Shown: in pieces, positions 1 to 64,000 of the stretch
Position numbering within the stretch: position 1 is the first letter of the stretch
Layout of the letters: the number at the start of each line of letters is the position of its first letter
Translations under genes and position numbers: made by a program
NCBI GenBank assembly: GCA_050084515.1
Contig: CM114271.1
Coordinates: 15,438,001-15,502,000 of the forward strand
Reading direction: 5' to 3'
DNA: 64,000 nucleotides
From: Blasia pusilla
Lineage: Eukaryota
Notes under the pieces: model-generated
Seen by the model: only the letters and a program-made list of their open reading frames with translations
Told to the model about the DNA's origin: nothing
The model's database searches: none

Positions 1-417
1 GCATCCATTCGGGGTGGAGATTATCGACCATCGATTCATAGGTTCCATGTGGGGGACTATGTCTATTTGTAGCAGATTGCACCGAAAACATTGGATGTGA
101 CGGCAGACCGCACTATTTTATGAATGCGCAAGGTGTTAGCTTATGGAGTTCTCATGTTAGAGGGTCGTGATGGAGTTTTTTGGAAGGACCATGTGCATAA
201 TTGTGCGCCATGCCATCTTCCAAATGTGGATGGTATTGTTGACCCAAGCTTAGCCATGATACGTGCTAGCTTGAGGTGCATGTTGTGTGGATCTGCAAGT
301 AACGCAACCCGTATGTTGGTGTGTGATCGGTATTCTAGGGGTTGGCACATGATGTGTTTGACTCCACGTATGGATGTTGTTCCTATTGGAAGGGGGGTTT
401 GTCCTCGATGTACTTAG
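1..417 (+). pseudogene. Integrase C-terminal region plus PHD finger (degenerate)
   Basis: CMLCGSASNATRMLVCDRYSRGWHMMCLTPRMDVVPIGRGVCPRC matches C4HC3 PHD spacing with one Cys changed to Tyr. In-frame stops occur upstream. Confidence 0.85.
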
Positions 418-591
418 GAGAGGTAGATGACTTGATCTTTGCATGATATGGATTACAGATAGGTGACTAACGATGGGGCAACCTAGCACCTGGCCTTCTG
501 ATTCGTGCACCCAAGAAGGTGTATAGCATGTAGTAGATGTATAGGGCTACTTGGGAGTTAGAGGGACCTAACCGCCAGTTATGGGGGCGAG

Positions 592-696
592 TTGTGATAC
601 ACTTGTGTTTGTGGATGCTCTCGTCTATGTTATGTATGTATGTGAGTATGGTATGTCAGCGATGTATGTTGTATGACGATGTGGATTCGCACGACA
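592..696 (+). repeat. B1 repeat of copy 1
   Basis: 105 bp with 3 mismatches to 1067-1171. Ends ...TTCGCACGACA and is followed by TT and then TGTCATGACC. Confidence 0.9.
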
Positions 697-1066
697 TTTG
701 TCATGACCATACGGATTATGTCGTAGAGTTTAGTGTGCTAGTAGAGGCCATACCTTATGTAGGCCGTAGTGTCTAGGTAGAGATGCAGTTTCATACATAG
801 GGTTGGGGGTTACTCAGTTGAGGGTGACTTTTCTAGTAGGGCCCGCTCTTAGGTTGGAGGATATAGTGTGGAGTGCACTCAAAGAACAGTTAGTTCTTTG
901 AGTTGAGCCTGTTGCGTTGGGAGTTAGCCTTGGTAGTGAGTAGAGCTCTTGGCTATGGTGGTTCCCGTAAGCTTCGACCTGGATTCTCCCATCGTGGAGT
1001 GGGTTTGGCTCGATTGTACATGATTCTATATGTGTTTTATGACAGTAAGCCTTTCACGGATTTCAA

Positions 1067-1171
1067 TTGTGGTACACTTGTGTTTGTGTATGCTCTCGTC
1101 TATGTTATGTATGTATGTGAGTATGGTATGTCAGCAATGTATGTTGTATGACGATGTGGATTCGCACGACA
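1067..1171 (+). repeat. B2 repeat (3' terminus) of copy 1
   Basis: Direct repeat of 592-696, ending ...GCACGACA. Sequence switches to AT-rich host DNA after it. Confidence 0.9.
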
Positions 1172-4100
1172 TTCTTCCAAATGGAAAGCTCCAAAAATGA
1201 TTCAAAATAGGAGAAAGAATTTGATTGGAAAGGCCATTTATATTGTTATTTTTCTAAGTCTTAAGGAATTGAAAATACATTATAGATGCAGTGTAACTTT
1301 TTCCAATGTTAAAATTAGCCTTTCCCTTAAGATGTCATACATTCTCATCAAGACTTGCTCATAATTTGTTGGTTGTTTTAATTTTCTCCTCCTTTGTTTC
1401 TAGGATTATTTTGTTAATAAACCTAGTTGTCATGCATTGCACAAGCCATTAAACTGGTGTGTATGAATAGAGTTTATTTAATTATGGGGAAAATTGATTC
1501 ATAAGTCATATCTACCAAGAGCGGTTGTTAAATTTACAAAGTATGATTTATTACACATGCACACCTACTTATTTAGTAAATGTATTGTGCATGTGAAACA
1601 TATGTTATTATAATAATAAGGACAAGTCGTCTATACAAATACTTAGGAAGGGATCATTATGGAAATCAAACAAACTCATTTAGAAAGTGGCAAATTAGAA
1701 ATGACAAGTTTTTTTAAAGGCTTTTGTTCTACTTTTTTGTTGGCCCTTAGTAGGCTAGTATCCCCCCTACTTCGGCTTAAGTAACACGAAAGTGTAAATG
1801 AAATATTGGGCACATAGATTTTCTAGCAAGACCAATTTTCCTCCCATGAAATGCAAGCAATAATTTATTCTCTAAACTTTTTTTCAACTATTTTGCAAAT
1901 TTTACTAAGAAATTACTTTTTCCAACTCATTTCAAAAAATTCAAAATTTTCCAAAATCCTAAAATTTTGGCAACTAAGTTGCTTACACAAAAAACCGAAT
2001 GTTGGCACTCAATTGTATTTTCATAGAAGAACTTAACAATAGCTACATGACAAAATAGACCACCTTATGAGGAGATAGACACATAAATAAATTTTTTGAA
2101 GAGGGAATAAAGGGGACTAGAGAGGGTGAGAAATTTGTTTTCCCATAATTATGAGATGGGAGGAAAGGTTTCCCAATTAATGAAGACACTCATCCTATTC
2201 TCAGTTCCTTAATTAAAACAAGTAAGAAATAATTTGACATTTATCTATATTATTAACATAGGATGGGTTTAAAAAATCCCTCTGCCTCTTGTTGACACGT
2301 GTCTTTTGAAGAATACTCTTCTATTGACACGTATCTTTTTAAATGAAAGAAGTAAGTTAAAAAAAAAAAAACCTAAGCTAAGGGGAGAGTACAAGCTAGA
2401 AAAGAGGATGAAGAAAGAGCAGAAAACTGTTGCTACAAAGAAAATTACTAGTACCTTAAAAAAAAAAAAAAAGTGATAAGATTTCTTTGGCCCAACTAAT
2501 ATAACTGACATTTAATCATAAAAATGTGCCAAACCTTTTAATTATTTGTGAAAAGCTATGTAACCACCATCTTTACTCCATTCCGAATTATAAAAGCCCA
2601 TATTTCTCCACGCTTACGTTACTTTAGTCAGTCTCCCAAGTAAGCTTGCCTCTTTTTATTTGTCAACGTCAATTTTAGACGTTTGACCATGTAAAAGTCG
2701 AAAATCGCTAAATGTGGGGTTATCTATATTAGGCCCAAAGTGAAAGATGGAAAATAAACCCTCCACGTATTTTATAGGGATGGGGGCCGGACTGGACTTT
2801 AATTTCATTGGCTCTCTATATATGGTGCGGGAAAACAAATCAGCAAGAAGAAAGAAGAAGCGGATTTTCTTAACTAAACTAGTGAATTCGTACATGGAGA
2901 AATATTATGAAGATTTTATGAAGTGGATATACTATTATGAAGTGTCTAGTATTATTATTATGATGTCCCCATCCATCCCCGTCCACAAATAAATAAATCT
3001 TTTTTCTTTTTCATCCCATCCAGCGTCATTCTACCCACCTTGTACGAGTCATATTCTATCCATGTGCTACTGGATTTAAACCCTTTCATTTATTTCCATC
3101 CGACATGGTATTGGATTTTGTGAAGGGAAGCCACAATGTTTATTCCCCCTTTTTTTGTACACCACTTAATAAACACTTATACTCTTGAATGAAATCATTT
3201 TCGAACTTGTGAGGGGTGGCCACCGTTGCATGTCTATCATTTCACGTCTGAATTCTTTTCGAGACAAGAAAAATGAATAATACTTGTCATGGAAAGAAAA
3301 AAATGGAATAGTGAGCATGCCATGCAAGGGACTCACCTCCTTAGGTGGTAAAAATCAGCATCCTCCCCCCCTTGCCATATTTATGATCATCCCATGGGCA
3401 AAGATCACCTCTATGATGGGGCCACACCAAACCCTTGACTTAAAGGTTTTACATCTCTAGAGCCAAGGTAATCCAAGCATCTTTTCTAGGTGGAAAGAGC
3501 ATGGTGCCCACTCGAATGAACATGAGCTTCAGAACTAACCTATTCCTCGTTTTTTAAGGAGGAATAGGTGAACCCAATTTTTTATCATTCTCAGTTTTGC
3601 TAGAGGGGCAGCATCCTTTTTTATTTTAATTAATTAATTAATGTTTGGATATGGGTTTGGGTGCACCAGGTCGCCTAGGGCAGCATAAGAAAAACCCCCA
3701 CTATTAATATAGGGTCTAGTAAAGTCAGAACATCGGGCCATTATAGGGGGGCCCTACTATAGATACCAAATCTAATGCAATTTCCTCGAGATCTCATGGG
3801 CCCACCTCAAAGTTGTATCAGCCCCAAGATTCGTCTCGTTTTTCTCTTGTTTTTCCATCTAGTACACAACTGCGGTACAGAAAGGTAAAGGGGAAAAGAA
3901 AATTGGTTTTCAAGTGTACAAAACTATTGCAGGGGTTAAAAAAAATGAGAAATTCATTGACTTTGGACCACCCTATGTCTTAGAGTAAGATAGCGTACAA
4001 ATCTCCCACTGAAATTAATGATGGTCCTATGCATTCCGTTTTTTATTATAAATTAAATCAAAACTCCAGATACTCTCTAAGTTAATGGATAAATTCTTTT

Positions 4101-5092
4101 TCGCCGACCATCTAGACTATGCACCTATATGTTAATTATTTTCTTCTCCACACGTTGGTTTTAGTCTTTGTTCACCAAACATATTGCCTTCATCCCATTT
4201 AATATTTTCTCATTTTGTCAAAAATTGGTGCTATGTTTGTAACTTATGACCTCTCTATATCCTAGTGTGTCCTCCATATATACGTGGGTCATCAAATTGG
4301 ATATGAAATAATATGACTGATCATGTAGATTTTTTCCGAACTTCATGGTTTGGTTTCCAAAGAATGAATGAGTAATGGGATGGAAAATTTGGTCATATAA
4401 TATTCTTGTTAAAATGTGATGAAATTTAGTAAGTAATTCAACCTTATTATGGCCTCTACATATATTTCTTGATTTTTTTTTCTCACTATCTAACCTATCC
4501 ATGTGTCCTTCACACGAGTATAATAATTAATTCTCCTCTCCAATTCACCCCCTCTCAAGGCCGCACACTGGTTATTAGAGATATGGGATATAAGACATCA
4601 AATCATGCAAAGTTGTTCCAACTTTCTAGCCTCCTGTGTTGAAGGGGGCATGCGTTTCCTCTTTTATTTATGTGATATTTTTCTCACATTTTATGAAGTT
4701 TTCATCGTGAATCATAAGGGTATGTAAGTAGTGGTATTACAAAATAGAAAGGGGAAATATACAACGTGTAAGCCATGGACTCATGGATACCCCATGCTTG
4801 AATCTTAACTATTTGTTGCATTATATACTCTTGATTTTAGGATTGAGTTTGGATCTTTTAGTCCAATCATTTCACACTTGTAGGCTTTCTATTAGACTTT
4901 GGCTGTGATAGATAACCATTAATGTGTCTCTTTCATTTCCCCTCTTCTTCTTTTTCCATAGTTTGTATCTTATTATTCCTTCTTTTTTCAAATCTTATGT
5001 CATTTTTTCCCACAAATTTCATGTTTTTCTATTTATAATATTTTCCTTCCAAGAAAATCCAATGTATTTTCCTATGCTTAATTCCCCATTAT

Positions 5093-5467
5093 CAAGGTTG
5101 CACGGAGACGGACTTGTCCGTCACGTCCACGGACATGCCCAACAAGTCCCTCGTTCAAGTCTTTTTGGTACCCTGGTCGTTGGTGCAAGTTCGAGACACA
5201 TGAACAAGTGCATGAAGGGATCGAATAGGTCTATGGGCTACGAGCCCGAAAAGGCCTTCATCGAGCCCACTTATCCCGCATTGGCATGCAATAGGCATGC
5301 CAAGGGCCTCGGTAGGCTCACATTCTTGGTGCAAGCTATATAACGAGTGGCAAGAACGAGTGATGGATTGTTTGATTGAGTGCGGGTTGGTCGATACCGA
5401 GTCTATGTTGTGGATAGGGCATGTCGCGGGAACCCAGACCCGCACGAACTGTCTGTGTGCAACCTTA
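5093..5467. mobile_element. hAT-superfamily MITE / non-autonomous element
   Basis: TIRs CAAGGTTGCAC ... GTGCAACCTTA. Perfect 8-bp target-site duplication CCCATTAT at 5085-5092 and 5468-5475; an 8-bp TSD is typical of hAT. Confidence 0.85.
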
Positions 5468-5670
5468 CCCATTATCACTTGAATCTTTTAGGATGTTTTT
5501 TGTGGCTATAATTTCCTCCCTTTCTCTAAAATAGAATTTCTCATGTCCTTTGTTCTTATCCAAAAGCTTTTCATCACAAATGATTTTTTTGAGTTTTTTA
5601 ATTAACTATTTTATCTTCCAAGTTTTTTATTTTATAGTCTACCATACTGATAAAGAACCTTTGTGCATCA

Positions 5671-5770
5671 TCTATCTAATTAAAAGAGGATGGGGTTAAA
5701 GAAACCTTTCTCCAGTGTTGACATTTGTCTTGTCAACCCTCCTCTGGTGTTGACACGTGGCATATCCAAG
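5671..5770 (+). mobile_element. Possible non-autonomous Helitron 5' end (related ends at about 2244 on + and about 8083 on -)
   Basis: A|TCTATCTAATTAAAAGAGGATGGGG. Similar A|TCTATA...GGATGGG at 2244 and a reverse-complement TCTATACAATTAAAAGAGTATGGGG at about 8059-8083. Each is followed by GTTGACAC motifs. Matching 3' ends were not established. Confidence 0.35.
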
Positions 5771-8700
5771 AGAATAGCTAAAATAGCAGGCCTTTCCCCT
5801 CACCACCTTAGAACGGCCGAGAAGAGATCTTCATCTATGCATGGCACAGACATTATGTTAGTCATACTATTAAGGGCATCAATTCTTTTAGAGAATGCCC
5901 GCATGTGAAAATCTTGATAGGCTATAATATCATAGTTTTTCATTTTACTAAGCTTATGAGATAAGCATAAAAAAACCAAAGTTTTTTTTTAAAAATTCTC
6001 GATTTTCTTCATATTTTCAATAAAAAATAATTAATTTTTCCCAATTTATCTTTTTTCTACTTTTTTCCAATCGTATAAAATTTCATATTATGGATTTTAT
6101 GAATTTGTTTCAGCAAGGACACCAACGAGGTAAGGGGGATTCTATAATTGGTATACTATAATTGGGGAAAAGAAACCCATTTGGGTCAAAGAAGAGAGGG
6201 GATATAAAATGGTGGGACAAAAGAAAAAATTGACACGATGACAAAAATAAGATTGATTTTCTTTTAAATGGGATGATGGGGGCTAGAAAAGAGACGGGAA
6301 ATCTCCTTCTTTACAAACAAAGAAGGGATTTTTTTATAAACACAGGAAAATGATCATTTCAAAGAAGGGGATTTCAAATCCTTTTTTATTATAAATATGA
6401 AGTAAAGTATTTGTATTGTCATTTACATTAGCTTTTTGCATGTCAAACTAGTGAATCGCGATAAGTGCTCAAAGGCTTCACTTCGCATTTCTTCAAATAT
6501 GGGGCATGTATGAAATATCCAACCAAAAAATAAGTTGAATATAATTTCCATCATCCAAAATAGTTAATTAAAAATATCCAATGGGAGAAAATATCATTAT
6601 CTGAGCTAAAATATCTTACAATTTATAACCAAACCTAACTTTTTCAATCTTTTGAATTTAGATTTTATGGTGATTTTGCAACCCTTGTCTCACTTCCATC
6701 TTTCTCATCCAATGCACCCCATAAGGATCAAATCGGTAGTATGGGTAATTCATACTTTGTTTTAATGTAAGAATCTATGTGACAAGAGAGGACTTAACAT
6801 AGGCTAAGTTATAGAAAATACTTAGAATATGAGGGTATTATTTAGAGAAAAATATAAAGTGATAATATTTGGATACATACAGGATATTGCTAATAATGTA
6901 AGAATAAGGTGAAGATCATTTTTAGTGTGGAATATGTGGTGCACACATGATAGTGCATAAGAGCATACACATGGCAAGCATTAAAAAACATAATGTATAT
7001 GACCAATGAAGAAGAGATGAAATAGACATGATCTTGTTGATCCATGACATGGGTGGAATGGATCACTCAAGAGAATATAGAAAGGGGAAAATTTCCTTGG
7101 GGAAACTCTTACCCTCTTGGACCAATGTCTTTCTTTTGGTACACTAGAGTATTACGATGGTACCAAATATAACAAGAGTGTGCACCATCCCTGCTTGAAG
7201 AGGAAACATTGGAAGCGAGAATATAACTTGTTGTAGGTGAAAACCTTTAATTGTACTTGAAGAACCAACGATAAAATTCTCCTTTTTAGTTGAATCGAAA
7301 TTGTTGAGTGGTAATTCCATCCTTTTGGGTAATTAAATATTTTTAAATGAGCTTAAATAAGTTATTTGGAAATTAGTGATATATTATATAGATGTATCAA
7401 TTATCATGTGCCACTCATATTCCTCATCATACTATTCCAAGCATGGCCTTATCAAGTATGGAAAAGCATCAATAACAGTGAGAGACTGTACTTCTTATTT
7501 GGGGTTCTTAAGGTTGATAACGGTCAAGCATGTTACATCCTTCAACTAGCCATTTAATAAGTGGTTTGATCCTAAGGAGTACAAATTGCTTGTTGGGAAG
7601 AGTAAAATATTTTCTCATCTCCATGGAGCAATCCACACACAAATATTATGCAAATCATTAAAAACCCCTTTATAAAGTTACATTCGGATACCTCAAACAA
7701 TGATAGGAGGAGACATGGTGACAACAAGAGAGATCAAAGATCCTTGTCGAAGTTGAGGAATTGGTATAACGTATTGAAAACGAAACAACTCCATACTACT
7801 TAAAATTAGCAACATCAATGTGCAAATATTTATTGTCATTATGAGGAGTTTTTCTATAAGAGATGAAGTATGGTTATCCATTGCCTACTTATATTTTATG
7901 AGTATCCATAAGATAAGGGCACATTTTATTCAAGATTTTTCTATTGTGGTTAAGTGAAATGGCATAACTCCTTCCACACAAAAAATCCATTATTTAATTA
8001 TTCTCTTAAATTTTACAAGTGTCAACATGGAAAGAGGGTGTTGACACTTGTCTCGACACCCCATACTCTTTTAATTGTATAGATATCATCTCTTGTAGTG
8101 TAAAATATGACTCAACCAATATTTTCAACTCTTTACACGTTACAAGCACAACTCACAAGTATTGTATAAGTTTTAGTACGTATACGTTGTCTATATGATG
8201 TAAATATTTTCATAGATATTAGTCATTATATTATGAATCAAGTTATAAAAAAAAAACTCCCCATGGACTACTATTAAAGTCACGATTAACTCAAGATTTA
8301 TCAATCAAGATTTATCAATCATTATCAATGAGGTCATGTATGAAATGACTTAATGGAGTTAAATCTTTTTAAAAAATATAATTTTATGTCCGATGTCCAA
8401 TAATTAACTTACCTCACTTGATAGAATACCTTCTCGTCTCAACGATCTCGATCACAAACTACAATATTTTTGGGGATACATTGGATTTTATTGCAATGGC
8501 CAAATCTTCTCGTGCCTTTGAACAAGTGTTCGGTTCAAATCCTCTTAGCTCTAGGATAATTAATATTTTGGTCAACACCTCTCGAGACTACTAACTTGTG
8601 CTTAATAGACCTTTTCTAATATAGTTATATATTTTTCTATTAGAAAAGGTCGTTGGAATCAACATTATTTTTAATAAAAACATATTAATCCTATATTAAT

Positions 8701-11081
8701 CACGAAACAAAATCTAAAAAATTACTCATTTCTTAAGTACAATGAACCAAAGGTTAATTATATGTTTTAGTTCACTATTTTTTATATTGCGAAGGCCTAT
8801 TGGAAATCAAATTGATTTAGAATATAAAATATCAATGTGATATGTACCATTTAAGACCATCTACACATTAAAGGAATGAGAACCCTGAAGTGGCTGAGCA
8901 ATACATTTTTAGAATCATGGCACATACATGGAAAAACTAAATCCTTATTTCTAAAATGGGGAAATTTACTACTTTGAGTCATGTGGTTGTATTTTATTTG
9001 TTGTCTTATATTCCTAACATTATTATTGAATTCCCCCTTTCTAGTTCCTTTTACATCCAAATTTGACATTTATCTATTTAAATGATTTGTGGAATAACGT
9101 TAATACTCTCTTTAAGTATGTTGTTTATGTCGCTTCAAGAAACATGGGTATGGAAAATCTTATGTAATAAAATAACCATTAGAAGTTTATGAACTATCTT
9201 TCGCAAGACTATCATGACGAGCTCGCAGGAATATCTCCATATATAGAGCATGCCTTGAATAATTTTTGTTTTAGATACACTACAATGAGTGAACATTTAT
9301 CGTGAAATATATCCAAAATATATCATGACACTCTTTTATTAAAAATATTAATAAATCAAAACTTTTCTATAATTATTTATTATGTATCAATCGAATGCAA
9401 GATGGTAATCTTGAGAACGATGAGTATAATAATTAGAGAATGGATTTGCCATTGAATTAATTAATGTAAATATGATGATCTGACCTTTCATTGGCCAAAT
9501 CCTTGATACTAGAAGAATTAAATTTTTTTTTTTTCAAAGTTAGTTATAGTTGTAAAAAATTTTAATTTTCAATGTGTTATAATAATTAAACTTGTGGAAT
9601 AGTGTAATTTACTTCTTATGATATAACAAGATGTGTCCTTTCTAGAATAGCATAGAACAAATATAAATTGAAGAGGAAAATGATGAAAAGCTCAATTCAC
9701 ATACTAAAACATTAAAATTCATTCATTACCAACAAAATATAAGCACTTATGATGACAATAAATAAGAAATTACTATGAATAGGGAAGAGGGACAAGAGAT
9801 GGAATTAAAATTATATCTTGGAACATTTTTCTCTTCTTTATCAAAACCCATGAGAGAGCCCTTTAAAACCCTTGTGAGCAAGGTTGTGATATGAAACGAC
9901 ATAAGGGCACTTTTATCTTAATAGATATTTTTATTTGAAAATAGAACTTGTTCTTTATTGAAAATAGAAATTTCCTCAAAATTATATTTACTTTGCTTGA
10001 TCAACTCATTAAGTCCCTTCATATAATTATATTTTCTTGATGAAATTACCATGCATCCCTGATTTCATGTTGAGTGCTTTCTTTCTTATCTTATTTCGTG
10101 CCATAAAAAGACCCCTCATCTTGTAGTTTTATACTCTCAACATGCTATATGGTCTCACAACCTTGTAGTCGTATTAAAAAGAGACAAATTAGGGATATAT
10201 GCATTGCTACATGTATATTTATAGTTATAATAGAAAAATATTTTTATACAAAATTTTGACTTCATTGTTATCTTTGTATATTTGCAAAACAATATTCCAT
10301 TCCGTGACTAGCCTTGAGTTTGTAAATCACGTCTTATAAATGCCAATCCCAACTTCAATATTACTATCCCCATACTATGTCTTTTGCCAATTTGCTATCA
10401 TTGATAAAATCGATGTCAATATACATGTTTTAATCTTGATTTTATCTTGTAACATATTTTTTAAATGCTTATTATGCTTCAATACTTAAGGTTTTTCACT
10501 TGCACAATACGATGACCATCTTCGTTCATGAATTATAGATGTATATCCTTGTACAAGTGAATGATTTTAAAATAATTCATAGTTGCAAACATGGATCAGT
10601 CTATCATTATATTCTTGTATTGGCATGACCTTAGTCCATTTGAATTCCAATTCAAAGTAGAAATGGTGTTCTTTGTATCAAACTAGATTATACTTGTTTA
10701 TTGATGTAAAAATCATGGACTAGTGATTCCATTTGGTACTAACATATGATTCTTATCATATTTGTTACAATGATCAAGACCAGTTATCCAAAACCAATGA
10801 ACGTGATACATAACAAAAATATATTATTTTCACATTGTGTAAGTTGGATAAAAAAATGTAAAGTTTAATTTTATATAAAATATTTTTTGATAAAACTAGA
10901 GAAATACTCCTTTTGTATCTCTCTTGGATTCAATGGCTAATTTTGCCATCTTTCTCTAGATATGGTCCAAATTTCATCCTATAAACGTATTTATCAACCA
11001 TCAACTCAGATGTAGTATTAAGTTGTTAATATGATTTGTCAAAATAATGGAATTAAAACGAAGAAGAAACTTTATGTATAG

Positions 11082-11086
<5 letters not shown>

Positions 11087-11176
<90 letters not shown>
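11087..11176. repeat. (CT)n(AT)n compound microsatellite
   Basis: Seen directly. Confidence 0.98.
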
Positions 11177-11177
<1 letters not shown>

Positions 11178-11323
11178 AAACCACACCCCTCATCAATCTT
11201 CCACTTCGCAGATATTAAGCATTTTTTTCTTTGTTTAACAAATATTTAGAGAGAGAGTGTTGTTCTATGTCATCTTGAGTTATTTTGGTTTCGGCTTTGT
11301 TCTCACTTACAAACTCTACCAAG

Positions 11324-11970
11324 CAAGGTTGCATGGAAAAACAACTAGGGCGTCCATGGGATGCACATGCCCAACGGGTCCCTCGCACGGGTTTTTTTGA
11401 CACCCCAGTAGCCCGCATGGACTTAGGACGCGGAAACGAGTACATGCTCAAATTAGGGGAGGCGGACATGGATTGAATGGGTTTGGGAGCTATGAGCCCT
11501 CTCTTGGTGCACATTAAGCCCACACATAGCCCATCCTAAGCTCGCAATGGCTTGCACACAACTCACGGCCATACGCGCACAAAGCCTATAGGGCTAGCTT
11601 TCCGTGGGTTATCGCGGATTTAGGACAGGCTAACAAATTAGTGGCAAGAATGGGTGACAGATTCCTATACTTTGTGCTGGTTGATCGATTCCAAGTCTAC
11701 CATGGTTGCACAAAAAAATACAAGTCTATCCCATGGAGGGACAACTCTAGACATGTCCACGAACATGGATTGCAAGAGGTGGGGCTCACACTTATAATTC
11801 ATGATGGAAAGGAAGGAGGGAGTGGAGGTGGAGGTGGAGGGAGGAAGAAATCAAAAAGTATGGAACATGAAAGTAAGTGGGAGGTGGGGGATGAGAAAGA
11901 AGGTGAAGGTAGGGACCACATGGACAAGTCCTTCTATAGAACGGACGTTAGTTCACGGACATGGAAATCA
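11324..11970. mobile_element. Two adjacent degenerate copies of the CAAGGTTGCA/CATGGTTGCA hAT MITE family
   Basis: CAAGGTTGCATGG at 11324 with an interior similar to 5093-5467. CATGGTTGCACAAAA at 11701 with an interior similar to 63670-63997. Right ends are eroded. Confidence 0.6.
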
Positions 11971-12059
11971 CTTAAAAGATATCATGGCGATTCTTGTATC
12001 CCTCTTACGCAATCAATTACAGCCCTCATTAAGCCAATTCCCAATACAATCAATATCTA

Positions 12060-12960
12060 AGTCTACACTACCCTAATCTACACCCTCATATGATCTTGCA
12101 AGAGTGCATCATAACAATACAAGGCGTGGTGTGATAATATTCTATTATAGTCTATGCACACTCTTTCATAGCATATGTGACAAAAAATTCCTCTTAGGCA
12201 TCCCACAAAAGTGTAAGCTCCTTCCTAGTCCATATATCAATAACTTCCAAAAAAATTTCACCCATCCAACGTCCCATATACAAAACATCAATTAAAAATC
12301 CTCACAAGTGCGAGACTCTAACTATTACTAGCAATGTAAACACAATGATGATAACATCCCTGCTGATCATCATGTGGTAAGTTATCGTCGCTATAGTCCC
12401 TATAAAAACATATTGGATTCTTTATATTGATATGGTCCTCCTCCTTGATGGAATGGTGCAATCATAATTAGCACAATGCATGAACCATATCATTCCATGG
12501 CTATTGGTGTCGTAGTACACCATTAGATGATGCGGCGTGACACCCCCATCTCATAACAACTCAATATTTGGAATATTTTTGTGCCTATATGATTATTGAT
12601 GGAATGGTATGATCACAAGATGTACAACACAACAATTTGATGGTGCTTTGCAACTAAGGGAATCGTAAACCTTCCAAATGTGACTTGGGGAAAGTATCTA
12701 ATTGTCCCATGAGTCCATGAAAGGAAAATGTGACTTAAACATAGCAACAAAGATCAAGCGAATTCCTAGTAGTGCATAACATCCACCACCTCCAATGTGA
12801 CGAACTCTAAATCAAGTCAGCCTAGGCTCGCTTGAGTTGGACTTGTAAAAAATTAGGGAGGTGCAACGTAGTCATCACATGGATGCACATGTTGTACGCA
12901 TATACATCGCTACACAACATATATTGCAATCACCAAATATAATCACATTAACACAAGATA
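12060..12960 (-). mobile_element. Old relic of the same gypsy family (leader-like sequence plus a B-type terminus)
   Basis: 12060-12250 resembles the copy-2 leader at 22500-22690 (ATCTACAC...CGTGGTGTG...CATCCCACAA...CCATATATCA). 12890-12937 TGTTGTACGCATATACATCGCTACACAACATATATTG matches B1 at 15600. Confidence 0.5.
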
Positions 12961-14405
12961 CAATATTCACTCATGGAGTCTACACATCCATATGATCGTG
13001 GATCAAAATATTGTAGGATGCCTTTGATGAAATTGGAGAACAGACTCGGTAGCTCAAGGACAATATATCCAAGCTATTCTCTAATCTCGTCAAAGACACC
13101 CAACAAATACTTATTGATCCATCCTAAAAGGCGTATCACACAGAATTCATGGGGTTATGATAAATAAATAAATAAATAAAAGGATTTTAAATGATGAAAA
13201 TCATATGAAATCCCTCTTTGGGGCCTATAAACAGTAGTAAATTCCATGAAAAGAATCCATGAACTTGATTCTATGAGAACATCAACAATGACTATATGTA
13301 GCTTTGTTAAATACAAACTTAAGATCTATATAAAAATAAAAAAACAACCCTTAATTTTTTACCGACTCCTTGCAAGAGCCTATTTATGGAGATCATGGTC
13401 TCCACTGTACACCATTGTTGGAATTTCTACAAATTTTATGCTCATATCACTTGTAGCTATTGTCATAGAGTATAAGACCTCTATTATGTTTGAAATTTGG
13501 AGAGACTTCCTTGCATATTTGTTCCATACCAACTTTAAACTTGTTAAAGACAAAACACTAAAAAAACCTTAAAATTTGACACTCTTCTCGATAAGCCTTT
13601 TTGTGGACATCTTGGTCTCAACTCAATATTATTGTTGGAATTTCAGTATTGCTCTTATGCTCGTCAATTTCACACTGAAATCTCCCATAAAAATAGCAGA
13701 CCATAAACCTCAAGATATATCCTAAGCAACCTCATGAGCCAATAAGTGGGAAACATCGTCCTCAATCTACAAAATGAACAACAATGATAATGCCATAAAG
13801 CTACTATATTGTAGAATCGTTCATTCTCTTTGTGTAAGTTATAAACAAAACTCCAAAATCTATAGCTCTCTCTGATTTCACACCAAATTCACTATAGCAG
13901 TGAACGGATTGGGGTGCTTACGAGATAAGGAGGACCATAACTCCACCAACTAATAGAAGAATGTTCAAAACAAAGAAGATTAGCTCTCCTCACTGTCTTT
14001 CATTCTCTCTCTCTCTCTCTCTGCTAATTCTATGGTGCCCATGCTAGCGGGGATATAGGAAGAGAATCATGATCTTGGGTTCAAGGATGAAAGACCTTGT
14101 TGTGACCATCAAAGTCAAAAGCTAGTCTAGCTAGTCATGAGACTAGGAAAGGAATCAAAACTAACTACGGGACTAACACTATGCGGAGGGTGAACTTGTC
14201 TTGTGACTAGCCTTAGGTGAGAAAGGAGTGTAACTACTTATGAGGATAAAGACAAGAAAAAAAAAGGTTTGAGACCTTGGAGCCAACTGCCAAGTCAAGG
14301 GCAAGAAGCAAGGAACACATGAGTGGTCAAGATGGGTGAGACGCCACGAAACTAGTCATGAAACGCAAAGGGCAGCAAGATGACCATGAGAAGCCAAAGA
14401 GGGAG

Positions 14406-14637
14406 CAAGGTTGCATGTGGACAAAGTCTATGTCCTCCCTATGGAAGGGCTTGTCCATGTGGGCCCCACCATCCCCTTCTTTATCGTTCCCTCCACCCCC
14501 CCCCCTCCTCTTTCATTGCCCCACTTGGCCTTACCCTACTTCCAGCATGAACTATAAGTATGGGCTCCACCTCTTATCATCCATGTCGGTGGACATATCC
14601 ATACTTGTCCATCCATGTCCATTTTTGTGCAACCATA
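14406..14637. mobile_element. hAT MITE family copy (opposite orientation to 63670-63997)
   Basis: Ends CAAGGTTGCATGTGGAC ... TTTTGTGCAACCATA. Flanks AGAGGGAG / ACAAGAAG match only partially. Confidence 0.7.
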
Positions 14638-14970
14638 ACAAGAAGTCAAGATGGGCGCTAGCCATGAGAGATATGAGACGTGGGTCCAAGCTCCAATATG
14701 CATTTGAGAAGCCGAGAGTTGCATAAGCTGCAAGAAACCTCCACCAGGCCATCTCAATGAATAACTTGTCAAATTTTGGTCCATAGAGCATGACTCGCGT
14801 TTGGGTATGAGGACCAAAATATAGGGTCAGAGGGAGACAATGGGGGAGGTAGGTTTCTCCTAGAGAACTCGAGAAGTACCTTGGGGGGGGAGGGGGGAGG
14901 GGGGGCGCGGGAACACTCTCTTCGTGCTCAAGACCTTGAACCAAGAACTAATCATGATGCGTATTTGGTT

Positions 14971-15081
14971 TGTCGTGCGCATATACATCGCTGTCACCGA
15001 ACACACACACAAACACGCACAATCCCATGCTAACTCATAGCATCCAAACAACGAGACGAGAAGGACCAAAATATCTCAAAT
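14971..15081 (-). repeat. B2 repeat (3' terminus of copy 2)
   Basis: 111 bp; matches 15600-15727 apart from a 17-bp deletion (ACACAACATATATTGTT) and a few substitutions. Confidence 0.9.
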
Positions 15082-15597
15082 TAAAATAAAGATCCAATCT
15101 CTCTCACAACACCATAGTTCTCACATGTGTGGACTCTCACATGTCTCTCTCAATGTCAAACCAAACCCACTCTCCTAATGAGAGGCTTGGATTACACTCA
15201 CAAGGCAAGGGACCATAGCTCCGCTGCCTCGTGCCAAGAGGTTCAACAAAGAGAGAATGAGCTCTCAAGCTCTCTCTCCTTGAGATATACCTTTCTCCTC
15301 CCCCGAGCTCTCTCCATGGTAACCTATGCTCCCAAATCACCTCCTTGGCTCTTAACTTGATATAGGAGATCAAGGTCCACTTACCATAAATATTAATCGA
15401 CCATATACTCAAAGTGGTACTTACCGAAAATAGCATGTTCCTCAATGTGGCTCCAAATGAGCCGAAACAAAGGGAAAACCTGCTCTCTCAGGTTTCATGG
15501 GGCCTCAACATGTCATCCTTGACCTCTTGAGCATGTCCTCCACTACTGGAGAAAGCGCTCTAGTAGATCTTACCGATCTATCCTAAAAGACGTGACA
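15082..15597 (-). repeat. A2 repeat of copy 2
   Basis: 516-bp direct repeat of 23980-24494, about 85-90% identical by eye. Begins TGTCAC on the minus strand. Confidence 0.92.
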
Positions 15598-15599
15598 AT

Positions 15600-15727
15600 T
15601 GTCGTGCGCATACACATCGCTACACAACATATATTGTTGTCACCAAACACACATACAAACACGCACGATCCCATGCTAACTCATGGCATCCAAACAACGA
15701 GACAAGAAGTACCAAAATATCTCCAAT
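15600..15727 (-). repeat. B1 repeat of copy 2
   Basis: 128 bp, ends ...GCGCACGACA on the minus strand and is separated from A2 by a 2-nt AT spacer. Confidence 0.9.
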
Positions 15728-15906
15728 CGCCCCCTAGCTGGTCGTTAGGTCCCTCTAACTCCAGATAGCCATCTATCCCTACATACCATGACATACATCT
15801 CTCGGATGCTAAGAGCAAGAAGGTTGGGTGCTCATGTGGCCGCATTGTTAGTCGCCTTCTTGTCATCCATGTCACAGACACAAGTCAGAATGCAGAACTA
15901 CCTACA

Positions 15907-18900
15907 CTATGTATATGTAGGACACATCCATTGTCCCTAAGGAACCCTAGTAAGAGGTGGTGTCAAACATGTCATATGCCATCCTCTGGAACATCCATCA
16001 CAGACTAGCATAGTGGCTGCACCACGGGTGGAACCACACAACATACACCGCAAGCCGGCAGAAACTATTGCTAAGCTCGGATCCAATATACCGTCAATGT
16101 TTGGAAGATGACATAGCGCCCAGTTACGCACATGGTCCTTCTAAACCATACCATCGCCTCCCTCCAATAAGAGAACACCAGATGGCAAAATCTCAAGCAC
16201 TTTCAAGATGGTCACCCTGCAGTCACATCCAAGGTCGTGGATGCCGTCTGCTCCAAGTAGACATAGTCTCCATGATGAAACCTGCGGATAGTAGTTTGAT
16301 AACCACCTCCCCGAATAGTCGCATACCTCAATGTATCTCGATGTTGCGCAATCGCCAAGTTCTCAAACGCCATGGGGATCACTCTCCGAAACAACCCAAC
16401 CCTCTGAGAACATGCTCGCATCCATATATCAGGGTCATCAAGGTTCAACACCTCACTAACATCTCGACGAATGGCCGTAGGTAAATTTGGCTCTCGGCCA
16501 TACAAAAGCAAGTACGGTGAGAAAGACGCTAAGGATGTCAGCGTGCTGAATCTGTATCCCATCGCCAACCACGGGAAAAGGAGGTCCCAATCTCCTAGGT
16601 GACCTCTCTACAAGCCATACTTGCATAGTCCTCTCTTCACCGTTTGCACAACCCGCTCCGCTAGTCCATCCATCTTAGGATGATCTCGCGAAGTAGTGTA
16701 GTGGTCGATCAGTGCCTGATCACACAAGGCCTAAAACGCCCCGCGGAACTTTGTACCCTGGTTTTTCAACACCTCAGATGGCACACCGTAATGACCCAAC
16801 ACCCGATCTAGGAAGGCATACGCTATTCCCTCACTCGCTTTGTCATAAAATGTAACCAACTCTATCCACTCTAAGAAGTGCTCGACCATCACCAACACAA
16901 AGCAACTATGGCGCACCGTCAAAGGCAAAGGTCATGCAAAATCCAAACTCCATCTATAATCTAAATCCATGATCAAAAGTGGATGCAAGTGTGGAGTCAG
17001 AGCATTGAATGATGCTCGGACTTGATTACACACCATGCATCTGGCAACAAACTGCTGAACGTCGATTTGCATGCCTCGCCACCAATACTGAATCTAGAGC
17101 AAGCTGTATATCCGCTTCACTCCAAAATGACTCAACTCCTCGTGGGCATGATGCACCAAATGTGCTCTCTGCAAAGGACGAGGCACTACACGCACTCTAC
17201 CATCCTCCTACACTCCCCATTCTCCATCAGACCTCGCCATCAAAGTCTCAGCAATCTGGCTCTCCATAGCCAACAAGCCCAAATAGGCTAACGCATGCCA
17301 TCCTGGCACCAACTCCTCATCACTCTCACCATGCCAACGAGCTCCAGTCAACGAGCTCCAGTCGCATCTCGCTGACTCGAGAATGGGTTACGAATCATCC
17401 TGGTTGAGCATCCCAAGTCTATGCACCACCTGGAAGTCATACTCCTGCAACAAAAGAGCCCATCTCGCAAGCTTCCCTGTAAGCTTGTCGGACTCCATCA
17501 ACCACTTAAGTGGCTTATGATTAGTAATGATGGTAAAGGGATTGCCGAATAGATAACATCTGAAATGTACAACAGCCCACATTGCAGCCAAGCACTCACC
17601 CTCATACGAGCTATACTTTTCCTCTGCAACGTTGTTCGAGCGACTAGCGTAAGCCACCATGAACTCTCTACCATCATCGTCAGGATGGGTGAGCACGGCT
17701 CGAAGCCCCAACATGCTCCAATTGGTATGCAACTGGAAAGGACGCCCCGTGATCGGTCTCCTCAATATGGGCGCGGAAATCAATATATCCCTGAGCATCT
17801 GAAATGCTCTCTTCTACTCATCCCCCCAGTGCCACTCCTGATCCACCTTGGTCGGCAAGGTCAACGGCTTTGCAATCGAGCTGAAACCCTTGACGTACCG
17901 TCGATAGAAGTTTGCCAATCCCATGAATGCACGAATTTGACTCACATTTGTAAGACGTGGAATGTGTGAAATAGGCTCTACCTTCGTCTGCTGCACACCA
18001 AGGCCACCTGGATATATCTTACGACCCAAGTACTCAATCTAGTCGTAGAAGAACTTGCACTTGCCTGGATGTAGCTTCAGCCCATGTAACTGAAATCGTT
18101 GAAACACCTCCTCCAGATATCGTTCATGCTCCTCAACCGTGGCGCTAAAGACTATGATGCCATCAATGTTACACCTAGGACAATCCAGACCTGCCAAGAT
18201 CCTATCCATGACCCTCTGAAACTCAGCCGGAGCGTTCTTTAACCCAAATGGTAAGAATCGCCACTGGTACAAGCAATCCTTCCCGTGAGGATCGATGCCC
18301 CAAAATACCATCTTCTGCCTATCCTCCAATCTGATAGGAAGTTCATGGTATTTGACTCGAAGATCTAACGAAGTGAAGACCTTTGCATGCCCAATAGCAT
18401 CAAAGATCTCCTCAGGAGTAGGCATGGCATACCTATCGGACTTTGTCTACCGATTGATGGGTCGGTAATCTCCACACGTCCGCCTATTCTTCCAATTGCC
18501 ATGCACATCCCTCTTGGTGGGCATGACAATGGCAAATGCATACTCTCCATGCGACATCTCCTCTAGTCCCGCTCCAACCAAGTGCTGGCTCCTACTCTGA
18601 ATCAGAGCCCTCTCCATGTTACTATACCTGTAGGGTTATCGGAAGATTGGCATGTTGCTCGAAAACTCAATGCTAATCCCTGGACCCTTCAGCGTACCCA
18701 AATCATGCATACTAAATGCAAAACAACTCCTATAACTCCTAAGGAACTGGTGTATCCGGCGTCACTCTCCTCTTGTCAACTTAGGGCCCATACGTGGCCC
18801 CCAAGTCTCCATCATGACTACGGTAGGACTCTCCGGCATGGGTGTTGATGGTTGCTATGGTGCAACCCCGTCTCAAACAACAAAACTCAACTGCTCCCCT

Positions 18901-21900
18901 AGAGCCAACTGCAAATTTGGATCTCCATATGCAGTACCCTGAACTACGCTTGATGCTGTGGCTACCATCTCCTGGCGTACCTGCAAAACATCCTAGTATA
19001 TCACCCGACAAGAGGTTGTGGTGAGGATTCGATCGAGACATCCTACCGATGAGTCTGTGGTGCGAGCCAAGGCGATAGTGACTCATGCAGAGTCCTACGA
19101 CATCTTGGTTGGTGAAGCAGTGTTATATCCGATAGAGTTTTTTGTGGATTACTGGGAGGAGTCAGCGTCCTCCAGACCAGGAAGGTAGTCAGGTGATGGG
19201 CGCCTTAGCTCATTACCCGTTCAATTCACAGGTGTAGTGATCGAGCGACGGCCAGGAGAGATGGTGACCTTAGCAACATTTAGCAGTGCCATCACTTGGC
19301 CTAGCGATTTGATTGAGGGACATGTTCATGCAGAGGATACTCTAGTTTCTGACATTTCTATGGAGAGGAGTGTCATGGTAGTCGTTTTGGGGCTCGACTG
19401 AGGAGCTTCGATGCTTAGCCACTGAGCATGTGCAAACCGCATGGAGCGAGACGTTTGCACCAGAGTGTGATGGGTTAGTGGAACCATAGATAGCCAGGAG
19501 TGGTGCTATGACCCCTTTGGACATCACCCCCGATTATGTGGTGCATCCTAGAGAAGGGTATTCGGGTGTTGGATCTCTTTGGAGGGATCAACACTAGGTT
19601 AGCTGATGTTTTGTAGGCTGGAGTGCGCCTGTAGCAGTACCTGTATGTGGAGATTGATGATGTTGCGAGGCACGCTTTACTTCACCATGTGGCACAATTA
19701 CACCTCTATTTTCCAGACTTTTTATCTGCGTCCGCCATTTTTGGTGGATTCTATATTGAATTCGGGCCGTACATCACAGGTAGTGAGGCTAGATGATTAA
19801 TCGCCGTTGACTGTGGTCAACGGGATTGGCATGCCACGGGCAACATTTCCCACATTGGTGAGTTTTTCCGCTTCCTATGAATTCAAGGAGGCCGAACCTG
19901 GCTTGGTTTGGGATGACCAGGTACTAAGGTTGGTGGAGCCCAACGCCGATGAGCGAGAGTGAGCGATGGGATTCCCCATAGGAGTGGCGACATAACTGTC
20001 ACTATCAGAGGCATCACAACATCGTGTCTTGGGTTAGGCGATGGACCTGAACTCGACACACCAAGGATGATCATGATAGAAATCTTTGGACTTCTGTGTG
20101 GTACTTGCTCCATCCAAGGATGTATGTATCCGGAATGGACAACGCTCCACATTGGCTCTCGTTAAGACCAATCCTTTGAATGACGCTTTCCCCAACATCA
20201 GGGGTTACGCTCCTGAATCCAATAAGACACATTGCGGACTAAAAGCTCTACCTCATGGACTCACCACCTGGAAGACCTCTCCCCAATTATCTAGCAACAC
20301 AACACCAGGAGAAGCCATGGCACGCTTTATCGCAGGTCTGGCCGGCATCTCCGCCATCCTAGCAGCCGTAGACTGCCATGAATCTGGCTCGAGCATACGC
20401 TCCAATGGTAGGTCCATCGCCTCCTTTGCAATCACATGTGAACGTGATGCAAGAACTCCAACTCCACGCTCACATAGCATAGCAGCCAGCCGGAAAACCT
20501 CGACGGGCATACCTCCCAACGTCATAACATTGGAAGCAGTACGGAGCGGAGCACGGTACACCATCGTGGCCGCCCCCAATATCATACTCGATCCATGCTC
20601 CTCCTGAGCATCAGCAATAGGAGTCATCCCACTTGCTTCTCCCATCGCCCTTTGTGCTTGCATACTAATAACATCACCAACTCTCCGGAAACTCTGATCA
20701 TGACCCATTGATGGGGTCCTCATCGCCGTAGACAACGTGAAAGACAGAGGAAGCGTGGTCTGTTTCCTGGCTTCCCCTCATTGTGGATCCAACTCTGCGG
20801 CTGCTCCACGTGTTACAACTGCGGCGACCTCCATTTGGGCAACCCCGCACATCCAACCAGGATCCTCCATATCTCTGGTTGCTCCATATGATGTTGATGC
20901 CACGAATCCGGCATCGAGTAACCTCAATGCCATAGCGGCAATCTGCTCCTGTAGCTATTGTATCTGAGCAGCCATCCTAGCCTCACGCCCGGCATCTCCC
21001 TTGACGCGTCTAGGTGGTGGGACTCTACCTCCTCCACGGGAAATTCCACCATCCTGTCGGGGAACTCCAGCTCCTCGTCCCCCAACAGGACCACCTGGTG
21101 CACAATCTCTAGCCCACCCGGACCGACTACTCGCTCTGGTGCCATCTCTGGACCTCGTTCTGGACATAACTCAGGGTGTAAATTGAAATACCTGGCGCGT
21201 GTGTGACCATATCTTTGACAATAGTCACACTGATAACCTCCTAATGCAGCACCATCTCCTCCTCCACGCTGAGGCACACGTCCATGACCCTGATGAGTGC
21301 AATCATGTTGATGATGGGCTCCACCACATGACCAACAAGTAATCATAGGCGGTTGCTGCTGAGCCGCATATGAAGTCTATGTGGCACGACCTCCCGGTAT
21401 CCTCCCTCACCTCGTGGTGCCATAGTCAACCTATCTCGGAGTCCACGTTGTTGCACTCGTGGTGCAGACAATCGTGACTGCTCTCGCCCAGAACCCATGG
21501 TGGCTACACTCTCCTCCGCCATGTTGCACTCACTATTCTTGGCGGTCCTAAAAACATCTCTCAACGTAGGGGAGGTGTTCAAAAGAAGCACCCCCTCCCG
21601 CACCCGTGTCCGCAGGGTCTGGTCCAACATCGCGTACCATGATTGGATAGCCTGAGCCTCTAATCTTTGAGTGACGTTGATCAACCGGCGCAAGCGAGTG
21701 TCAACCTCACACAAACTCTCACCCAAGCGCCTCTGGAAGTCATGGATGCTCCGCAACTTCTTTGTCCGTACCCCCTAGTAGCTCGCCCTCAACTCATCGG
21801 AGAACTCAACCAAGGGGTTGAATATGGGACGAACCCGACTGGATAGTGCAACTACTCCAGTGCGAGTGACCCCTCCTAAAACATCACTAGTGAAAGAAGA

Positions 21901-22200
21901 AGTGGCCTCTCTTGACTCCTCCTCCTCATCTGGGAACGGCTCCATCCATGACAAATAGTGTGGGTCATAGTAGAGTCGCCATGCCTCAATCTCCTGGGCA
22001 TATATGTGGGAGAACTCATGATAATCGTCTATGGACGCCCCCTCTAAATGCTGGAACATATAGTTCCATGTTGTAAACGGGTTGAACTCTCTAGAGTTCC
22101 TAGCCTGTTGTGAGTCACACCAACTCCTAAACTCCACAATGAAGTCGTGAAGCTCTATAGTGCCTATAGCACCTGAAAACCTACACGGTCCTCTACCCTA
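15907..22200 (-). pseudogene. gag-pol polyprotein pseudogene of copy 2 (many stops and frameshifts, internal inversion 18997-20093)
   Basis: ORF-track fragments join into one collinear polyprotein ending ...RVP*GQWMCPTYT* (stop at 15909-15907). The start is not resolved. Confidence 0.9.
19557..20056 (+). pseudogene. Cytosine-5 DNA methyltransferase domain inside copy 2 (inverted segment, central motifs deleted)
   Basis: GIRVLDLFGGINTRLADVL*AGVRL*QYLYVEIDDVAR gives motifs I-II (DLFGG at 19572-19586). After a frame jump near 19740 it reads FPTLVSF...EPNADERE*AMGFP (motif IX, 19951-19977) and RVLG*AMDLN (motif X, about 20023-20052). Confidence 0.85.
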
Positions 22201-23979
22201 GTCGTCCATCTCGTATGCCCAACTGGTAGGACCACTCAATATGTATGGTGGATCACTAACACACTCCTCTATATGCTCCCCCTTGTCGAAAGAAAACATA
22301 GAAGGAGATCGAGGTGGTCTCTCATGTGGAGATCCTCAAAACCTCCCACCATTCCGAGTAAACCCTCCAGAGCTACTCTCAGGTCCACTACCTCGCCTCT
22401 CAAAATCCCTAAAGGACGTTGTGATGGCCCTTGTGCCCCTCTCACACGATCACTCTTAATCTTGCAAGTAATCCCTCAATCACTAAAACTAAACATGCGC
22501 ACTCAATCTACACTCTCTCACTAAGACGTGTAATGTGCGGCAACAAGCATCGTGGTGTGGCAAATCAACTGATCTATCGTCTCATCGACAAACCATCCTC
22601 AACTCTGGACATCCCACAAGGGTCTATGTCCCCTAAACCCATATATCATGGATGCTCTCAGCATCAACACGAAACCCAATATCCCAAATAACTTCCCAAT
22701 ACCCAAAAATCCCTCACACATGCAGGATAAGAGACCTGAATGGATAACCTGACAATAATCTCGATGTCGCTCTATGGCAACTGCAAATCTCGACCCCAAC
22801 TCGATCGTGAAGAAAACTCCTCCAATCAGCAAGTCGTACTTCGCTCGTACTGACGCTGCTCAAACCTCCTCGATGTGTGGTGCAGGTCGAGCGATCCGGT
22901 GGCATGGCACTCGGGATTGGGATGCGGCACTTGGCGGCATACCCTCCTCAATAAAAAATTCACACGCTCTTTTCCTTAGTGAAGGAGTGGCTCCACGATC
23001 GAGACGGTGCAGTGCGGCCATAAGCGGCACGGCCCGGCAATGGGCAATGCGTTGCGGCTACGGGCGTCATGGCACGGTACTCAATCGCTGTCGAGCAGCT
23101 ACCAATCACAACATAGTAGCATGTTATGAAAACTCATGCTACTATAGCCCGAGGTCACCTGACATCACATGTTGATGACAAAACTGCGATGATGGTGGCG
23201 GCCAAAACAAAGTATGTGGTGGCGGTGCAAGTCAAAGAATCAACGGTCGTCGTAGAAGACCCTCCACTCTATAATGGCAGAAATGGAAACCAAGGGTGGA
23301 CAACGGTCGAACGCGGCTCTGAGAAGCGCCATGCGGGGGTGGCAACCAACGATGGACGATGGACGGTGGACGGTGAACCGTTGACGGTGGCTATGACGGT
23401 GACTGCCACCGCCGACGCGGCGGCAGGTTTAGGGTTTGAACAATTTAACCCTAAAAATCGCCTATCAATGGAAAATTTTCAAGATTAACCATAACTTTTT
23501 GTTCGCAACTCCAAACTCCGCATTGTCTATTGCACAGCCTGCACAACTTCATGATCTACGACGACGTTAAAAATATTTTGAATCAAACATTCCAGTAAAA
23601 ATTGAGAGGGATTGTCGTAAAGCCAAATGTCTCTTTCTCCTACACAAAATTCGACAACACTTCCGCTCTGATTTCTCCCAACGAAAATATAAAACCTATA
23701 AGAACACAAATCAGCAAGCTACATGGTGCTCCCAAGAGCACTGGCATGGAGCAATCGACCCCCATACTCAATTCCTATCAAAAATTGGGCAGCGCTTCCG
23801 CGTGCCACTCTCCCGTAAAAAAAATCAGCAAAGCAAAACAACAGACCCCCACGTCTCTTGCTCCGATGAGCACTCCCATGAGCCATGAAGTGGGGAACAC
23901 GGTCCCCCAACTTGCACCAAACATCAAGAAACCAGCGAGCTTCCCCATGAAGCTCTCTCACTCACTCATTCTCTCTTTG

Positions 23980-24494
23980 TAAAATAAAGATCCAATCTCT
24001 CTCACAACACCATAGTTCTCACATGTGTGCACGCTCACATGTGTCTCTCAATGTCAAACCAAATCCACTCTCCTAATGAGAGGCTTGGGTTACACTCACA
24101 AGGCAAGGGACCATAGCTCCACCGCCTCGTGCCAAGAGGTTCAACAAGAGAGAATGAGCCCTCAAACTCTCTCTCCTTGAGGTATACGCCTCCCCTCCCC
24201 CAAGCTCTCTTCATGGTAACCTATGCTCCCAAGTCACCTCCTTGGCTCTTGATCTGATGTAGGAGGTCAAAGTCCACTTACTAAAAATATAAAGGCGACC
24301 ATATACTCAAAATAGTACTTACCTAAAATAGTAAGTTCCTCAATATGGCTCTAAATGAGCCGAAACGAAGGGGAAACTTGCTCTCTCGGATTCCCAGGGC
24401 CTGAACGGGTCATCCTCGATATCCTGATCATGTTCTCCACTACTCGAGAAGGCGCTCTACTAGATCTCACCAATCTATTCTAAAAGATGTGACA
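23980..24494 (-). repeat. A1 repeat (5' terminus of copy 2)
   Basis: 515-bp direct repeat of 15082-15597. Starts TGTCACAT on the minus strand and is not followed by a B copy. Confidence 0.92.
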
Positions 24495-24767
24495 GGTCGT
24501 ATTTCATGTTTGAGCTAACAACATGTACCTTAAGGAATTAATCAGCACGCTCTGATTTAGGCAAGCAACTTGGGAAGATTGATCAAGGCTTGAGGAAGAG
24601 GCTTCTTAGGGAGACGGTATGCACTTGGGGAGACTCAACCTAATTAGCACTTGCTGACTTCTATGCTATCTATTGAATGTGAAACCAATTGAGCCTTTGG
24701 AACTCAATCTAAGTCTTTGGCTTACAAAAATCAAGGTTGGGAGTGCTTCGAGGTAAAGTAGAGGATG

Positions 24768-24769
<2 letters not shown>

Positions 24770-24837
<68 letters not shown>
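24770..24837. repeat. (CT)n microsatellite
   Basis: Seen directly. Confidence 0.98.
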
Positions 24838-24838
<1 letters not shown>

Positions 24839-25199
24839 GGATATTAAGGATAAACTTACAAAATGGGAATTCAATCATGGCTAAAATATAAGGATTACCT
24901 ATAAAGGCAAGTTTCTCTAAGTAATCATAAATATTGCCTAAATTTGGGGTAATTTGCATGAGGAGGTTTCCCAAAGCCCTAATGGTAATAATTCACCTAT
25001 TGATGTTGGCGCCCTACCTTTAAGGATATGGTACGAAAATACTCTGTAGTATAATATAATTGATATTATAAAGTGAAAGGGAACAATTATAGTAAAAGCT
25101 TAAAAGATTAGGTGATAACTCGTTAATTAACATCACTAATTGTTTAGGGAAAAAAAATCATACCAAAATATAGTGATAGTGAGGACATTCAATATTCAA

Positions 25200-28100
25200 G
25201 TATTTTCCATGTATATATATATATATATCGCTACATAATCCATATCACTAATCATATCTATACAACACACAACACCGATCTTCCTAACAGACGGATTGAT
25301 CCAAACATACAAAAGAATGCACTCATGCAAGCACACCAAGACCACGCAACAAAAAAAAAAGAAAAAAAAACCCGTCCAACTCGCAATATCAGCATATACT
25401 CTTGCTCGGTGTGTTGTGAATTTAGTGGAGGAGACCAAGTAGTGATTAGAGCTTCCACGCTTAGAGAGAGAGTTTGTACTTCAGGTGGTCCATCCAATGC
25501 CTTGTGATGTTCTTTCAGATTTGAACTCTTCATCATACCATCTATTAAACCTGATTGGGATCCCCTCGGGGAATCCTAGAAGACATTACTTACTAGTACA
25601 GCATCTTTGGGCAATCAATCCAGGGTATTGAATACGTTGAAGAATTTTGGTGTGACCAGCTTGGCTATATCAGCATATGCTCTTGCTCTATGTGTTTTGA
25701 ATTTTGTGCATCAAACCAAGTAGTGACCAAGGCACAAGAGTATAGTTGAGTTCCATCCTGGTTTACTTATGGTTCAAGGGGATACAAGCCGTCCTAAGCA
25801 AGGGCTTTCCACAAAATGTTTCTTCAATTTTTCTTGTTGTGGATTTACCCTCAAGAGAGTGAGATCATACATTTTCATGCCTTACTCCATGTTTTTCTGT
25901 TGTGATCATTTTCCCACTACTTTGGTAATGGTATCCAAAAAATCCTTTCTCATCCACCGTTCGCCTTGAGGAATTTCAGACTCTAACATCTAAGCTCCTA
26001 CCAAAACCTAGCAAGAGTGGTGCTCCAAAGGCTCAATATGAGAGAGACGGCTTGAGAAAACCATCTTTCCCTCCCTTATATCCTTGGAAAGAGGCAAAAT
26101 TCTCATCCCCTAGAAATAGCCCTCTCAATAGTAACTTGCACATAGATGTTACCAGATGACTCTTGACTTGGTCCACACGTAGCCTCACCTAAAATAGTAA
26201 AAGAGGGGAATTTTTCTAAACAACATTCTCGTCATAACAGAGTTGTTATTATATGCTCAAATCATTTGCTAACCCTCTACATTTTTTATATGGCATAACT
26301 CTACATGTCGAGTAACTAAGATATGAAAAATAGCGTGCACATACATGTGTCTACATAACCCACATTGCTAGTCACATCTACGCAACCCTGATATTCCCTA
26401 CATATAGGTATGATACCTCAGAGAGCATGTAACACATGTGCCCAACATGATCTGCTATCTTATACACATCCAACAACATGAGAGCTATCATATATGCAAC
26501 ATCTTCAAACACATGCTCCCCCTCTAATCCATCTTATCTATTTCAACCTAGAGATACCAATATGTCAGTATGTTGGCTTGTAACACTACAACTAATTCTG
26601 ATGTTGATCCCTCGGAAGAAATCTAACACTCTCATGCCCTCCTCTAGACATTGCCACACAATAAGTGTGGTATCCAAAGATATTATGTCTCCATTCTATG
26701 AGCATGATCCTCACCTAACTCTATATGCTCTAGGAAAAAGGCGCGACTTAATGCGTGCCTCATGAACTCGTATGTATTCCTCTAAAAGTCAATGCTTGTC
26801 CACACAATGGTGAAGATGTCTCCGCATCATGTGAAGAGATACCCATTATGGCATGTCTCTCAATGGGATTATCTGCTATTGGGATGTCCTCTTCATGTAC
26901 GCTCCCCTCTAATAACGCTCTTGTCCTGCTAACTATATCCCTGAATGTTGCCAATATAGTCAGAACATCACCTTGTGGATCACTGCTACGCCCTACGAAT
27001 CGCATAAGTAAATGGCTTACTTGTCCATCACCTAATCGCCATCATGATCTTGGTTGATAAAAAATCATCTCTTCACAAAAAATAAGGATGAAACCAAAGG
27101 GGTTCAACATCGTACTCCTTGCCAACACATCATACAACTTTGCTTATGTTGTAATCGCAAGATTGCGCACCATCTGAAGCATGCTTTGGCTAGAATCTAA
27201 CAACTAGCTCTTGTTGAGTCATGTTTTTCAGGGATGATACGACCCTGAAAAACATCGTATCATCCCTGAAAAACATGTTACGATGTTTTTCAGGGATGAT
27301 ACGATGAAAAACATCGTATCATCCCCAATGTTGCCTTTCCATAACCCCAATGCCAAACATGCAGCCTTCCCTAACTTCAAGGTTGTGCTCTTGAAGTTAG
27401 GGAAGTAGGATGTGCATCGAATGATATACCATACATATGGGACTAACCAAGCATAACATCCCACTCCAATTGTCCAAAAATACCATACTTGGTATCACCA
27501 TGGTTTGCTCTTTCGTTGGTCTAGCTGGCGTATCTGCCAACTTGGATGTTGCAACCTTCCATGATTCAATGCAGCGAGTCCCAAGAACCTACCATGAGGA
27601 TAGTTCCACCACCTCCTAAGAAACTACCTCTGAATGAAAGTTAGAAACCTCTTTACACTCACACACTGTGGCGGCCAACTCGAACACCTCTGATGGTCCA
27701 ACTCCCATTTTATCAAGTTCATGGCAGAAAATAATGGAGCATGGCTCACCCAGGTGGCCATCTTCAATAATGTAATCGATACTAATTCCAACCGAGTATG
27801 AATAGGAGTTCCCTCTCCAACTCCTCATGACATCGACATACCCATACCACTTGTGGGCACAAAAAGTTGCCTAAGCACCACTGATGGTGTATGAAGTGCC
27901 TTTGATAACGTGGAAGACTATAGAATCCTAGCATATCGCCCATCGATCAATCTCCTCTTGTGGGTCTTTCTCAATTCCACCTCTCTATGGATCGATCACT
28001 TTTGAAGCACCCCGAGTCAGATCAACATCAACCTCTACCTTAGATGCATTGCACATTAATCTCAAGCCAGTTTACTCCTCCCACATATTCTGATACAATA

Positions 28101-29330
28101 TATAGAGGGCGGGGCTAAAGTGGTTACTCTCGACTGCGTGTCCATCATTGGCTATGTCATACTCACGGCAACAATCCTATGCTTCAATGATCAATGTGAG
28201 CGAGGAGCATTGCATCTTGTGCACATCCTCCATTTCCTCTAATAGGTGGTGGAATTCTATCACCGCGGTCAGAAACTCCTCGACTTCCACCAACTTGTTG
28301 CCCTCATCCTACCTTTGGATATATCTTCGACAAAGCTCATAACATCTATTCCTTGTGTGACCATATCTATGGCAATGATCACATTGTGACTATGGTGGAG
28401 CATCCGAGGTGGCTCCTAAAAAATATAAGACAAGCTCGACCCTCTACCATACTTTAGGCAATCCCTTTGCATGTGGATTCCACCAAAAATCCAACACATC
28501 AAACTTGCTCCTTGCCAACCAACATAGGTCTGCTCGGGTTGTTGCCTCATAGGCTCACGATATCCACTCTCCTTACTAGGCACATCGACTCGCTCTCGTG
28601 CCATTGATGCACTTGTGGGTACTTGTGGAGCTACTAGCACTTGTGGATATGTCAACTCTCGAGGGAGTTGCATGGTCATAATATGCTGCTCCCTCATCTT
28701 GAGCTCAAGATGCTCAAAAAATTCGAAGACCATCTTCAATGTGGGCTTCATTGTGTGAAGCAACATCACATCTCAAACTCTTCTCCATAGCTCTCAATCC
28801 AAAACCACATAAGAATATAGAATTATGTGTGCCCTAATCACTCAATGAGTGGTAATGATCAGTCATCATATGCGCATGAACGCCTCTCATAGGCTCTCAT
28901 CATATCTCCACTGAAATTCTTGTAAACTCTTAAGCTTATTATTTTGCATGCCCTAGTAGTTCATCCCTGACTCTCGAAACAACTCCATTGTAGGATTTAA
29001 ATTAGATGGCCCTCTATACCACCTCATCGCCATCACTCCCATCATCTCCATCTAGTCCATGGATTGATGATGTGGATCTAAGCTCCCTCACTACCCCATT
29101 ACGTGCCTTACAACCACTATTGGACACATATCTTGGAGCCCCATACACCCTCAATCATTGATCTCTATGATGTAGAAAGTTCAAAACTCACGAGAATCAT
29201 CCATTAGAGGTCCCTCTAAACATTGGAGCAAACTTTTCCTGACATGTGGGGGTTAAAGTATGTAGGGGCTTAAATCTCTTGGTATTTACACCATATGTCT
29301 AAATCCTAGATGAATTCATCTAGAATATAT
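25200..29330 (-). mobile_element. Heavily decayed, internally deleted relative (copy 3): gag, protease, DNMT N-terminus; RT/RH/INT not recognised
   Basis: Gag QCLEGPLMDDSREF (about 29230), knuckles CWIFGGIHMQRDC and QCDHCHRYGHTR (about 28500-28350), VFLDNWSG (about 27480), LYDVL (about 27135), then EEGMRVLDFFRGIN (about 26644-26603) and YL*VEID. Boundaries are approximate. Confidence 0.75.
27220..27325. repeat. Nested inverted/direct micro-repeat cluster
   Basis: ATGTTTTTCAGGGATGATACGA and its reverse complement (T)CGTATCATCCCTGAAAAACAT alternate in about 5 full or partial copies. Confidence 0.9.
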
Positions 29331-32100
29331 GTAAAACATTAATATAACTCAAGAAATCTTATGCTCATTCTATTATTTTTGGGTAAAATAAAAAACAGAG
29401 GACTTGACAGGCGTCAAAGGTCAGTTTATTTATCGGTTAGTGGTCCAGGTGAACCAAAAAAAGACCTTTACATTTAAAAAAATAAGTTCAAATTAAAAAG
29501 TGGTGACAAAAAATGAATGTGAAGGAGACTTAGAAATATGAAATGAAAATTGGGGAATTTTTAGGAAATTCTCTTAGAAATTTAAAATTATGCTTATTCC
29601 ATTGTCTAACCAAGGATATGGTACAATTAAAATAGATTTCAAGAGATTGGATAGTTTAAGAGATACGGTCATTCACAAGTTTTCAACATAAAGTTAAGCA
29701 AATAATTAAAAGTATGATGGGCTAATGCAAGAAATAAACTTTCAAATAAAACTAATAAAATAAATTTATTTTTACAAATCAGAAAAGAGAATGAATACCA
29801 AGGAGACTTAGGAACATCTGGTAAAGATTGGGAATTATTTATAAAATGGAAAGTTATTTATAAAATAAAATTTAGTATAATTTCTAAAACTTTCTTGTCA
29901 TTCTATATTTCTGAACGTCTTATAGTACAGAATTTAAAAAAATCAAGAGAGTTCATAAGTTTCATACATAGTGTTTCATCCATAGGTTATGGACGTGAGC
30001 TAACACAAGTAATAGTACTAGTTAGTGCCCATGACGGACCATGCCATACACGGTCCTGTGCATATACGCCTTCGTCCCGTGCGTATATGCCCTCTTGTGA
30101 ATACGCGTCTTGCCGTGCCTCGTGTTTATACGCTTCGTCTTAAATACACGTAGGGTTTCTAGGAACACGTGTCATGTTCCGGAGGTGTCGTAATGTCAGA
30201 ACCGTAGCATAGACCACTCCGCAAATTATAGTATAGATGATGATGAGCTTACGTAGAAAATAAACCTTTAAGTTAAATTTCACACGTAAGTTTAGTTTTT
30301 TAAATGAGGAACGACAATCAACATTAGGAATACTTAGGAACATTTAATGAAGATTGGGAAAATATTTTAAAGTGTATTTTTAATTTAAAAATTAATATTA
30401 TTGCTAAAACCGTATGTTCATTCTCCTTTCTAACTTAGCGTAAGCTGGATTTAAAAATATGAATTCAAAGAGTTTAACATCCAAGAGAATCGTAAACATA
30501 CATTTCTCTTGAAAATTAATGACAGACAGGCTCTCACTTCTTGTTAAAAAAAACTCATATCTTTTCCCTTACTAGTGGGGAAAAAGAAGTGATAGTTTCC
30601 TTTTCCAACCCCCATATATCAATTAAGAAAAGAAAGCTACTAATTTGGATATTTTTTCCAAAATTTTCCTCCCAATTGAGCTTGAAAGATTTATTTCTTT
30701 ATTCAATAAATTTGAAGAACAATTCTTGTCGCATCATTCTCTTTTTCCCATCATTTCACTTTCCTTCCAAATTAAACTTGAATTTAATGACTGTTTCCTA
30801 AACTGTTAGAAAATAAGAACAATTTCATGAATATTTATTATTAAATATTAACGTACGTGAGTTGCGAAATGTAGTTACACCTCACGCCATTTATAGTATT
30901 ATTGGGCACGCCTCCTGATGATACATGTCTTTTTGGGCTTAAAATTACTGGACACTTATAAATATTTGACACGGATAGCATTCTCCCTCTTGATTTTGAA
31001 AGAGTTTGGGCACATGGGGACCAACTTGTAGGTCATGCGCATGAACTAACCTAAATAATAGAGTGGAGAGGTTTTCTTTCTAACTAAAGAATCATAATAA
31101 TGTTTTTAATAATATTGGTTTTAGGCTGCGCTAGCAATATTATTGTCTGGATGCAATACATGCCAGAGTATTCTCTCTCACATGTGAGAGGGCTCTCTAA
31201 TAAGTGCCCATGATAAAATTTCAAAGATAATTTTGTGTTATGAGGAAAAAGACAAAAATGTGTAACCCAAGGACACTTGGCAGCCTTTCAGAGTTTAACA
31301 TAGAGAAGAAATAACGCAAATAATAGTGCAGAATTGAAAAGAATTTTCCATCGCCGTAACCATTTAATTTTCATCGCACGGGAATGAGTCTAAATTCTGG
31401 AATTTAGAAGTGACCGAACAATCTCACCCATTGCGTCCGTGCGACATCCGACACGACATTTTTTTGGGTTTGTTTTTTGTTTTGGCCTTTCGATAGCGAT
31501 TCGCGAGGCTCGAGAACGAGCGAGCGTACGGCCATTCGCAAGCTGGCGGGTCGACGGAAATAGCTATTCGCGATCCAGTTCCGCAGTGCGACGCGGCATA
31601 AGAGTCCGTCTCTCAGTCCATCCCTCGGTCCGAAGAGTGCAATCCCTCGGTGCGATGCGGCAGAAGAATCCGTCTCTCGGTCCGTCCGTCTGCGTGCGTC
31701 TGTCCGCGGCTGTGTGCGTGTAGGGGTGTGGTGGGGGGAAGGGAGAGGAGGAATCTGGTGCTGTTTGCGGGAAGGGTTTCCGTTCGTGCAAAGCAGCGGA
31801 GTCGGAGGAGTGGGAGAAAGAGAAGGAGAAGGGATCCGAATGATTGGCTATGGAGGAGGGGAGGAAGAGAAGGGGTCCTCCCGAGAGCTTGATTAGGGTT
31901 TTAGCAGATGCGTGGGACTCGAGAGGGGCGAGGAGCGAGGGACATTGTGGAGGGGCGAGCTGGGGAATGTCCGAGGCGAGTGTCGGGAATTCGTGGGTGA
32001 GGAATTCGGTAGCAGCTGCGCAATTCTGCGGAGTTCAGTTTGGTGAATGAATGAATGAGCTCTCGGGGCCCGGCCTTTCCTGCGGATTTGGAATTGGATG

Positions 32101-32144
<44 letters not shown>

Positions 32145-32940
32145 TGTTGGTGTGTATGTCAGGGACAGGTGGTACTGGATTTGTTGGGAACTGGACTGGA
32201 CTGAACTGAACTGGACTGGACTTGCAGCGGCGGCAGATGATGCGGAGGCGACGAGGCGTAGAAACTAGTGTCTGATGTCCTATTGTTGCGGTGGACGAGA
32301 TCGTATTTTGGGAAGGGTCCTGGTTTTGGGGGGGACTTTCAATTCTCCTGTAGAAACCTCCAGAGCCGGTGATGAAGATATTCTCTCGTCGAATTCAATT
32401 CTCGTACTTCTCAGGATTTGTGGAGTTCATTTTGGACGCTAGGTATCCGTGCTTCAAGTCGGGGTCTACAGATAGAGCTGCCAAGGAGACGCACTGGAAG
32501 TGACCAATTCGGAGTTGGAAGCTGGAGATAGGTTTTGGGTAAACGCGATCAGCACTGACCAGCGTATGCGGTGCCATTCACTGTTTAGTAGTTGGGATTA
32601 TCGGTGCCTGATCCCACTGGTGGAAGTGTGTTACATGTCGAACCTGCCGGGCAGGTCGCATGAGCAGCTGTACAGCCGTCGTCAGTCCTCTAGGCTGGAT
32701 CGAATTATCGAGATCTAAAGAAGGCTTCATCAGCGGGTTTGCTCTCTCCCCCACTCTGTCTGTCTGTCTGTGTGGCTTGCAGGGGTGAGCACTACCTGCG
32801 AATCAATTGACTCTTTTAGTCTCTTCTTTGGATCAGGTGTGTGCTCACCAGGAGGTCTATTGTGTCCCGCGGGACCTTCACAAACAGGGCAGGAGCGTGT
32901 GCGGTCGCTGTAAACATTTCCAAGCGATGCGTGTTTATAT

Positions 32941-32941
<1 letters not shown>

Positions 32942-33007
<66 letters not shown>
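32942..33007. repeat. (AG)n microsatellite in the ethylene-receptor upstream/leader region
   Basis: Seen directly; a shorter (AG)n lies at about 32111-32139. Confidence 0.98.
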
Positions 33008-33009
<2 letters not shown>

Positions 33010-34735
33010 GCTACAGCGGTTCCGATGGTCCACATCACGGGGAGAAGTTCGGAGATTTCGACGAGGGTTAGTTTCCCAGCTGAGTCTCGAGACGAAGTGG
33101 TGTGATAGCTGTTGTCGCAATTGAGGCGGAATATAGTGGAGCGATCGATGGACAGGCTTTACGAAGGACTGGAAGGCGATTGGCGAAGTCAATTCGCTAG
33201 GAAGGGAACTGACGCTGTCCTAGAGTCGGATATGCGAGGACTCAAGATCAAAGCGCTCGCGCTTGCTCTCCGTCCTTGCAACTCTAATCTTAGAGTACAA
33301 AGCGTAGGGCTCTGGGCACGCGCTGGTTAGGTAGAAAGGATAGGACACAATATCTGCCGCACTTATTTTCGTCCCTACCTTGTATTTTTGGTCTGCACTG
33401 ACATCATGCCCCGTGGTTATCCAGCTTAAAAACGAGGGCTTTTAGGATTCTTCCATACGAGAAGGTGACGGGGAGGCATTTGAGCTGGGTTTGTTCGTTC
33501 GCAAAGTGGATAGTATCGTGTTTGTGTCTCAGACTTCAAACCATCTCTAACATCGGGAGCTGATCATGCCTGTGGGAACCTCATGGTATTAGCCCTCAGC
33601 AGTCATTCTGGTAGTGATGATCCCCGGATTGAGGGTGGCCTATGCCATCACCTAATCTACACTCCATCCAACCTTCGATCTGCCATAGATTGTGTCCTGT
33701 CAGCGTTCTTGAATTCTGTGTTGTTCCAGTTCAACCATTACCTCATCTCCTCGTCCCTCTCCATTCTCGGATTACTCTTACCCTTTGAATAGCCCAGCCA
33801 GTGAATTCGTATGGTGATGGGTTTCCTCCTGAAGTGGTAGTCGAGTAGTACGTAACTGTTGTACTGTTACTATCTTCTGTTAGGAAATGTTGAGAGGCAA
33901 GTACTAGGATTCTATCTCGTAAACGTGCAGCTGTACCTGTTGTTTCATCACGACTACTGCTTCTACTGGGTTGCAAGCTGACACGGTATAAAATGGTTGA
34001 AGGTTTTGGCTGGAGCATAAACTGGCGCCGAGTCCCGAATTTGGAGAATGTAGCATTTTTCGTTTCTCCAGTTTTTGTACGGGAGGTGAAATGGTGGAAG
34101 AAAGTCTGCACATCAACAATGGTTACTTTGCAAGACTTGGGGAGGCCATCATTGCCTTGAACAGATGGAAGTGTCAGAATGACTCTGAAGATCGCTGAAA
34201 GACAATGTAAGCCTTGCATATTTCAATTACTTGACGCACTTGATATTCAGCGAAAACATAACATTTGTTGTTCCGGGAACGAGATTTCTTGGTCGGATGT
34301 AGGCATCCTGTACTGGGGAGTTTTGTCTTTTTTTCTGGTGTGTCTTGGTCTGTAGTTTGCAAGGTCCAACGTTTCCTACCCCGTTGTGCCCAAGAGTATG
34401 AATGAATTTAGGGCTGTGAGTGGCAATCATCTGAGCCCAAGATGGGCATTTCATCACGAACCTGTCTTTTTGGATGTCTTTTGTGATGGGCCGGGTTTGC
34501 ATGGTGGTTGATATCTGTAACTTTTATGAGACAATTTGGATTAGATCTGAAAGTAAAATAATCTTCAGGGAACTATCAAGGGTAATAGAAGCTACTATTC
34601 AAGTCACGAGTCTTGGAAAGGAGAGGTTTGGGTTGTGGCTAAGCACTGCAATTGCTTTGTTCTTATACAGGTGACCCTTTCATCTGCGCGTATTTCAGAA
34701 GTTAAGGCCTTGCGCTCTTCAGAAGATTCGCCCCA

Positions 34736-37700
34736 ATGACGACACTATGGAGATTACTGATTTTGCTGTTGACCCTTATGGTGGTCACAGCAGTTGTAGC
34801 AGGGACAGTCACATCCCCGCCAGGAATCCCTGGTTGTACTTGTGAAGATGATGTTTGGGGAGCGGTTGATGAAGGAATGACGCGCTGCCAGCTAGCCAGC
34901 GATTTCCTAATCGCATTGGCCTACTTCTCCATTCCATTGGAGCTCGTTTATTTTGTGAGCTGCTCTCACATGTTCCCCTTCCGATGGGTCATCATACAAT
35001 TTGGGTCATTCATTGTGCTGTGTGGGTTGACCCATTTCATTGCCATATGGACGTATGGACCCCACTCTTACTCTGTTGTCGTGGCACAGACTGTCCTGAA
35101 GATTCTCACAGCTGTGGTCTCTTGTGCTACTGCTATTACCCTTGTTCATATCATCCCAGAACTTCTACATGTGAAGGTGCGTGAGCTTTTCCTGAAGCAC
35201 AAAGCTGCAGAATTGGACAGGGAAATGGATATCATCAAAACACAGGAGGAGGTTGGCCGGCATGTGAGGATGTTGACTCATGAGATTCGTAGTACTTTGG
35301 ATCGACACACAATTCTCAATACCACGCTCATTGAGCTTGCAAAAACTTTGAGTCTTGAGAATTGTACAGTGTGGATGCCCAACGATGATGGTAATGCACT
35401 GGAGTTGACGCATGAATTGGAAAGGAGGTTGGTACAAGTTCCTATAACCATCCCTGCTGGAGATTCTTCAGTCCAGAATATCGTGCAAACTAGGGCTGCT
35501 GTGATGATTCCCCCCACCTGTGCTTTAGGGAAAGAAAGCAATCATTGCCTGCTCTCAGGGGGCATGGCGGCTGTTCGGCTGCCTTTGCTACACGTTTCAA
35601 ATTTCAAAGGGGGAACCCCTGAGACTTTTCATGCTTCTTATGCTATCCTGGTACTTGTTTTACCAAGCGAGAGCGGGCGCCAGTGGAGACCCCATGAGCT
35701 TGAAATGGTAGAGGTGGTTGCAGATCAGGTGGGAGCCGAAAATCAATTGCATTTTTTGCTACTTCTGCAAGTGTTCTGTTGTTTTGTATGGATTTGTTGC
35801 CACTGGTCTTGCGGTGCCTTTTTTTTGGGTCTTTTGGTGATTTCGAAACAGCCAATTATGATATAGTGGAGGAATTATTCGACTGTGAGCCGCACTCTCT
35901 TGTGTTTTTGTTAAACAAATTGTGTGATAGTTCAGCGTAGCATGTATGTCATTCTGAACAAGTGCAATTTGAAGATCATATTGTCCAGGTTGCTGTTGCA
36001 CTATCACATGCAGCAGTGTTGGAAGACTCACAGAGAACAAGAGACAAGCTGGTGGAGCAAAACAAAGCTTTGCAGCAAGCAAGACAAGATGCAGAGACAG
36101 CTATCCGGGCAAGAAATGATTTCCTAGCAGTGATGAACCACGAAATGCGCACTCCAATGCATGCAATCATTGCACTTTCATCTCTACTTCAGGAAGGAAA
36201 CCTGAGCCTTGAGCAGCGTGCCATGGTGGATACAGTTGTCAAAAGCAGCAGCCTACTTTCGACTTTAATCAATGATGTGCTGGATTTTTCAAGATTGGAA
36301 GATGGAAGTTTGGTTCTAGAGCTCGGTCCATTTGATCTGCCTACAGTTCTGAGGGAAGCTGGGAATTTGGCTAAACCTATGGCAAGGGGGAAAGGCCTGG
36401 ATTTCTACTTTGAGATTGCAGACGATGTTCCGACTCATGTAATTGGTGATGAGAAAAGGCTCCTACAAACTTCGCTGAATGTAATAGGTAATGCTGTCAA
36501 GTTCACAAAATCTGGATATGTGTCTGTGTTGGTCACTGTGGACAAAGGTGAAGGGAGATGGGATCCTCTTAATCCCAGCTGGAGGCCCTCTTTGTGTGAA
36601 GGTTATGTGTACATTCGAATTGAGGTACAGGACACAGGGCTTGGAGTCAGGGAGAGTGATATTCCTCGACTATTTCACAAGTTTGTACAGGCAGACAGCA
36701 CCACCACGAGGAACTATGGTGGGACAGGCTTGGGACTCGCCATCTGCAAGAAGTTTGTGCAGGTAAGAGTTTCTCTTTTACTTAGAGAGTTTGTGCAGGT
36801 CGGGTGTATACATCAAGCCATGGTCCTTCTTGTGGTGGGTCACTTTGTTGGTGATCCTTACAACATATATACTTTCAAGGCTTTTTTGACCATTTTAGAA
36901 AATTGGTCTTTGTAAGTTTTAGGAAATAAGGATTTTGAATTCTATGAGAGGGGTGGTCATAACGGAGTAGGTTTTAAAACTTTGAGCCTGAAGTGTCGTG
37001 ATTTCTTATGTAAGTAGATCAAATTCCTTAAAAGGAATGAAACTGGTCCAAGAATTGCGAGTTGTTGACATTCATGTGGGGTGCACTTTTCTTTGTGAAA
37101 TCAGAGGGTCAACGCCTGTTGGGCATTTCTGTAGATACAGTGATCTTTTGGCCAGATTTAGCAATAAGAGTTTTGGAGAAGTTCAATCGAAGGATGCCTT
37201 GTTTAGTGGGAACCTTCACCTAAGAAATAACTCTTGTCTCCCCTCAATCTTGCAGCTTATGCACGGCCACATTTGGATTGAAAGTGAAGGCTTGGGCAAG
37301 GGGTCTACTGTGACATTCATCATTAGGCTGCAACTATTGCCCATTCCAGGGAAGCGGGAGAGAATATCTCGGGAAGAACAGTTGGCCAACAAAGTGGACT
37401 TAAAAGGATTGAGAGTGCTCGTAACAGACGACAACAGTGTCAATCGCATTGTGACACGGAGATTATTAGATCGGTTAGGCTGTCAAACAACAGTAGTTGA
37501 GTCAGGGCACCAATGCCTGGCAACTCTATCACAACCAGGCAGTTCCTTTGAGGTGCTCTTACTGGATCTATGCATGCCAGAGATGGATGGATACGAAGTT
37601 GCAATGCGAATTCGTCAGAGATTTCGGCCAGAGGATCGACCTCTAGTGGTGGCTCTCACTGCCAATACAGATAAGGATACTCGAGATCGATGCTTACAAA

Positions 37701-37804
37701 TTGGGATGGATGGTGTTGTTCTGAAACCAATCTCCTTAGGGGACATGAGTTCAGAGCTTTGCAAGCTCCTGAGAAAAGCCCCTCACAATGGAACATCTAG
37801 GTAG
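34736..37804 (+). CDS. ETR: Ethylene receptor (ETR family hybrid histidine kinase), about 771 aa; exons 34736-35728, 35989-36762, 37256-37804
   Basis: Ethylene-binding domain [16 protein letters not shown]...[12 protein letters not shown] domain, H-box MNHEMRTP, N-box GNAVKF, G1 DTGLG, G2 GGTGLGL and receiver LLDLCMP. Two GT-AG introns; the exons sum to 2316 nt in frame. Confidence 0.95.
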
Positions 37805-40800
37805 CATCCAACCTGGTCAAGAATTTGGCCTTTTGTACCATACTCCACATTTTTCGCACCCAGGCAAAGAAAACTTTGGAGCAAGTTATGTTTTGGATAC
37901 CTTTGTCCATGTGTCCAGGGATTACTCCCTTTGTGCTTCCAACAGAAATTAATTATATTCCTGGGTAGTGTGGGCAGTGGCCCTATGATGCCAGTGTTCT
38001 GGTTTTGTCCATCTCCTCGCCAAATGAGGGTGGTGGGCTGTTCGAGTTCAGTATTTTTGGAACAAGAAGGGATAGGATTGGGATGGCGATGGATCCTCAA
38101 GCAGACTAACGCAACTGGGTGCAATGCCAGAAATTGTGATGCGCTAACAGTGACAGTTGAGCATGAGATGGGTATGGAAACGGGGCAATCAATTGCAAAA
38201 CATTGTAACCAAGAACAGGAAATTGTGGGTCTGGGACTTTGGTTGATTGGCACTTCAACCCATCACTTCTAATGACACATTGTTATCATGGTCTTTGTTC
38301 ACTTTCCATTCATTCTGGTACCCATCATGTGCCTCTCCCATCCTTAGCCAGGTGGTCTGCTCATCCTTCCCTTGAAGCAATGCCTTTTTGACCTCTTAGT
38401 TCCCAATTACTTGCACTCCCGAATCCTTTCGGTTTCATCCAGTCCAGATCTTAGTGTTTCTCTGTAGTCTTGCGAGGATGGAGAAAATTCCTCCGCGGAC
38501 ATTTCGAGAGAGTACTCATTGTGATGCAGCTCAGACCTCACTGGAGATGATAAGGGAGTGATTGAGTGTCACCTCTTAGGATTGGGCTTGGTCCTCATGT
38601 TTGTACTTCTGGACTTCATATGTGGGGATGATTGGTGCTTTTCTAAACCCCATAGCTCTTCTCCTAGGCCCCTAATGAACCCTTTCAAATAGAGACTCAG
38701 AAGTACTCCTATCCTTCTCATGTGGAGGTCATGTGTGCTTGTATTCACATGGAGGCTTCCTAGACCCGAATCTCTTCCTCCCTCCAATTTTGCACACCCG
38801 CATCCTTCATTCATTGTTCTATTGATGGCTGCTTAGACCCAAAATTCTTCCTCCTTCCAATTTTAGAGCACATAAATCCATCATTCACTCTTTAATTGAT
38901 GAATGAGGACTAAGGTTTCCTTTAATGTCTATCTTTGTTAAAGTATCAGTATTTAGTTATAATAAATTCATTCATTTTAGTTATGATTTTTAATGTAAAT
39001 AAACATATATATTAGTTAACATGCTCGTGTTAAAAGAGGGGTTTAGAAAAAATATTAGAAAAAAAATCATTCTACTGGAAACATTGTTCACTCTTAAAGA
39101 GTAGTGGAGGTTTTTCTTAAACATGTCATTCCTCATTCTCCACTTTTCGACAACCTTGGTACTTCCTCCAATAATATCACTTCCTTCCCCCAAAGATTTT
39201 TGTTTCCTAGGTCCTTACCAACATGCAACCTTGAGGGACAAAATAGTACCATGTTATTTTATATTAATGTGTCACTATTTTGTCTTATTCTGCATGTAAG
39301 GTCATTATAATACATACTTTTGGAATGAAAATCTACTCTACTAAAGGAGGATAGGTTTGTGATTTGTAAGACTATTGTTATTTGACACACAATATTATAG
39401 GAATATATTTCCATGATATGCACGAAAATAAAATCTTAAAGAATATAGTTGCGAGTATCAAGTTTTGGACATATTCTAAACTAATTTATTATATGTGCTG
39501 ATTAGGAGTATGGATGATAATCAAGATGGCTGCCCAAATATTACAGAGTAAAATTGAAAATCCGAATCTATATTGTTAATTGTAAGTGGCTCTTCAAATT
39601 TCAAACTTCTTTCTTGTTGCCATGTGACATTTTTAACCATTCACATCTTGATATGTGTACTTGAAAAATTTGAAATGAAATTTGAATCCAATGAAGTTAG
39701 AGGTAAGATTTGGGGTTAATTAGGGTCATGGGGGGTATATTTGGGGCCATTTTCTCAGGTTGATGATGTGTAATTCAAATTCCCATAATTCATCCCTCCC
39801 GCGGATTGCATCGGTACCTGCAAGTTCTCTACCATGTCAACACGAAAATTCGTGCATGAGATATTTGTGCCCCCTACATATTCAAAATTGTTTGCTTCTC
39901 CTTTCCTTTCTTCTTCTAGTAGTTATTTGCATAAAGCTTTGTCTCGTTGGAAATTAATCATTTCTTTCTTCTCCTTATCCATTTTCATCTTCTTCTCTAG
40001 AAAAACTATCCCTTTTCTTTCACCTACCCTCATTTGATATATGTTTTTACAATTTTTTCTTCCTCTCTTTTATCAAAAATCTCATTAGAAATTCCTTATT
40101 AAACCTAAGACTTGTGGGATGAAGAGAAAAATTGAACGAATGCAAAGAGGTAGCGAGAAAAATAATATAGATATTTATACGGGTTTCTTGGTAAAACCAA
40201 AGGAGAGATGAGAAAGATGAGGACTAAGTTTACGTTGATTATCCTTAACTTCCAATATTTATTTGAAGTTAGTTACTTGACATACATTGTTTATAAAAGT
40301 TGAAAAAAATAAAGCAAATTCTTTTGTGAATAAACCTCAATTGATGTCCTTAAGATGATAATAAAATATATTTGCATTTCATGGAGCATTGTGTTGTGGA
40401 TATGATAGGTGTGATAATAAAATTTTTAGCTTAAAAATAAAATAGTGTCCTTATGCCCTCCAAAGTTTCAAAAATTTAATGAAACCATGGATTTATGGTT
40501 GGAAATTTGTCGAATTTGTATTGAACAATGACATGCGGCCAAAAATTCTTTCATTCATAGAGTTATTGCACCATCCCAAGGGAGTGTTCCTCATTGTTGA
40601 TCTAGAGCTTGTATAGTTGTGAATGTATGTGTAAGTAATTAGCGGGAGTCGCAATCGAGGATCTTAGAGTTGAAAAAAATGGATCCCAACAGACTAGCCC
40701 CATCCATCTTTAAAACCACTCCATTTTTTTTCATGTTCATTGGAAATATGATTTCAAAAAAAGATACCAACTGATTTTATGTCATTGTGTGATAGGATCT

Positions 40801-42001
40801 GAAGCGAGGATGTGATGTCTTGTGATAAGAGAGATATGATTAAGGGAGATGTCTTATGTTGATGACATCATTCTCCAACTTTTCAATGCATCAATATAAT
40901 GCGTGTTTGTCCAAATTTTATGAGCTTTCTACTTAAGGAATCTCCATGATATGAATACCCATTGCCGTTAGAAATTGAACATTTTTTTCAAGATTAGTAA
41001 AAAAATGATTAAATTTTTGAAATTTCCTAGTAAAACCTATGAATTTCATGGTAGGTAGTGTTGGTTGAGTTGTTGAGTCATATAGGTGTGTTTCCACTAT
41101 TCATGGAAACTTTACTAAAAAATTGATGTTGTACACATGCACATTGCTACTCAATCCACATCGCTTGTCACATTTTCCCAAGACACAAATGGATCCACAT
41201 ACAAACAAAATATACTTATGCATATACACCAATATCATGCAAAAAAAATAAAAATGGCTCATAAGGCCAACTTTACTATTGAATCTATACGTGATATCAA
41301 GCCACATCCATCCTCCGCCATGCAGGAGTTTGAACTATATCATCCAAGGTCCTACCAAACACTAAGTAAGGGAGTTGCTCCAAAGGATCAACACTAGAAA
41401 TATAGCTTGTGAAACCCTCTCTCCCTCTCTTATAACCTTTGGAAAGAAGCAAAAGCGCCAAACGGTAACCTATATACACATTTTATCAAATGATCTTTGA
41501 CTTGATCAACACGTTACGTGGTGGAAAATAGCAAAAGAGGGAAAATTTCAAAAATAATGATCTTGACGCAACGGACATATCGCCAACCTCATCCAACACC
41601 TTATGGCAAAGTTATGCCCAAATAGTCCCTTGACCTTCTATGTCATCGAGATGGTGGAGACATTGACAACAAGATGATATGATTGAGTGTAAGGGTAACG
41701 CTCAATTGATAGACTTTTGGGTCAAATCCCAATACATGAAATCAAGATAGAGTGCGTTTATACAAATGGTGAATCTTTGGTTGGAGGTAGAATAGGAGAG
41801 TCCATATTCCCTCATGATGGATGTGACTTGTTGAGTATACTTACCATTTGGTGTGGAGTTAGCCACGTGAGCCATCCTTAATTCAATTTTTTTTGTGTGG
41901 TTTTGATGTACATTCATGATTGTATTGATGTGTGTATATGAATCTTTCTAAGTAGTGAGAAGATCGACAATATGTGTGGTGTGCACTCCTACTAGGAAGC
42001 A

Positions 42002-42166
<165 letters not shown>

Positions 42167-42803
42167 TTTTGAACTAATAATTCTGGAAAAAAATTATAAC
42201 GCTATGAATTCCACTCATCTACATGTCTTTGAACATCAATAATTTTCTCCTACCCCAAAGAATATCAAGACTTAGGTCCACTATAAAAGAAACTAGTTGC
42301 AAAGTTAGGAGAGGAGTTCCAAAAAGTTGGGAGAAAAAGTGGAAATAGGGCGGTTTAGAGGTAAAATTGGAATTAATGCACGTCGCTTCAATATTTGCAA
42401 GTGCCTTTGCAAGTGATAAGAAAGTCTATTTTGAGTGTAATTCCAAGTTTTTTGCAAGTCATTTACAATGCCCGATACTTGCACTTTGCGAGTAATTTGG
42501 GGGGCACACTAAAAAATCTCAGTGCGAGGTTTAGCTTAAGAAGACCCATATAGACGTGCCTCATTCAAAAATTATGTTGGAGCAATCAATGGTTTCCTAT
42601 ATATATATATTCATTCCAAATTTGAGATTAGCTTTTATTGGATTCTTAACATCCACTCCTCTGAGCACAATTGATTTGATCGGCCCCCTTGTATGAGGAG
42701 AAGCCTAGATCGATGGTTCCGACTTAGACGTCAAAGGAGTCATAGTAATATGACGTAGGTGGTTTACGGAGTAGCGTTACTAGGTTTATCTAACCCTATA
42801 TTG

Positions 42804-42828
42804 CATCAGGGTGCGGGGCACCCTGATG
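42804..42828. other. Perfect 11-bp GC-rich hairpin, possible Helitron 3' subterminal hairpin
   Basis: CATCAGGGTGC-GGG-GCACCCTGATG, with CTAG about 20 nt away on the left side. Confidence 0.3.
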
Positions 42829-45800
42829 AAAATTTTTTCTATTAATAGAAACGAAGAAAAATAGGTAAAAACCCTAGTTTTCCCGAGTAGTCAAATAGTC
42901 GGGAGCCGCAGCGGTAGCGCATTCTCGTATGTCGAGTTATCTCCCAGTTTAGGTTCCATCGAAGCTCTTCAGTGAGCGCACGGACGGACTAGGCCATTTT
43001 GTATCTCTAAGTTTTGTAAAGATTTCAGTGATTTCGTCACTTTCTGTTTTCTCACAACTTTGGCATGCCAAGGTTAAGTTTCAATGCCCCTACAACTCCT
43101 TGGTTCCATTTTCCTCTTGTATTGACATCCGTGTTGCAAAATCACAAACCTACAGGGCATGCCAATGCTATGTCATGGATGAAGGCTTTGCTTTCAACAT
43201 TACAATTGGATTTTCCTTTTTGATTTAAGGAAAATTAATCTCGTAATTAAGATCTCAATTTCCAAATGAATTTTGATAATAAGGCGATACAAAGCCCACG
43301 CCGCGTTTCCATTTTTTTCTTCTTTGAAGATCCGAGTCTTTACAAACATGCCATAAATTAACTTAAATGGTAGAGTTTTGTGGGGATGTAAAATTTTCCC
43401 CTCTATACACGTTCTTGCCATGGGATGTTCTTGCCCACAGGTACAACACATGGAAGGTATGTTCATTTTTGTTGGGATCAAACATGAGATAGGGTTGAGA
43501 AATTATGGGATGGAGCGTGTTTTAGATGCTTCTAATTTCATGTGATGGGAGTTTTTTCCTCGTCGATGCTAACAAGTTTGGGCACCCTTGTTGATGTCAG
43601 CACATTTTCACAATTAATTCTCCAAGGTGATTTTGGGGTGGAATATAAATAAGTCTTACCATAAGTTTGAGTGGAGGAAAAAAATAAAAATAAAAATAAA
43701 AAGTGGATGGGTGTGTGTGAAATAGGAGAAAAAAATAATAGCCAATGAAGAAAAATAGTTGGAGGAATGTCTATTTTTTTGTTTTGTTTTAGAGAAGTCT
43801 TTATAGATATGCATAATCAAGTTTGTATTGCTTGGAGAGAAGAATCCTTGGGGGCAAACGATGTAAATTGAAACCTAAAACTCCTTTTAAATCCACCAAT
43901 TGCATTGAAATGTAAGAGAATGATTATCACTACTAGAGATGAGAGGCATACATTTGTCATCTTGTGAGTCATTTTGTTGGGTTTACAACTAGTTTGCTAG
44001 TTCACTTCATGTGAGAAATTTTTGAGCCCTTTACGAGACTAGTATGAAATGCGGCCATTTTCGGAGACTATTCCAAACTTTGCGAATCCTACAAGACGCA
44101 AAGGACTAGAAAACATCTATTATTGAGATTTTCGAGTGTGCCTCACAATTGACTTGTATAGTGTGAGTAACAAACAACGTGTGAGTATGTTTTATTAGGA
44201 ATTTCGTTGTTGCAAGAAAAGGAAAGAAGAATAGGAAGACAAAATTTATTTCAAAGTATAAGGAATTTATTTTCATTGGGAATTTGAATTATGCATTAAA
44301 TAAATAATATTTTCACATTCAAAAATAGTTATTCGTTATTGGAAGTTCACGTTAGAAATCATATGTGTTCAAATCAAGAAGTCATTCTCTTCTACTAGTA
44401 TAGAAAAAAAACCAATTTAAAACTTATTTTATTTTTTGTGGATATTAAATTTGGGCAGTTGGAAATGGGTTTGCCGATAGTCCTCAAAATCCTTACATCC
44501 CAAACAGTTGCAAGGATTTTAGGCTTTTTTCATATTCTTCTAACTACTTTAATGATACATATAAAAAAGACCTTTCTTAAAAGCATGCCATGATCTTCAA
44601 ACCAAAGAAGAAGATACCGCACCACAACAATTTGAGGAAGGGATTTTTGTGATTAAAAATTAAAAGAAATTTGAAAATATCATCCAAAAAAGATTGAAAT
44701 TGATGTATGGTAGGATATATGTTAAAAAAATCAGAAAAAAGGAAAATAAAGAAAGAAATTAAGTACGCGCTCAAGTAACCCCCAAAGATAAAATCACAAA
44801 ATAAATAAATGATGTCGATAGCATGTTGTGTTTTCACACAACATTCACACGATCTCGACAAGAGAAGACGGGGAACCTATTTGAAATACAAAAAGGGAAG
44901 AATCATACAGTATAGAATAGGGTCGGGGTAGTTTATTCGAGAAAACCGATACATTTCCGGTATATGTAAAACAAGATGGTATATTTTGACGTTTCTTAAA
45001 ACTCCTGCCGGATATCCCGATACTAATACAAAGGAGACCATGTATTTCCCCACAGTGTTTGAGAATCGGAAACAAACATTCTGTAATTTATCGGGCTAGC
45101 TCAACACGCAACCCCGGTTCTCCCCGATCATCGGTAGTGAGGTCGCGGCAAAGGAAAAAGGAGACCCCTAAAAGCCAAAGGGAAATCTTCTAAAAACAAT
45201 TTGAAAAAAGATTTTATGCAAATCCAAGCAAGGGGATAGTGGGAGTTTATAATATTAACGAAACACATGGGACTTAAAAGTTCGATAAGAAGTGAAGCAC
45301 CATAACTACTCTACACCTTACCTTGTCCGTGAGATTATTTCCAAATAAGTATTAGACGGTGCCGATAGAGGGACTAGGCAGAAAATATTCAGGTGAAGAT
45401 CACTCTTTGGCTGTGCATAGCACGGGTGCAGTATTAATAACGGGGAAGTACAAAAGCGGGACCGAAAGAAGCATGGAACAGCGAGGGCCGACAATGCCGG
45501 TCGGGGGCGGATGGTTCCATTGGCTCGCAACAACAAAAATAGTAAAAATGAGACAGAAAGGAAAAATGGCCGCCGGAGCTACTCCAAAGTCGGCGAGAGA
45601 TCGCGCCGGCGGTCCCGGCAGTTAGAGGGAGAGGCAATGATTCGTCCATCCATGTTCTCCTAAGTAAGCGCCCTTCTTCCGCGCACGCGAACCCGATTTC
45701 TCCCATCTCCCATCTCCGGAGAGAGAGAGAGAGACAGCGAGCGAGAGGACGAAGAACGGCAGGTGAAGAGGGTGGGGCCGCAAAAGTTGGTGGGAGCAGA

Positions 45801-46543
45801 CGGAAGTGAAGGGTGAGGATGGCGATTTGGAGAATCTTCCCCGAATTCTGCAGTCGGGCTCTCGGCAGAACACGAGCACGCACACACGCAATCTGCATGG
45901 CTGCACCGGACGAGAGGGAGATGATCCGAGAATAAAACGGGATGCAGCAGAGTCCCACCGCACTTTGTACGGCAGAGAAGCCGTTGGCCCCTGTAGATTT
46001 CTGGGAATTGCTGGCGGGCCATTAGCAGAGAATCGATCGGGTGGATTGCAATCGCCTGTGGTCGTGAGGACGGCATTCCGTGTGCTCCTCCTCGCGCGCG
46101 GGTCGATCAATCACAAGGCTCCTCCCCTCCCCGTTTGAGGTTGTGAAGCCAGGGACGTCCCTTTTTCACTCCCCTGTTGGATTCCGCATTCCCAGCCAGG
46201 GACGTTCCTTTTTCCGTCCCCTGTAGCCTTTTTGCACGGACCCTGAATTTCGTGATTTCTAGGAGGAGGAGGAAGAGGTTACTGGAGGAAGGCCGACAGC
46301 GATCGATCGTCGTGTGGAGGCCACGGGAAATTTCTTGTGTGGGGCAATTGGCGTGGGAGAGTCGGGAAATCTTTTGTTGGGGGAAGGGAAGGGAAGGGAA
46401 GGGAGGGTGTGGTATATGAGTTGATATGTTGATTTGAGAGAAGAGGGGGTGGGAATTCCGAGGGCGGAAGAGTGTGGAGAATTTGAATTCCGGGGTCGAG
46501 AACAGAGGGAAGAATTCGTGTGTGAGGAGGAGAGGGGGAGGAG

Positions 46544-49500
46544 ATGGCATTGTCGGCGGTGGGGAAGGTGGGTTTGGTTGGTTTGACGAAAAATGGTGTA
46601 GCAGTGGAGGGGAGATGTGCGTCCAGCTCCCGCAGCAGTGGAGAAATGGCGAGTGCCCAGGCCTCTAAGGGCTTTGCGGCATTTCAAGGCCTGAAAGCGT
46701 CGACTGCTCGTCACGAGACATCCCATCAACAATCAGTGCAGGCCTTTCTGCCCAAGAAGGTCCGAAGCGAGCCGAGGCAGAAGGAGCTGGGATTTGTGAT
46801 CGTCGCTGCAGGAGGCATGAGTGTAATCTTCGTGTCTTCAGAAGTGGCACCATGGAGTAAGACTGGAGGTCTCGGCGATGTGCTCGGAGGGCTTCCACCT
46901 GCTCTGGCTGTAAGCTCCCCCCCCCACCACCCCATCACTACGCACGTGCGCAGAGTTCCTCTCACCAAGTCCATGAATTTGTTTGTAACGGCTCAGAGTC
47001 TCAGAGCGACGCTACGAATGCACGTTATGCAATCGTTTGCTCTCAAATTCTCCTGGAATGCTCGTGGTGAAATGTCTCCATGCTGACGTCCGGTTGCTCT
47101 CCTCGAGGTCGCATTATGTCATTTTCGATGTGAGATGTCTGCCTTCTCTGTCTTCCACAACTCGGGTACTTCGGACATTACAGAGGACGTGATGGGCTCA
47201 CGTCCTCGGTAAATTTTGCGAGTTTCGATTCGTCCATCGATTCTGAGTATGAATTTGGTTGGAGCTACCATTTCTTAAGGAACATCAGATTTGCCTGCTC
47301 CAGCTCGCGTTACAGGTTTTGCATGTCATTTTGGGTGGTGAGCCATCCCAACCTCTGCAGGTTCCAGTTGCGGGAATTATCCCCATCGTCACTTATCAGT
47401 TGCTGAATTATGTCATCCTCACCAACACTTCATCGCCCGTCGTCATCCCTTGCTTGCCAGTAGACTACTGGATTCGATTGCACGGTCGTTGTGGAAAGAG
47501 AATCCAGGTCTTCATCGACATAGGAAACTGGAAGCCCAGACATTTAAGATGCTCAAATACAGATGCTCTTTGGTCTCCATGAGCTCGTGTGAGTGTGATA
47601 GCATGCATGTCGCCATCACTAGAATCAGTGTTCTCTGCAGATTCTTTTTGGTGTGCTGATTTCCGTCCCTCTCGATTCTTGGCAATGACAGGCTCGGGGG
47701 CACCGCGTCATGACTGTGTCACCCCGTTATGATCAGTACAAGGATGCCTGGGACACGGATACCACGATCGAGGTTTGTGTTTTGTGGTTTTTGGAGTTCC
47801 AGAGTTGGTCTACAGACTGAGTAGTCGAGTGCGAGAGAGCTTGAAAAAATTCTTCTTCAAGTGGGCTCTCTTAGAGGTTGATAACGCTTGGGACTACATG
47901 TGATCCGTTGGGTGTGCCGATGCAGGTGAAGGTGGGCGACAAAATGGAGAAGGTGCGGTTGTTCCACACTTTCAAACGTGGAGTGGACCGTTTGTTTGTG
48001 GATCACCCTATTTTCTTAGCCAAGGTACCTCGTCGTTGGGATCGTACGCTTCCAAATTGGATTTCTTGCAGTTAAGTGAAGGAAGTCGCAACCCTTCCCC
48101 ACTCTGTTCTGTGATCGCTCTGTAGGATCGTGACATTGCCTGCGTCCTTTCAGGTTTGGGGAAAGACGGGTGGCAAAATCTATGGTCCAGAGACAGGAGT
48201 GGACTACCAAGACAATCAGCTACGGTTCAGTCTGTTTGCTCAGGTTCCCCTCCCCACCCATTCTGCCACAGCGAATGCTAACGAGTGATTGCATTTAAGG
48301 GGTCTCAGGGCTTTGTAAGTAAATCGTTCAGGAAGCATGCCGAACGGAGAACGCAAAGAAATTAAAACTTTTTGGTTGGCAACAGTATATCGGAATCATG
48401 TTTCGATGTACTCTAGGTGTTGAATCTCAACTAGCTCGTGCTCTATACACATCCTTTCGATTCTCTCGGGGTGGAAGTCCGAGCTTTGAAGGATATCATG
48501 GGGTTGTCAGATCTTCGTGGTTTGAAGACGTTTGGAGACTTTATGAGAGACTTATAGAGGAGCTGGCTTCAGGAAGAGAAGAGAGCACCCAGTTAACCAT
48601 TGTCGTTGGGTCAGCGGTAAGTAGCAGCAGCAGCATATGAAGTGTGATTTGTCGTCATGCAATGCAGGCTGCGATTGAAGCGGCACGCGTGTTGAGTCTC
48701 GACAGCAACCCGTACTTCAGTGGACCTTACGGTGGGGATCCATGAGTGTTGATCGTTCCTCCGACTTCTCCCCATCGTGTTAGTTCTCACGTGAAGATTT
48801 AGCACTGAGACTCTCATGAAGGATTGTTCAGATTGGTTTCATGGCGCCAAAGATATCTCAGTGCTTCATGATTCTATGCCATTCGAGAAGCTTAACACTT
48901 TCTAAATCATGCTGTTGATAGGTAGGACAGGATGAAATATAGAAGAAACAAGTTCTGTTTTGTCGGTCCAAGGACATTTTCCGGAGGTGGACTAAGAGCC
49001 AAACGAAACTTGTTGTCAGTGTGTCGATTCTGAAGCTCATTTTAAATTCATTCTGTAGACAATCAGAGCTAGTCTGGAGGTCAAAGTGATTGGATGCTGT
49101 TAACTTCGCCCAGGGTCGACAATAGGTTGTCAATGAAAGATTGATTTACATATTTCTGCATACATTTAGAGTCGCAGGAGATTCCTGAAGTGAGTCTTCT
49201 AAAGGTGACACGCTTCTGGTTCGCTTGTTGAGCGCAGGCGAAGATGTCATTTTTGTTGCAAATGACTGGCACACAGCACTCCTTCCTTGCTACCTGAAAG
49301 CCAATTACAAGTCCCAGGGACAATTTAAGAATGCTAAGGTTGCCACATGTTCCTTTCCCTACTTCCCTTCTTTGATGAACGATTTTTTCTTTTTGAATTC
49401 GATATCTACACCAGCCGCACATCAAGCATATTCATGTGTAGTTGGTGTACGCTGTAGGTGGCCTTCTGTGTGCATAATATTGCATATCAAGGAAGATTTG

Positions 49501-52500
49501 CATTTGCCGACTTCCCGCTTCTGAACCTTCCAGAGTCCTTCCAAAACTCCTTTGCCTTCATCGATGGGTACGTTTCTGGTTCCAAGCAATCTGAAAAAAA
49601 AGCAGTGTATTCGATTATGTAGGCATTCCTTGACCGAGAAATATCTCTTGTTTGTTTTGACCTTTTTATGGGGATAGACACGTGAGGCAGCCCTAGATTA
49701 CATGTACACTCAGTCTCAATAGGTGGATTGAACTTGGATTGTTCATTTGGTTGCTATTCCAAAACCATAGCTTTGTCCGAAATGTGCTGGCTCACATACG
49801 TGATATATCTTCCGGAGAGCTTGTTTCAAGCAACTAATGACAAAGCTAGCAAAGGAGTCTCCGCTGATTTTGAGCTGAAGTCTTTCAGAATTCCCATCTC
49901 GTTAGTTAGGATTTGAAAACGTGTTGAGAGAGTTCGTTAAGGTTGTCAGGATGGCTTTGGAGGACTGGATAGATCGCAGGGATGTCCTATTCTGTGAGTC
50001 TTAATTCGGCCAGAGTAAAAAACATCTGTTGATTCTGAAATTCTTGTCTCTGATGCAGTTATGACAAACCTGTCAAAGGGCTCAAGTGCAATTGGATGAA
50101 GGCTGGGTTTATCGAATCGGACAAGCTGTTGACCGTTAGTCCGACTTATGCGAAGGAGTTGCAAACTGGACCAGAAAAAGGTGTGGAGTTGGAGGATGTC
50201 GTTGCAAAGAGGGGAATCTTCGGAATTATCAACGGAATGGACGTGCAAGAGTGGAATCCAGCAACTGACAAGTTCATCGACACAAATTATGATGCCACTA
50301 CGGTATCCCTTCTAGCATAGTTTGATGGTCGAAGTCACTTGATGATAGAATTATTTAGATAAAAAACAATGAGCGTCTGATGCACAATATTATGACTTGC
50401 TCTCCGACAACACTCATGGCTGTTCAGCCCATGAAGTTTTTTTGCTTTAAAAGCTTTCTTCAGGAGATCAAGTGATCTGGAATCGACATGGTTGCTCCCG
50501 ATAGATAGATAGGTTGCATCTTAGCCACATCTTACATGAACTACAGCTTTGAGTTTCCTCCACTCTTCTTTTGAGCCTTGCTCCTTGTTTCAAGATATTC
50601 TGACACCGGAATAGTAAAAATTACCAGGATAATTGAAGTAGCTCTGGAACTGGTTTTGTGCAGGTGATGGAGGCCAAGCCCGCCTTGAAGGAGGCATTGC
50701 AAGCAGAAGTCGGACTTCCTATCAATCCAGACGTACCTGTTATAGGGTTCATAGGGAGACTGGAAGAACAAAAGGGATCTGACATTTTGGTGGCAGCTGC
50801 TAGTGGGTTCCTTGGAGAGAATGTACAGTTGATTGTTTTGGTAAGTCTGGCTGACCTTCAAATTGTGTCGATACCATGGAACTCTCAGCAACCTTCATGG
50901 TTCACGGGGCGCTGGTTAGGGTATGTCAAATCATGTGAGCGATAGATCTTTTGGCCTTTTTGCGGAAAATAGTATAGTGATTTTCGCACCTCTAAAACAC
51001 ATTCCAGAGGTAACTGGGGAGTTCATTCCGTGATGCCCTTCTTGGTTCGATTGAACTCCTATCCTCAAAACCTCCAGCTCCAGATATGAGGGGGTGACTT
51101 TTAAGAAAAATGATGATAAGAAAAGCTTCCAGTACTTTGTTCTTGGTCTCTACTATTCAACCATCGCATCGATCTCTTTGTTTCTCCATGCAAATTTCGT
51201 TTTTGTATGTGTCGATCCTCAGAACCATGGAAAATTTTAAGAACACCAGGTCGCAGGTTTGAAGAGTGGGAATTGATGAAATTTGTTTCTCATCCCAGGG
51301 TACAGGAAAGAAATATCTGGAGAAAGAGTTGGAAGAGTTGGAGGCAAAGTTTCCTGAAAATATGAGAGCTGTGGTGAAGTTTAACGTACCATTGGCACAC
51401 ATGATCACAGCTGGAGCTGACTTTATCCTGGTCCCAAGTCGATTTGAGCCCTGTGGTCTGATTCAACTCCACGCCATGAGATATGGAACGGTATGAATGA
51501 ACCTTAGATTCTGAGTGACTATTTATCTGTATCATTTGGGCTTGATTGTGGAAGCTTGATACTTCAAGAAATACATGCTAGGTAGTTCTTCCTGCCAAGT
51601 AGGAGCTTTTTGGCTGTAGTTGACCAGGCCAGTGAACAGTCCTTGATTGTTGTTGCATCCAATTGAGTACTACAATTTCGAACAAAGAGAGTGAGATGTA
51701 ATTTGTGGACGAGGTGCCCTGAAATTTAAAAATACATCATGTATTCCTTGTGATTATGAAGCGTAAGTATCACACAATGTGGACTTCACTCAAGTGGTTT
51801 TTACAATTCCAGTCTCAGAGTGGCTCAAAGTATGGTGCTTTCTACTCTGCAAAGTTCTGTACAGCTGACTAACCACACATGTGTTGTTGTTCAGCCTCCA
51901 ATAGTTGCTTCCACCGGTGGACTGGTGGACACAGTCATAGAGGGAGAAACGGGCTACCATGTTGGAGTCGCCTTTAATGTCGACGTATGCTACTCAGCTC
52001 AAACCTTGATTTCGCACCTGTGTAATTTGTTTGTGAGCTTCCTGAAAAACTTGTAAATGGATTTTGTAAGTTCGCCTCATGACAAGAGGATACAGGTATG
52101 TCTGCAAAGATCTCCGAGTCCAAGGATGGTTGGTCTAATGTCTCTGCGATTGCATTGCATTCTTCGTTCGTCATAGTCGTTTGAGGACCTTGCCCTAAGG
52201 ATCTATTGTGAGAAATTGAGCACAAGCTTTTTGTTCGTTGCAGTGTGAAACCGTGGACCCAAGCGATGTACAGACTCTTGCGACGACTGTGAAAAGGGCA
52301 ATTGAAGACTATAGTTCACCCAAGTACAAGCAGATAGTGAGAAATGCCATGGCTCTGGATCTGTCATGGAAGGTGCGTGCAGTGAATGCAAGATATACAA
52401 CCATCAGTCGAACCCAAGAACTATGAAAAGCTTGCAAACTTACCGCATGATCGGATTACAATTTTATTCGCATTCAGCTGATTGAGAGACTTACACTGAC

Positions 52501-52644
52501 GTTGGACACTTGTGCTTTGCCTTGCAGGGCCCTGCCCGAATCTGGGAGGAGGTGTTGCTAGGACTAGGTGTGGAAGGTGCTAGTCCAGGCGAAGAAGGAG
52601 ATGAGATAGCTCCATTAGCCAAGTCAAACGTCGCCACACCTTGA
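46544..52644 (+). CDS. GBSS: Granule-bound starch synthase (waxy), about 619 aa; exons 46544-46909, 47692-47772, 47926-48024, 48154-48243, 48668-48731, 49238-49338, 49458-49567, 50059-50302, 50664-50840, 51299-51490, 51895-51984, 52244-52372, 52528-52644
   Basis: Transit-peptide-like N-terminus, [49 protein letters not shown] and C-terminal [13 protein letters not shown]. Thirteen GT-AG-bounded exons sum to 1860 nt in frame. Confidence 0.96.
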
Positions 52645-54431
52645 GTAGGGACAGTTCGTGAAGCCCCGGATGAGAGATTTCCCGCCTGGATCTTTAGAAA
52701 GCTATGAGAGACTGTGCTTCAAGCCGAGTAGAGAGTCATTTCCTGAAGAAATTGTACACGAGTTAACTCAGCAATTCCGTCGGTTTGGAAGTAACTTCCT
52801 CCCTTGTTGTATTTCTTCTTGCTCACACCCTTCGCCAGAAGTGCATCCCTTCTTGCATACCCCCAAAACCCATCAAGAAGATTTACCTCTGGATTGTATT
52901 TTATATTTAGTCGGGTTTTAAAGTGCTGAGCTTCTACGTTAGCCTCAGACTGGTAGGGACACCCGAAGCTTGTCCAGACCGGGACAATGAATGTTGCTGC
53001 TGATGGTAGACAAGGAGGAGAGCTCTGTTACCCTGGAGTTGCTTGAGCCCGTGAAGTGATTCGAGGAGTTTCTCGGGACTAGTTAGGCAGCCAACCAGAG
53101 AATAGTGCTTGCAGAGATTTGTCGGTTGAAATTTTCCTCAGATAATGAGAAACGAGTCTGTTGTCGCTCACACGGCCTTCAATTGTGTCGGGGTTTGCTT
53201 CCAATGTTTTGGTACATTTGTGCTTTCAGTGGTGAAGAAGACTTGGATGAAGTGCCGATCAATCAGGCTTCCAGAGAGAGAGAGAAAGATATCACTGCAA
53301 GCTTGATTTCTGAGACTTCATATGACTGCGATGCTCATGCTATGGTCATACTCCACCTTTTCCGTAACATTAGGTGCCGGTGACTCTCATGTCGAGAAAC
53401 ACGTGATTGTTGACATGAAATGTCGTGGTGCCCGCCTCTGCAGCAGCGATGATATCAAATCGCTACCTCCAATTTGCTGTTTTACATATCGTGGTGGGTT
53501 GATCCAACTTACCAGTAGCTCCAAAAGGTGAAGTGAAAGCTCGGTAGAGAAGGAGGATCACGAAAGCCTCTTTGACGTTTGTCACTAGCGCGTACAAAAA
53601 GTAGATTCCGTTGACAACAGCTTCACCTCAAACGGTGAAATTCGCATCTTACTCGAATCGATTACGCTTAACACTCTTGAGCAATTGCGCACTCTACCAC
53701 TCCAGATCCGAAGATGCCCATTCTCGGGCAAGTCCTTATCCAGTCACGGAATGCAATTCTCGGTCTGCCAATTGCTGGTGCGGAGAGGAGAGGAGAGGAG
53801 AGGAGATGCCCATGCCCTAGTCAGTCTATGATCCTCCGGTTCAAGAATGCGTGGAGAGCCGATTGTCTACTTCGTGAGAGAAAAAAGAAAGAAAGGATGG
53901 CGTTGATGGTTAGAGCTCATGTGCGATTCGATTCCCAATCCTTCGAGCCACTGTCGGTGGGGTAGGGTTACGAGCCAAGAATTGGATGACCCGCGAATCT
54001 GGAGGCGATCAGATGCTGACGCATAAATGTGTTTGGCTGGCCAGATAAAAGGATAGAGTAGGCGAAGAGTAAACTCAAGCATCCACACTGTTCTATTGGA
54101 GGGAGAGAAGAAAGCGTCAGCTCTTGCTGATCGTAGGCATGTCAGCAGCAGCGTTTTCCTTTACAAAGCTCGAGACTCGAGAGTGTGATGACGGCACTGA
54201 AAGAGAGAGAGAGAGAGAGAGAGCGAGCGCGAAAGAGAGAGTGAACTGCAGCAGATATGGAGATGACGAGATGGCAATCGGGATGTTGAAGGTGGGGAGG
54301 GATAGGAGAGTATCGGAGAGACTCGCTGAGTTCGGGTTGTGAGTTTTGGAATGCGGCAGACGCTCACCAAAGAGGAGTGGGCAACGAAATCATACGGACT
54401 GCAGTGCAGTGGGAGCTCAGGACGAGGAGGA

Positions 54432-55355
54432 ATGGACTCATCTGATTCCTCGTTGCAGATCCGGAGCTATGAGGATGGGGCTCCGTGGGTGTTCAAAGGG
54501 CGAGCGCTGTATCAGCTGCAGGTGGTGAAAGCAGATGTGGCTCGCAAGTTCATTCCATCGGAGCTGAAGCTGGTGGAAGCCTTCGGGTACACTTTGGGAG
54601 GATTCTTTCTAGCGCGTTACGATGGAAGTCCCGCAGGGCAATTCGATGAAGCCGTCGTGATCCCTGGCATTGTGTGGAATCCTCCCACGTCTTGCGCTTG
54701 GGCTGGCAGAGTGCTGGTGGGAAGTGAAGAAGCTCGCAGCCATGGCAGGAAAGAGGTAGGTCTGCCCAGCCATCTCGCGGATTTCTCAACCACTATCCAA
54801 GAGCTCTCCACATCCTCGCCAAGGTGGAATGCAGGGTCTTGGTTCCGAGGTAAACAGAAGACTCTCAAAATTGCCCAGCACTGTGTGCAGATTGTCCAGA
54901 AAGATGGCATCAAGCGCACGCCCTTGTGCTCAGTGGCTGGAATCCCGGACACTTTGATGCAATCTTCAACCACTCACGTAGACAAGAGATGGATGGGACC
55001 TACACTGCAGCTGCACCTGCCCAACTTTAGTGGCAAGACGAAGGAGCAGCCCAAGCTCTTGAAGTACTCTTGCGCCCTCAATTGCAAGGTGAGGGTGGTA
55101 GCGCCGGCCAAAATCAGTTCTTTGACAGAGGAGCACATTCCTGGGGAGAGAGGAGGAGAAGAAACGAGAGACTTGCTTGCCGTCCTCACAGGGAAACCAT
55201 TAGTGTCCATCTTCTTCGACAGAATGGTGATGAGTGTGGACAAACCCATCGTCCTGGAGCTCAAGGTTGATCCAGCAGAGAAGAACAAGCAGAACGATCG
55301 CGCACTAGTCCCTGCAGCCCCGAGTACGGCAGCTCCCGGACAGCTTAGCTCATGA
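54432..55355 (+). CDS. NXD1: NEOXANTHIN-DEFICIENT 1-like protein, single exon (alternative in-frame ATG at 54351)
   Basis: PWVFKGRALYQL...LKLVEAFGYTLGGFFLARYDGSPAGQFDE...GIVWNPPTSCAWAGRVLV...HGRKEVGLPS matches the NXD1 family as I recall it. Confidence 0.85.
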   Translation: MDSSDSSLQIRSYEDGAPWVFKGRALYQLQVVKADVARKFIPSELKLVEAFGYTLGGFFLARYDGSPAGQFDEAVVIPGIVWNPPTSCAWAGRVLVGSEEARSHGRKEVGLPSHLADFSTTIQELSTSSPRWNAGSWFRGKQKTLKIAQHCVQIVQKDGIKRTPLCSVAGIPDTLMQSSTTHVDKRWMGPTLQLHLPNFSGKTKEQPKLLKYSCALNCKVRVVAPAKISSLTEEHIPGERGGEETRDLLAVLTGKPLVSIFFDRMVMSVDKPIVLELKVDPAEKNKQNDRALVPAAPSTAAPGQLSS

Positions 55356-57201
55356 TCCGATCCAAATCGAAGCACAGCAGATTTCGTCGCCTCTATGTAT
55401 AGAAGAACCTGAGGTAGGAGGTAAAGATCAGCGCTGCAATTTCGTGCACGGCAGAACTCCTTAAAGAGGTTTGCGTTGGAGTTGGTAAGCCCCGTCGATT
55501 CTGCTGGTAACAAACTTGAAGATTTCCTGCTACCTCAAGTGCACAGCAGGTTTCAAGTGATGATCCGGTTCCTCCACGCATCGTGCAGCGCAGCAGCTCT
55601 ACGCGGGGCGCGCCCTCTAGGGATTGGGGTTGGAGTCCGATCCAGCGGACAGGAATGGGCTACTGGGGTAGCCTCATTGCGGCTGCATCCCGGGAGCCAA
55701 GCTTACAATTACGCAATTTCATGTTCGAATTCGTTACTCGGACCATCTGCCAATACATATCTTAGGGTCTCCGAGTCGGAACCAGCTTAGCGATGTCAAA
55801 TGCACAGCCTCTCCGATGGTGAGTGCACCGAAGATCCGAGCGACTGTAGGGAGAAGGGGTAAAGCCCAAAAAGAACTAAGGAAGATGAGTTAATGTCCTG
55901 ACACCTGATCATTCTTGTAATAATCACATTTCGAAATCACTCGTTTCCTGGAAAATGTCCACTCAAACGTCTGAAAGATGAGTGGGCAACTCAATAGATT
56001 GATAAGCTGCTAGTGCCTCTTTAGTCCAAGCCCCAAATTGAAGCTGCTACTGCCTTTATTCGTGTACCCCGTCACCTGAATTTTGTGGTAACAGTCTCCG
56101 AGTATCGGCGTAGAGCACCAATGGCAAAACTGAAATTTGTTTGTTGACGCATGACAGCTGATCGAAACCTCAATGGATTGATTGGATACGTGACATAGCT
56201 ATGAACTTTCTGTTCACTGTGGAAGGTAGGTATCATGTGAGGCAAAATAGACTACATGTATACAAGAGAGTTCTAGAGATGCTCGCAAATGGTAAATCAG
56301 TACAAGAAGTTCGTACAATTTGAACTTAGTCTGCCAATGACCAATTGTATGTTCGGTAGCATGGGTGTTTAGAAACGACACTGCTTCTCATCCCATTTGA
56401 GTGTCCAAATCTTTTTATATACTCCCGGACACAACCGGAGTCTGCACTGTGCATACGTAAACAAGTTCTTCAAAATCCTGCCCAATCCTGCACTTGTGAA
56501 GAATGTCTGCTTACTGCAAATTACCTACTATGTAAAAATCCTGGGGAGCTTTAGATGAAAGCTCCAGAGGTTTCCGCACACGACCTCACTAGATTGCTCT
56601 CAAAGTAATTCACGCAGTTGATTGTACTATGGACCCAGATGGAATCATCACACCAACGATTCATGCATTCCAAACTTTGCGCACCATCCTATTTTGAGTG
56701 ATTTGGAATGGTACTATCTGGTGTTCGGGAGATCCTACTGGTCAAAGTTTTCATATTGCACCTTCTCTGCTTCAAATCCCCATCACAAAGGAGAAAGCTC
56801 CTATAGAAGGGCCACACCCATCACAGCAGAGCTCCTACATTTGGGCAACTACCTGACATGTTTATCTAAAAGTCTGCAATCCTAACATCTTGTGTTCTGG
56901 TCAAATCAGTTATAATTCTTGAGGTACCAGCAGAAAATGATTTAGTTTCCTCTGAAAGTGGAAGACCTTCTATAACAGAAGTATGTCACTTCTATTTCAA
57001 AGGTCCCTAGAAGGTCTTTGCGTATTTCCGAATTGAGATTCTCATACCACATTCCCTTCCTGGAAATCTATGATCACTAAATGAGTACAAAATAATAAGC
57101 TGGCATCTCTGACAACCTTCTTTAAGGCAATGAATGGAAGAACCAGATGACTTAGGATTGTCTGATGAGATTTTGTGCCACAATAGAGAGATGGCTTCCT
57201 G

Positions 57202-60151
57202 TTAGGCCACAGGGGTTTGTAGATAGAGAAACTGCAGAAAAACAACAGTATAGGTCAATTATCTTGCAATTTACCAACAGATGTATGATGAAAGTGATAA
57301 ATCCTGTAGCTCTGACCCAAAATCTCACGGAGAGAGCCCACGATCAGGCAATAAAGCTTACCTCAAGCGACTTCCCTTGAAGCTCAAAGTCAAGCACACT
57401 CAAGGCTACTTCGCAGCTTTGAGCCACTAATGGTTCAGGGTCTTTGCGAAAGGTCTTCAACAGTGCCACACTCTCACCATCTGTGAGCAGAAGTTCATTG
57501 CTATCAAACTCTGACAAGCAAGTCTCTTCTTTAATCAGCAAGCATTGATTCAAAAACATTTGACAAGCATTTTAGCCTAATACCCTACCTACATTTACAT
57601 TCCAGCGATAAGCTTCAACCAAATCTCATGAGGTCTGCTCGGATTTACCTGCGATTGAGCCCAGGGCTTCAGCCGCTTCATGTCGAACCATAGGGTGTTC
57701 AAAGCAATCCTTCAATGTTGTCATTAATGCAGTAGTTGCTGACTTATCTTGCAATTGTCCGAGGACATACGCAACCTGAAAAGAACACATCACTTTAATT
57801 CAATCTCCTTTCCTTTTAAAACCGACATGCATTGTCCTTTTCACATCTCAAAACACACTACATTTGGCAGTTCAAAATAGCTTTGGCTGATACACTCCAG
57901 GCATAAACTAGGACAGCAGGGATAGACTTGGGTCAAAGCATGATCATAAGTTGTGGCAAAGGTAAGAGCTCACCTTTTCAGAATTCCTCCTTACATTTAC
58001 AGAGCTTTAGAACTCTTTTCGAACTATCCACAATCAAAATTCAGGTCTGCCCATGCTGTCAGGGTATACTTCCAAGATACGCCTGACCACCTCTGAAGAC
58101 TCTTTGGAGAACATAGAATAAGTTGATTGTTTTAGTATTAGTGAAGATGGTACCTCATGTCGGAGAAGGGCGCTCTTGCAACCCAGAGCCGCAACTATTG
58201 AATCCACAGCATCGGCACCACCCCTGTTTCGGAGTGCAAACATTGCTCCATAGCGTTCATACATTCCCTTCTCCTCATCCAGAAGTATCTTCCTTTCCCC
58301 ATAAATGCCACAAGATACAGATGAAAAAAAGAAAATCAGTGGCTCGCACGTTACAAACATCTAGTTTGAAGAATAAGGTGCTCACACACAAGGTACTTGA
58401 TTGACACATACTGCATGACTTGTACAAAACAAAATACTGCTCATAGTGGAAGACTTGCGTTATCAGTAAAGAAAATTGCTTACTCGCCTGCAAAGAAAGA
58501 AAAGAAATACAAAAGCTGTAGACAACTATGAATGTAGATTGTTGGCCACCTCAAGTCCAAGATGCTCGAATTGTTAGGGGCTGGAGCAGCAGGATCAACC
58601 GACAAGTAAGGTGATGCATCGGTGACTTCATCTTGATTAGGTGTAGATGCTACTCCCTGCTCTATCCTCCGTAAAGCTAGTTCACAAGTTTCTCTCACTT
58701 CAGCAGCAGGATCAGAAACCAAACTCTTTCGCAGAAGAGCAACAGCTTCTGGTGCACCAATGGCTCCAAGTGCTTCAGCTGCCTAGATATCAATGCACAA
58801 AGCAGGAACTAAGGTTAGAAGCTCGTACCCAACAAGGCAGGCAGATTTAGCAACAGTCACTGGTTAGCTATTCCGAAAGTTGGCCAATATAAACCAATGG
58901 TGAGAAACAAATCTAAAAGATACCACACAACGCAAAGCGGCCATTGTTTAGGTCACCAGAGATCTCATGGGCTGGTCAAGGGCCATTTCTAATGCTCCCT
59001 TGACTTAAGTCCCTACAGTCTACTTATCTTCACCAAGGTATGATCACCTGTACAAATTTCTCAGAAACTTCCTGGAACTCTTTTGGACATGTAAAGACAT
59101 GAGAGTATGCATTCAGAAATTGCCAAAAAGCATGAGCTAGATTGCACAATGATATGACACAATGGCACAGATCACCCTAGCTCCAAGAGGTCTGATAGTG
59201 GTCTGACAGCCCTGTGTAATGACTGGGAAAGGGCTCACACCTCATGGCGTACTATGGAAGCCACAGAAGCAACATCCTCCAAAACCGCCCGCAATGCCGG
59301 TATGGCCTCTGGGTCCTGCATCTGACCCAGAGCAAAAGCTGCCTCATGTGCCAACAAGTTCGATGCATCTCTCATCGCTACACCCATTTATTCATGCAGG
59401 AAACGCAGACACAACCTAGCTTAGATTGCTCACAAAAAGCCTTATCTTAACTCACACACGCAAAGCTCAGATATAAAACACACGGGAGAGCTCAGGCGCT
59501 AGGCAAATTATGACACTGGAAACCCAAATAAATCCTGGCGGGACATATCATATACCTTAGCAGAGAGAGAAGGGGCCTTAAATTTCTACGCGTTGGGGCC
59601 GAATTAGGCTACATTCCAAGACCATGCAGCACGTAAACAGAAGTACAGCAAATGTTCCGACTCTCATTTTGCTCACTCCTTGACAAGACCACTAGTTTCA
59701 AAACAATCACAAGCTTTTACCCCTGCGTGCAATTCACTAACCTGCCTTATCACCTAATCCATGAACGTCTTTTACAAGGTGTAGAATCTGCGTCTTGGAC
59801 AACAATGAAGTCTAATGGCAGCAGATATCGTGGAACGCATCAGAATTTAGCGAAATTGCAAAGCTAGGATGTCCAAAAGCGAATGGCTCCAGGATGACGG
59901 ACAGAAATGCTTCGCATTACAATCGTAAAGGGTCTCAACCAGAAGCGAGTGCTTCACCCCTTACCAGTGATTAGAGCCTCACGGGGTACGGGACCCTTCA
60001 TATTACGTAGAGAAAACAGAGCCCTCCAGCGCTCTGCGATTCCCAGGCGTTCGTCCAACATCTGCTTGGCTACGAACTCCACCGTCACGCCATCAACGAC
60101 AGCATCGGCAGACAATTCCGTCCCACGACTACCGACATCATTGTCAGCCAT
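57202..60151 (-). CDS. DOHH: Deoxyhypusine hydroxylase, about 323 aa; exons 60151-59965, 59377-59241, 58782-58550, 58292-58154, 57775-57649, 57480-57362, 57231-57202
   Basis: HEAT-repeat protein with four His-Glu iron-binding motifs (LAHEAA, VRHEAA, LRHEVA, VRHEAA), [15 protein letters not shown] and C-terminus [14 protein letters not shown]. The exons sum to 972 nt in frame. Confidence 0.93.
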
Positions 60152-60340
60152 AGCCTTTTCTCCTCTAGTCCGATTCTTGATCCGGAAATTGCTGCAAATC
60201 TGGGCTGCGATATTGCGCATCAAAGTGGATCACCCAACCTCAAAACCAGAAAGATGTTTGCCAGTCGTTGAATTTATACCATGATTTCTGGAGAACTCGG
60301 GACCTCATTCCCTATAAGGTCCCTCGAACAAACCAATCTG

Positions 60341-60350
60341 TTTAGGGTTT
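60341..60350 (-). promoter_or_regulatory. Telo-box (AAACCCTA) upstream of DOHH
   Basis: TTTAGGGTTT lies 190 nt upstream of the DOHH ATG. Telo-boxes are typical of plant translation-related promoters. Confidence 0.45.
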
Positions 60351-60759
60351 ATGCAATTTCCAAAGGTTATGATCTATCGATGGGAACCATTCTCCTGAAC
60401 AATTTTGGCCTCCTCTTTGCCTCCAATGGTGTAGTGTTTTGATAAGTTTAGGTTTAACCTGGGACCGGGTTATATTTAATTTTCTTTGTTATTTACTCTT
60501 AATTTCTTCTCCATGTGAAAGGTTTCCTCAAATCCTGCTCTCTTTGAATTATATAGATATTATAAATGATAATTCATATAATGTTTTAAAAAAAATCTAT
60601 GGATGGTGGAAAATGGTATTTTAAATCTATGGATGGTGGGAAATGGTATGTGTGTTTCATGCCTTTTTTCAACATTATGTTCATCTACTTCTTATTATAT
60701 TTTTTCATGAGTATTGAAAAAAGTTTTTATATTCGTAATTTTTTTCATAGATTAGGTAT

Positions 60760-61450
60760 CCAAGTTCTTGGATGAAGTTCTTTGGAAAGATATAGAGTGA
60801 CTTCATTTGTTATCTCATATAGGGGATCAACAAGTGACTTACAGAATTTTCTTCGGATATATTTGGTGATGTCCATCCTACTTCGCATTTGTCCTTCCAC
60901 TTCAAAGTTCTTTCATGGGCCGACTTTTTTTTATATTTCTCTCATGACAACTTTCGGTCAACTTCTTGGTCTCAATACATTAGAGGAAGATGATGATGTC
61001 TTGGCTTCACGACAAACTATCTTGCCTATTTTTTTTGGGGTCAGGGGTTTTCCTCATCTTTTGTATCTACACCATCATTTTTTTCAGGGAGTTGGGCCTT
61101 GGTTGCTCCGATTGTAACTTCAAGATTTCTACAAGGAGTTGTACCTATCTTGATGGGTGATATGGCCTATGTAGAGGGATCTATTATTTCAACAACAACT
61201 GAGATCTGTCTAGGATCTTCTTGATCTCGTTACACAAGAAATTCTACCTCCTTTCAATCAATTGACTACATAAGGGGTTGATCGACTTTAAGAGCTATCT
61301 TCAAGAACTTGCACCGACTAACATTTTCCAATAGTCTCTCGGAGGCATCCCTTAATAATCATAAAGTTCATCTATATTCATGTGTGGATAAAAGAGCTCA
61401 CTATAAATCCTTTTATTCTTCCATTTCATCTTCCATAGAGTATATTCTCA
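60760..61450 (+). mobile_element. Decayed CRE/SLACS-like non-LTR retrotransposon fragment (post-RT region)
   Basis: RQTILPIFFG.. then, after a frameshift, GFSSS..PSFFSGSWALVAP and HLYSCVDKRA. This resembles the QAxLP..GGLG..APAAFxxSW..RLxS pattern of CRE-clade elements; recognised by eye only. Confidence 0.45.
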
Positions 61451-61699
61451 ATGTTTTTGCACCTTAAATTTCATCATCCTTTTCATCTAGGTGTGATCAA
61501 TTGTGTATATCGAGAGTCCATTGATGCAAAGGGTATCCACATTCTTCAATGTGCATAACACTCTTAATGTGTGAAGAACCCGGGATGGTGGTGGTGGTGG
61601 TGGATGATGTGACATAATCACCACCTTGGTAGCATTCATGAATAGTGTTAGCCGGCTTGAAGAGTTTTTGGAGGAGAACACCCATACAAATGACATGCC

Positions 61700-62440
61700 G
61701 ATAACTTATAGTCCCATGGAGAGACATGCCATGATGGATGTTTCTTCCCATGGTACAGACTACTACGGAGACATCTACATCATTGTGGGGGTATGAGCGT
61801 TGACTTGCAAAGGAATTCATATGAGTTCATGAGGTAGGCTTGAAGCCATGTCTTTATTTTGGAGTGGAACAAGAGGTTTGACAATCGTGCTCTTAGAGTG
61901 GAGATGTTGACATCCTAGGATATCACATACGTTGTGTGGTAGTGTCTTGAGGAGGGTGCAAGAGTACTAGATCTCTTTGGAGGGATCAACACGGAGTTAC
62001 TGGTGGTGTTACATGCCGACATACATGTGCAACAATATCTTTATGTTGAGAGAGATGAGATTGTACGCCACGTCTCGTTACACCTTATGGCGAGGTTGAT
62101 CCATTCATATCATGAGTTGTTGTCAACATATGTATTATGAGGGTACCAACATACACTACTAGCTGATATTTCATTAATATAGGGATCTCACGACGTGGAT
62201 ACAGTTTGGATTTTTGGATGGCCATGTCAAGGTCATTCATCAACTGGCCAAGCTGTTGGATTGTAGAATCTGAGGTCAAGGATGTTTTTGGGAGATACTA
62301 TGAGTACTACAACACTTGCAAGAGAGCCATACATACTCTTTGGCCTATATTTTGAAGAATGTGTCATTGTTGGAAGACACTTGTACACAGATGATGACGA
62401 GTGTGTATTGATAAGGGCATTGTTAGGACTTGCTGTGTTT
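61700..62440 (+). pseudogene. Fragment of the gypsy family (copy 4): linker plus cytosine-5 DNA methyltransferase motifs I-VI
   Basis: EEGARVLDLFGGINT (DLFGG at 61970-61984), QYLYVERD, ADI, IFGWPCQGHSSTG (GWPCQG at 62216-62233), RSRMF and AYILKNV (YILKNV at 62346-62363). GATCTCTTTGGAGGGATCAACAC is identical to 19572-19594. Confidence 0.88.
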
Positions 62441-62516
62441 TAGATGTTCCCTCAAAAGTGATTTTCATCAATCTAATCCTCTTGAACTCTAAGAGCCCTA
62501 ACATAGCAAACCTATG

Positions 62517-63661
62517 CTCAAGGGTCTCACTTCCACAAATATGCCCCATCACGTGTGATAAAGTAAGGGGTTTTTTAATTGCGTCCCTTGGAAGACTTAT
62601 TAAGTTTTGTGGAAGAACAAGAGGGTTCAATTTATTCCATGACGTGCTTAAACGAACAATGGGATCTTTATATTAATTGCCCTTCCATGGAAGACGTTCA
62701 CATAAGATAGGGTAAATACTCACAATATATATATATATAAAATACATATTTGTCACATAAAATTTCTTTATATTTGTTTCAAATTTAATTTTATATAATA
62801 ATTTTTCTCCCTAGGTACAAAATTCTTTGATTCTTTTCAGGGAAATTTAGAGGGAAAATGATAGTTTTTTTTAAAATGGTTTTCCTCCCTTCACCATTTT
62901 CCCACAAACAAACTTGAACCGGGTTTCTCCAAAACCAAAACCCGGTTCAAGTTTGTTTGAATCTACAACAGACGTTGGCCCTTCCACAAGATCAATAAAG
63001 TCAAAGAAAAGGAAGGAAAAGAGACACAACTTACAGTGGAGACAAGAGTTGCAAAAAAGGAGTATTGGTTGGGGCGTATTGTGTATATGACTCAAAAGAA
63101 CGGTACACATTGGTCAAGACTTCGTAAGACCTTAGACTTGATGGGCGTGCATGTACCTCCTCTTGGACAAAAGGGAAGCATTTTTTGTGTCATGTGTAAA
63201 TGATACAAGTCTTCTGACCATGGTAACAACAAAGCCTTATTCACTTATGATGCAATAGATGTGCAATGGATTGATATTGAAATGGTGATTTCTAATGTGA
63301 ACTTGACAATGAAATCAGGGATATAAGATATAATATATATACTTTATTCAATTGACTTACATGCTTTGACTATATACACTCAAAATGTGAGTTGATCTTG
63401 GTGCATTTTTTTTATGGTTGAGACATGTTGGATTTAGTATTTTTGTTGGATTGTGGTTAGAATGTACTTGACACCGTTAAATTGTGGGAGAAAGTAAGCT
63501 AGGGGGATGACAAATTGGCTGATTGAGCTTCTTGCACTCGAGGGTCTCACTTCCACAAATATACCCCATTAAGTGCAACAAAGTAAAGGGTTTTTTAATT
63601 ACGTCCCTCGGAAGACTTATTAAGTTTTGTGAAAGAACAATAGGGTTCAATTTATTCCATG
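62517..63661 (+). repeat. About 125-bp direct repeat pair (62517-62641 and 63537-63661)
   Basis: AGGGTCTCACTTCCACAAATA...GGAAGACTTATTAAGTTTTGTG...GGGTTCAATTTATTCCATG occurs twice, 1020 bp apart. Confidence 0.85.
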
Positions 63662-63669
63662 GCCCTCTT

Positions 63670-63997
63670 CATGGTTGCACAAAACCGGACTAGTCCTTCC
63701 TTAGGACGGACATGGACGGACAAGTCTAGACATGTCCATGGACATGAGTTCCAAGAGATGGGACCCACACTTTTAGTCCATGATGGAAGGCAAGGCAAGG
63801 ATGAGAGGATCAATGAGGAAGGAGGGAGTGGAGATGGAGGGAGGAAGAAATGGGGGTGTATAGAACACGAAGGCAAGTAAGGGGAATGAGAAAGAAGGAA
63901 TAGGTGGGGCCCATACGTACAAGTCCTTCCATAGGATGGACATATCCACATGCATGGACATATCCACGGACACGGACTTTGTCCACATGCAACCTTG
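63670..63997. mobile_element. hAT MITE family copy
   Basis: TIRs CATGGTTGCA ... TGCAACCTTG; interior similar to 11701-11960 and to the reverse complement of 14406-14637. The TSD cannot be checked because the window ends. Confidence 0.75.
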
Positions 63998-64000
63998 GCA

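Follow-up and report, generated by a model that had tools for sequence, protein, structure and literature searches.

Retrotransposons encoding a cytosine-5 DNA methyltransferase (DNMT) are known from dinoflagellates and a single charophyte alga; the algal capture was read as lineage-specific, and A-coding-B-A-B is the layout given for the DNMT elements (de Mendoza et al., 2018; PMC5890265). SymbioDIRS-Dnmt3 of Symbiodinium combines a Pol that carries a DNMT3-type domain and repeats of A-coding-B-A-B layout with a tyrosine recombinase and a DIRS-type reverse transcriptase (RT), and KnitGypsy-Dnmt3 of the charophyte Klebsormidium nitens has a non-rearranged DNMT3-type domain in a Gypsy-type Pol (PMC5890265). 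According to the same source, the DNMT domain of KnitGypsy-Dnmt3 produced no methylation in yeast, in what is the only published activity test of a Klebsormidium Gypsy DNMT; human DNMT3B was also negative there, and the assay was not taken as conclusive (PMC5890265). In chromoviruses a chromatin-reader module is fused to the integrase C-terminus, and PHD fingers on retrotransposons were already widespread according to a 2019 paper (PMC6673714).

The locus studied here, element 1, occupies positions 14969-24494 on the minus strand of the window, that is, of the whole 64,000-nucleotide stretch of Blasia pusilla DNA that was analysed (Table 1). We consider it very probable that element 1 is an old, dead copy from a Gypsy-type lineage whose Gag-Pol carries a DNMT3-type C5-methyltransferase between protease (PR) and RT, whose integrase ends in a PHD finger and whose repeats follow the A-coding-B-A-B layout, and that it is, in a liverwort host, a member of the KnitGypsy-Dnmt3 lineage. 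A Pfam scan, in which stop codons of the decayed frames were read as X, returned RVT_1, RT_RNaseH, Integrase_H2C2 and PHD, and Marchantia models aligned collinearly by tblastn (gag, then DNMT, then RT-RH-INT-PHD), the strand changing at 18997/20096. Both results bear out the architecture proposed in an earlier sequence-only reading of this DNA, and the order on the minus strand is gag-CCHC-PR-[DNMT]-RT-RNaseH-INT-PHD. Protease, RT and RNase H followed by a DDE-type integrase make a Gypsy-type Pol, with the rve core detected by Pfam only in relatives. No Pfam match to the tyrosine recombinase PF00589 was obtained, and the integrase zinc domain and Ty3/gypsy RT-RNaseH set element 1 apart from SymbioDIRS-Dnmt3. 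Likewise, element 1 gave no Pfam match to the chromodomain PF00385; its reader is a PHD finger (PF00628), whereas that of chromoviruses is a chromodomain. The best PDB matches of this finger were DPF3 PHD2, KAT6A, KDM5B PHD1, ATXR5, AIRE, UHRF1 and PHF21A. With 25 in-frame stops, DNMT motifs IV-VIII gone and the YxDD box of RT changed to NIDG, element 1 is a dead fossil and therefore itself methylates nothing.

Table 1. Features of element 1 and of the other copies of the family in the window.
Feature	Positions	Strand	Evidence and remarks
Copy 2, cut by window start	1-1173	+	tblastn; integrase end and PHD 1-414, B1 592-698, A2 699-1066, B2 1067-1173; B1/B2 direct repeat 97% identical
Repeat B2, outer copy of short split repeat, element 3' end	14969-15079	-	90% identical to 15629-15727; alignment reaches the A-repeat edge when read by eye
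Repeat A2 (3' 'LTR')	15080-15597	-	88.4% identity over 517 nt to 23980-24494
Repeat B1, inner copy of short split repeat	15598-15727	-	Repeat comparison
PHD finger, integrase C-terminus, internal stops	15919-16047	-	Pfam PF00628, E 6.6e-9
Integrase	16215-17387	-	H2C2 zinc domain ~17171-17013, Pfam PF17921, E 2.9e-13; single collinear tblastn segment to P0006 residues 60-979
RNase H	17439-17744	-	Pfam PF17917, E 4.9e-31
Reverse transcriptase	18018-18476	-	Pfam PF00078, E 1.6e-20; YxDD box is NIDG at 18170-18159
Inverted segment with protease C-terminal/linker part (19000-19347) and DNMT remnant	18997-20096	+	tblastn order and strand; read joints
DNMT N-terminal part, motifs I-II, 2 stops	19533-19742	+	53-relative HMM positions 3-72, E 3.8e-17
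DNMT C-terminal part, TRD and motifs IX-X, 4 stops	19720-20055	+	53-relative HMM positions 216-327, E 1.6e-33
Protease region	20103-21056	-	tblastn to Marchantia P0125 residues 361-676; active-site motif LDSGA at 20222-20208
Gag with CCHC knuckle	21113-22194	-	tblastn to P0125 residues 9-371
Repeat A1 (5' 'LTR')	23978-24494	-	Repeat comparison
Copy 3, 5' part only: gag, protease, linker, motif-I trace 26671-26591	26531-29270	-	tblastn; 69% DNA identity to copy 4
Copy 4, internally deleted	61617-63661	+	Linker, DNMT motifs I-VI 61934-62393, B1 62517-62641, A2 62642-63536, B2 63537-63661; HMM E 1.2e-25 and 6.8e-5; B1/B2 90% identical

The DNMT remnant lies between PR and RT in a frame that is broken in element 1. 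All four motifs named in the sequence-only reading were found again, namely VLDLFGGI (19566-19589, plus strand), YLYVEID (19638-19658), ERE*AMGFP (19951-19977) and VLG*AMD (20026-20046). A profile HMM built from the DNMT segments of 53 natural relatives matched both parts; between them positions 73-215 of the profile, the stretch with motifs IV to VIII and the catalytic Cys, are deleted. Marchantia protein P0011 aligned by tblastn to 19557-19745 and 19693-20055 (51% identity, E 2.5e-28), leaving its residues 145-274 unmatched, and to copy 4 at 61955-62287 (E 7e-23). In the window and in P0011 the motif order is not rearranged: I, II, (IV, VI), IX, X. The DNMT motif matches in the window lie far beyond chance.

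The other copies had been quoted in support of the domain, and this held in part. The catalytic GWPCQG of copy 4 is present (62216-62233), and its ENV-like motif has its true equivalent in YILKNV (62346-62363), which is read in a second frame. For copy 3, said to carry the same domain after its protease, what stands is a 27-residue motif-I stretch (26671-26591, E 0.001); the HMM of the 53 relatives had no match in this copy. The conserved catalytic residues are missing from element 1 with motifs IV-VIII, and copy 4 carries stops and a frameshift; the loss in element 1 reflects its decay and not the design of the family. With the limit set at E 10, none of the single frames of the window segments (plus frames of 18997-20166 and four shorter pieces, X at stops) matched Pfam PF00145, nor did phmmer of the 193-residue frame of copy 4 against PDB give a match at the same limit. 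The assignment of the window's own translation as DNMT is therefore transitive, through intact intermediates. A missing PF00145 hit had been held to count against the domain; it was indeed missing on raw frames, yet the relatives' profile matches the window at E 1e-17 to 1e-33.

Six of six relatives tested passed the PF00145 cut-off of 22 bits (scores 28.8-44.8), and in P0039 and P0042 PR-DNMT-RT-RH-INT-PHD lies within one ORF. With a profile of six liverwort-type proteins, DNMT3A scored 63 bits (E 1.3e-16), M.HaeIII 37, DRM 31 and HhaI 27; DNMT1 was absent among the matches of this profile, and the tRNA enzyme DNMT2 scored far lower. By these scores the domain is assigned as DNMT3-like. The host DNMT3 enzymes (DNMT3A/B/C structures) are its best sequence-profile match, and it shares their motif order I to X. 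Unlike them it has no PWWP or ADD module and is embedded in a retrotransposon polyprotein, and its motif X is GQAMD, against GRSWS in the aligned DNMT3A sequence. Public protein sets already contain the family, under the label 'hypothetical protein', for Marchantia polymorpha, Calypogeia fissa and Sphagnum fallax, with the DNMT found in at least 17 M. polymorpha models as well as in C. fissa and S. fallax. Two layouts occur among the relatives, one with the DNMT before RT, as in element 1, and one with it after RNase H. A metagenome scan with P0019 gave no match; one with an alignment of eight type-B polyproteins gave 80 loci, 35 of them with DNMT, and no terminal repeats were seen in the 15 long loci examined.

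RT trees (FastTree, 125 rows; IQ-TREE quick, 49 rows; SH-like support, no bootstraps) placed all DNMT-bearing rows in one clade (support 100) with the window, Marchantia, Calypogeia, two K. nitens RTs and one Closterium RT. None of the ten rows that lack a DNMT and are covered on both sides fell inside it. The K. nitens rows, P0040 and P0051, are short models without a DNMT, so that species and clade are all that ties them to the published KnitGypsy-Dnmt3. The connection with the Klebsormidium elements drawn earlier was correct in this sense, since the RT clade and the A-coding-B-A-B layout are common to both. Element 1 thus resembles KnitGypsy-Dnmt3, as described in PMC5890265, in its Gypsy-type Pol, its non-rearranged DNMT3-type domain in Pol, its repeat layout and its RT clade; it differs in that its host is an embryophyte, a liverwort, and the copy is dead. 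For embryophytes, liverworts and mosses among them, no account of a retrotransposon with a DNMT was found in the searchable main texts of open journals, including passages of PMC11982613, PMC9516144, PMC12344493 and PMC6673714, and six Marchantia gene ids of the family had no mention in the same literature. What is new is the host range, not reported before for a kind of element that was already known; the kind itself is not new.

For intact members of the family, we tentatively propose that the DNMT is produced within Gag-Pol and may methylate the element's newly made cDNA or the DNA of the integration site. The PHD finger, resembling readers of unmodified H3K4, would tether the integration complex to chromatin, by analogy with the chromodomains of chromoviruses. 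The sequence-only reading had presented element 1 as encoding an epigenetic writer and a reader; DNMT and PHD are both in the architecture, self-methylation by this dead copy does not hold, and the writer function is put conditionally because the only published test of a Klebsormidium Gypsy DNMT showed no methylation. That result (PMC5890265) would also fit a domain that is a true family feature and no longer a DNA methyltransferase, serving instead in RNA methylation or as a part of the polyprotein that binds nucleic acid or has a structural role, as would the replaced Pro of motif IV in P0042 (GWECQ), a residue kept in only 36 of the 53 relatives. Against this, human DNMT3B failed in the same assay, among solved structures the nearest enzymes methylate DNA de novo, with DNMT2 far lower, and the relatives keep the catalytic Cys (50/53), the E and N of ENV (53/53) and the R of the AHR motif (51/53). 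We regard such a change of role as rather unlikely.

The strand switch in element 1 is best explained by an inversion, placed at 18997-20093 in the sequence-only reading and confirmed here as 18997-20096. By tblastn, protease residues of P0009 and P0125 align with minus-strand positions 20222-20103 and the residues after them with plus-strand positions 19000-19347, and the match returns to the minus strand with RT at 18818; when un-inverted, the block, including the protease C-terminal/linker part, runs collinearly into RT. Reads were informative on the family as a whole: 14194 WGS reads matched element 1 at ≥90% identity and 83 at ≥99%, and hundreds joined 18993-18997 to 20094-20097 on opposite strands. 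RNA reads were strand-biased over element 1, the bias reversing exactly inside the inverted segment, and none of 472 was ≥99% alike to element 1. The same species thus holds a high-copy collinear family with sense transcripts. The transcription evidence bears on these relatives and not on element 1 itself, and the inversion is private to element 1, which also has the internal deletion. An assembly artefact, with no inversion at the locus, would account for the hundreds of reads with the collinear joint, and no listed contig spans the stretch. These reads can, however, all stem from the many other copies, as 13265 of the 14194 WGS reads were only 90-95% alike, and read depth is steady across the inversion breakpoints, so that we consider an artefact unlikely.

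The repeats of element 1 are arranged as A1, coding region, B1, A2 and B2, and B-A-B also occurs in copies 2 and 4, that is, at all three of the 3' ends within the window. At 14969/24494 there was no clean target-site duplication, and in element 1 neither PBS nor PPT was recognisable. CpG observed/expected was 0.69 in element 1, 0.51 in the flanks and 0.42 in the host gene, giving no sign of special CpG depletion in element 1. These values bear on whether the DNMT targets host chromatin, around insertions or genome-wide, and not the element's own cDNA, thereby dampening element expression or disturbing host silencing. Such action is suggested by general considerations only, and accidental activity of retrotransposon Dnmt3 on the host genome is discussed in PMC5890265; with a ratio in element 1 no lower than in flanks or host gene, we hold it to be quite doubtful. 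That the DNMT-like stretch is a one-off, a host DNMT3 fragment or unrelated DNA captured by or nested in element 1, perhaps through the inversion event and out of frame with gag-pol, is rejected as extremely improbable despite the opposite strand of the segment and the lack of a Pfam match on it, because relatives carry the DNMT within single ORFs, the inverted block also carries the protease C-terminal/linker part and is collinear by tblastn once un-inverted, reads show other same-species copies to be collinear, two other diverged window copies carry the same region after protease or linker, and the 53-relative HMM matches the segment.

Since the lineage occurs in high copy number and with transcripts in a liverwort, and also in models of Marchantia polymorpha, Calypogeia and Sphagnum, its range extends into land plants. 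An old, streptophyte-wide origin of the DNMT capture is plausible. A fuller scenario would have a single DNMT3 capture by a Gypsy lineage around the time when land plants arose or earlier, a later move of the domain within the polyprotein (before RT or after RNase H), persistence across streptophytes, active, transcribed and high-copy members in present-day liverworts including M. polymorpha, and a catalytically active DNMT that methylates insertion sites or the cDNA of the element itself, so that land-plant epigenomes would gain a de novo methyltransferase encoded by a transposon; taken in its entirety, it is improbable. Marchantia offers a genetically tractable model for the role of a transposon-encoded DNMT, and element-borne DNMT models can make the number of DNMT genes in annotated bryophyte genomes look too high. 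The land-plant host named in the sequence-only reading was right, and the host is a liverwort: its ethylene-receptor exon shares 91% identity with that of Riccia sorocarpa and 84% with that of Calypogeia fissa.

Judged by its domains, the minus strand of 14969-24494 carries a Ty3/gypsy-type retrotransposon (element 1). When its three minus frames were scanned against Pfam with stops replaced by X, RVT_1 (E 1.6e-20), RT_RNaseH (4.9e-31) and Integrase_H2C2 (2.9e-13) were all found in the same frame, a different minus frame gave a PHD finger (6.6e-9), and Marchantia polymorpha gene models matched element 1 in domain order (see table). The Pfam domains and ordered model matches bear out the architecture proposed by the sequence-only reading, gag-PR-DNMT-RT-RH-INT-PHD with a cytosine-5 DNA methyltransferase (DNMT) in the polyprotein, and the strand switch of the Marchantia matches does the same for an inversion of about 18997-20096; therefore, both had been read correctly. 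Every motif quoted there was found at its position.

Coding segments, DNMT profile matches and repeat units (A, B) of element 1 and two further copies; P0125 and P0006 are Marchantia polymorpha proteins
Feature	Copy	Position	Strand or orientation	Remark
gag and CCHC knuckle	element 1	22194-21113	-	P0125 residues 9-371
Protease region	element 1	21056-20103	-	P0125 residues 361-676
P0125 residues 682-799	element 1	19000-19347	+	strand switch after protease
P0125 residues 863-942	element 1	19503-19745	+	inside inverted block
P0125 residues 1073-1189	element 1	19693-20055	+	inside inverted block
RT, RNase H and integrase	element 1	18818-16215	-	single collinear segment, P0006 residues 60-979
PHD finger	element 1	16209-15919	-	last in domain order
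DNMT profile positions 3-72	element 1	19533-19742		E 3.8e-17
DNMT profile positions 216-327	element 1	19720-20055		E 1.6e-33
DNMT profile positions 4-130	copy 4	61934-62290		E 1.2e-25
DNMT profile match	copy 4	62283-62393		E 6.8e-5
A1	element 1	24494-23978	element orientation	first, before coding region
B1	element 1	15727-15598	element orientation	after coding region
A2	element 1	15597-15080	element orientation	between B1 and B2
B2	element 1	15079-14969	element orientation	last
B1, A2, B2	copy 2	592-698, 699-1066, 1067-1173		B copies 97% identical
B1, A2, B2	copy 4	62517-62641, 62642-63536, 63537-63661		B copies 90% identical

The middle domain had been called a C5-METHYLTRANSFERASE, which failed in direct tests but was strongly supported through intermediate relatives. 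Single frames of this domain in element 1 gave no Pfam match at E up to 10, and the best frame of copy 4 (61617-63661, internally deleted) gave none in the PDB. Relatives were gathered by a search with the RT-RNaseH part of element 1, to which the closest proteins were from liverworts (Calypogeia fissa, 71% identity; M. polymorpha, 69%), and PF00145 was present in many of the matched proteins, with 6/6 relatives scoring 28.8-44.8 bits on rescanning (cut-off 22). In two relatives, P0039 and P0042, a single ORF runs from protease through DNMT, RT, RNase H and integrase to PHD. The Marchantia protein P0011 aligned with element 1 at 19557-19745 and 19693-20055 (51% identity and E 2.5e-28 for the latter) and with copy 4 at 61955-62287 (E 7e-23), and a profile of DNMT segments from 53 natural relatives matched both copies (see table). 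Among these relatives, the catalytic Cys is conserved in 50/53, ENV has its E and N in 53/53, and motif I has its second Gly in 51/53.

By profile ranking, the DNMT domain of the element family is DNMT3-like. A profile from six liverwort-type proteins matched DNMT3A (1.3e-16, 63 bits), DNMT3C (2.3e-15) and DNMT3B (1.2e-14), followed by M.HaeIII (9.7e-9, 37 bits), tobacco DRM (7.7e-7) and M.HhaI (1.4e-5); DNMT1 was absent from its matches, and the ranking was unchanged with a single relative as query.

The repeats of element 1 differ from plain LTRs. Their layout is A-coding-B-A-B with B2 outermost, which explains the start coordinate (14971) of the sequence-only reading, and B-A-B was found at 3/3 of the window's 3' ends (element 1, copy 2 at 1-1173 and copy 4). 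Element 1 shares this layout with published elements: passages of de Mendoza et al. (2018; PMC5890265) describe 'A-coding region-B-A-B' repeats in Symbiodinium DNMT elements and an identical repeat structure with Gypsy-type domains in Klebsormidium Gypsy-Dnmt3 (KnitGypsy-Dnmt3). In our view, this odd layout and the RT tree form the strongest link to the published family. The 7-mer CGTATTT lies at 14960-14966 and 24498-24504, 2-3 nt beyond the two ends of element 1, with GGT adjoining each end; it is no standard target-site duplication. An extra repeat at 14406-14620 (-), 11701-11946 (+) and 63670-63941 (+), with 69-81% identity among copies, follows B2 directly in copy 4 and at a distance of about 340 nt in element 1, in equal relative orientation, and could be an element part or a shared target repeat.

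RT-RNaseH trees were built with FastTree (125 rows) and with IQ-TREE in quick mode under a mixture model (49 rows). All DNMT-bearing rows fell in one RT clade (support 100, SH-like only), which also includes the window, Marchantia, Calypogeia, one Closterium model and two Klebsormidium nitens RT models that stop short of a DNMT; the proposed tie to the Klebsormidium elements is thus upheld by this common clade and by the repeat layout in the passages cited. In the 125-row tree, the DNMT of this clade stands before RT in 11 rows and after RNase H in 28, the latter layout forming one sub-clade (support 100, SH-like). Ten rows without DNMT are covered on both sides, and none of these fell in the clade; many tree rows are too short for scoring DNMT presence. 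With the Marchantia DNMT region as query, 40 proteins were matched, at least 17 of them named M. polymorpha models, and C. fissa and Sphagnum fallax contributed one protein each (75% and 48% identity, respectively); therefore, the DNMT family occurs in liverworts and a moss.

Among related Gypsy polyproteins, six (P0058, P0060, P0065, P0068, P0072, P0076) carry a Dam-like N6-adenine methyltransferase (PF05869) at the place of the C5-DNMT; 5/6 were in the 49-row tree, grouped beside the DNMT clade, and P0068 was in the 125-row tree only. P0088 has a dUTPase domain and P0096 a deoxynucleoside kinase domain. Eight polyproteins with DNMT after RNase H (P0056, P0061, P0074, P0075, P0070, P0143, P0064, P0059) have an extra conserved region of several hundred residues past the PHD finger. 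Metagenome loci L003-L007, L010, L011, L019, L030 and L042 are 9-16 kb contigs with intact DNMT-bearing polyprotein genes; no terminal direct repeats were found within several kb either side.

Element 1 is a fossil. Its mapped coding blocks contain 25 in-frame stops, its RT has NIDG in place of the YxDD box, its DNMT has lost profile positions 73-215 and with them the catalytic Cys and motifs IV-VIII, the block from the protease end through the DNMT is inverted, and its two long repeats are 88.4% identical. Copy 3 (26531-29270, minus strand), said to have the same DNMT domain, retains gag, protease and linker but of the DNMT only a motif-I trace of 27 residues (E 0.001), and did not match the DNMT profile. 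Copy 4 does supply the catalytic GWPCQG, but its ENV equivalent, YILKNV, lies past a frameshift; its terminal repeats start directly after the DNMT remnant.

Four runs were mapped to 17500-21500 at 90% likeness, with about 1% of the WGS run sampled. The WGS run gave 14194 reads, 83 at ≥99% likeness and 13265 at only 90-95%, and a rough ratio puts the family at some hundred copy-equivalents within 10% of element 1. Joints of 18993-18997 to 20094-20097 on opposite strands were seen in hundreds of WGS reads and in a few from RNA, and at 18993 and 18995 the loose read ends look like the far breakpoint in reverse complement; therefore, other copies are collinear. The inversion is either private to element 1 or an assembly error. 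Of 472 reads from the RNA run, none was ≥99% alike to element 1. Outside the inverted block, RNA first mates were on the plus strand (e.g. 38.8 vs 0.66), and within it on the minus strand (e.g. 32.6 vs 6.5), a pattern that, under the usual library convention, would be expected from sense transcription of collinear relatives. Seven RNA reads and zero DNA reads skip 1071 nt of RT-RNaseH (17615-18687); the ends are not GT..AG on either strand, and the skip could stem from template switching or from a family member that lacks this part.

Gene models of intact relatives show a DNMT predicted to be translated within Gag-Pol with catalytic residues kept. Following the argument in passages of the 2018 paper (PMC5890265), the DNMT may methylate the element's own cDNA or insertion-site DNA, a proposal we hold as possible but tentative. 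Speaking against the enzymatic part, no methylation resulted from the DNMT domain of KnitGypsy-Dnmt3 in a yeast assay, from which its authors drew no conclusion since human DNMT3B failed in it as well; a non-DNA-methylating role is, in our view, rather unlikely. The best matches of the PHD finger were DPF3 PHD2, KAT6A, KDM5B PHD1, ATXR5, AIRE, UHRF1 and PHF21A. These proteins bind histone H3 tails that are unmethylated at K4. The analogy with chromoviruses and their integrase-linked chromatin reader, cited in PMC6673714, makes it plausible that the PHD finger helps choose integration sites.

Element 1 is a dead copy from an already published family, whose sequences are already public as hypothetical proteins. 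In the open full texts searched, no report of such elements from liverworts, mosses or other embryophytes was found, and an excerpt of a 2025 paper places them only in 'streptophytes and dinoflagellates'. The interest is real but moderate; it comes from the land-plant extension, from the family's high copy number and transcripts, and from the availability of Marchantia for tests.

Elsewhere in the window, a host ethylene-receptor gene lies at 34706-37801 (+) with ETR1_N and GAF features on its first long exon; this exon (34706-35863) has 91% identity to Riccia sorocarpa, 84% to C. fissa and 73-74% to a moss, and thereby identifies the host as a liverwort. ORF pieces at 46526-47083 and 49189-49521 (+) resemble starch synthase, with a KTGGL-type motif which we take as that of starch synthase, and are probably a host gene with introns. 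Self-comparison revealed dinucleotide microsatellites (period 2) at 11087-11162, 24770-24837, 32942-33007 and 42005-42166, four places where the ORF track renders the tract as ERERER.

Follow-up and report, generated by a model that had tools for sequence, protein, structure and literature searches.

Split direct repeats in a DDE-integrase Ty3/gypsy lineage of a liverwort and its relatives suggest integration in a permuted form

Split direct repeats were reportedly described as the repeat layout of TOC1 by Day et al. in 1988. TOC1 of Chlamydomonas is a non-autonomous DIRS element (PMC9940879). PAT-like, Ngaro and VIPER elements carry split direct repeats in the order A1 - genes - B1 A2 B2, with the element ends internally back to back, as set out in passages of PMC4157794 and PMC7192593. 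An earlier, sequence-only reading of the locus studied here had tied its layout to PAT/Ngaro-type tyrosine-recombinase elements, in agreement with those passages. DIRS, PAT and Ngaro elements are discussed as composites of an LTR element and a Crypton, with split repeats necessarily of more than one origin (a passage of PMC4157794). In the full-text literature, with subscription journals, supplements, Repbase and Dfam outside the scope of the search, the split layout appeared for tyrosine-recombinase elements or in reviews only.

We analyzed a window of 64,000 nucleotides from Blasia pusilla. On its minus strand one element, Element 1, reads in the order A1, coding region, polypurine tract, B1, 2 nt, A2, B2. 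Its repeats and flanks are as follows.

23980..24494, minus strand: A1, the lone 5' repeat, beginning TGTCAC
15600..15727, minus strand: B1, ending ACGACA, the putative start of U3 and first part of the reverse-transcription repeat
15591..15606, minus strand: palindromic B1/A2 junction ..ACGACA AT TGTCAC.., the presumed integrase recognition site
15082..15597, minus strand: A2, beginning TG at 15597, delimited by repeat comparison with A1
14971..15081, minus strand: B2, the terminal B copy, whose ACGACA is the 3' end of the element
24495..24498, minus strand: GACC, the 5' flanking half of the target-site duplication by sequence reading, matching AACC in 3 of 4 bases
14967..14970, minus strand: AACC, the 3' flanking half of the target-site duplication by sequence reading

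A1 (24494-23980) and A2 (15597-15082) were 88% identical over 517 aligned bases, and the final 168 nt of A1 were 96% identical to A2. B1 (15727-15629) and B2 (15081-14983) shared 90% identity over 99 bases (E 2e-34), their final 22 bases matched again, and B1 contained a small internal duplication. Sequence reading and repeat comparison placed A1, B1, the spacer, A2 and B2 at the boundaries given in the sequence-only reading, exact to the base. The TG...CA ends that it reported were read at both copies of each repeat, A beginning with TG at 24494 and 15597 and B ending with CA at 15600 and 14971. Its A-only 5' end was likewise borne out, the sequence upstream of A1 being unrelated to B. The spacer between B1 and A2 is 2 nt long (AT, 15599-15598), and the A2 end at 15082 adjoins the B2 start at 15081 with no gap. 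Two complete identical terminal LTRs are absent from Element 1, in which the 5' end consists of A only and the 3' end of B-A-B.

The coding region between A1 and B1 was recognizable in pieces.

20924..21376, minus strand: Gag-like reading-frame fragment with a CX2CX4HX4C zinc knuckle, judged by eye from the translation
17244..18851, minus strand: reverse transcriptase and RNase H, interrupted by stops (Pfam RVT_1 1e-18, RT_RNaseH 3e-33)
16215..17204, minus strand: DDE integrase with HHCC finger and catalytic core, interrupted by stops (Integrase_H2C2, 28.9 bits)
15937..16140, minus strand: C-terminal PHD finger (Pfam PHD, E 1.3e-8)
18995..20096, no strand assigned: segment inverted in Element 1 relative to the family (read joints and RNA strand flip)

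The Gag-like fragment (20924..21376) gave no significant Pfam match to zf-CCHC. The pol domains on the minus strand follow the order RT - RNase H - integrase (Pfam), which is that of the Ty3/gypsy type. In tblastn the RT/RNase H was 58% identical over 539 aa to a related protein, P0014, whose best PDB match was Ty3 Gag-Pol (E 1e-105). The claim of an rve-type integrase held up: the Integrase_H2C2 score exceeds its Pfam cut-off, and the integrase was 63% identical over 330 residues (tblastn) to the integrase part of P0014, which carries Pfam rve (52.8 bits). Taken singly, the integrase-core pieces of the decayed Element 1 fell below the Pfam thresholds, and the core was assigned via homology to P0014. 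The window element yielded no methylase. These results indicate that Element 1 is a decayed Ty3/gypsy element with reverse transcriptase, RNase H, DDE integrase and a C-terminal PHD finger. The 1.1-kb inversion at 18995-20096 did not figure in the earlier description; hundreds of DNA reads showed 'opposite strands' joints between 18994-18997 and 20094-20097, and the RNA strand flipped in bins 19103-20095, matching the inverted segment.

A second element, Element 2, is cut by the window start.

1..417, plus strand: integrase C-terminus with PHD finger (Pfam PHD, E 4.4e-6)
581..591, plus strand: polypurine tract ATGGGGGCGAG, by sequence reading
592..696, plus strand: B1', 97% identical to 1067-1173
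699..1066, plus strand: A2', beginning TGTCATG after the 2-nt spacer TT
1067..1171, plus strand: B2', with ACGACA at the element end

This diverged element (window 1-1171) has the same 3' end as Element 1, namely polypurine tract, B, A and B, and its integrase C-terminus was 53% identical to P0014 over 137 aa (tblastn). A third small candidate at about 14050-12890 on the minus strand, where an A end and a primer site seemed by eye to be followed by a short A+B unit, was dropped, as blastn returned three short matches.

The layout was then compared across 80 related metagenome loci, of which 46 have A or B homologs downstream of pol and 34 have none there. The 3' end was B-A-B in 27 of the 46 (23 distinct) and a single B in 15, about a third (14 distinct); B-A was followed by other sequence in 2 and reached the contig end in 2. 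At the 5' end a lone A was present in every one of the 26 loci where A was located; B or A-B-A occurred there in none of the 26, and the mirror form A-B-A-genes-B was not seen. Together with Element 2, these counts make the split layout the family norm. Most copies with two complete A+B LTRs, which the sequence-only reading had named as the picture expected of a rearranged copy, were not what the related loci showed: none has two complete repeats. Within each locus the A1/A2 and B1/B2 identities were alike, as expected if both pairs arise in one cycle, and all examined copies were old, with repeat identities of 79-95%.

Element 1 is itself old and damaged, with many stops and the 1.1-kb inversion, and a canonical A+B LTR element might have been rearranged secondarily, by a tandem or nested solo LTR together with loss of B from the 5' LTR. 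Such a history is barely credible given the same layout in Element 2, in 27 related 3' ends and in 26 of 26 5' ends. Moreover, the A/B boundary coincides exactly with the boundaries on the polypurine-tract side and the primer-site side, and the target duplications flank the A1 start and the B2 end. On this comparison of loci the split layout is not a private rearrangement of one copy. The regular integrated form of this streptophyte-plant Ty3/gypsy lineage (the liverwort and relatives) is best read as A - PBS - genes - PPT - B - A - B.

The ends joined to host DNA are the A start (TG) and the B end (CA), with 4-bp target duplications outside them. Across 15 distinct loci read by eye, these duplications agreed in 4 of 4 bases in 8 loci, in 3 of 4 in 5 and in 2 of 4 in 2. 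Since the repeat layout equals that of PAT/Ngaro elements (a passage of PMC4157794), a tyrosine recombinase acting in cis or in trans might be supposed to integrate the element as it does there, the DDE integrase being a relic. We regard this as very improbable. Tyrosine recombinase domains were found neither in the 13 scanned pieces of Element 1 (Pfam) nor in 14 reading frames of at least 100 aa from the 5' regions of two relatives, L022 and L011. Long open pol frames also persist in the relatives, their rve domain intact, and TG..CA ends together with 4-bp target duplications are a signature of DDE integration. We know of no target-site duplications in tyrosine-recombinase elements.

The unit that is integrated differs from the unit marked out by the priming signals, which lie at the following positions.

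15728..15737, minus strand: polypurine tract CTAGGGGGCG, directly adjoining B1
23965..23979, minus strand: putative self-priming primer-binding site, directly after A1, assigned by complementarity to A
15247..15261, minus strand: A2 site complementary to the primer site, the presumed first bases of the transcript

The 40 nt preceding the polypurine tract of Element 1 are conserved with Element 2, and in relatives a G-run adjoins B1. The 15 nt of the primer site are the perfect complement of A2 positions 337-351, and for A1 the complementarity amounts to 13 nt; the complement in the window element is CT-rich and of low complexity, and 21 of 2000 random 20-mers reached at least 12 nt in a control. 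Relatives show the same arrangement with primer-site sequences that differ and co-vary. The longest stretch complementary to the bases that follow A1, 8-15 nt in length, fell at one conserved place in A for 14 of 21 loci, and a TATAAA box lay 31-36 nt upstream of this place in 10 of 11 loci. Element 1 has a TATA-like GTATATC some 29 nt upstream of the A2 complement site at 15247..15261. We predict a transcript start within A, some 30 nt downstream of the TATA box, and the primer site and TATA spacing fit self-priming of the Tf1 type. A1 would carry the presumed promoter, transcript start and R-U5.

With the primer site adjoining A1 and the polypurine tract adjoining B1, the unit so defined is B+A and differs from the one that the integration ends delimit. 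Because the polypurine tract precedes B, the self-primer site follows A and the predicted start lies inside A, the reverse-transcription repeat would be B+A. U3 would then comprise B and the first part of A, and R-U5 the rest of A.

Every B+A repeat also holds the A start and the B end back to back, 2 nt apart, in a palindrome that is conserved. CA, 2 nt and TG with conserved arms were read in each of the 23 distinct related loci whose junction was legible, and the spacer is always 2 nt. At the other joint, A2|B2 (15082|15081), the base before the primer site is fused to the base after the polypurine tract. Given a B+A repeat, this joint is an exact fusion of the U5 end to the U3 start, that is, a U5|U3 circle junction. 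It is exact in most loci, and small indels occur precisely at the joint in five (L010, L017, L030, L033 and L035), as end-joining would leave. The anatomy of the ends and of the joint makes the integrated element a circular permutation of the canonical (BA)-genes-(BA) cDNA, and suggests that the integrase cut site lies inside the repeat, not at the ends of the DNA copy.

We propose that self-primed reverse transcription would give a linear (BA)-genes-(BA) cDNA, whose outer ends would be joined, either beforehand in a 2-LTR circle or afterwards by host end-joining. In the PBS-side repeat the integrase would make a double-strand cut at the palindrome and insert the two ends so made. The product, A-genes-B-A-B, would be the sole form from which an RNA bounded by R on both sides could again be made. 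Copies with a single B could come from recombination between B1 and B2, or from the use of both palindromes; the single-B 3' ends (15 of 46) may reflect direct integration or later deletion. As a whole, this explanation by permuted integration, combining cDNA end joining with opening of the palindrome, seems to us on balance probable, and we infer its joining and cutting steps from the anatomy alone. A symmetric 2-LTR circle could be opened at either palindrome, yet the mirror form was seen in 0 of 26 loci, so an extra assumption is needed for the polarity, such as earlier conversion of the PBS-side repeat to double-stranded form.

The strict polarity (no mirror form among 26 5' ends) would follow if the order were reversed: the integrase, acting on linear cDNA, would cut the palindrome of the PBS-side repeat once that repeat is double-stranded and insert the two cut ends, and the host would then join the outer ends, without any free circle. 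The reversed order accounts for the small A2|B2 indels in five loci as well, and the junction anatomy is equally compatible with it and with the explanation that we prefer. It would, however, demand concerted insertion of ends on two separate DNA pieces and repair of a chromosome break at every event, and most A2|B2 joints are exact. We consider the reversed order unlikely.

The sequence-only reading had invoked a non-canonical route of both reverse transcription and end regeneration. Its end-regeneration part stands, whereas non-canonical reverse transcription is not needed, the polypurine tract and the Tf1-like self-primer site looking canonical. What is non-canonical, as far as anatomy tells, is the position of the integrase ends inside the reverse-transcription repeat, plus the required U5|U3 joint. 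Reverse transcription alone was rejected as the source of the permuted form. The models weighed were second primer sites in B, priming by a B2 tail and rolling synthesis on an open-circle intermediate, and none puts B to the right of A without joining the U5 end to the U3 start; primer-site-like sequence was not seen in B of Element 1 and its relatives.

Sequencing reads under the same species label were also mapped. At a likeness of at least 80%, 176,011 of 12,434,590 sampled WGS reads (1.4%) fell on Element 1, and in 1,368 reads the sequence beyond the B end was heterogeneous (agreement 0.33). The read joints considered are 15 of 424 in all, so a minority of canonical copies in the Blasia pusilla genome, which would show joints from the polypurine tract to the A start and from the B end to the primer site, is compatible with the reads. 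In RNA, 122 reads passed from the polypurine tract into B of the Element 2 type, and read ends formed small piles only. The joint from the A end to the B start was found in 333 DNA reads versus 3 and 1 in two RNA runs, where the depth of the B1 bin led us to expect about 14 and 23.

These numbers bear on the idea that the A|B joint is inherited through RNA. Read-through from A2 into B2, with copy-choice between B1 and B2 during minus-strand synthesis, would create a tandem (BA)(BA), from which the integrase would pick an inner and an outer palindrome. Such read-through is made possible by the position of B2 downstream of A2, and RNA reads do cover B. However, the 3 and 1 joint-spanning RNA reads fall short of expectation, as set against the 333 in DNA, and the route predicts A-B-A 5' ends and double units, neither of which was seen in 26 5' ends. 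An RNA origin of the joint is quite improbable in our judgment, and we retain permuted integration as the preferred explanation.

A broader reading would be that the whole DDE-integrase lineage, common in bryophytes and algal relatives, needs cDNA end joining and integrase opening of an internal palindrome in every cycle. On this reading the split repeats of DIRS, PAT and Ngaro elements would result from permuted integration, not from the tyrosine recombinase, and the lineage might represent a start state for a swap of integrase for recombinase. We offer it tentatively, with rather less than even confidence. If true, a substrate of the circle-junction type would be obligatory, as was once proposed, and later abandoned, for retroviruses. 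The lineage is a natural system for asking whether an internal palindrome and joined cDNA ends can be the normal substrate of an integrase. It bears on the origin of DIRS, PAT and Ngaro elements, and it breaks the textbook pairing of DDE integrases with plain LTRs and of tyrosine recombinases with split or inverted repeats. LTR-finding programs look for a pair of equal terminal repeats that have a polypurine tract and a target duplication next to them. Permuted elements would probably be given wrong bounds or be discarded, yet 1.4% of the sampled Blasia pusilla genomic reads fall on Element 1 alone at a likeness of at least 80%. Dating of insertions from A1/A2 would still be possible, but the element boundaries would be wrong.

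Compared with known systems, the lineage shares the A1 .. B1 A2 B2 layout with PAT, Ngaro and VIPER elements. Those encode a tyrosine recombinase and no DDE integrase. The present lineage has TG..CA ends, 4-bp duplications and a DDE integrase, and the scanned pieces of it showed no recombinase. With Ty3/gypsy elements (Metaviridae) it shares the order RT-RNase H-integrase, the polypurine tract, TG..CA ends and a short target duplication. In canonical Ty3/gypsy elements, however, the integrase acts on the outer ends of two identical terminal LTRs, whereas the present integrase ends are internal to the repeat and the copy is permuted. Chromoviruses carry a chromodomain at the integrase C-terminus, where the present lineage has a PHD finger. 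A primer site complementary to the predicted 5' end of the element's own transcript resembles Tf1/sushi-Tcn1, and in mosses and club-mosses the Tcn1 elements are predicted to be self-priming (a passage of PMC6317226). A Gypsy element with Dnmt3, KnitGypsy-Dnmt3 of Klebsormidium nitens, is termed LTR Gypsy in passages of PMC5890265, which make no mention of split repeats for it. It is resembled by two relatives, P0016 and P0084, with a C-5 DNA methylase domain in pol, and a K. nitens retrotransposon protein (P0085) was among the matches. For the integrases of foamy virus and HIV-1, the palindromic 2-LTR junction is a cleavage substrate (PMC1180852 and PMC1905944), and the likeness lies in a palindrome of two back-to-back integrase ends, which in the present lineage would likewise be cut into two processed ends. 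The retroviral palindrome is the U5|U3 joint itself, with a 4-nt spacer and at most a side path. The present one, by contrast, is built permanently into the repeat and has a 2-nt spacer, and a separate, non-palindromic U5|U3 joint ends up inside the integrated element. In the circle junctions of IS3/IS911 and IS30 the two ends of the transposon lie 2-3 bp apart and form the preferred substrate of the DDE enzyme; these are bacterial DNA transposons without reverse transcription, and the analogy is one of mechanism only.

Self-comparison and reading of the sequence confirmed every coordinate that the sequence-only reading had assigned to the split direct-repeat units A and B of Element 1, a decayed gypsy-type element on the minus strand of the window. 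The parts were read in the following order.

Element 1, minus strand, 5' to 3'
flank ending in GACC
24494-23980, A1, the lone 5' copy, starting with TGTCAC
coding region
CTAGGGGGCG, directly before B1
15727-15600, B1, ending in ACGACA
spacer AT
15597-15082, A2, starting with TGTCAC
15081-14971, B2, ending in ACGACA
flank beginning with AACC

In the self-comparison of 13500-26000, A1 (23980-24494) and A2 (15082-15597) were 88% identical over 517 aligned bases and 96% identical over the final 168, while B2 (14983-15081) and B1 (15629-15727) shared 90% identity across 99 bases (E 2e-34), and the final 22 bases matched again. No additional A copies were found elsewhere in the window by self-comparison, and B-like sequence was otherwise confined to related pieces, namely at 12890-12976 and within Element 2, a diverged relative. 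Reads of the same species label were mapped to 14800-24700 at 80% likeness. Of 12,434,590 WGS reads sampled, 176,011 (1.4%) mapped there and the majority were less than 90% alike, indicating that the family is large and old. Past the B end (15600), 1,368 reads ran into sequence of just 0.33 agreement, which shows that many copies terminate in the genome at the B end. The window also carries recurring long microsatellites of the (CT)n/(GA)n type (11082-11170, 24765-24845, 32936-33007 and 42001-42165), one of which sits roughly 270 nt beyond the 5' terminus of Element 1. Direct repeats unrelated to Element 1, at 62517-62641 / 63537-63661 (90% identity) and 11732-11816 / 63711-63795 (82%), may be part of another repeat family. 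Three successive long reading frames at 34706-37804 on the plus strand (ETR1_N + GAF; HisKA + HATPase_c; receiver domain) form an intron-containing histidine kinase gene of the ethylene-receptor type.

The reading frames of Element 1 were interrupted by many stops, yet its domains were recognisable. They are given below with the alignments of P0014, a full-length relative of 1039 aa that carries RVT_1, RNase H, Integrase_H2C2, rve and PHD domains.

Coding features of Element 1, minus strand
20924-21376, gag-like zinc knuckle, spotted by eye in translation
RVT_1, Pfam 1e-18
RT_RNaseH, Pfam 3e-33
Integrase_H2C2, 28.9 bits against a cut-off of 25.5
PHD finger, E 1.3e-8
18851-17244, P0014 alignment, RT and RNase H, 58% identity
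17204-16215, P0014 alignment, integrase, 63% identity over 330 aa
16359-15919, P0014 alignment, C-terminus

The closest solved relative of P0014 was Ty3 Gag-Pol (E 1e-105), and outside Element 1 the protein aligned just to 1-411. These domains and similarities place Element 1 among Ty3/gypsy-type elements with a DDE integrase, as had been proposed from the sequence. Scans of 13 pieces of Element 1, and of 14 reading frames in the 5' parts of two relatives, revealed no tyrosine recombinase domain. The RNase H piece, used as query, retrieved 154 proteins, of which the nearest named ones belong to the liverworts Calypogeia fissa, Riccia sorocarpa and Marchantia polymorpha; rve and PHD domains were present in many of these relatives, and a C-5 DNA methylase domain in some. 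The latter lay upstream of RT in P0016, P0019, P0043, P0080, P0084, P0111 and P0116, two of them from Marchantia polymorpha, and a below-threshold remnant of it was seen in the metagenome locus L011 (5627-6097). A 1.1-kb internal segment of Element 1 (18995-20096) was inverted relative to the family, with opposite-strand joints at both borders in hundreds of DNA reads and a strand flip of RNA across it. This segment probably carries the protease region, which is why no protease frame was visible on the minus strand.

An alignment of 18 full-length relatives with a PHD finger served to scan metagenome contigs and gave 80 loci with up to 10 kb on each side. A and B units drawn from 13 loci with clear repeats were then mapped onto all 80.

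Patterns 3' of pol in the 80 related loci
B-A-B: 27 loci (23 distinct once 5 near-identical pairs were removed)
Single B, followed by 390 nt or more of unrelated sequence: 15 loci (14 distinct)
B-A, then other sequence: 2 loci (L016, L059)
B-A, clipped by the contig end: 2 loci (L060, L074)
A or B homolog not found: 34 loci, mainly short contigs, truncated matches or distant clades (28-36% identity)

On the 5' side of pol, 26 loci (24 distinct) had one A copy each; in none of these 26 did B precede the 5' A or an A-B-A arrangement occur. The complete A .. B-A-B pattern was present in 15 loci (13 distinct) and A .. B in 5. An ordinary pair of 171-bp repeats was recovered from the distant locus L031, so the mapping does detect canonical LTRs. 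Results showed that the split layout is the norm of the lineage: B-A-B stood at the 3' side in 27 of the 46 loci with A or B homologs there and the 5' A stood alone in 26 of 26 loci, whereas the alternative of a full A+B repeat at both ends of most copies was not borne out. About 300 nt past the single-B 3' end of the element in L056, an A-B unit of the same family lay in reverse orientation (6060-6528); it could be a solo unit or mark the end of another element that had inserted tail to tail.

Element 2 showed the same architecture at its 3' end, clipped by the window start.

Element 2, plus strand, within 1-1171
From the start, integrase C-terminus and PHD finger
Before B1', 40-nt stretch conserved with Element 1, terminating in ATGGGGGCGAG
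592-696, B1'
spacer TT
699-1066, A2'
1067-1171, B2', then unrelated flank

A' gave no blastn alignment to A; Element 2 is therefore a separate family sharing its architecture with Element 1. A small, strongly diverged relative lay at 12890-14050 on the minus strand, in which an A-like end followed by the primer-site-like CACAAAGAGAATGA near 13835 and a short unit at 13140-12890, from TGTGTGATACG to GTACAACA, were recognised by eye. By blastn, the B-like end matched at 76% over 87 nt, and nothing else aligned apart from two short stretches; this relative may represent a derivative of non-autonomous or solo type.

The elements meet host DNA at the A start and the B end, which read TG..CA with conserved inverted arms (TGTCATG / CA[CT]GACA). 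Flanking 4-bp duplications, read by eye in 15 distinct loci, matched at 4/4 in 8, 3/4 in 5 and 2/4 in 2; the flanks of Element 1 are GACC/AACC. At the B1|A2 junction both element ends stood back to back, in all 23 distinct loci with a readable junction and in both window elements, and the spacer was always 2 nt, of varying sequence (GC, AC, AT, GT, AA, TT). The A2|B2 joint fused the base preceding the primer site exactly to the base following the polypurine tract (PPT), and is therefore a U5|U3 'circle junction'. It was exact in most loci, with small changes precisely at the joint in L010 (+6), L017 (-2, AT microhomology), L030 (+1), L033 (-3) and L035. Identities of A1/A2 and B1/B2 were alike within each locus, as expected if both pairs arise in one cycle.

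The PPT adjoined B1, not A2, in both window elements, and a G run immediately preceded B1 in relatives. The 15 bases immediately 3' of A1 were a perfect complement of A2 positions 337-351; among 2000 random 20-mers, 21 gave 12 nt or more. The longest complement of the post-A1 bases (8-15 nt) fell at one conserved place in A in 14 of 21 related loci; this place is 126-132 nt before the A end in one family and 170-177 nt before it in a second, and the matching site varied between families along with the primer-site sequence. A TATAAA box lay 31-36 nt upstream of the complement in 10 of 11 loci (complement of at least 9 nt), and Element 1 has GTATATC about 29 nt upstream. Judged by sequence, this is a Tf1-type self-priming arrangement, which a passage of PMC6317226 also predicts for Tcn1 elements of mosses. 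With the PPT at B1 and the self-primer site after A, the reverse-transcription repeat is therefore B+A: B and the beginning of A would make up U3, and the remainder of A would be R-U5.

Given these priming signals, joints and ends, A-genes-B-A-B follows geometrically as a circular permutation of canonical (BA)-genes-(BA), cut open at the palindrome between B and A in the repeat beside the primer-binding site (PBS). Among the models considered, none placed B to the right of A by reverse transcription alone; since minus-strand synthesis begins at the end of A, B beyond A needs a U5-to-U3 joint. Such joints, from 15727 to 15089, 15153, 23982 and 23987, were found in 333 DNA reads, and in just 3 and 1 reads of the RNA runs X16 and X17, where about 14 and 23 were expected from the DNA count scaled by depth in the B1 bin. 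RNA reads were nearly all sense, and 122 X17 reads crossed from the PPT into Element-2-type B. Since RNA reads seldom contain the A|B joint, it is probably remade in each cycle; the read data, of whose 424 joints 15 were listed, are compatible with a minority of canonical copies in the genome. We propose that self-primed reverse transcription would yield linear (BA)-genes-(BA), whose outer cDNA ends would be joined, as a 2-LTR circle or via host repair after insertion. Integrase would then cut both strands at the palindrome and insert the ends so made, staggered by 4 bp; cleavage of such palindromes by retroviral integrases is described in PMC1180852 and PMC1905944. A-genes-BAB would be the sole product able to yield RNA with R at both ends again, and the lineage would persist in this form for that reason. 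Single-B copies (15 loci) may reflect either recombination between B1 and B2 or the use of linear cDNA at both of its palindromes. The main weakness is polarity, because a symmetric circle should also give A-B-A-genes-B, seen at 0 of 26 5' ends. A candidate reason is that double-stranded DNA may form at the PBS-side repeat well ahead of the other repeat, so that integrase would encounter the PBS side first.

In the full-text literature searched, the term 'split direct repeats' was confined to tyrosine-recombinase elements and general reviews, and none of the texts found described a DDE-integrase element so arranged; Repbase, Dfam, subscription journals and supplements lay outside this scope, and an earlier description in a repeat library is possible. 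IS3- and IS30-type insertion sequences form circle junctions, which the B|A junction of this lineage resembles. Its protein set and priming are shared with Ty3/gypsy, but its terminal repeats are not canonical; self-priming matches Tf1/Tcn1, with a PHD finger in place of the chromodomain. The DNA methylase of some relatives resembles that of KnitGypsy-Dnmt3 of Klebsormidium, for which passages of PMC5890265 make no mention of split repeats. The likeness to PAT/Ngaro elements drawn from the sequence agrees with PMC4157794 and PMC7192593, in which PAT, Ngaro and VIPER have the same repeat layout but encode tyrosine recombinases, whereas the enzyme, end sequences and target duplications here are DDE-type. 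The lineage decouples repeat architecture from the integrating enzyme, and makes directly testable the old question of whether a junction of joined ends can be the normal integrase substrate.

Follow-up and report, generated by a model that had tools for sequence, protein, structure and literature searches.

The locus raises the question of what a stretch of cytosine-5 (C5) methyltransferase-like sequence is doing close to the end of a 64-kb piece of Blasia pusilla DNA (the whole analysed stretch, hereafter the window), and whether it descends from a host gene or from a retroelement. The homologous stretch, about 0.8 kb long, was found at approximately 61620–62410 on the plus strand; the sequence-only reading had placed it at 61950–62400, a location that held, with the true homology being slightly wider. 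This fragment is very probably a non-functional relic from the middle of an old Ty3/gypsy LTR retrotransposon insertion, in which a DNMT3-like domain lay between PR and RT. Its parts, and those of the related copies in the window, are collected in Table 1.

Table 1. Positions in the window of the fragment and of the related retroelement copies.
Feature	Position	Strand	Remarks
Further related element: C-terminal end of integrase, then PHD finger	1–414	+	Pfam PHD; tblastn P0017, P0080, P0098 and others
Old LTR retrotransposon	15082–24494	−	Pfam matches, tblastn maps, LTR pair
Sister copy (copy 2): linker and deleted methyltransferase	18997–20058	+	Inverted inside the minus-strand LTR element
Truncated copy (copy 3): gag, PR, linker and only methyltransferase motifs I–II	26477–29270	−	tblastn P0260 residues 41–802, P0010
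Linker remnant of the fragment, decayed	61620–61948	+	Parent-element position: between protease and methyltransferase
N-terminal half of the DNMT3-like C5 methyltransferase domain	61949–62290	+	Motifs I–IV and start of V
Continuation in the next reading frame	62283–62411	+	Motif V, and motif VI with Lys for the Glu of ENV

Extent, reading frames and lesions of the fragment

The frame that starts at 61943 reads ..ARVLDLFGGINT..QYLYVERDE..IFGWPCQGHSS..RSRMF and is interrupted by three in-frame stops, at 62138–62140, 62180–62182 and 62264–62266. A frame change is located within 62283–62290, and the second frame reads ..FWEIL, meets a stop at 62301–62303, resumes as ..AYILKNV.. and closes at a terminal stop (62409–62411). 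The lesions thus amount to four in-frame stops and one frame change across 155 aligned positions, the stops sitting inside aligned profile columns and not at gaps, and there is no open frame over the fragment on either strand. The peptides quoted in the sequence-only reading were all found in the sequence exactly as written. Its further statement that motifs I, II, III, IV, V and VI follow one another in order agrees with how the fragment aligns to the family profile described below and with the alignment of the family to DNMT3A; the six motifs are unpermuted and collinear with the profile, and no introns separate them. Motif I is represented by LDLFGGINT (LFGGINT corresponding to profile positions 12–18), the acidic residue of motif II is kept as the Glu of YLYVE (profile position 37), and motif IV is kept as GWPCQG at 62216–62233, with the Pro-Cys codons at 62222–62227. 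The Glu of motif VI is not kept, the fragment having Lys-Asn-Val instead; the replacement of ENV by KNV had been noticed earlier, and the Lys codon (AAG) is seen at 62355–62357. The homology stops near 62408, no plus-strand match to profile positions 156–321, the C-terminal half, was found downstream of 62390 in the window, and the fragment is without motif VIII (RxR), the target-recognition region and motifs IX and X. At the other end, a (GGT)n run at about 61586–61605 adjoins the 5' break. The fragment has a GC content of 42% and an observed/expected CpG ratio of 0.44, a depletion of the type expected of long-silenced plant repeats; the corresponding values were 43% and 0.46 for the copy at 26.5–29.3 kb, and 49% and 0.67 for the LTR element.

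The significance of the methyltransferase match was evaluated with a family profile of 321 positions, for which 133 proteins from the database were used and all sequence from the window was excluded. Positions 4–121 of this profile matched 61949–62290 with 110.7 bits (E = 2.4e-35), and positions 119–155 matched 62283–62390 with 7.0 bits (E = 9e-4), the best profile score in any of 20 block-shuffled windows being 2.6 bits or less. The second-frame piece was also matched by residues 976–1034 of the Marchantia protein P0260 (52% identity, E = 3.5e-11), and comparison of the fragment by hhalign with an alignment of relatives (A1) gave a probability of 99.6% and an E value of 6e-25. When an X-bearing read-through of the fragment was searched with HMMER (phmmer) against 1.84 billion representative proteins, 122 relatives were recovered at E ≤ 1e-3, 12 of them at E ≤ 1e-10, and the best match had an E value of 1.4e-22 at 50% identity. 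Pfam searched with the fragment alone returned nothing at E values up to 10, PF00145 included, the frames of the other window copies gave no methyltransferase match in Pfam up to the same value, and phmmer with the fragment against PDB sequences gave no match at E up to 10. Because the Pfam and PDB searches with the fragment alone were empty, its assignment to the C5 methyltransferases is transitive, by way of the relatives. As judged from these alignments, the fragment was confirmed as a pseudogenised piece of a DNMT3-like cytosine-5 methyltransferase domain together with about 330 nt of upstream linker. Two other profile matches, at 59101–59304 on the plus strand (−0.1 bits) and at 59778–59668 on the minus strand (−3.7 bits), were discarded as chance, both lying within the shuffled range and having no tblastn support.

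Retroelement linkage and surroundings of the fragment

The linker connects the fragment with a second copy in the window. In blastn, 61626–61945 aligned to 26954–26648 on the reverse strand with 68% identity over 322 nt (114 bits, E = 8.7e-28), as compared with 31 bits at most in 100 shuffles, and the 26.5-kb copy aligned to the fragment with 69% identity over 442 nt. It had been proposed that 61730–61860 resembles the linker of this copy, and an alignment with the reverse complement of 26500–26900 had been suggested as a check; the similarity proved to be significant, and longer than had been claimed. Upstream, the 26.5-kb copy that carries the matching linker extends through PR into gag and reaches 29270. 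The linker of the fragment is badly decayed: one of 62 linker-only queries from the database reached the fragment (P0005, 61620–61754, E = 4e-7), and the alignments of three bryophyte polyproteins extend 49–62 residues upstream of the methyltransferase domain.

The phylogenetic placement was determined over profile positions 4–155 in a tree of 145 sequences, a set without host liverwort DNMT3 or Klebsormidium sequences. The fragment fell inside a 41-tip clade with bryophyte polyproteins (support 0.999) and was sister (0.89) to the 19.5-kb copy inside the LTR element of the window; the corresponding nodes of a 91-sequence tree had supports of 0.999 for the clade and 0.84 for the sister relationship. 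An origin from a host DNMT3 or DRM gene, as a processed pseudogene or a duplicated one, has to be weighed at this point, given that the domain type is DNMT3-like, that no retroelement gene touches the fragment and that the tree lacks host liverwort DNMT3. However, the closest relatives are all retroelement polyproteins or fragments of them, the upstream linker is also found in a copy extending into PR and gag, and the motifs lack the permuted order of DRM. Moreover, no DNMT3 or DRM chain of the PDB was reached at an E value of 10, as compared with retroelement domains at 1e-22. The available part of a preprint gives Mp5g09290 as the host MpDNMT3b locus, and none of the Marchantia matches corresponds to it, this tag being absent among the Marchantia-named database matches, including all 16 from the search with P0001. 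Since the relatives, the tree sister and the linker are all of retroelements, an origin from a host gene is very unlikely, to the point of being barely credible, and the earlier view that the fragment belongs to the retroelement and not to a host gene stands on the polyprotein relatives, the tree clade and the linker shared with the 26.5-kb copy.

The surroundings of the fragment were searched for the remainder of such an element. No PR, RT, integrase, LTR or target-site duplication was recognisable beside it within the window. The relatives gave no match to 58500–61600 or 62450–64000 even at E values up to 1, and no Pfam domain was found in the open reading frames of at least 45 residues in the same two intervals. 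No Rfam family was found in 59000–64000, the tandem repeats in the flanks were unremarkable, and a scan for bacterial promoters and terminators, which is not meaningful for plant DNA, showed no excess. The label of an orphan, used in the sequence-only reading, is therefore fair for the fragment within the window, which ends 1.6 kb downstream of it. In the absence of a flanking LTR, target-site duplication, PR and RT, we infer its insertion as part of a whole element, and it would subsequently have been isolated by deletions or rearrangements and would now do nothing.

The fragment might instead belong to an element that is larger and nested or rearranged, and whose remainder lies beyond the window or has been split off by later insertions, in which case it would not be a true orphan. 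Such an arrangement would agree with the closeness of the window end, past which the missing parts could lie, and with the repeat-rich flanks, where a 125-nt repeat occurs at 62517–62641 and 63537–63661 and where repeats are found that are common to 11.7 and 14.5 kb; the neighbouring LTR element of the family has itself been rearranged internally, by inversion and deletion. It was nevertheless considered unlikely, in view of the 3 kb upstream, where no PR or gag similarity was found, of the 1.6 kb downstream, which showed neither RT nor the C-terminal half of the methyltransferase (both at E up to 1), and of a HEAT-repeat host gene on the other strand at 57.6–59.4 kb. Less probable still, at the level of a marginal alternative, is that the relic has been co-opted, either as a source of small RNA or antisense RNA directed at family members that are active, or in the regulation of the neighbouring gene. 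Decayed repeat copies are common small-RNA sources in plants, and the fragment retains 45–52% protein-level identity to active-looking relatives. Against co-option, neither strand carries an open frame, no Rfam family was found nearby, and the nucleotide identity to the other window copies, 59–69%, reflects too much divergence for efficient small-RNA targeting. The preferred reading remains that of an inert piece of an old insertion.

The other copies in the window

The LTR retrotransposon at 15–24 kb has the order gag-CCHC, PR (LLDSGA), an inverted DNMT module, RT, RNase H, integrase and PHD finger, and is bounded by direct LTRs (15082–15597 and 23980–24494) that are 88.4% identical over 517 nt. 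The breakpoints of its inversion do carry inverted repeats, but these are 10–14 nt long, partly mismatched and no more than expected, and they were given no weight. In the inverted module, profile positions 4–68 correspond to 19551–19745 (63.2 bits) and positions 201–315 to 19714–20058 (86.9 bits). Positions 69–200, and with them motifs IV and VI, are missing, so that the catalytic core is indeed deleted from this copy, as had been claimed. Of the copies in the window, the fragment alone retains the catalytic Pro-Cys and the region of motif VI. The remnant of the further related element at the beginning of the window is cut by the window start.

The fragment and the copy in the LTR element are 59% identical in DNA over 198 shared nt, with 18, 20 and 43 of 66 sites differing at first, second and third codon positions, respectively (pN = 0.27, pS = 0.81). 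Because of this low identity and the saturation of third positions, the two were assigned to different old subfamilies, and the distribution of the differences indicates that they diverged long ago, for the most part under constraint. The comparison of dN and dS that had been suggested among the copies therefore upheld an old divergence under constraint but could not provide a usable ratio, there being 63 shared codons, one copy to compare and saturated synonymous sites. The sequence-only reading had also held that most of the domain can be assembled from the fragment and motifs IX and X of the LTR-element copy. Together the two pieces cover 267 of the 321 profile positions, but positions 156–200, with the AHRxRxYW block that we take to be motif VIII, are missing, and the claim was to that extent overstated; since the subfamilies differ, stitching the pieces together would also mix lineages. 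A catalytically competent ancestor, which had been deduced from the combined pieces, is plausible, but its support comes from intact relatives and not from the stitched sequence. Such relatives are available in public databases and make a reassembly of the domain unnecessary.

The wider family and its known counterparts

Among 33 relatives scanned with Pfam, 29 passed the cut-off of PF00145, and gag, PR, RT, RNase H or integrase was found beside PF00145 in 22 of the 33. The architecture is illustrated by P0127, in which a single open reading frame of 2138 residues comprises a CCHC zinc knuckle, PR, DNMT, RT, RNase H and integrase; in other relatives the module follows RNase H and precedes integrase, the protein ending in a PHD finger, or the element is of copia type, or the module stands beside a Dam domain. 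Motif I has Phe in 101 of 119 relatives and the second Gly in 111 of 119, and position 37 in motif II is Asp or Glu in 125 of 126. In the first set of relatives, the catalytic Cys was present in 96 of 103 and the Glu of ENV in 65 of 67, with 56 of 105 having Pro and 39 having Glu immediately before the Cys. The corresponding values for the bryophyte set were 33/33 for Pro, 32/33 for Cys and 32/32 for Glu. The family keeps the catalytic residues, and enzymatic competence of its intact members is plausible from these residues.

The relationship to the DNMT3 enzymes was assessed with a profile of 23 relatives, which matched DNMT3A with an E value of 2e-25, followed by DNMT3B and DNMT3C, and then plant DRM (approximately 5e-12) and M.HhaI (1e-9). 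When the intact relative P0256 was modelled with AlphaFold (mean pLDDT 81.8), the result was consistent, DNMT3A, DNMT3B and DNMT3C chains occupying every rank among the matches listed (E approximately 4e-18, about 20–22% identity), with TM scores by target of 0.79–0.84 against DNMT3 catalytic-domain chains. The family shares the fold and motifs with the host de novo methyltransferases DNMT3A, DNMT3B, DNMT3C and plant DRM2; it differs in being without PWWP or ADD partner domains, the domain being embedded in Gag-Pol, and unlike DRM, its motif order is not permuted. Motif X of the family reads G-Q, whereas in classical C5 enzymes it is G-N.

A word-indexed search with P0001 returned 38 proteins, 20 of which are named, and all of the named ones are from bryophytes (16 from Marchantia polymorpha, two from Calypogeia fissa and two from Sphagnum). 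The cluster formed at 90% identity around Mp_4g09160 has 18 members, five of them with 1278–1281 residues and several located on the V chromosome. The Marchantia, Calypogeia and Sphagnum models, annotated as 'hypothetical protein', belong with the fragment to the clade of support 0.999 and map onto the window in the order gag, PR, linker, DNMT, RT and RNase H; the window copies have the same gag-PR-linker-DNMT(-RT-RNase H) order. The motif spellings of these models, AGWPCQGH and YILENV, are also similar to those of the fragment, which is 46–48% identical to them over about 126–132 residues, and the RT of the LTR element in the window reaches a best identity of 60–70% to them. The models of the Mp_4g09160 cluster have long open frames, intact motifs and many near-identical copies, whereas the fragment is a truncated pseudogene from a different species or subfamily.

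These observations suggest a broader interpretation, which is put forward tentatively and is rather less probable than an even chance: the fragment would be one of four relics in the window of a bryophyte-wide gypsy lineage that carries a catalytically intact DNMT3-type enzyme between PR and RT and a PHD finger after the integrase, occurs in liverworts and mosses as old subfamilies, and appears to have been active recently in Marchantia polymorpha. The recent activity in Marchantia polymorpha is proposed on the basis of the 18 gene models with at least 90% identity, some of which lie on a sex chromosome. In intact members the domain would be an active de novo methyltransferase; the enzyme would be translated within Gag-Pol, presumably being freed by the protease of the element, and may methylate cytosines on the new DNA of the element or in the neighbourhood of its integration. 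The PHD finger behind the integrase may read histone tails and so influence the choice of integration site. What benefit methylation would bring to the element is a matter of conjecture, for which the chances appear roughly balanced.

Retrotransposon-borne DNMT3 as such is already known, and it is the parent family of the fragment that seems to be little described. KnitGypsy-Dnmt3 of Klebsormidium nitens is a published case of a gypsy-borne DNMT3 in a streptophyte (de Mendoza et al. 2018, PMC5890265), and according to the available text of that paper it resembles the present family in having a non-rearranged, intronless DNMT3-type domain in the Pol polyprotein of a gypsy-type LTR element, with key catalytic residues conserved in intact copies. 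In contrast, the host here is a liverwort, a land plant and not a charophyte, the full element of the window has plain direct LTRs whereas the Klebsormidium repeats are described as DIRS-like (Fig. 4c legend, PMC5890265), and the fragment itself is dead. No named Klebsormidium proteins were found in the word-indexed protein searches or among the HMMER relatives of the fragment. When the gypsy DNMT of Klebsormidium was assayed in a heterologous system, no methylation could be detected, an outcome that the authors call inconclusive; they also call the role of retrotransposon-borne DNMTs unclear (PMC5890265). In Symbiodinium, two copies of SymbioDIRS-Dnmt3 methylate CG de novo in a heterologous host; these elements likewise carry a DNMT3-type domain captured by a retrotransposon, but they are of the DIRS class with a tyrosine recombinase, belong to an unrelated host lineage and are considered an independent acquisition (PMC5890265). 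The main text of PMC5890265, in the part available, mentions neither a PHD finger nor bryophyte elements, Marchantia, liverworts or Sphagnum. The available part of PMC12344493 goes no further than reporting DNMT3 members embedded in LTR Copia and DIRS elements 'in streptophytes and dinoflagellates', and retrotransposon-borne DNMT3 is cited as a streptophyte feature both there and in the accessible text of bioRxiv 10.64898/2026.05.21.726589. In the literature consulted, no description was found of DNMT-bearing LTR elements in liverworts or mosses, which the survey tables of PMC5890265 and PMC12344493 may nevertheless list.

By itself the fragment is of minor importance, being dead, truncated and stranded, and its value lies in pointing to the family; through it, LTR retrotransposons whose DNMT3-like enzyme is intact were found in the public gene sets of liverworts and mosses. 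If the enzyme of the lineage is active, transposon-borne de novo methylation would be at work in a land plant amenable to genetics. What a transposon gains from its own methyltransferase could be tested in Marchantia, a haploid model that is readily transformed and for which methylomes have been published. For annotation, the models serve as a warning, given that they inflate the counts of host DNA methyltransferases.

The window is plant-like, and several host genes are also present in it. An ETR1-type ethylene receptor gene was located at 34706–37801 on the plus strand, its first exon being 91% identical to a protein of Riccia sorocarpa, 84% to that of Calypogeia fissa and 73% to that of the moss Ceratodon; these identities point most probably to a complex thalloid liverwort as the host. 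Starch-synthase exons lie at 46.5–50.9 kb on the plus strand, followed by the HEAT-repeat gene mentioned above on the minus strand.

The inverted methyltransferase module

The old LTR retrotransposon at 15082-24494 (minus strand) carries the sister copy of the decayed DNMT3-like fragment, and its accessory module alone is inverted in place: the linker and methyltransferase lie on the plus strand, between gag-PR and RT-RNase H-integrase-PHD on the minus strand. The breakpoint at 20055/20064 was located to within about 10 nt and the one at 18803/18997 to within about 190 nt. No long inverted repeats were found around the module in the LTR element, and its inverted orientation may also represent an assembly error. 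The inverted copy itself is internally deleted for positions 69-200 of the methyltransferase family profile.

Features in the window
Feature	Position	Strand	Remark
Linker and methyltransferase module	18997-20058	+	Inside LTR element 15082-24494
gag and PR of the same element	22194 down to 20064	-	
RT, RNase H, integrase and PHD of the same element	18803 down to 15916	-	
Terminal PHD finger of the same element	16233-15916	-	
Integrase C-terminus and PHD finger, further related element	1-414	+	Cut by window start
Ethylene-receptor gene, three long exons	34706-37801	+	ETR1 N-terminal domain, GAF, HisKA, HATPase, receiver
HEAT-repeat (PBS-lyase HEAT-like) gene exons	57629-59387	-	
Direct repeat, 125 nt	62517-62641 and 63537-63661		90% identical, 1020 nt apart; unclassified

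Related modules in database proteins

A PHD finger also forms the end of many database relatives. The position of the methyltransferase family varied by retroelement among six related proteins (P0127, P0080, P0098, P0039, P0058 and P0113), being found in the PR/RT interval, in the RNase H/integrase interval or in copia-type proteins, and in one case adjoining a Dam-type adenine methyltransferase domain. These differing places suggest that the module was captured or shuffled repeatedly among retroelements. In Marchantia polymorpha, 18 gene models were related at 90% identity or more (database proteins P0260, P0291, P0292, P0298 and P0299, with their cluster members), five of them 1278-1281 residues long with intact motifs and several located on the V sex chromosome. 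Their annotation calls them hypothetical or CCHC-type proteins; they appear to be an element family with recent activity that has been tallied as host genes.

Surroundings of the fragment

The fragment (61620-62410, plus strand) lies about 2.2 kb past the last recognisable exon of the HEAT-repeat gene, on the opposite strand, with the direct repeat just downstream of it. Elsewhere in the window, the first exon of the ethylene-receptor gene matched a Riccia sorocarpa protein at 91% identity; this gene served solely for placing the host. Additionally, the unclassified repeats at 11701-11946 and 14406-14620 resemble another such repeat at 63670-63997.
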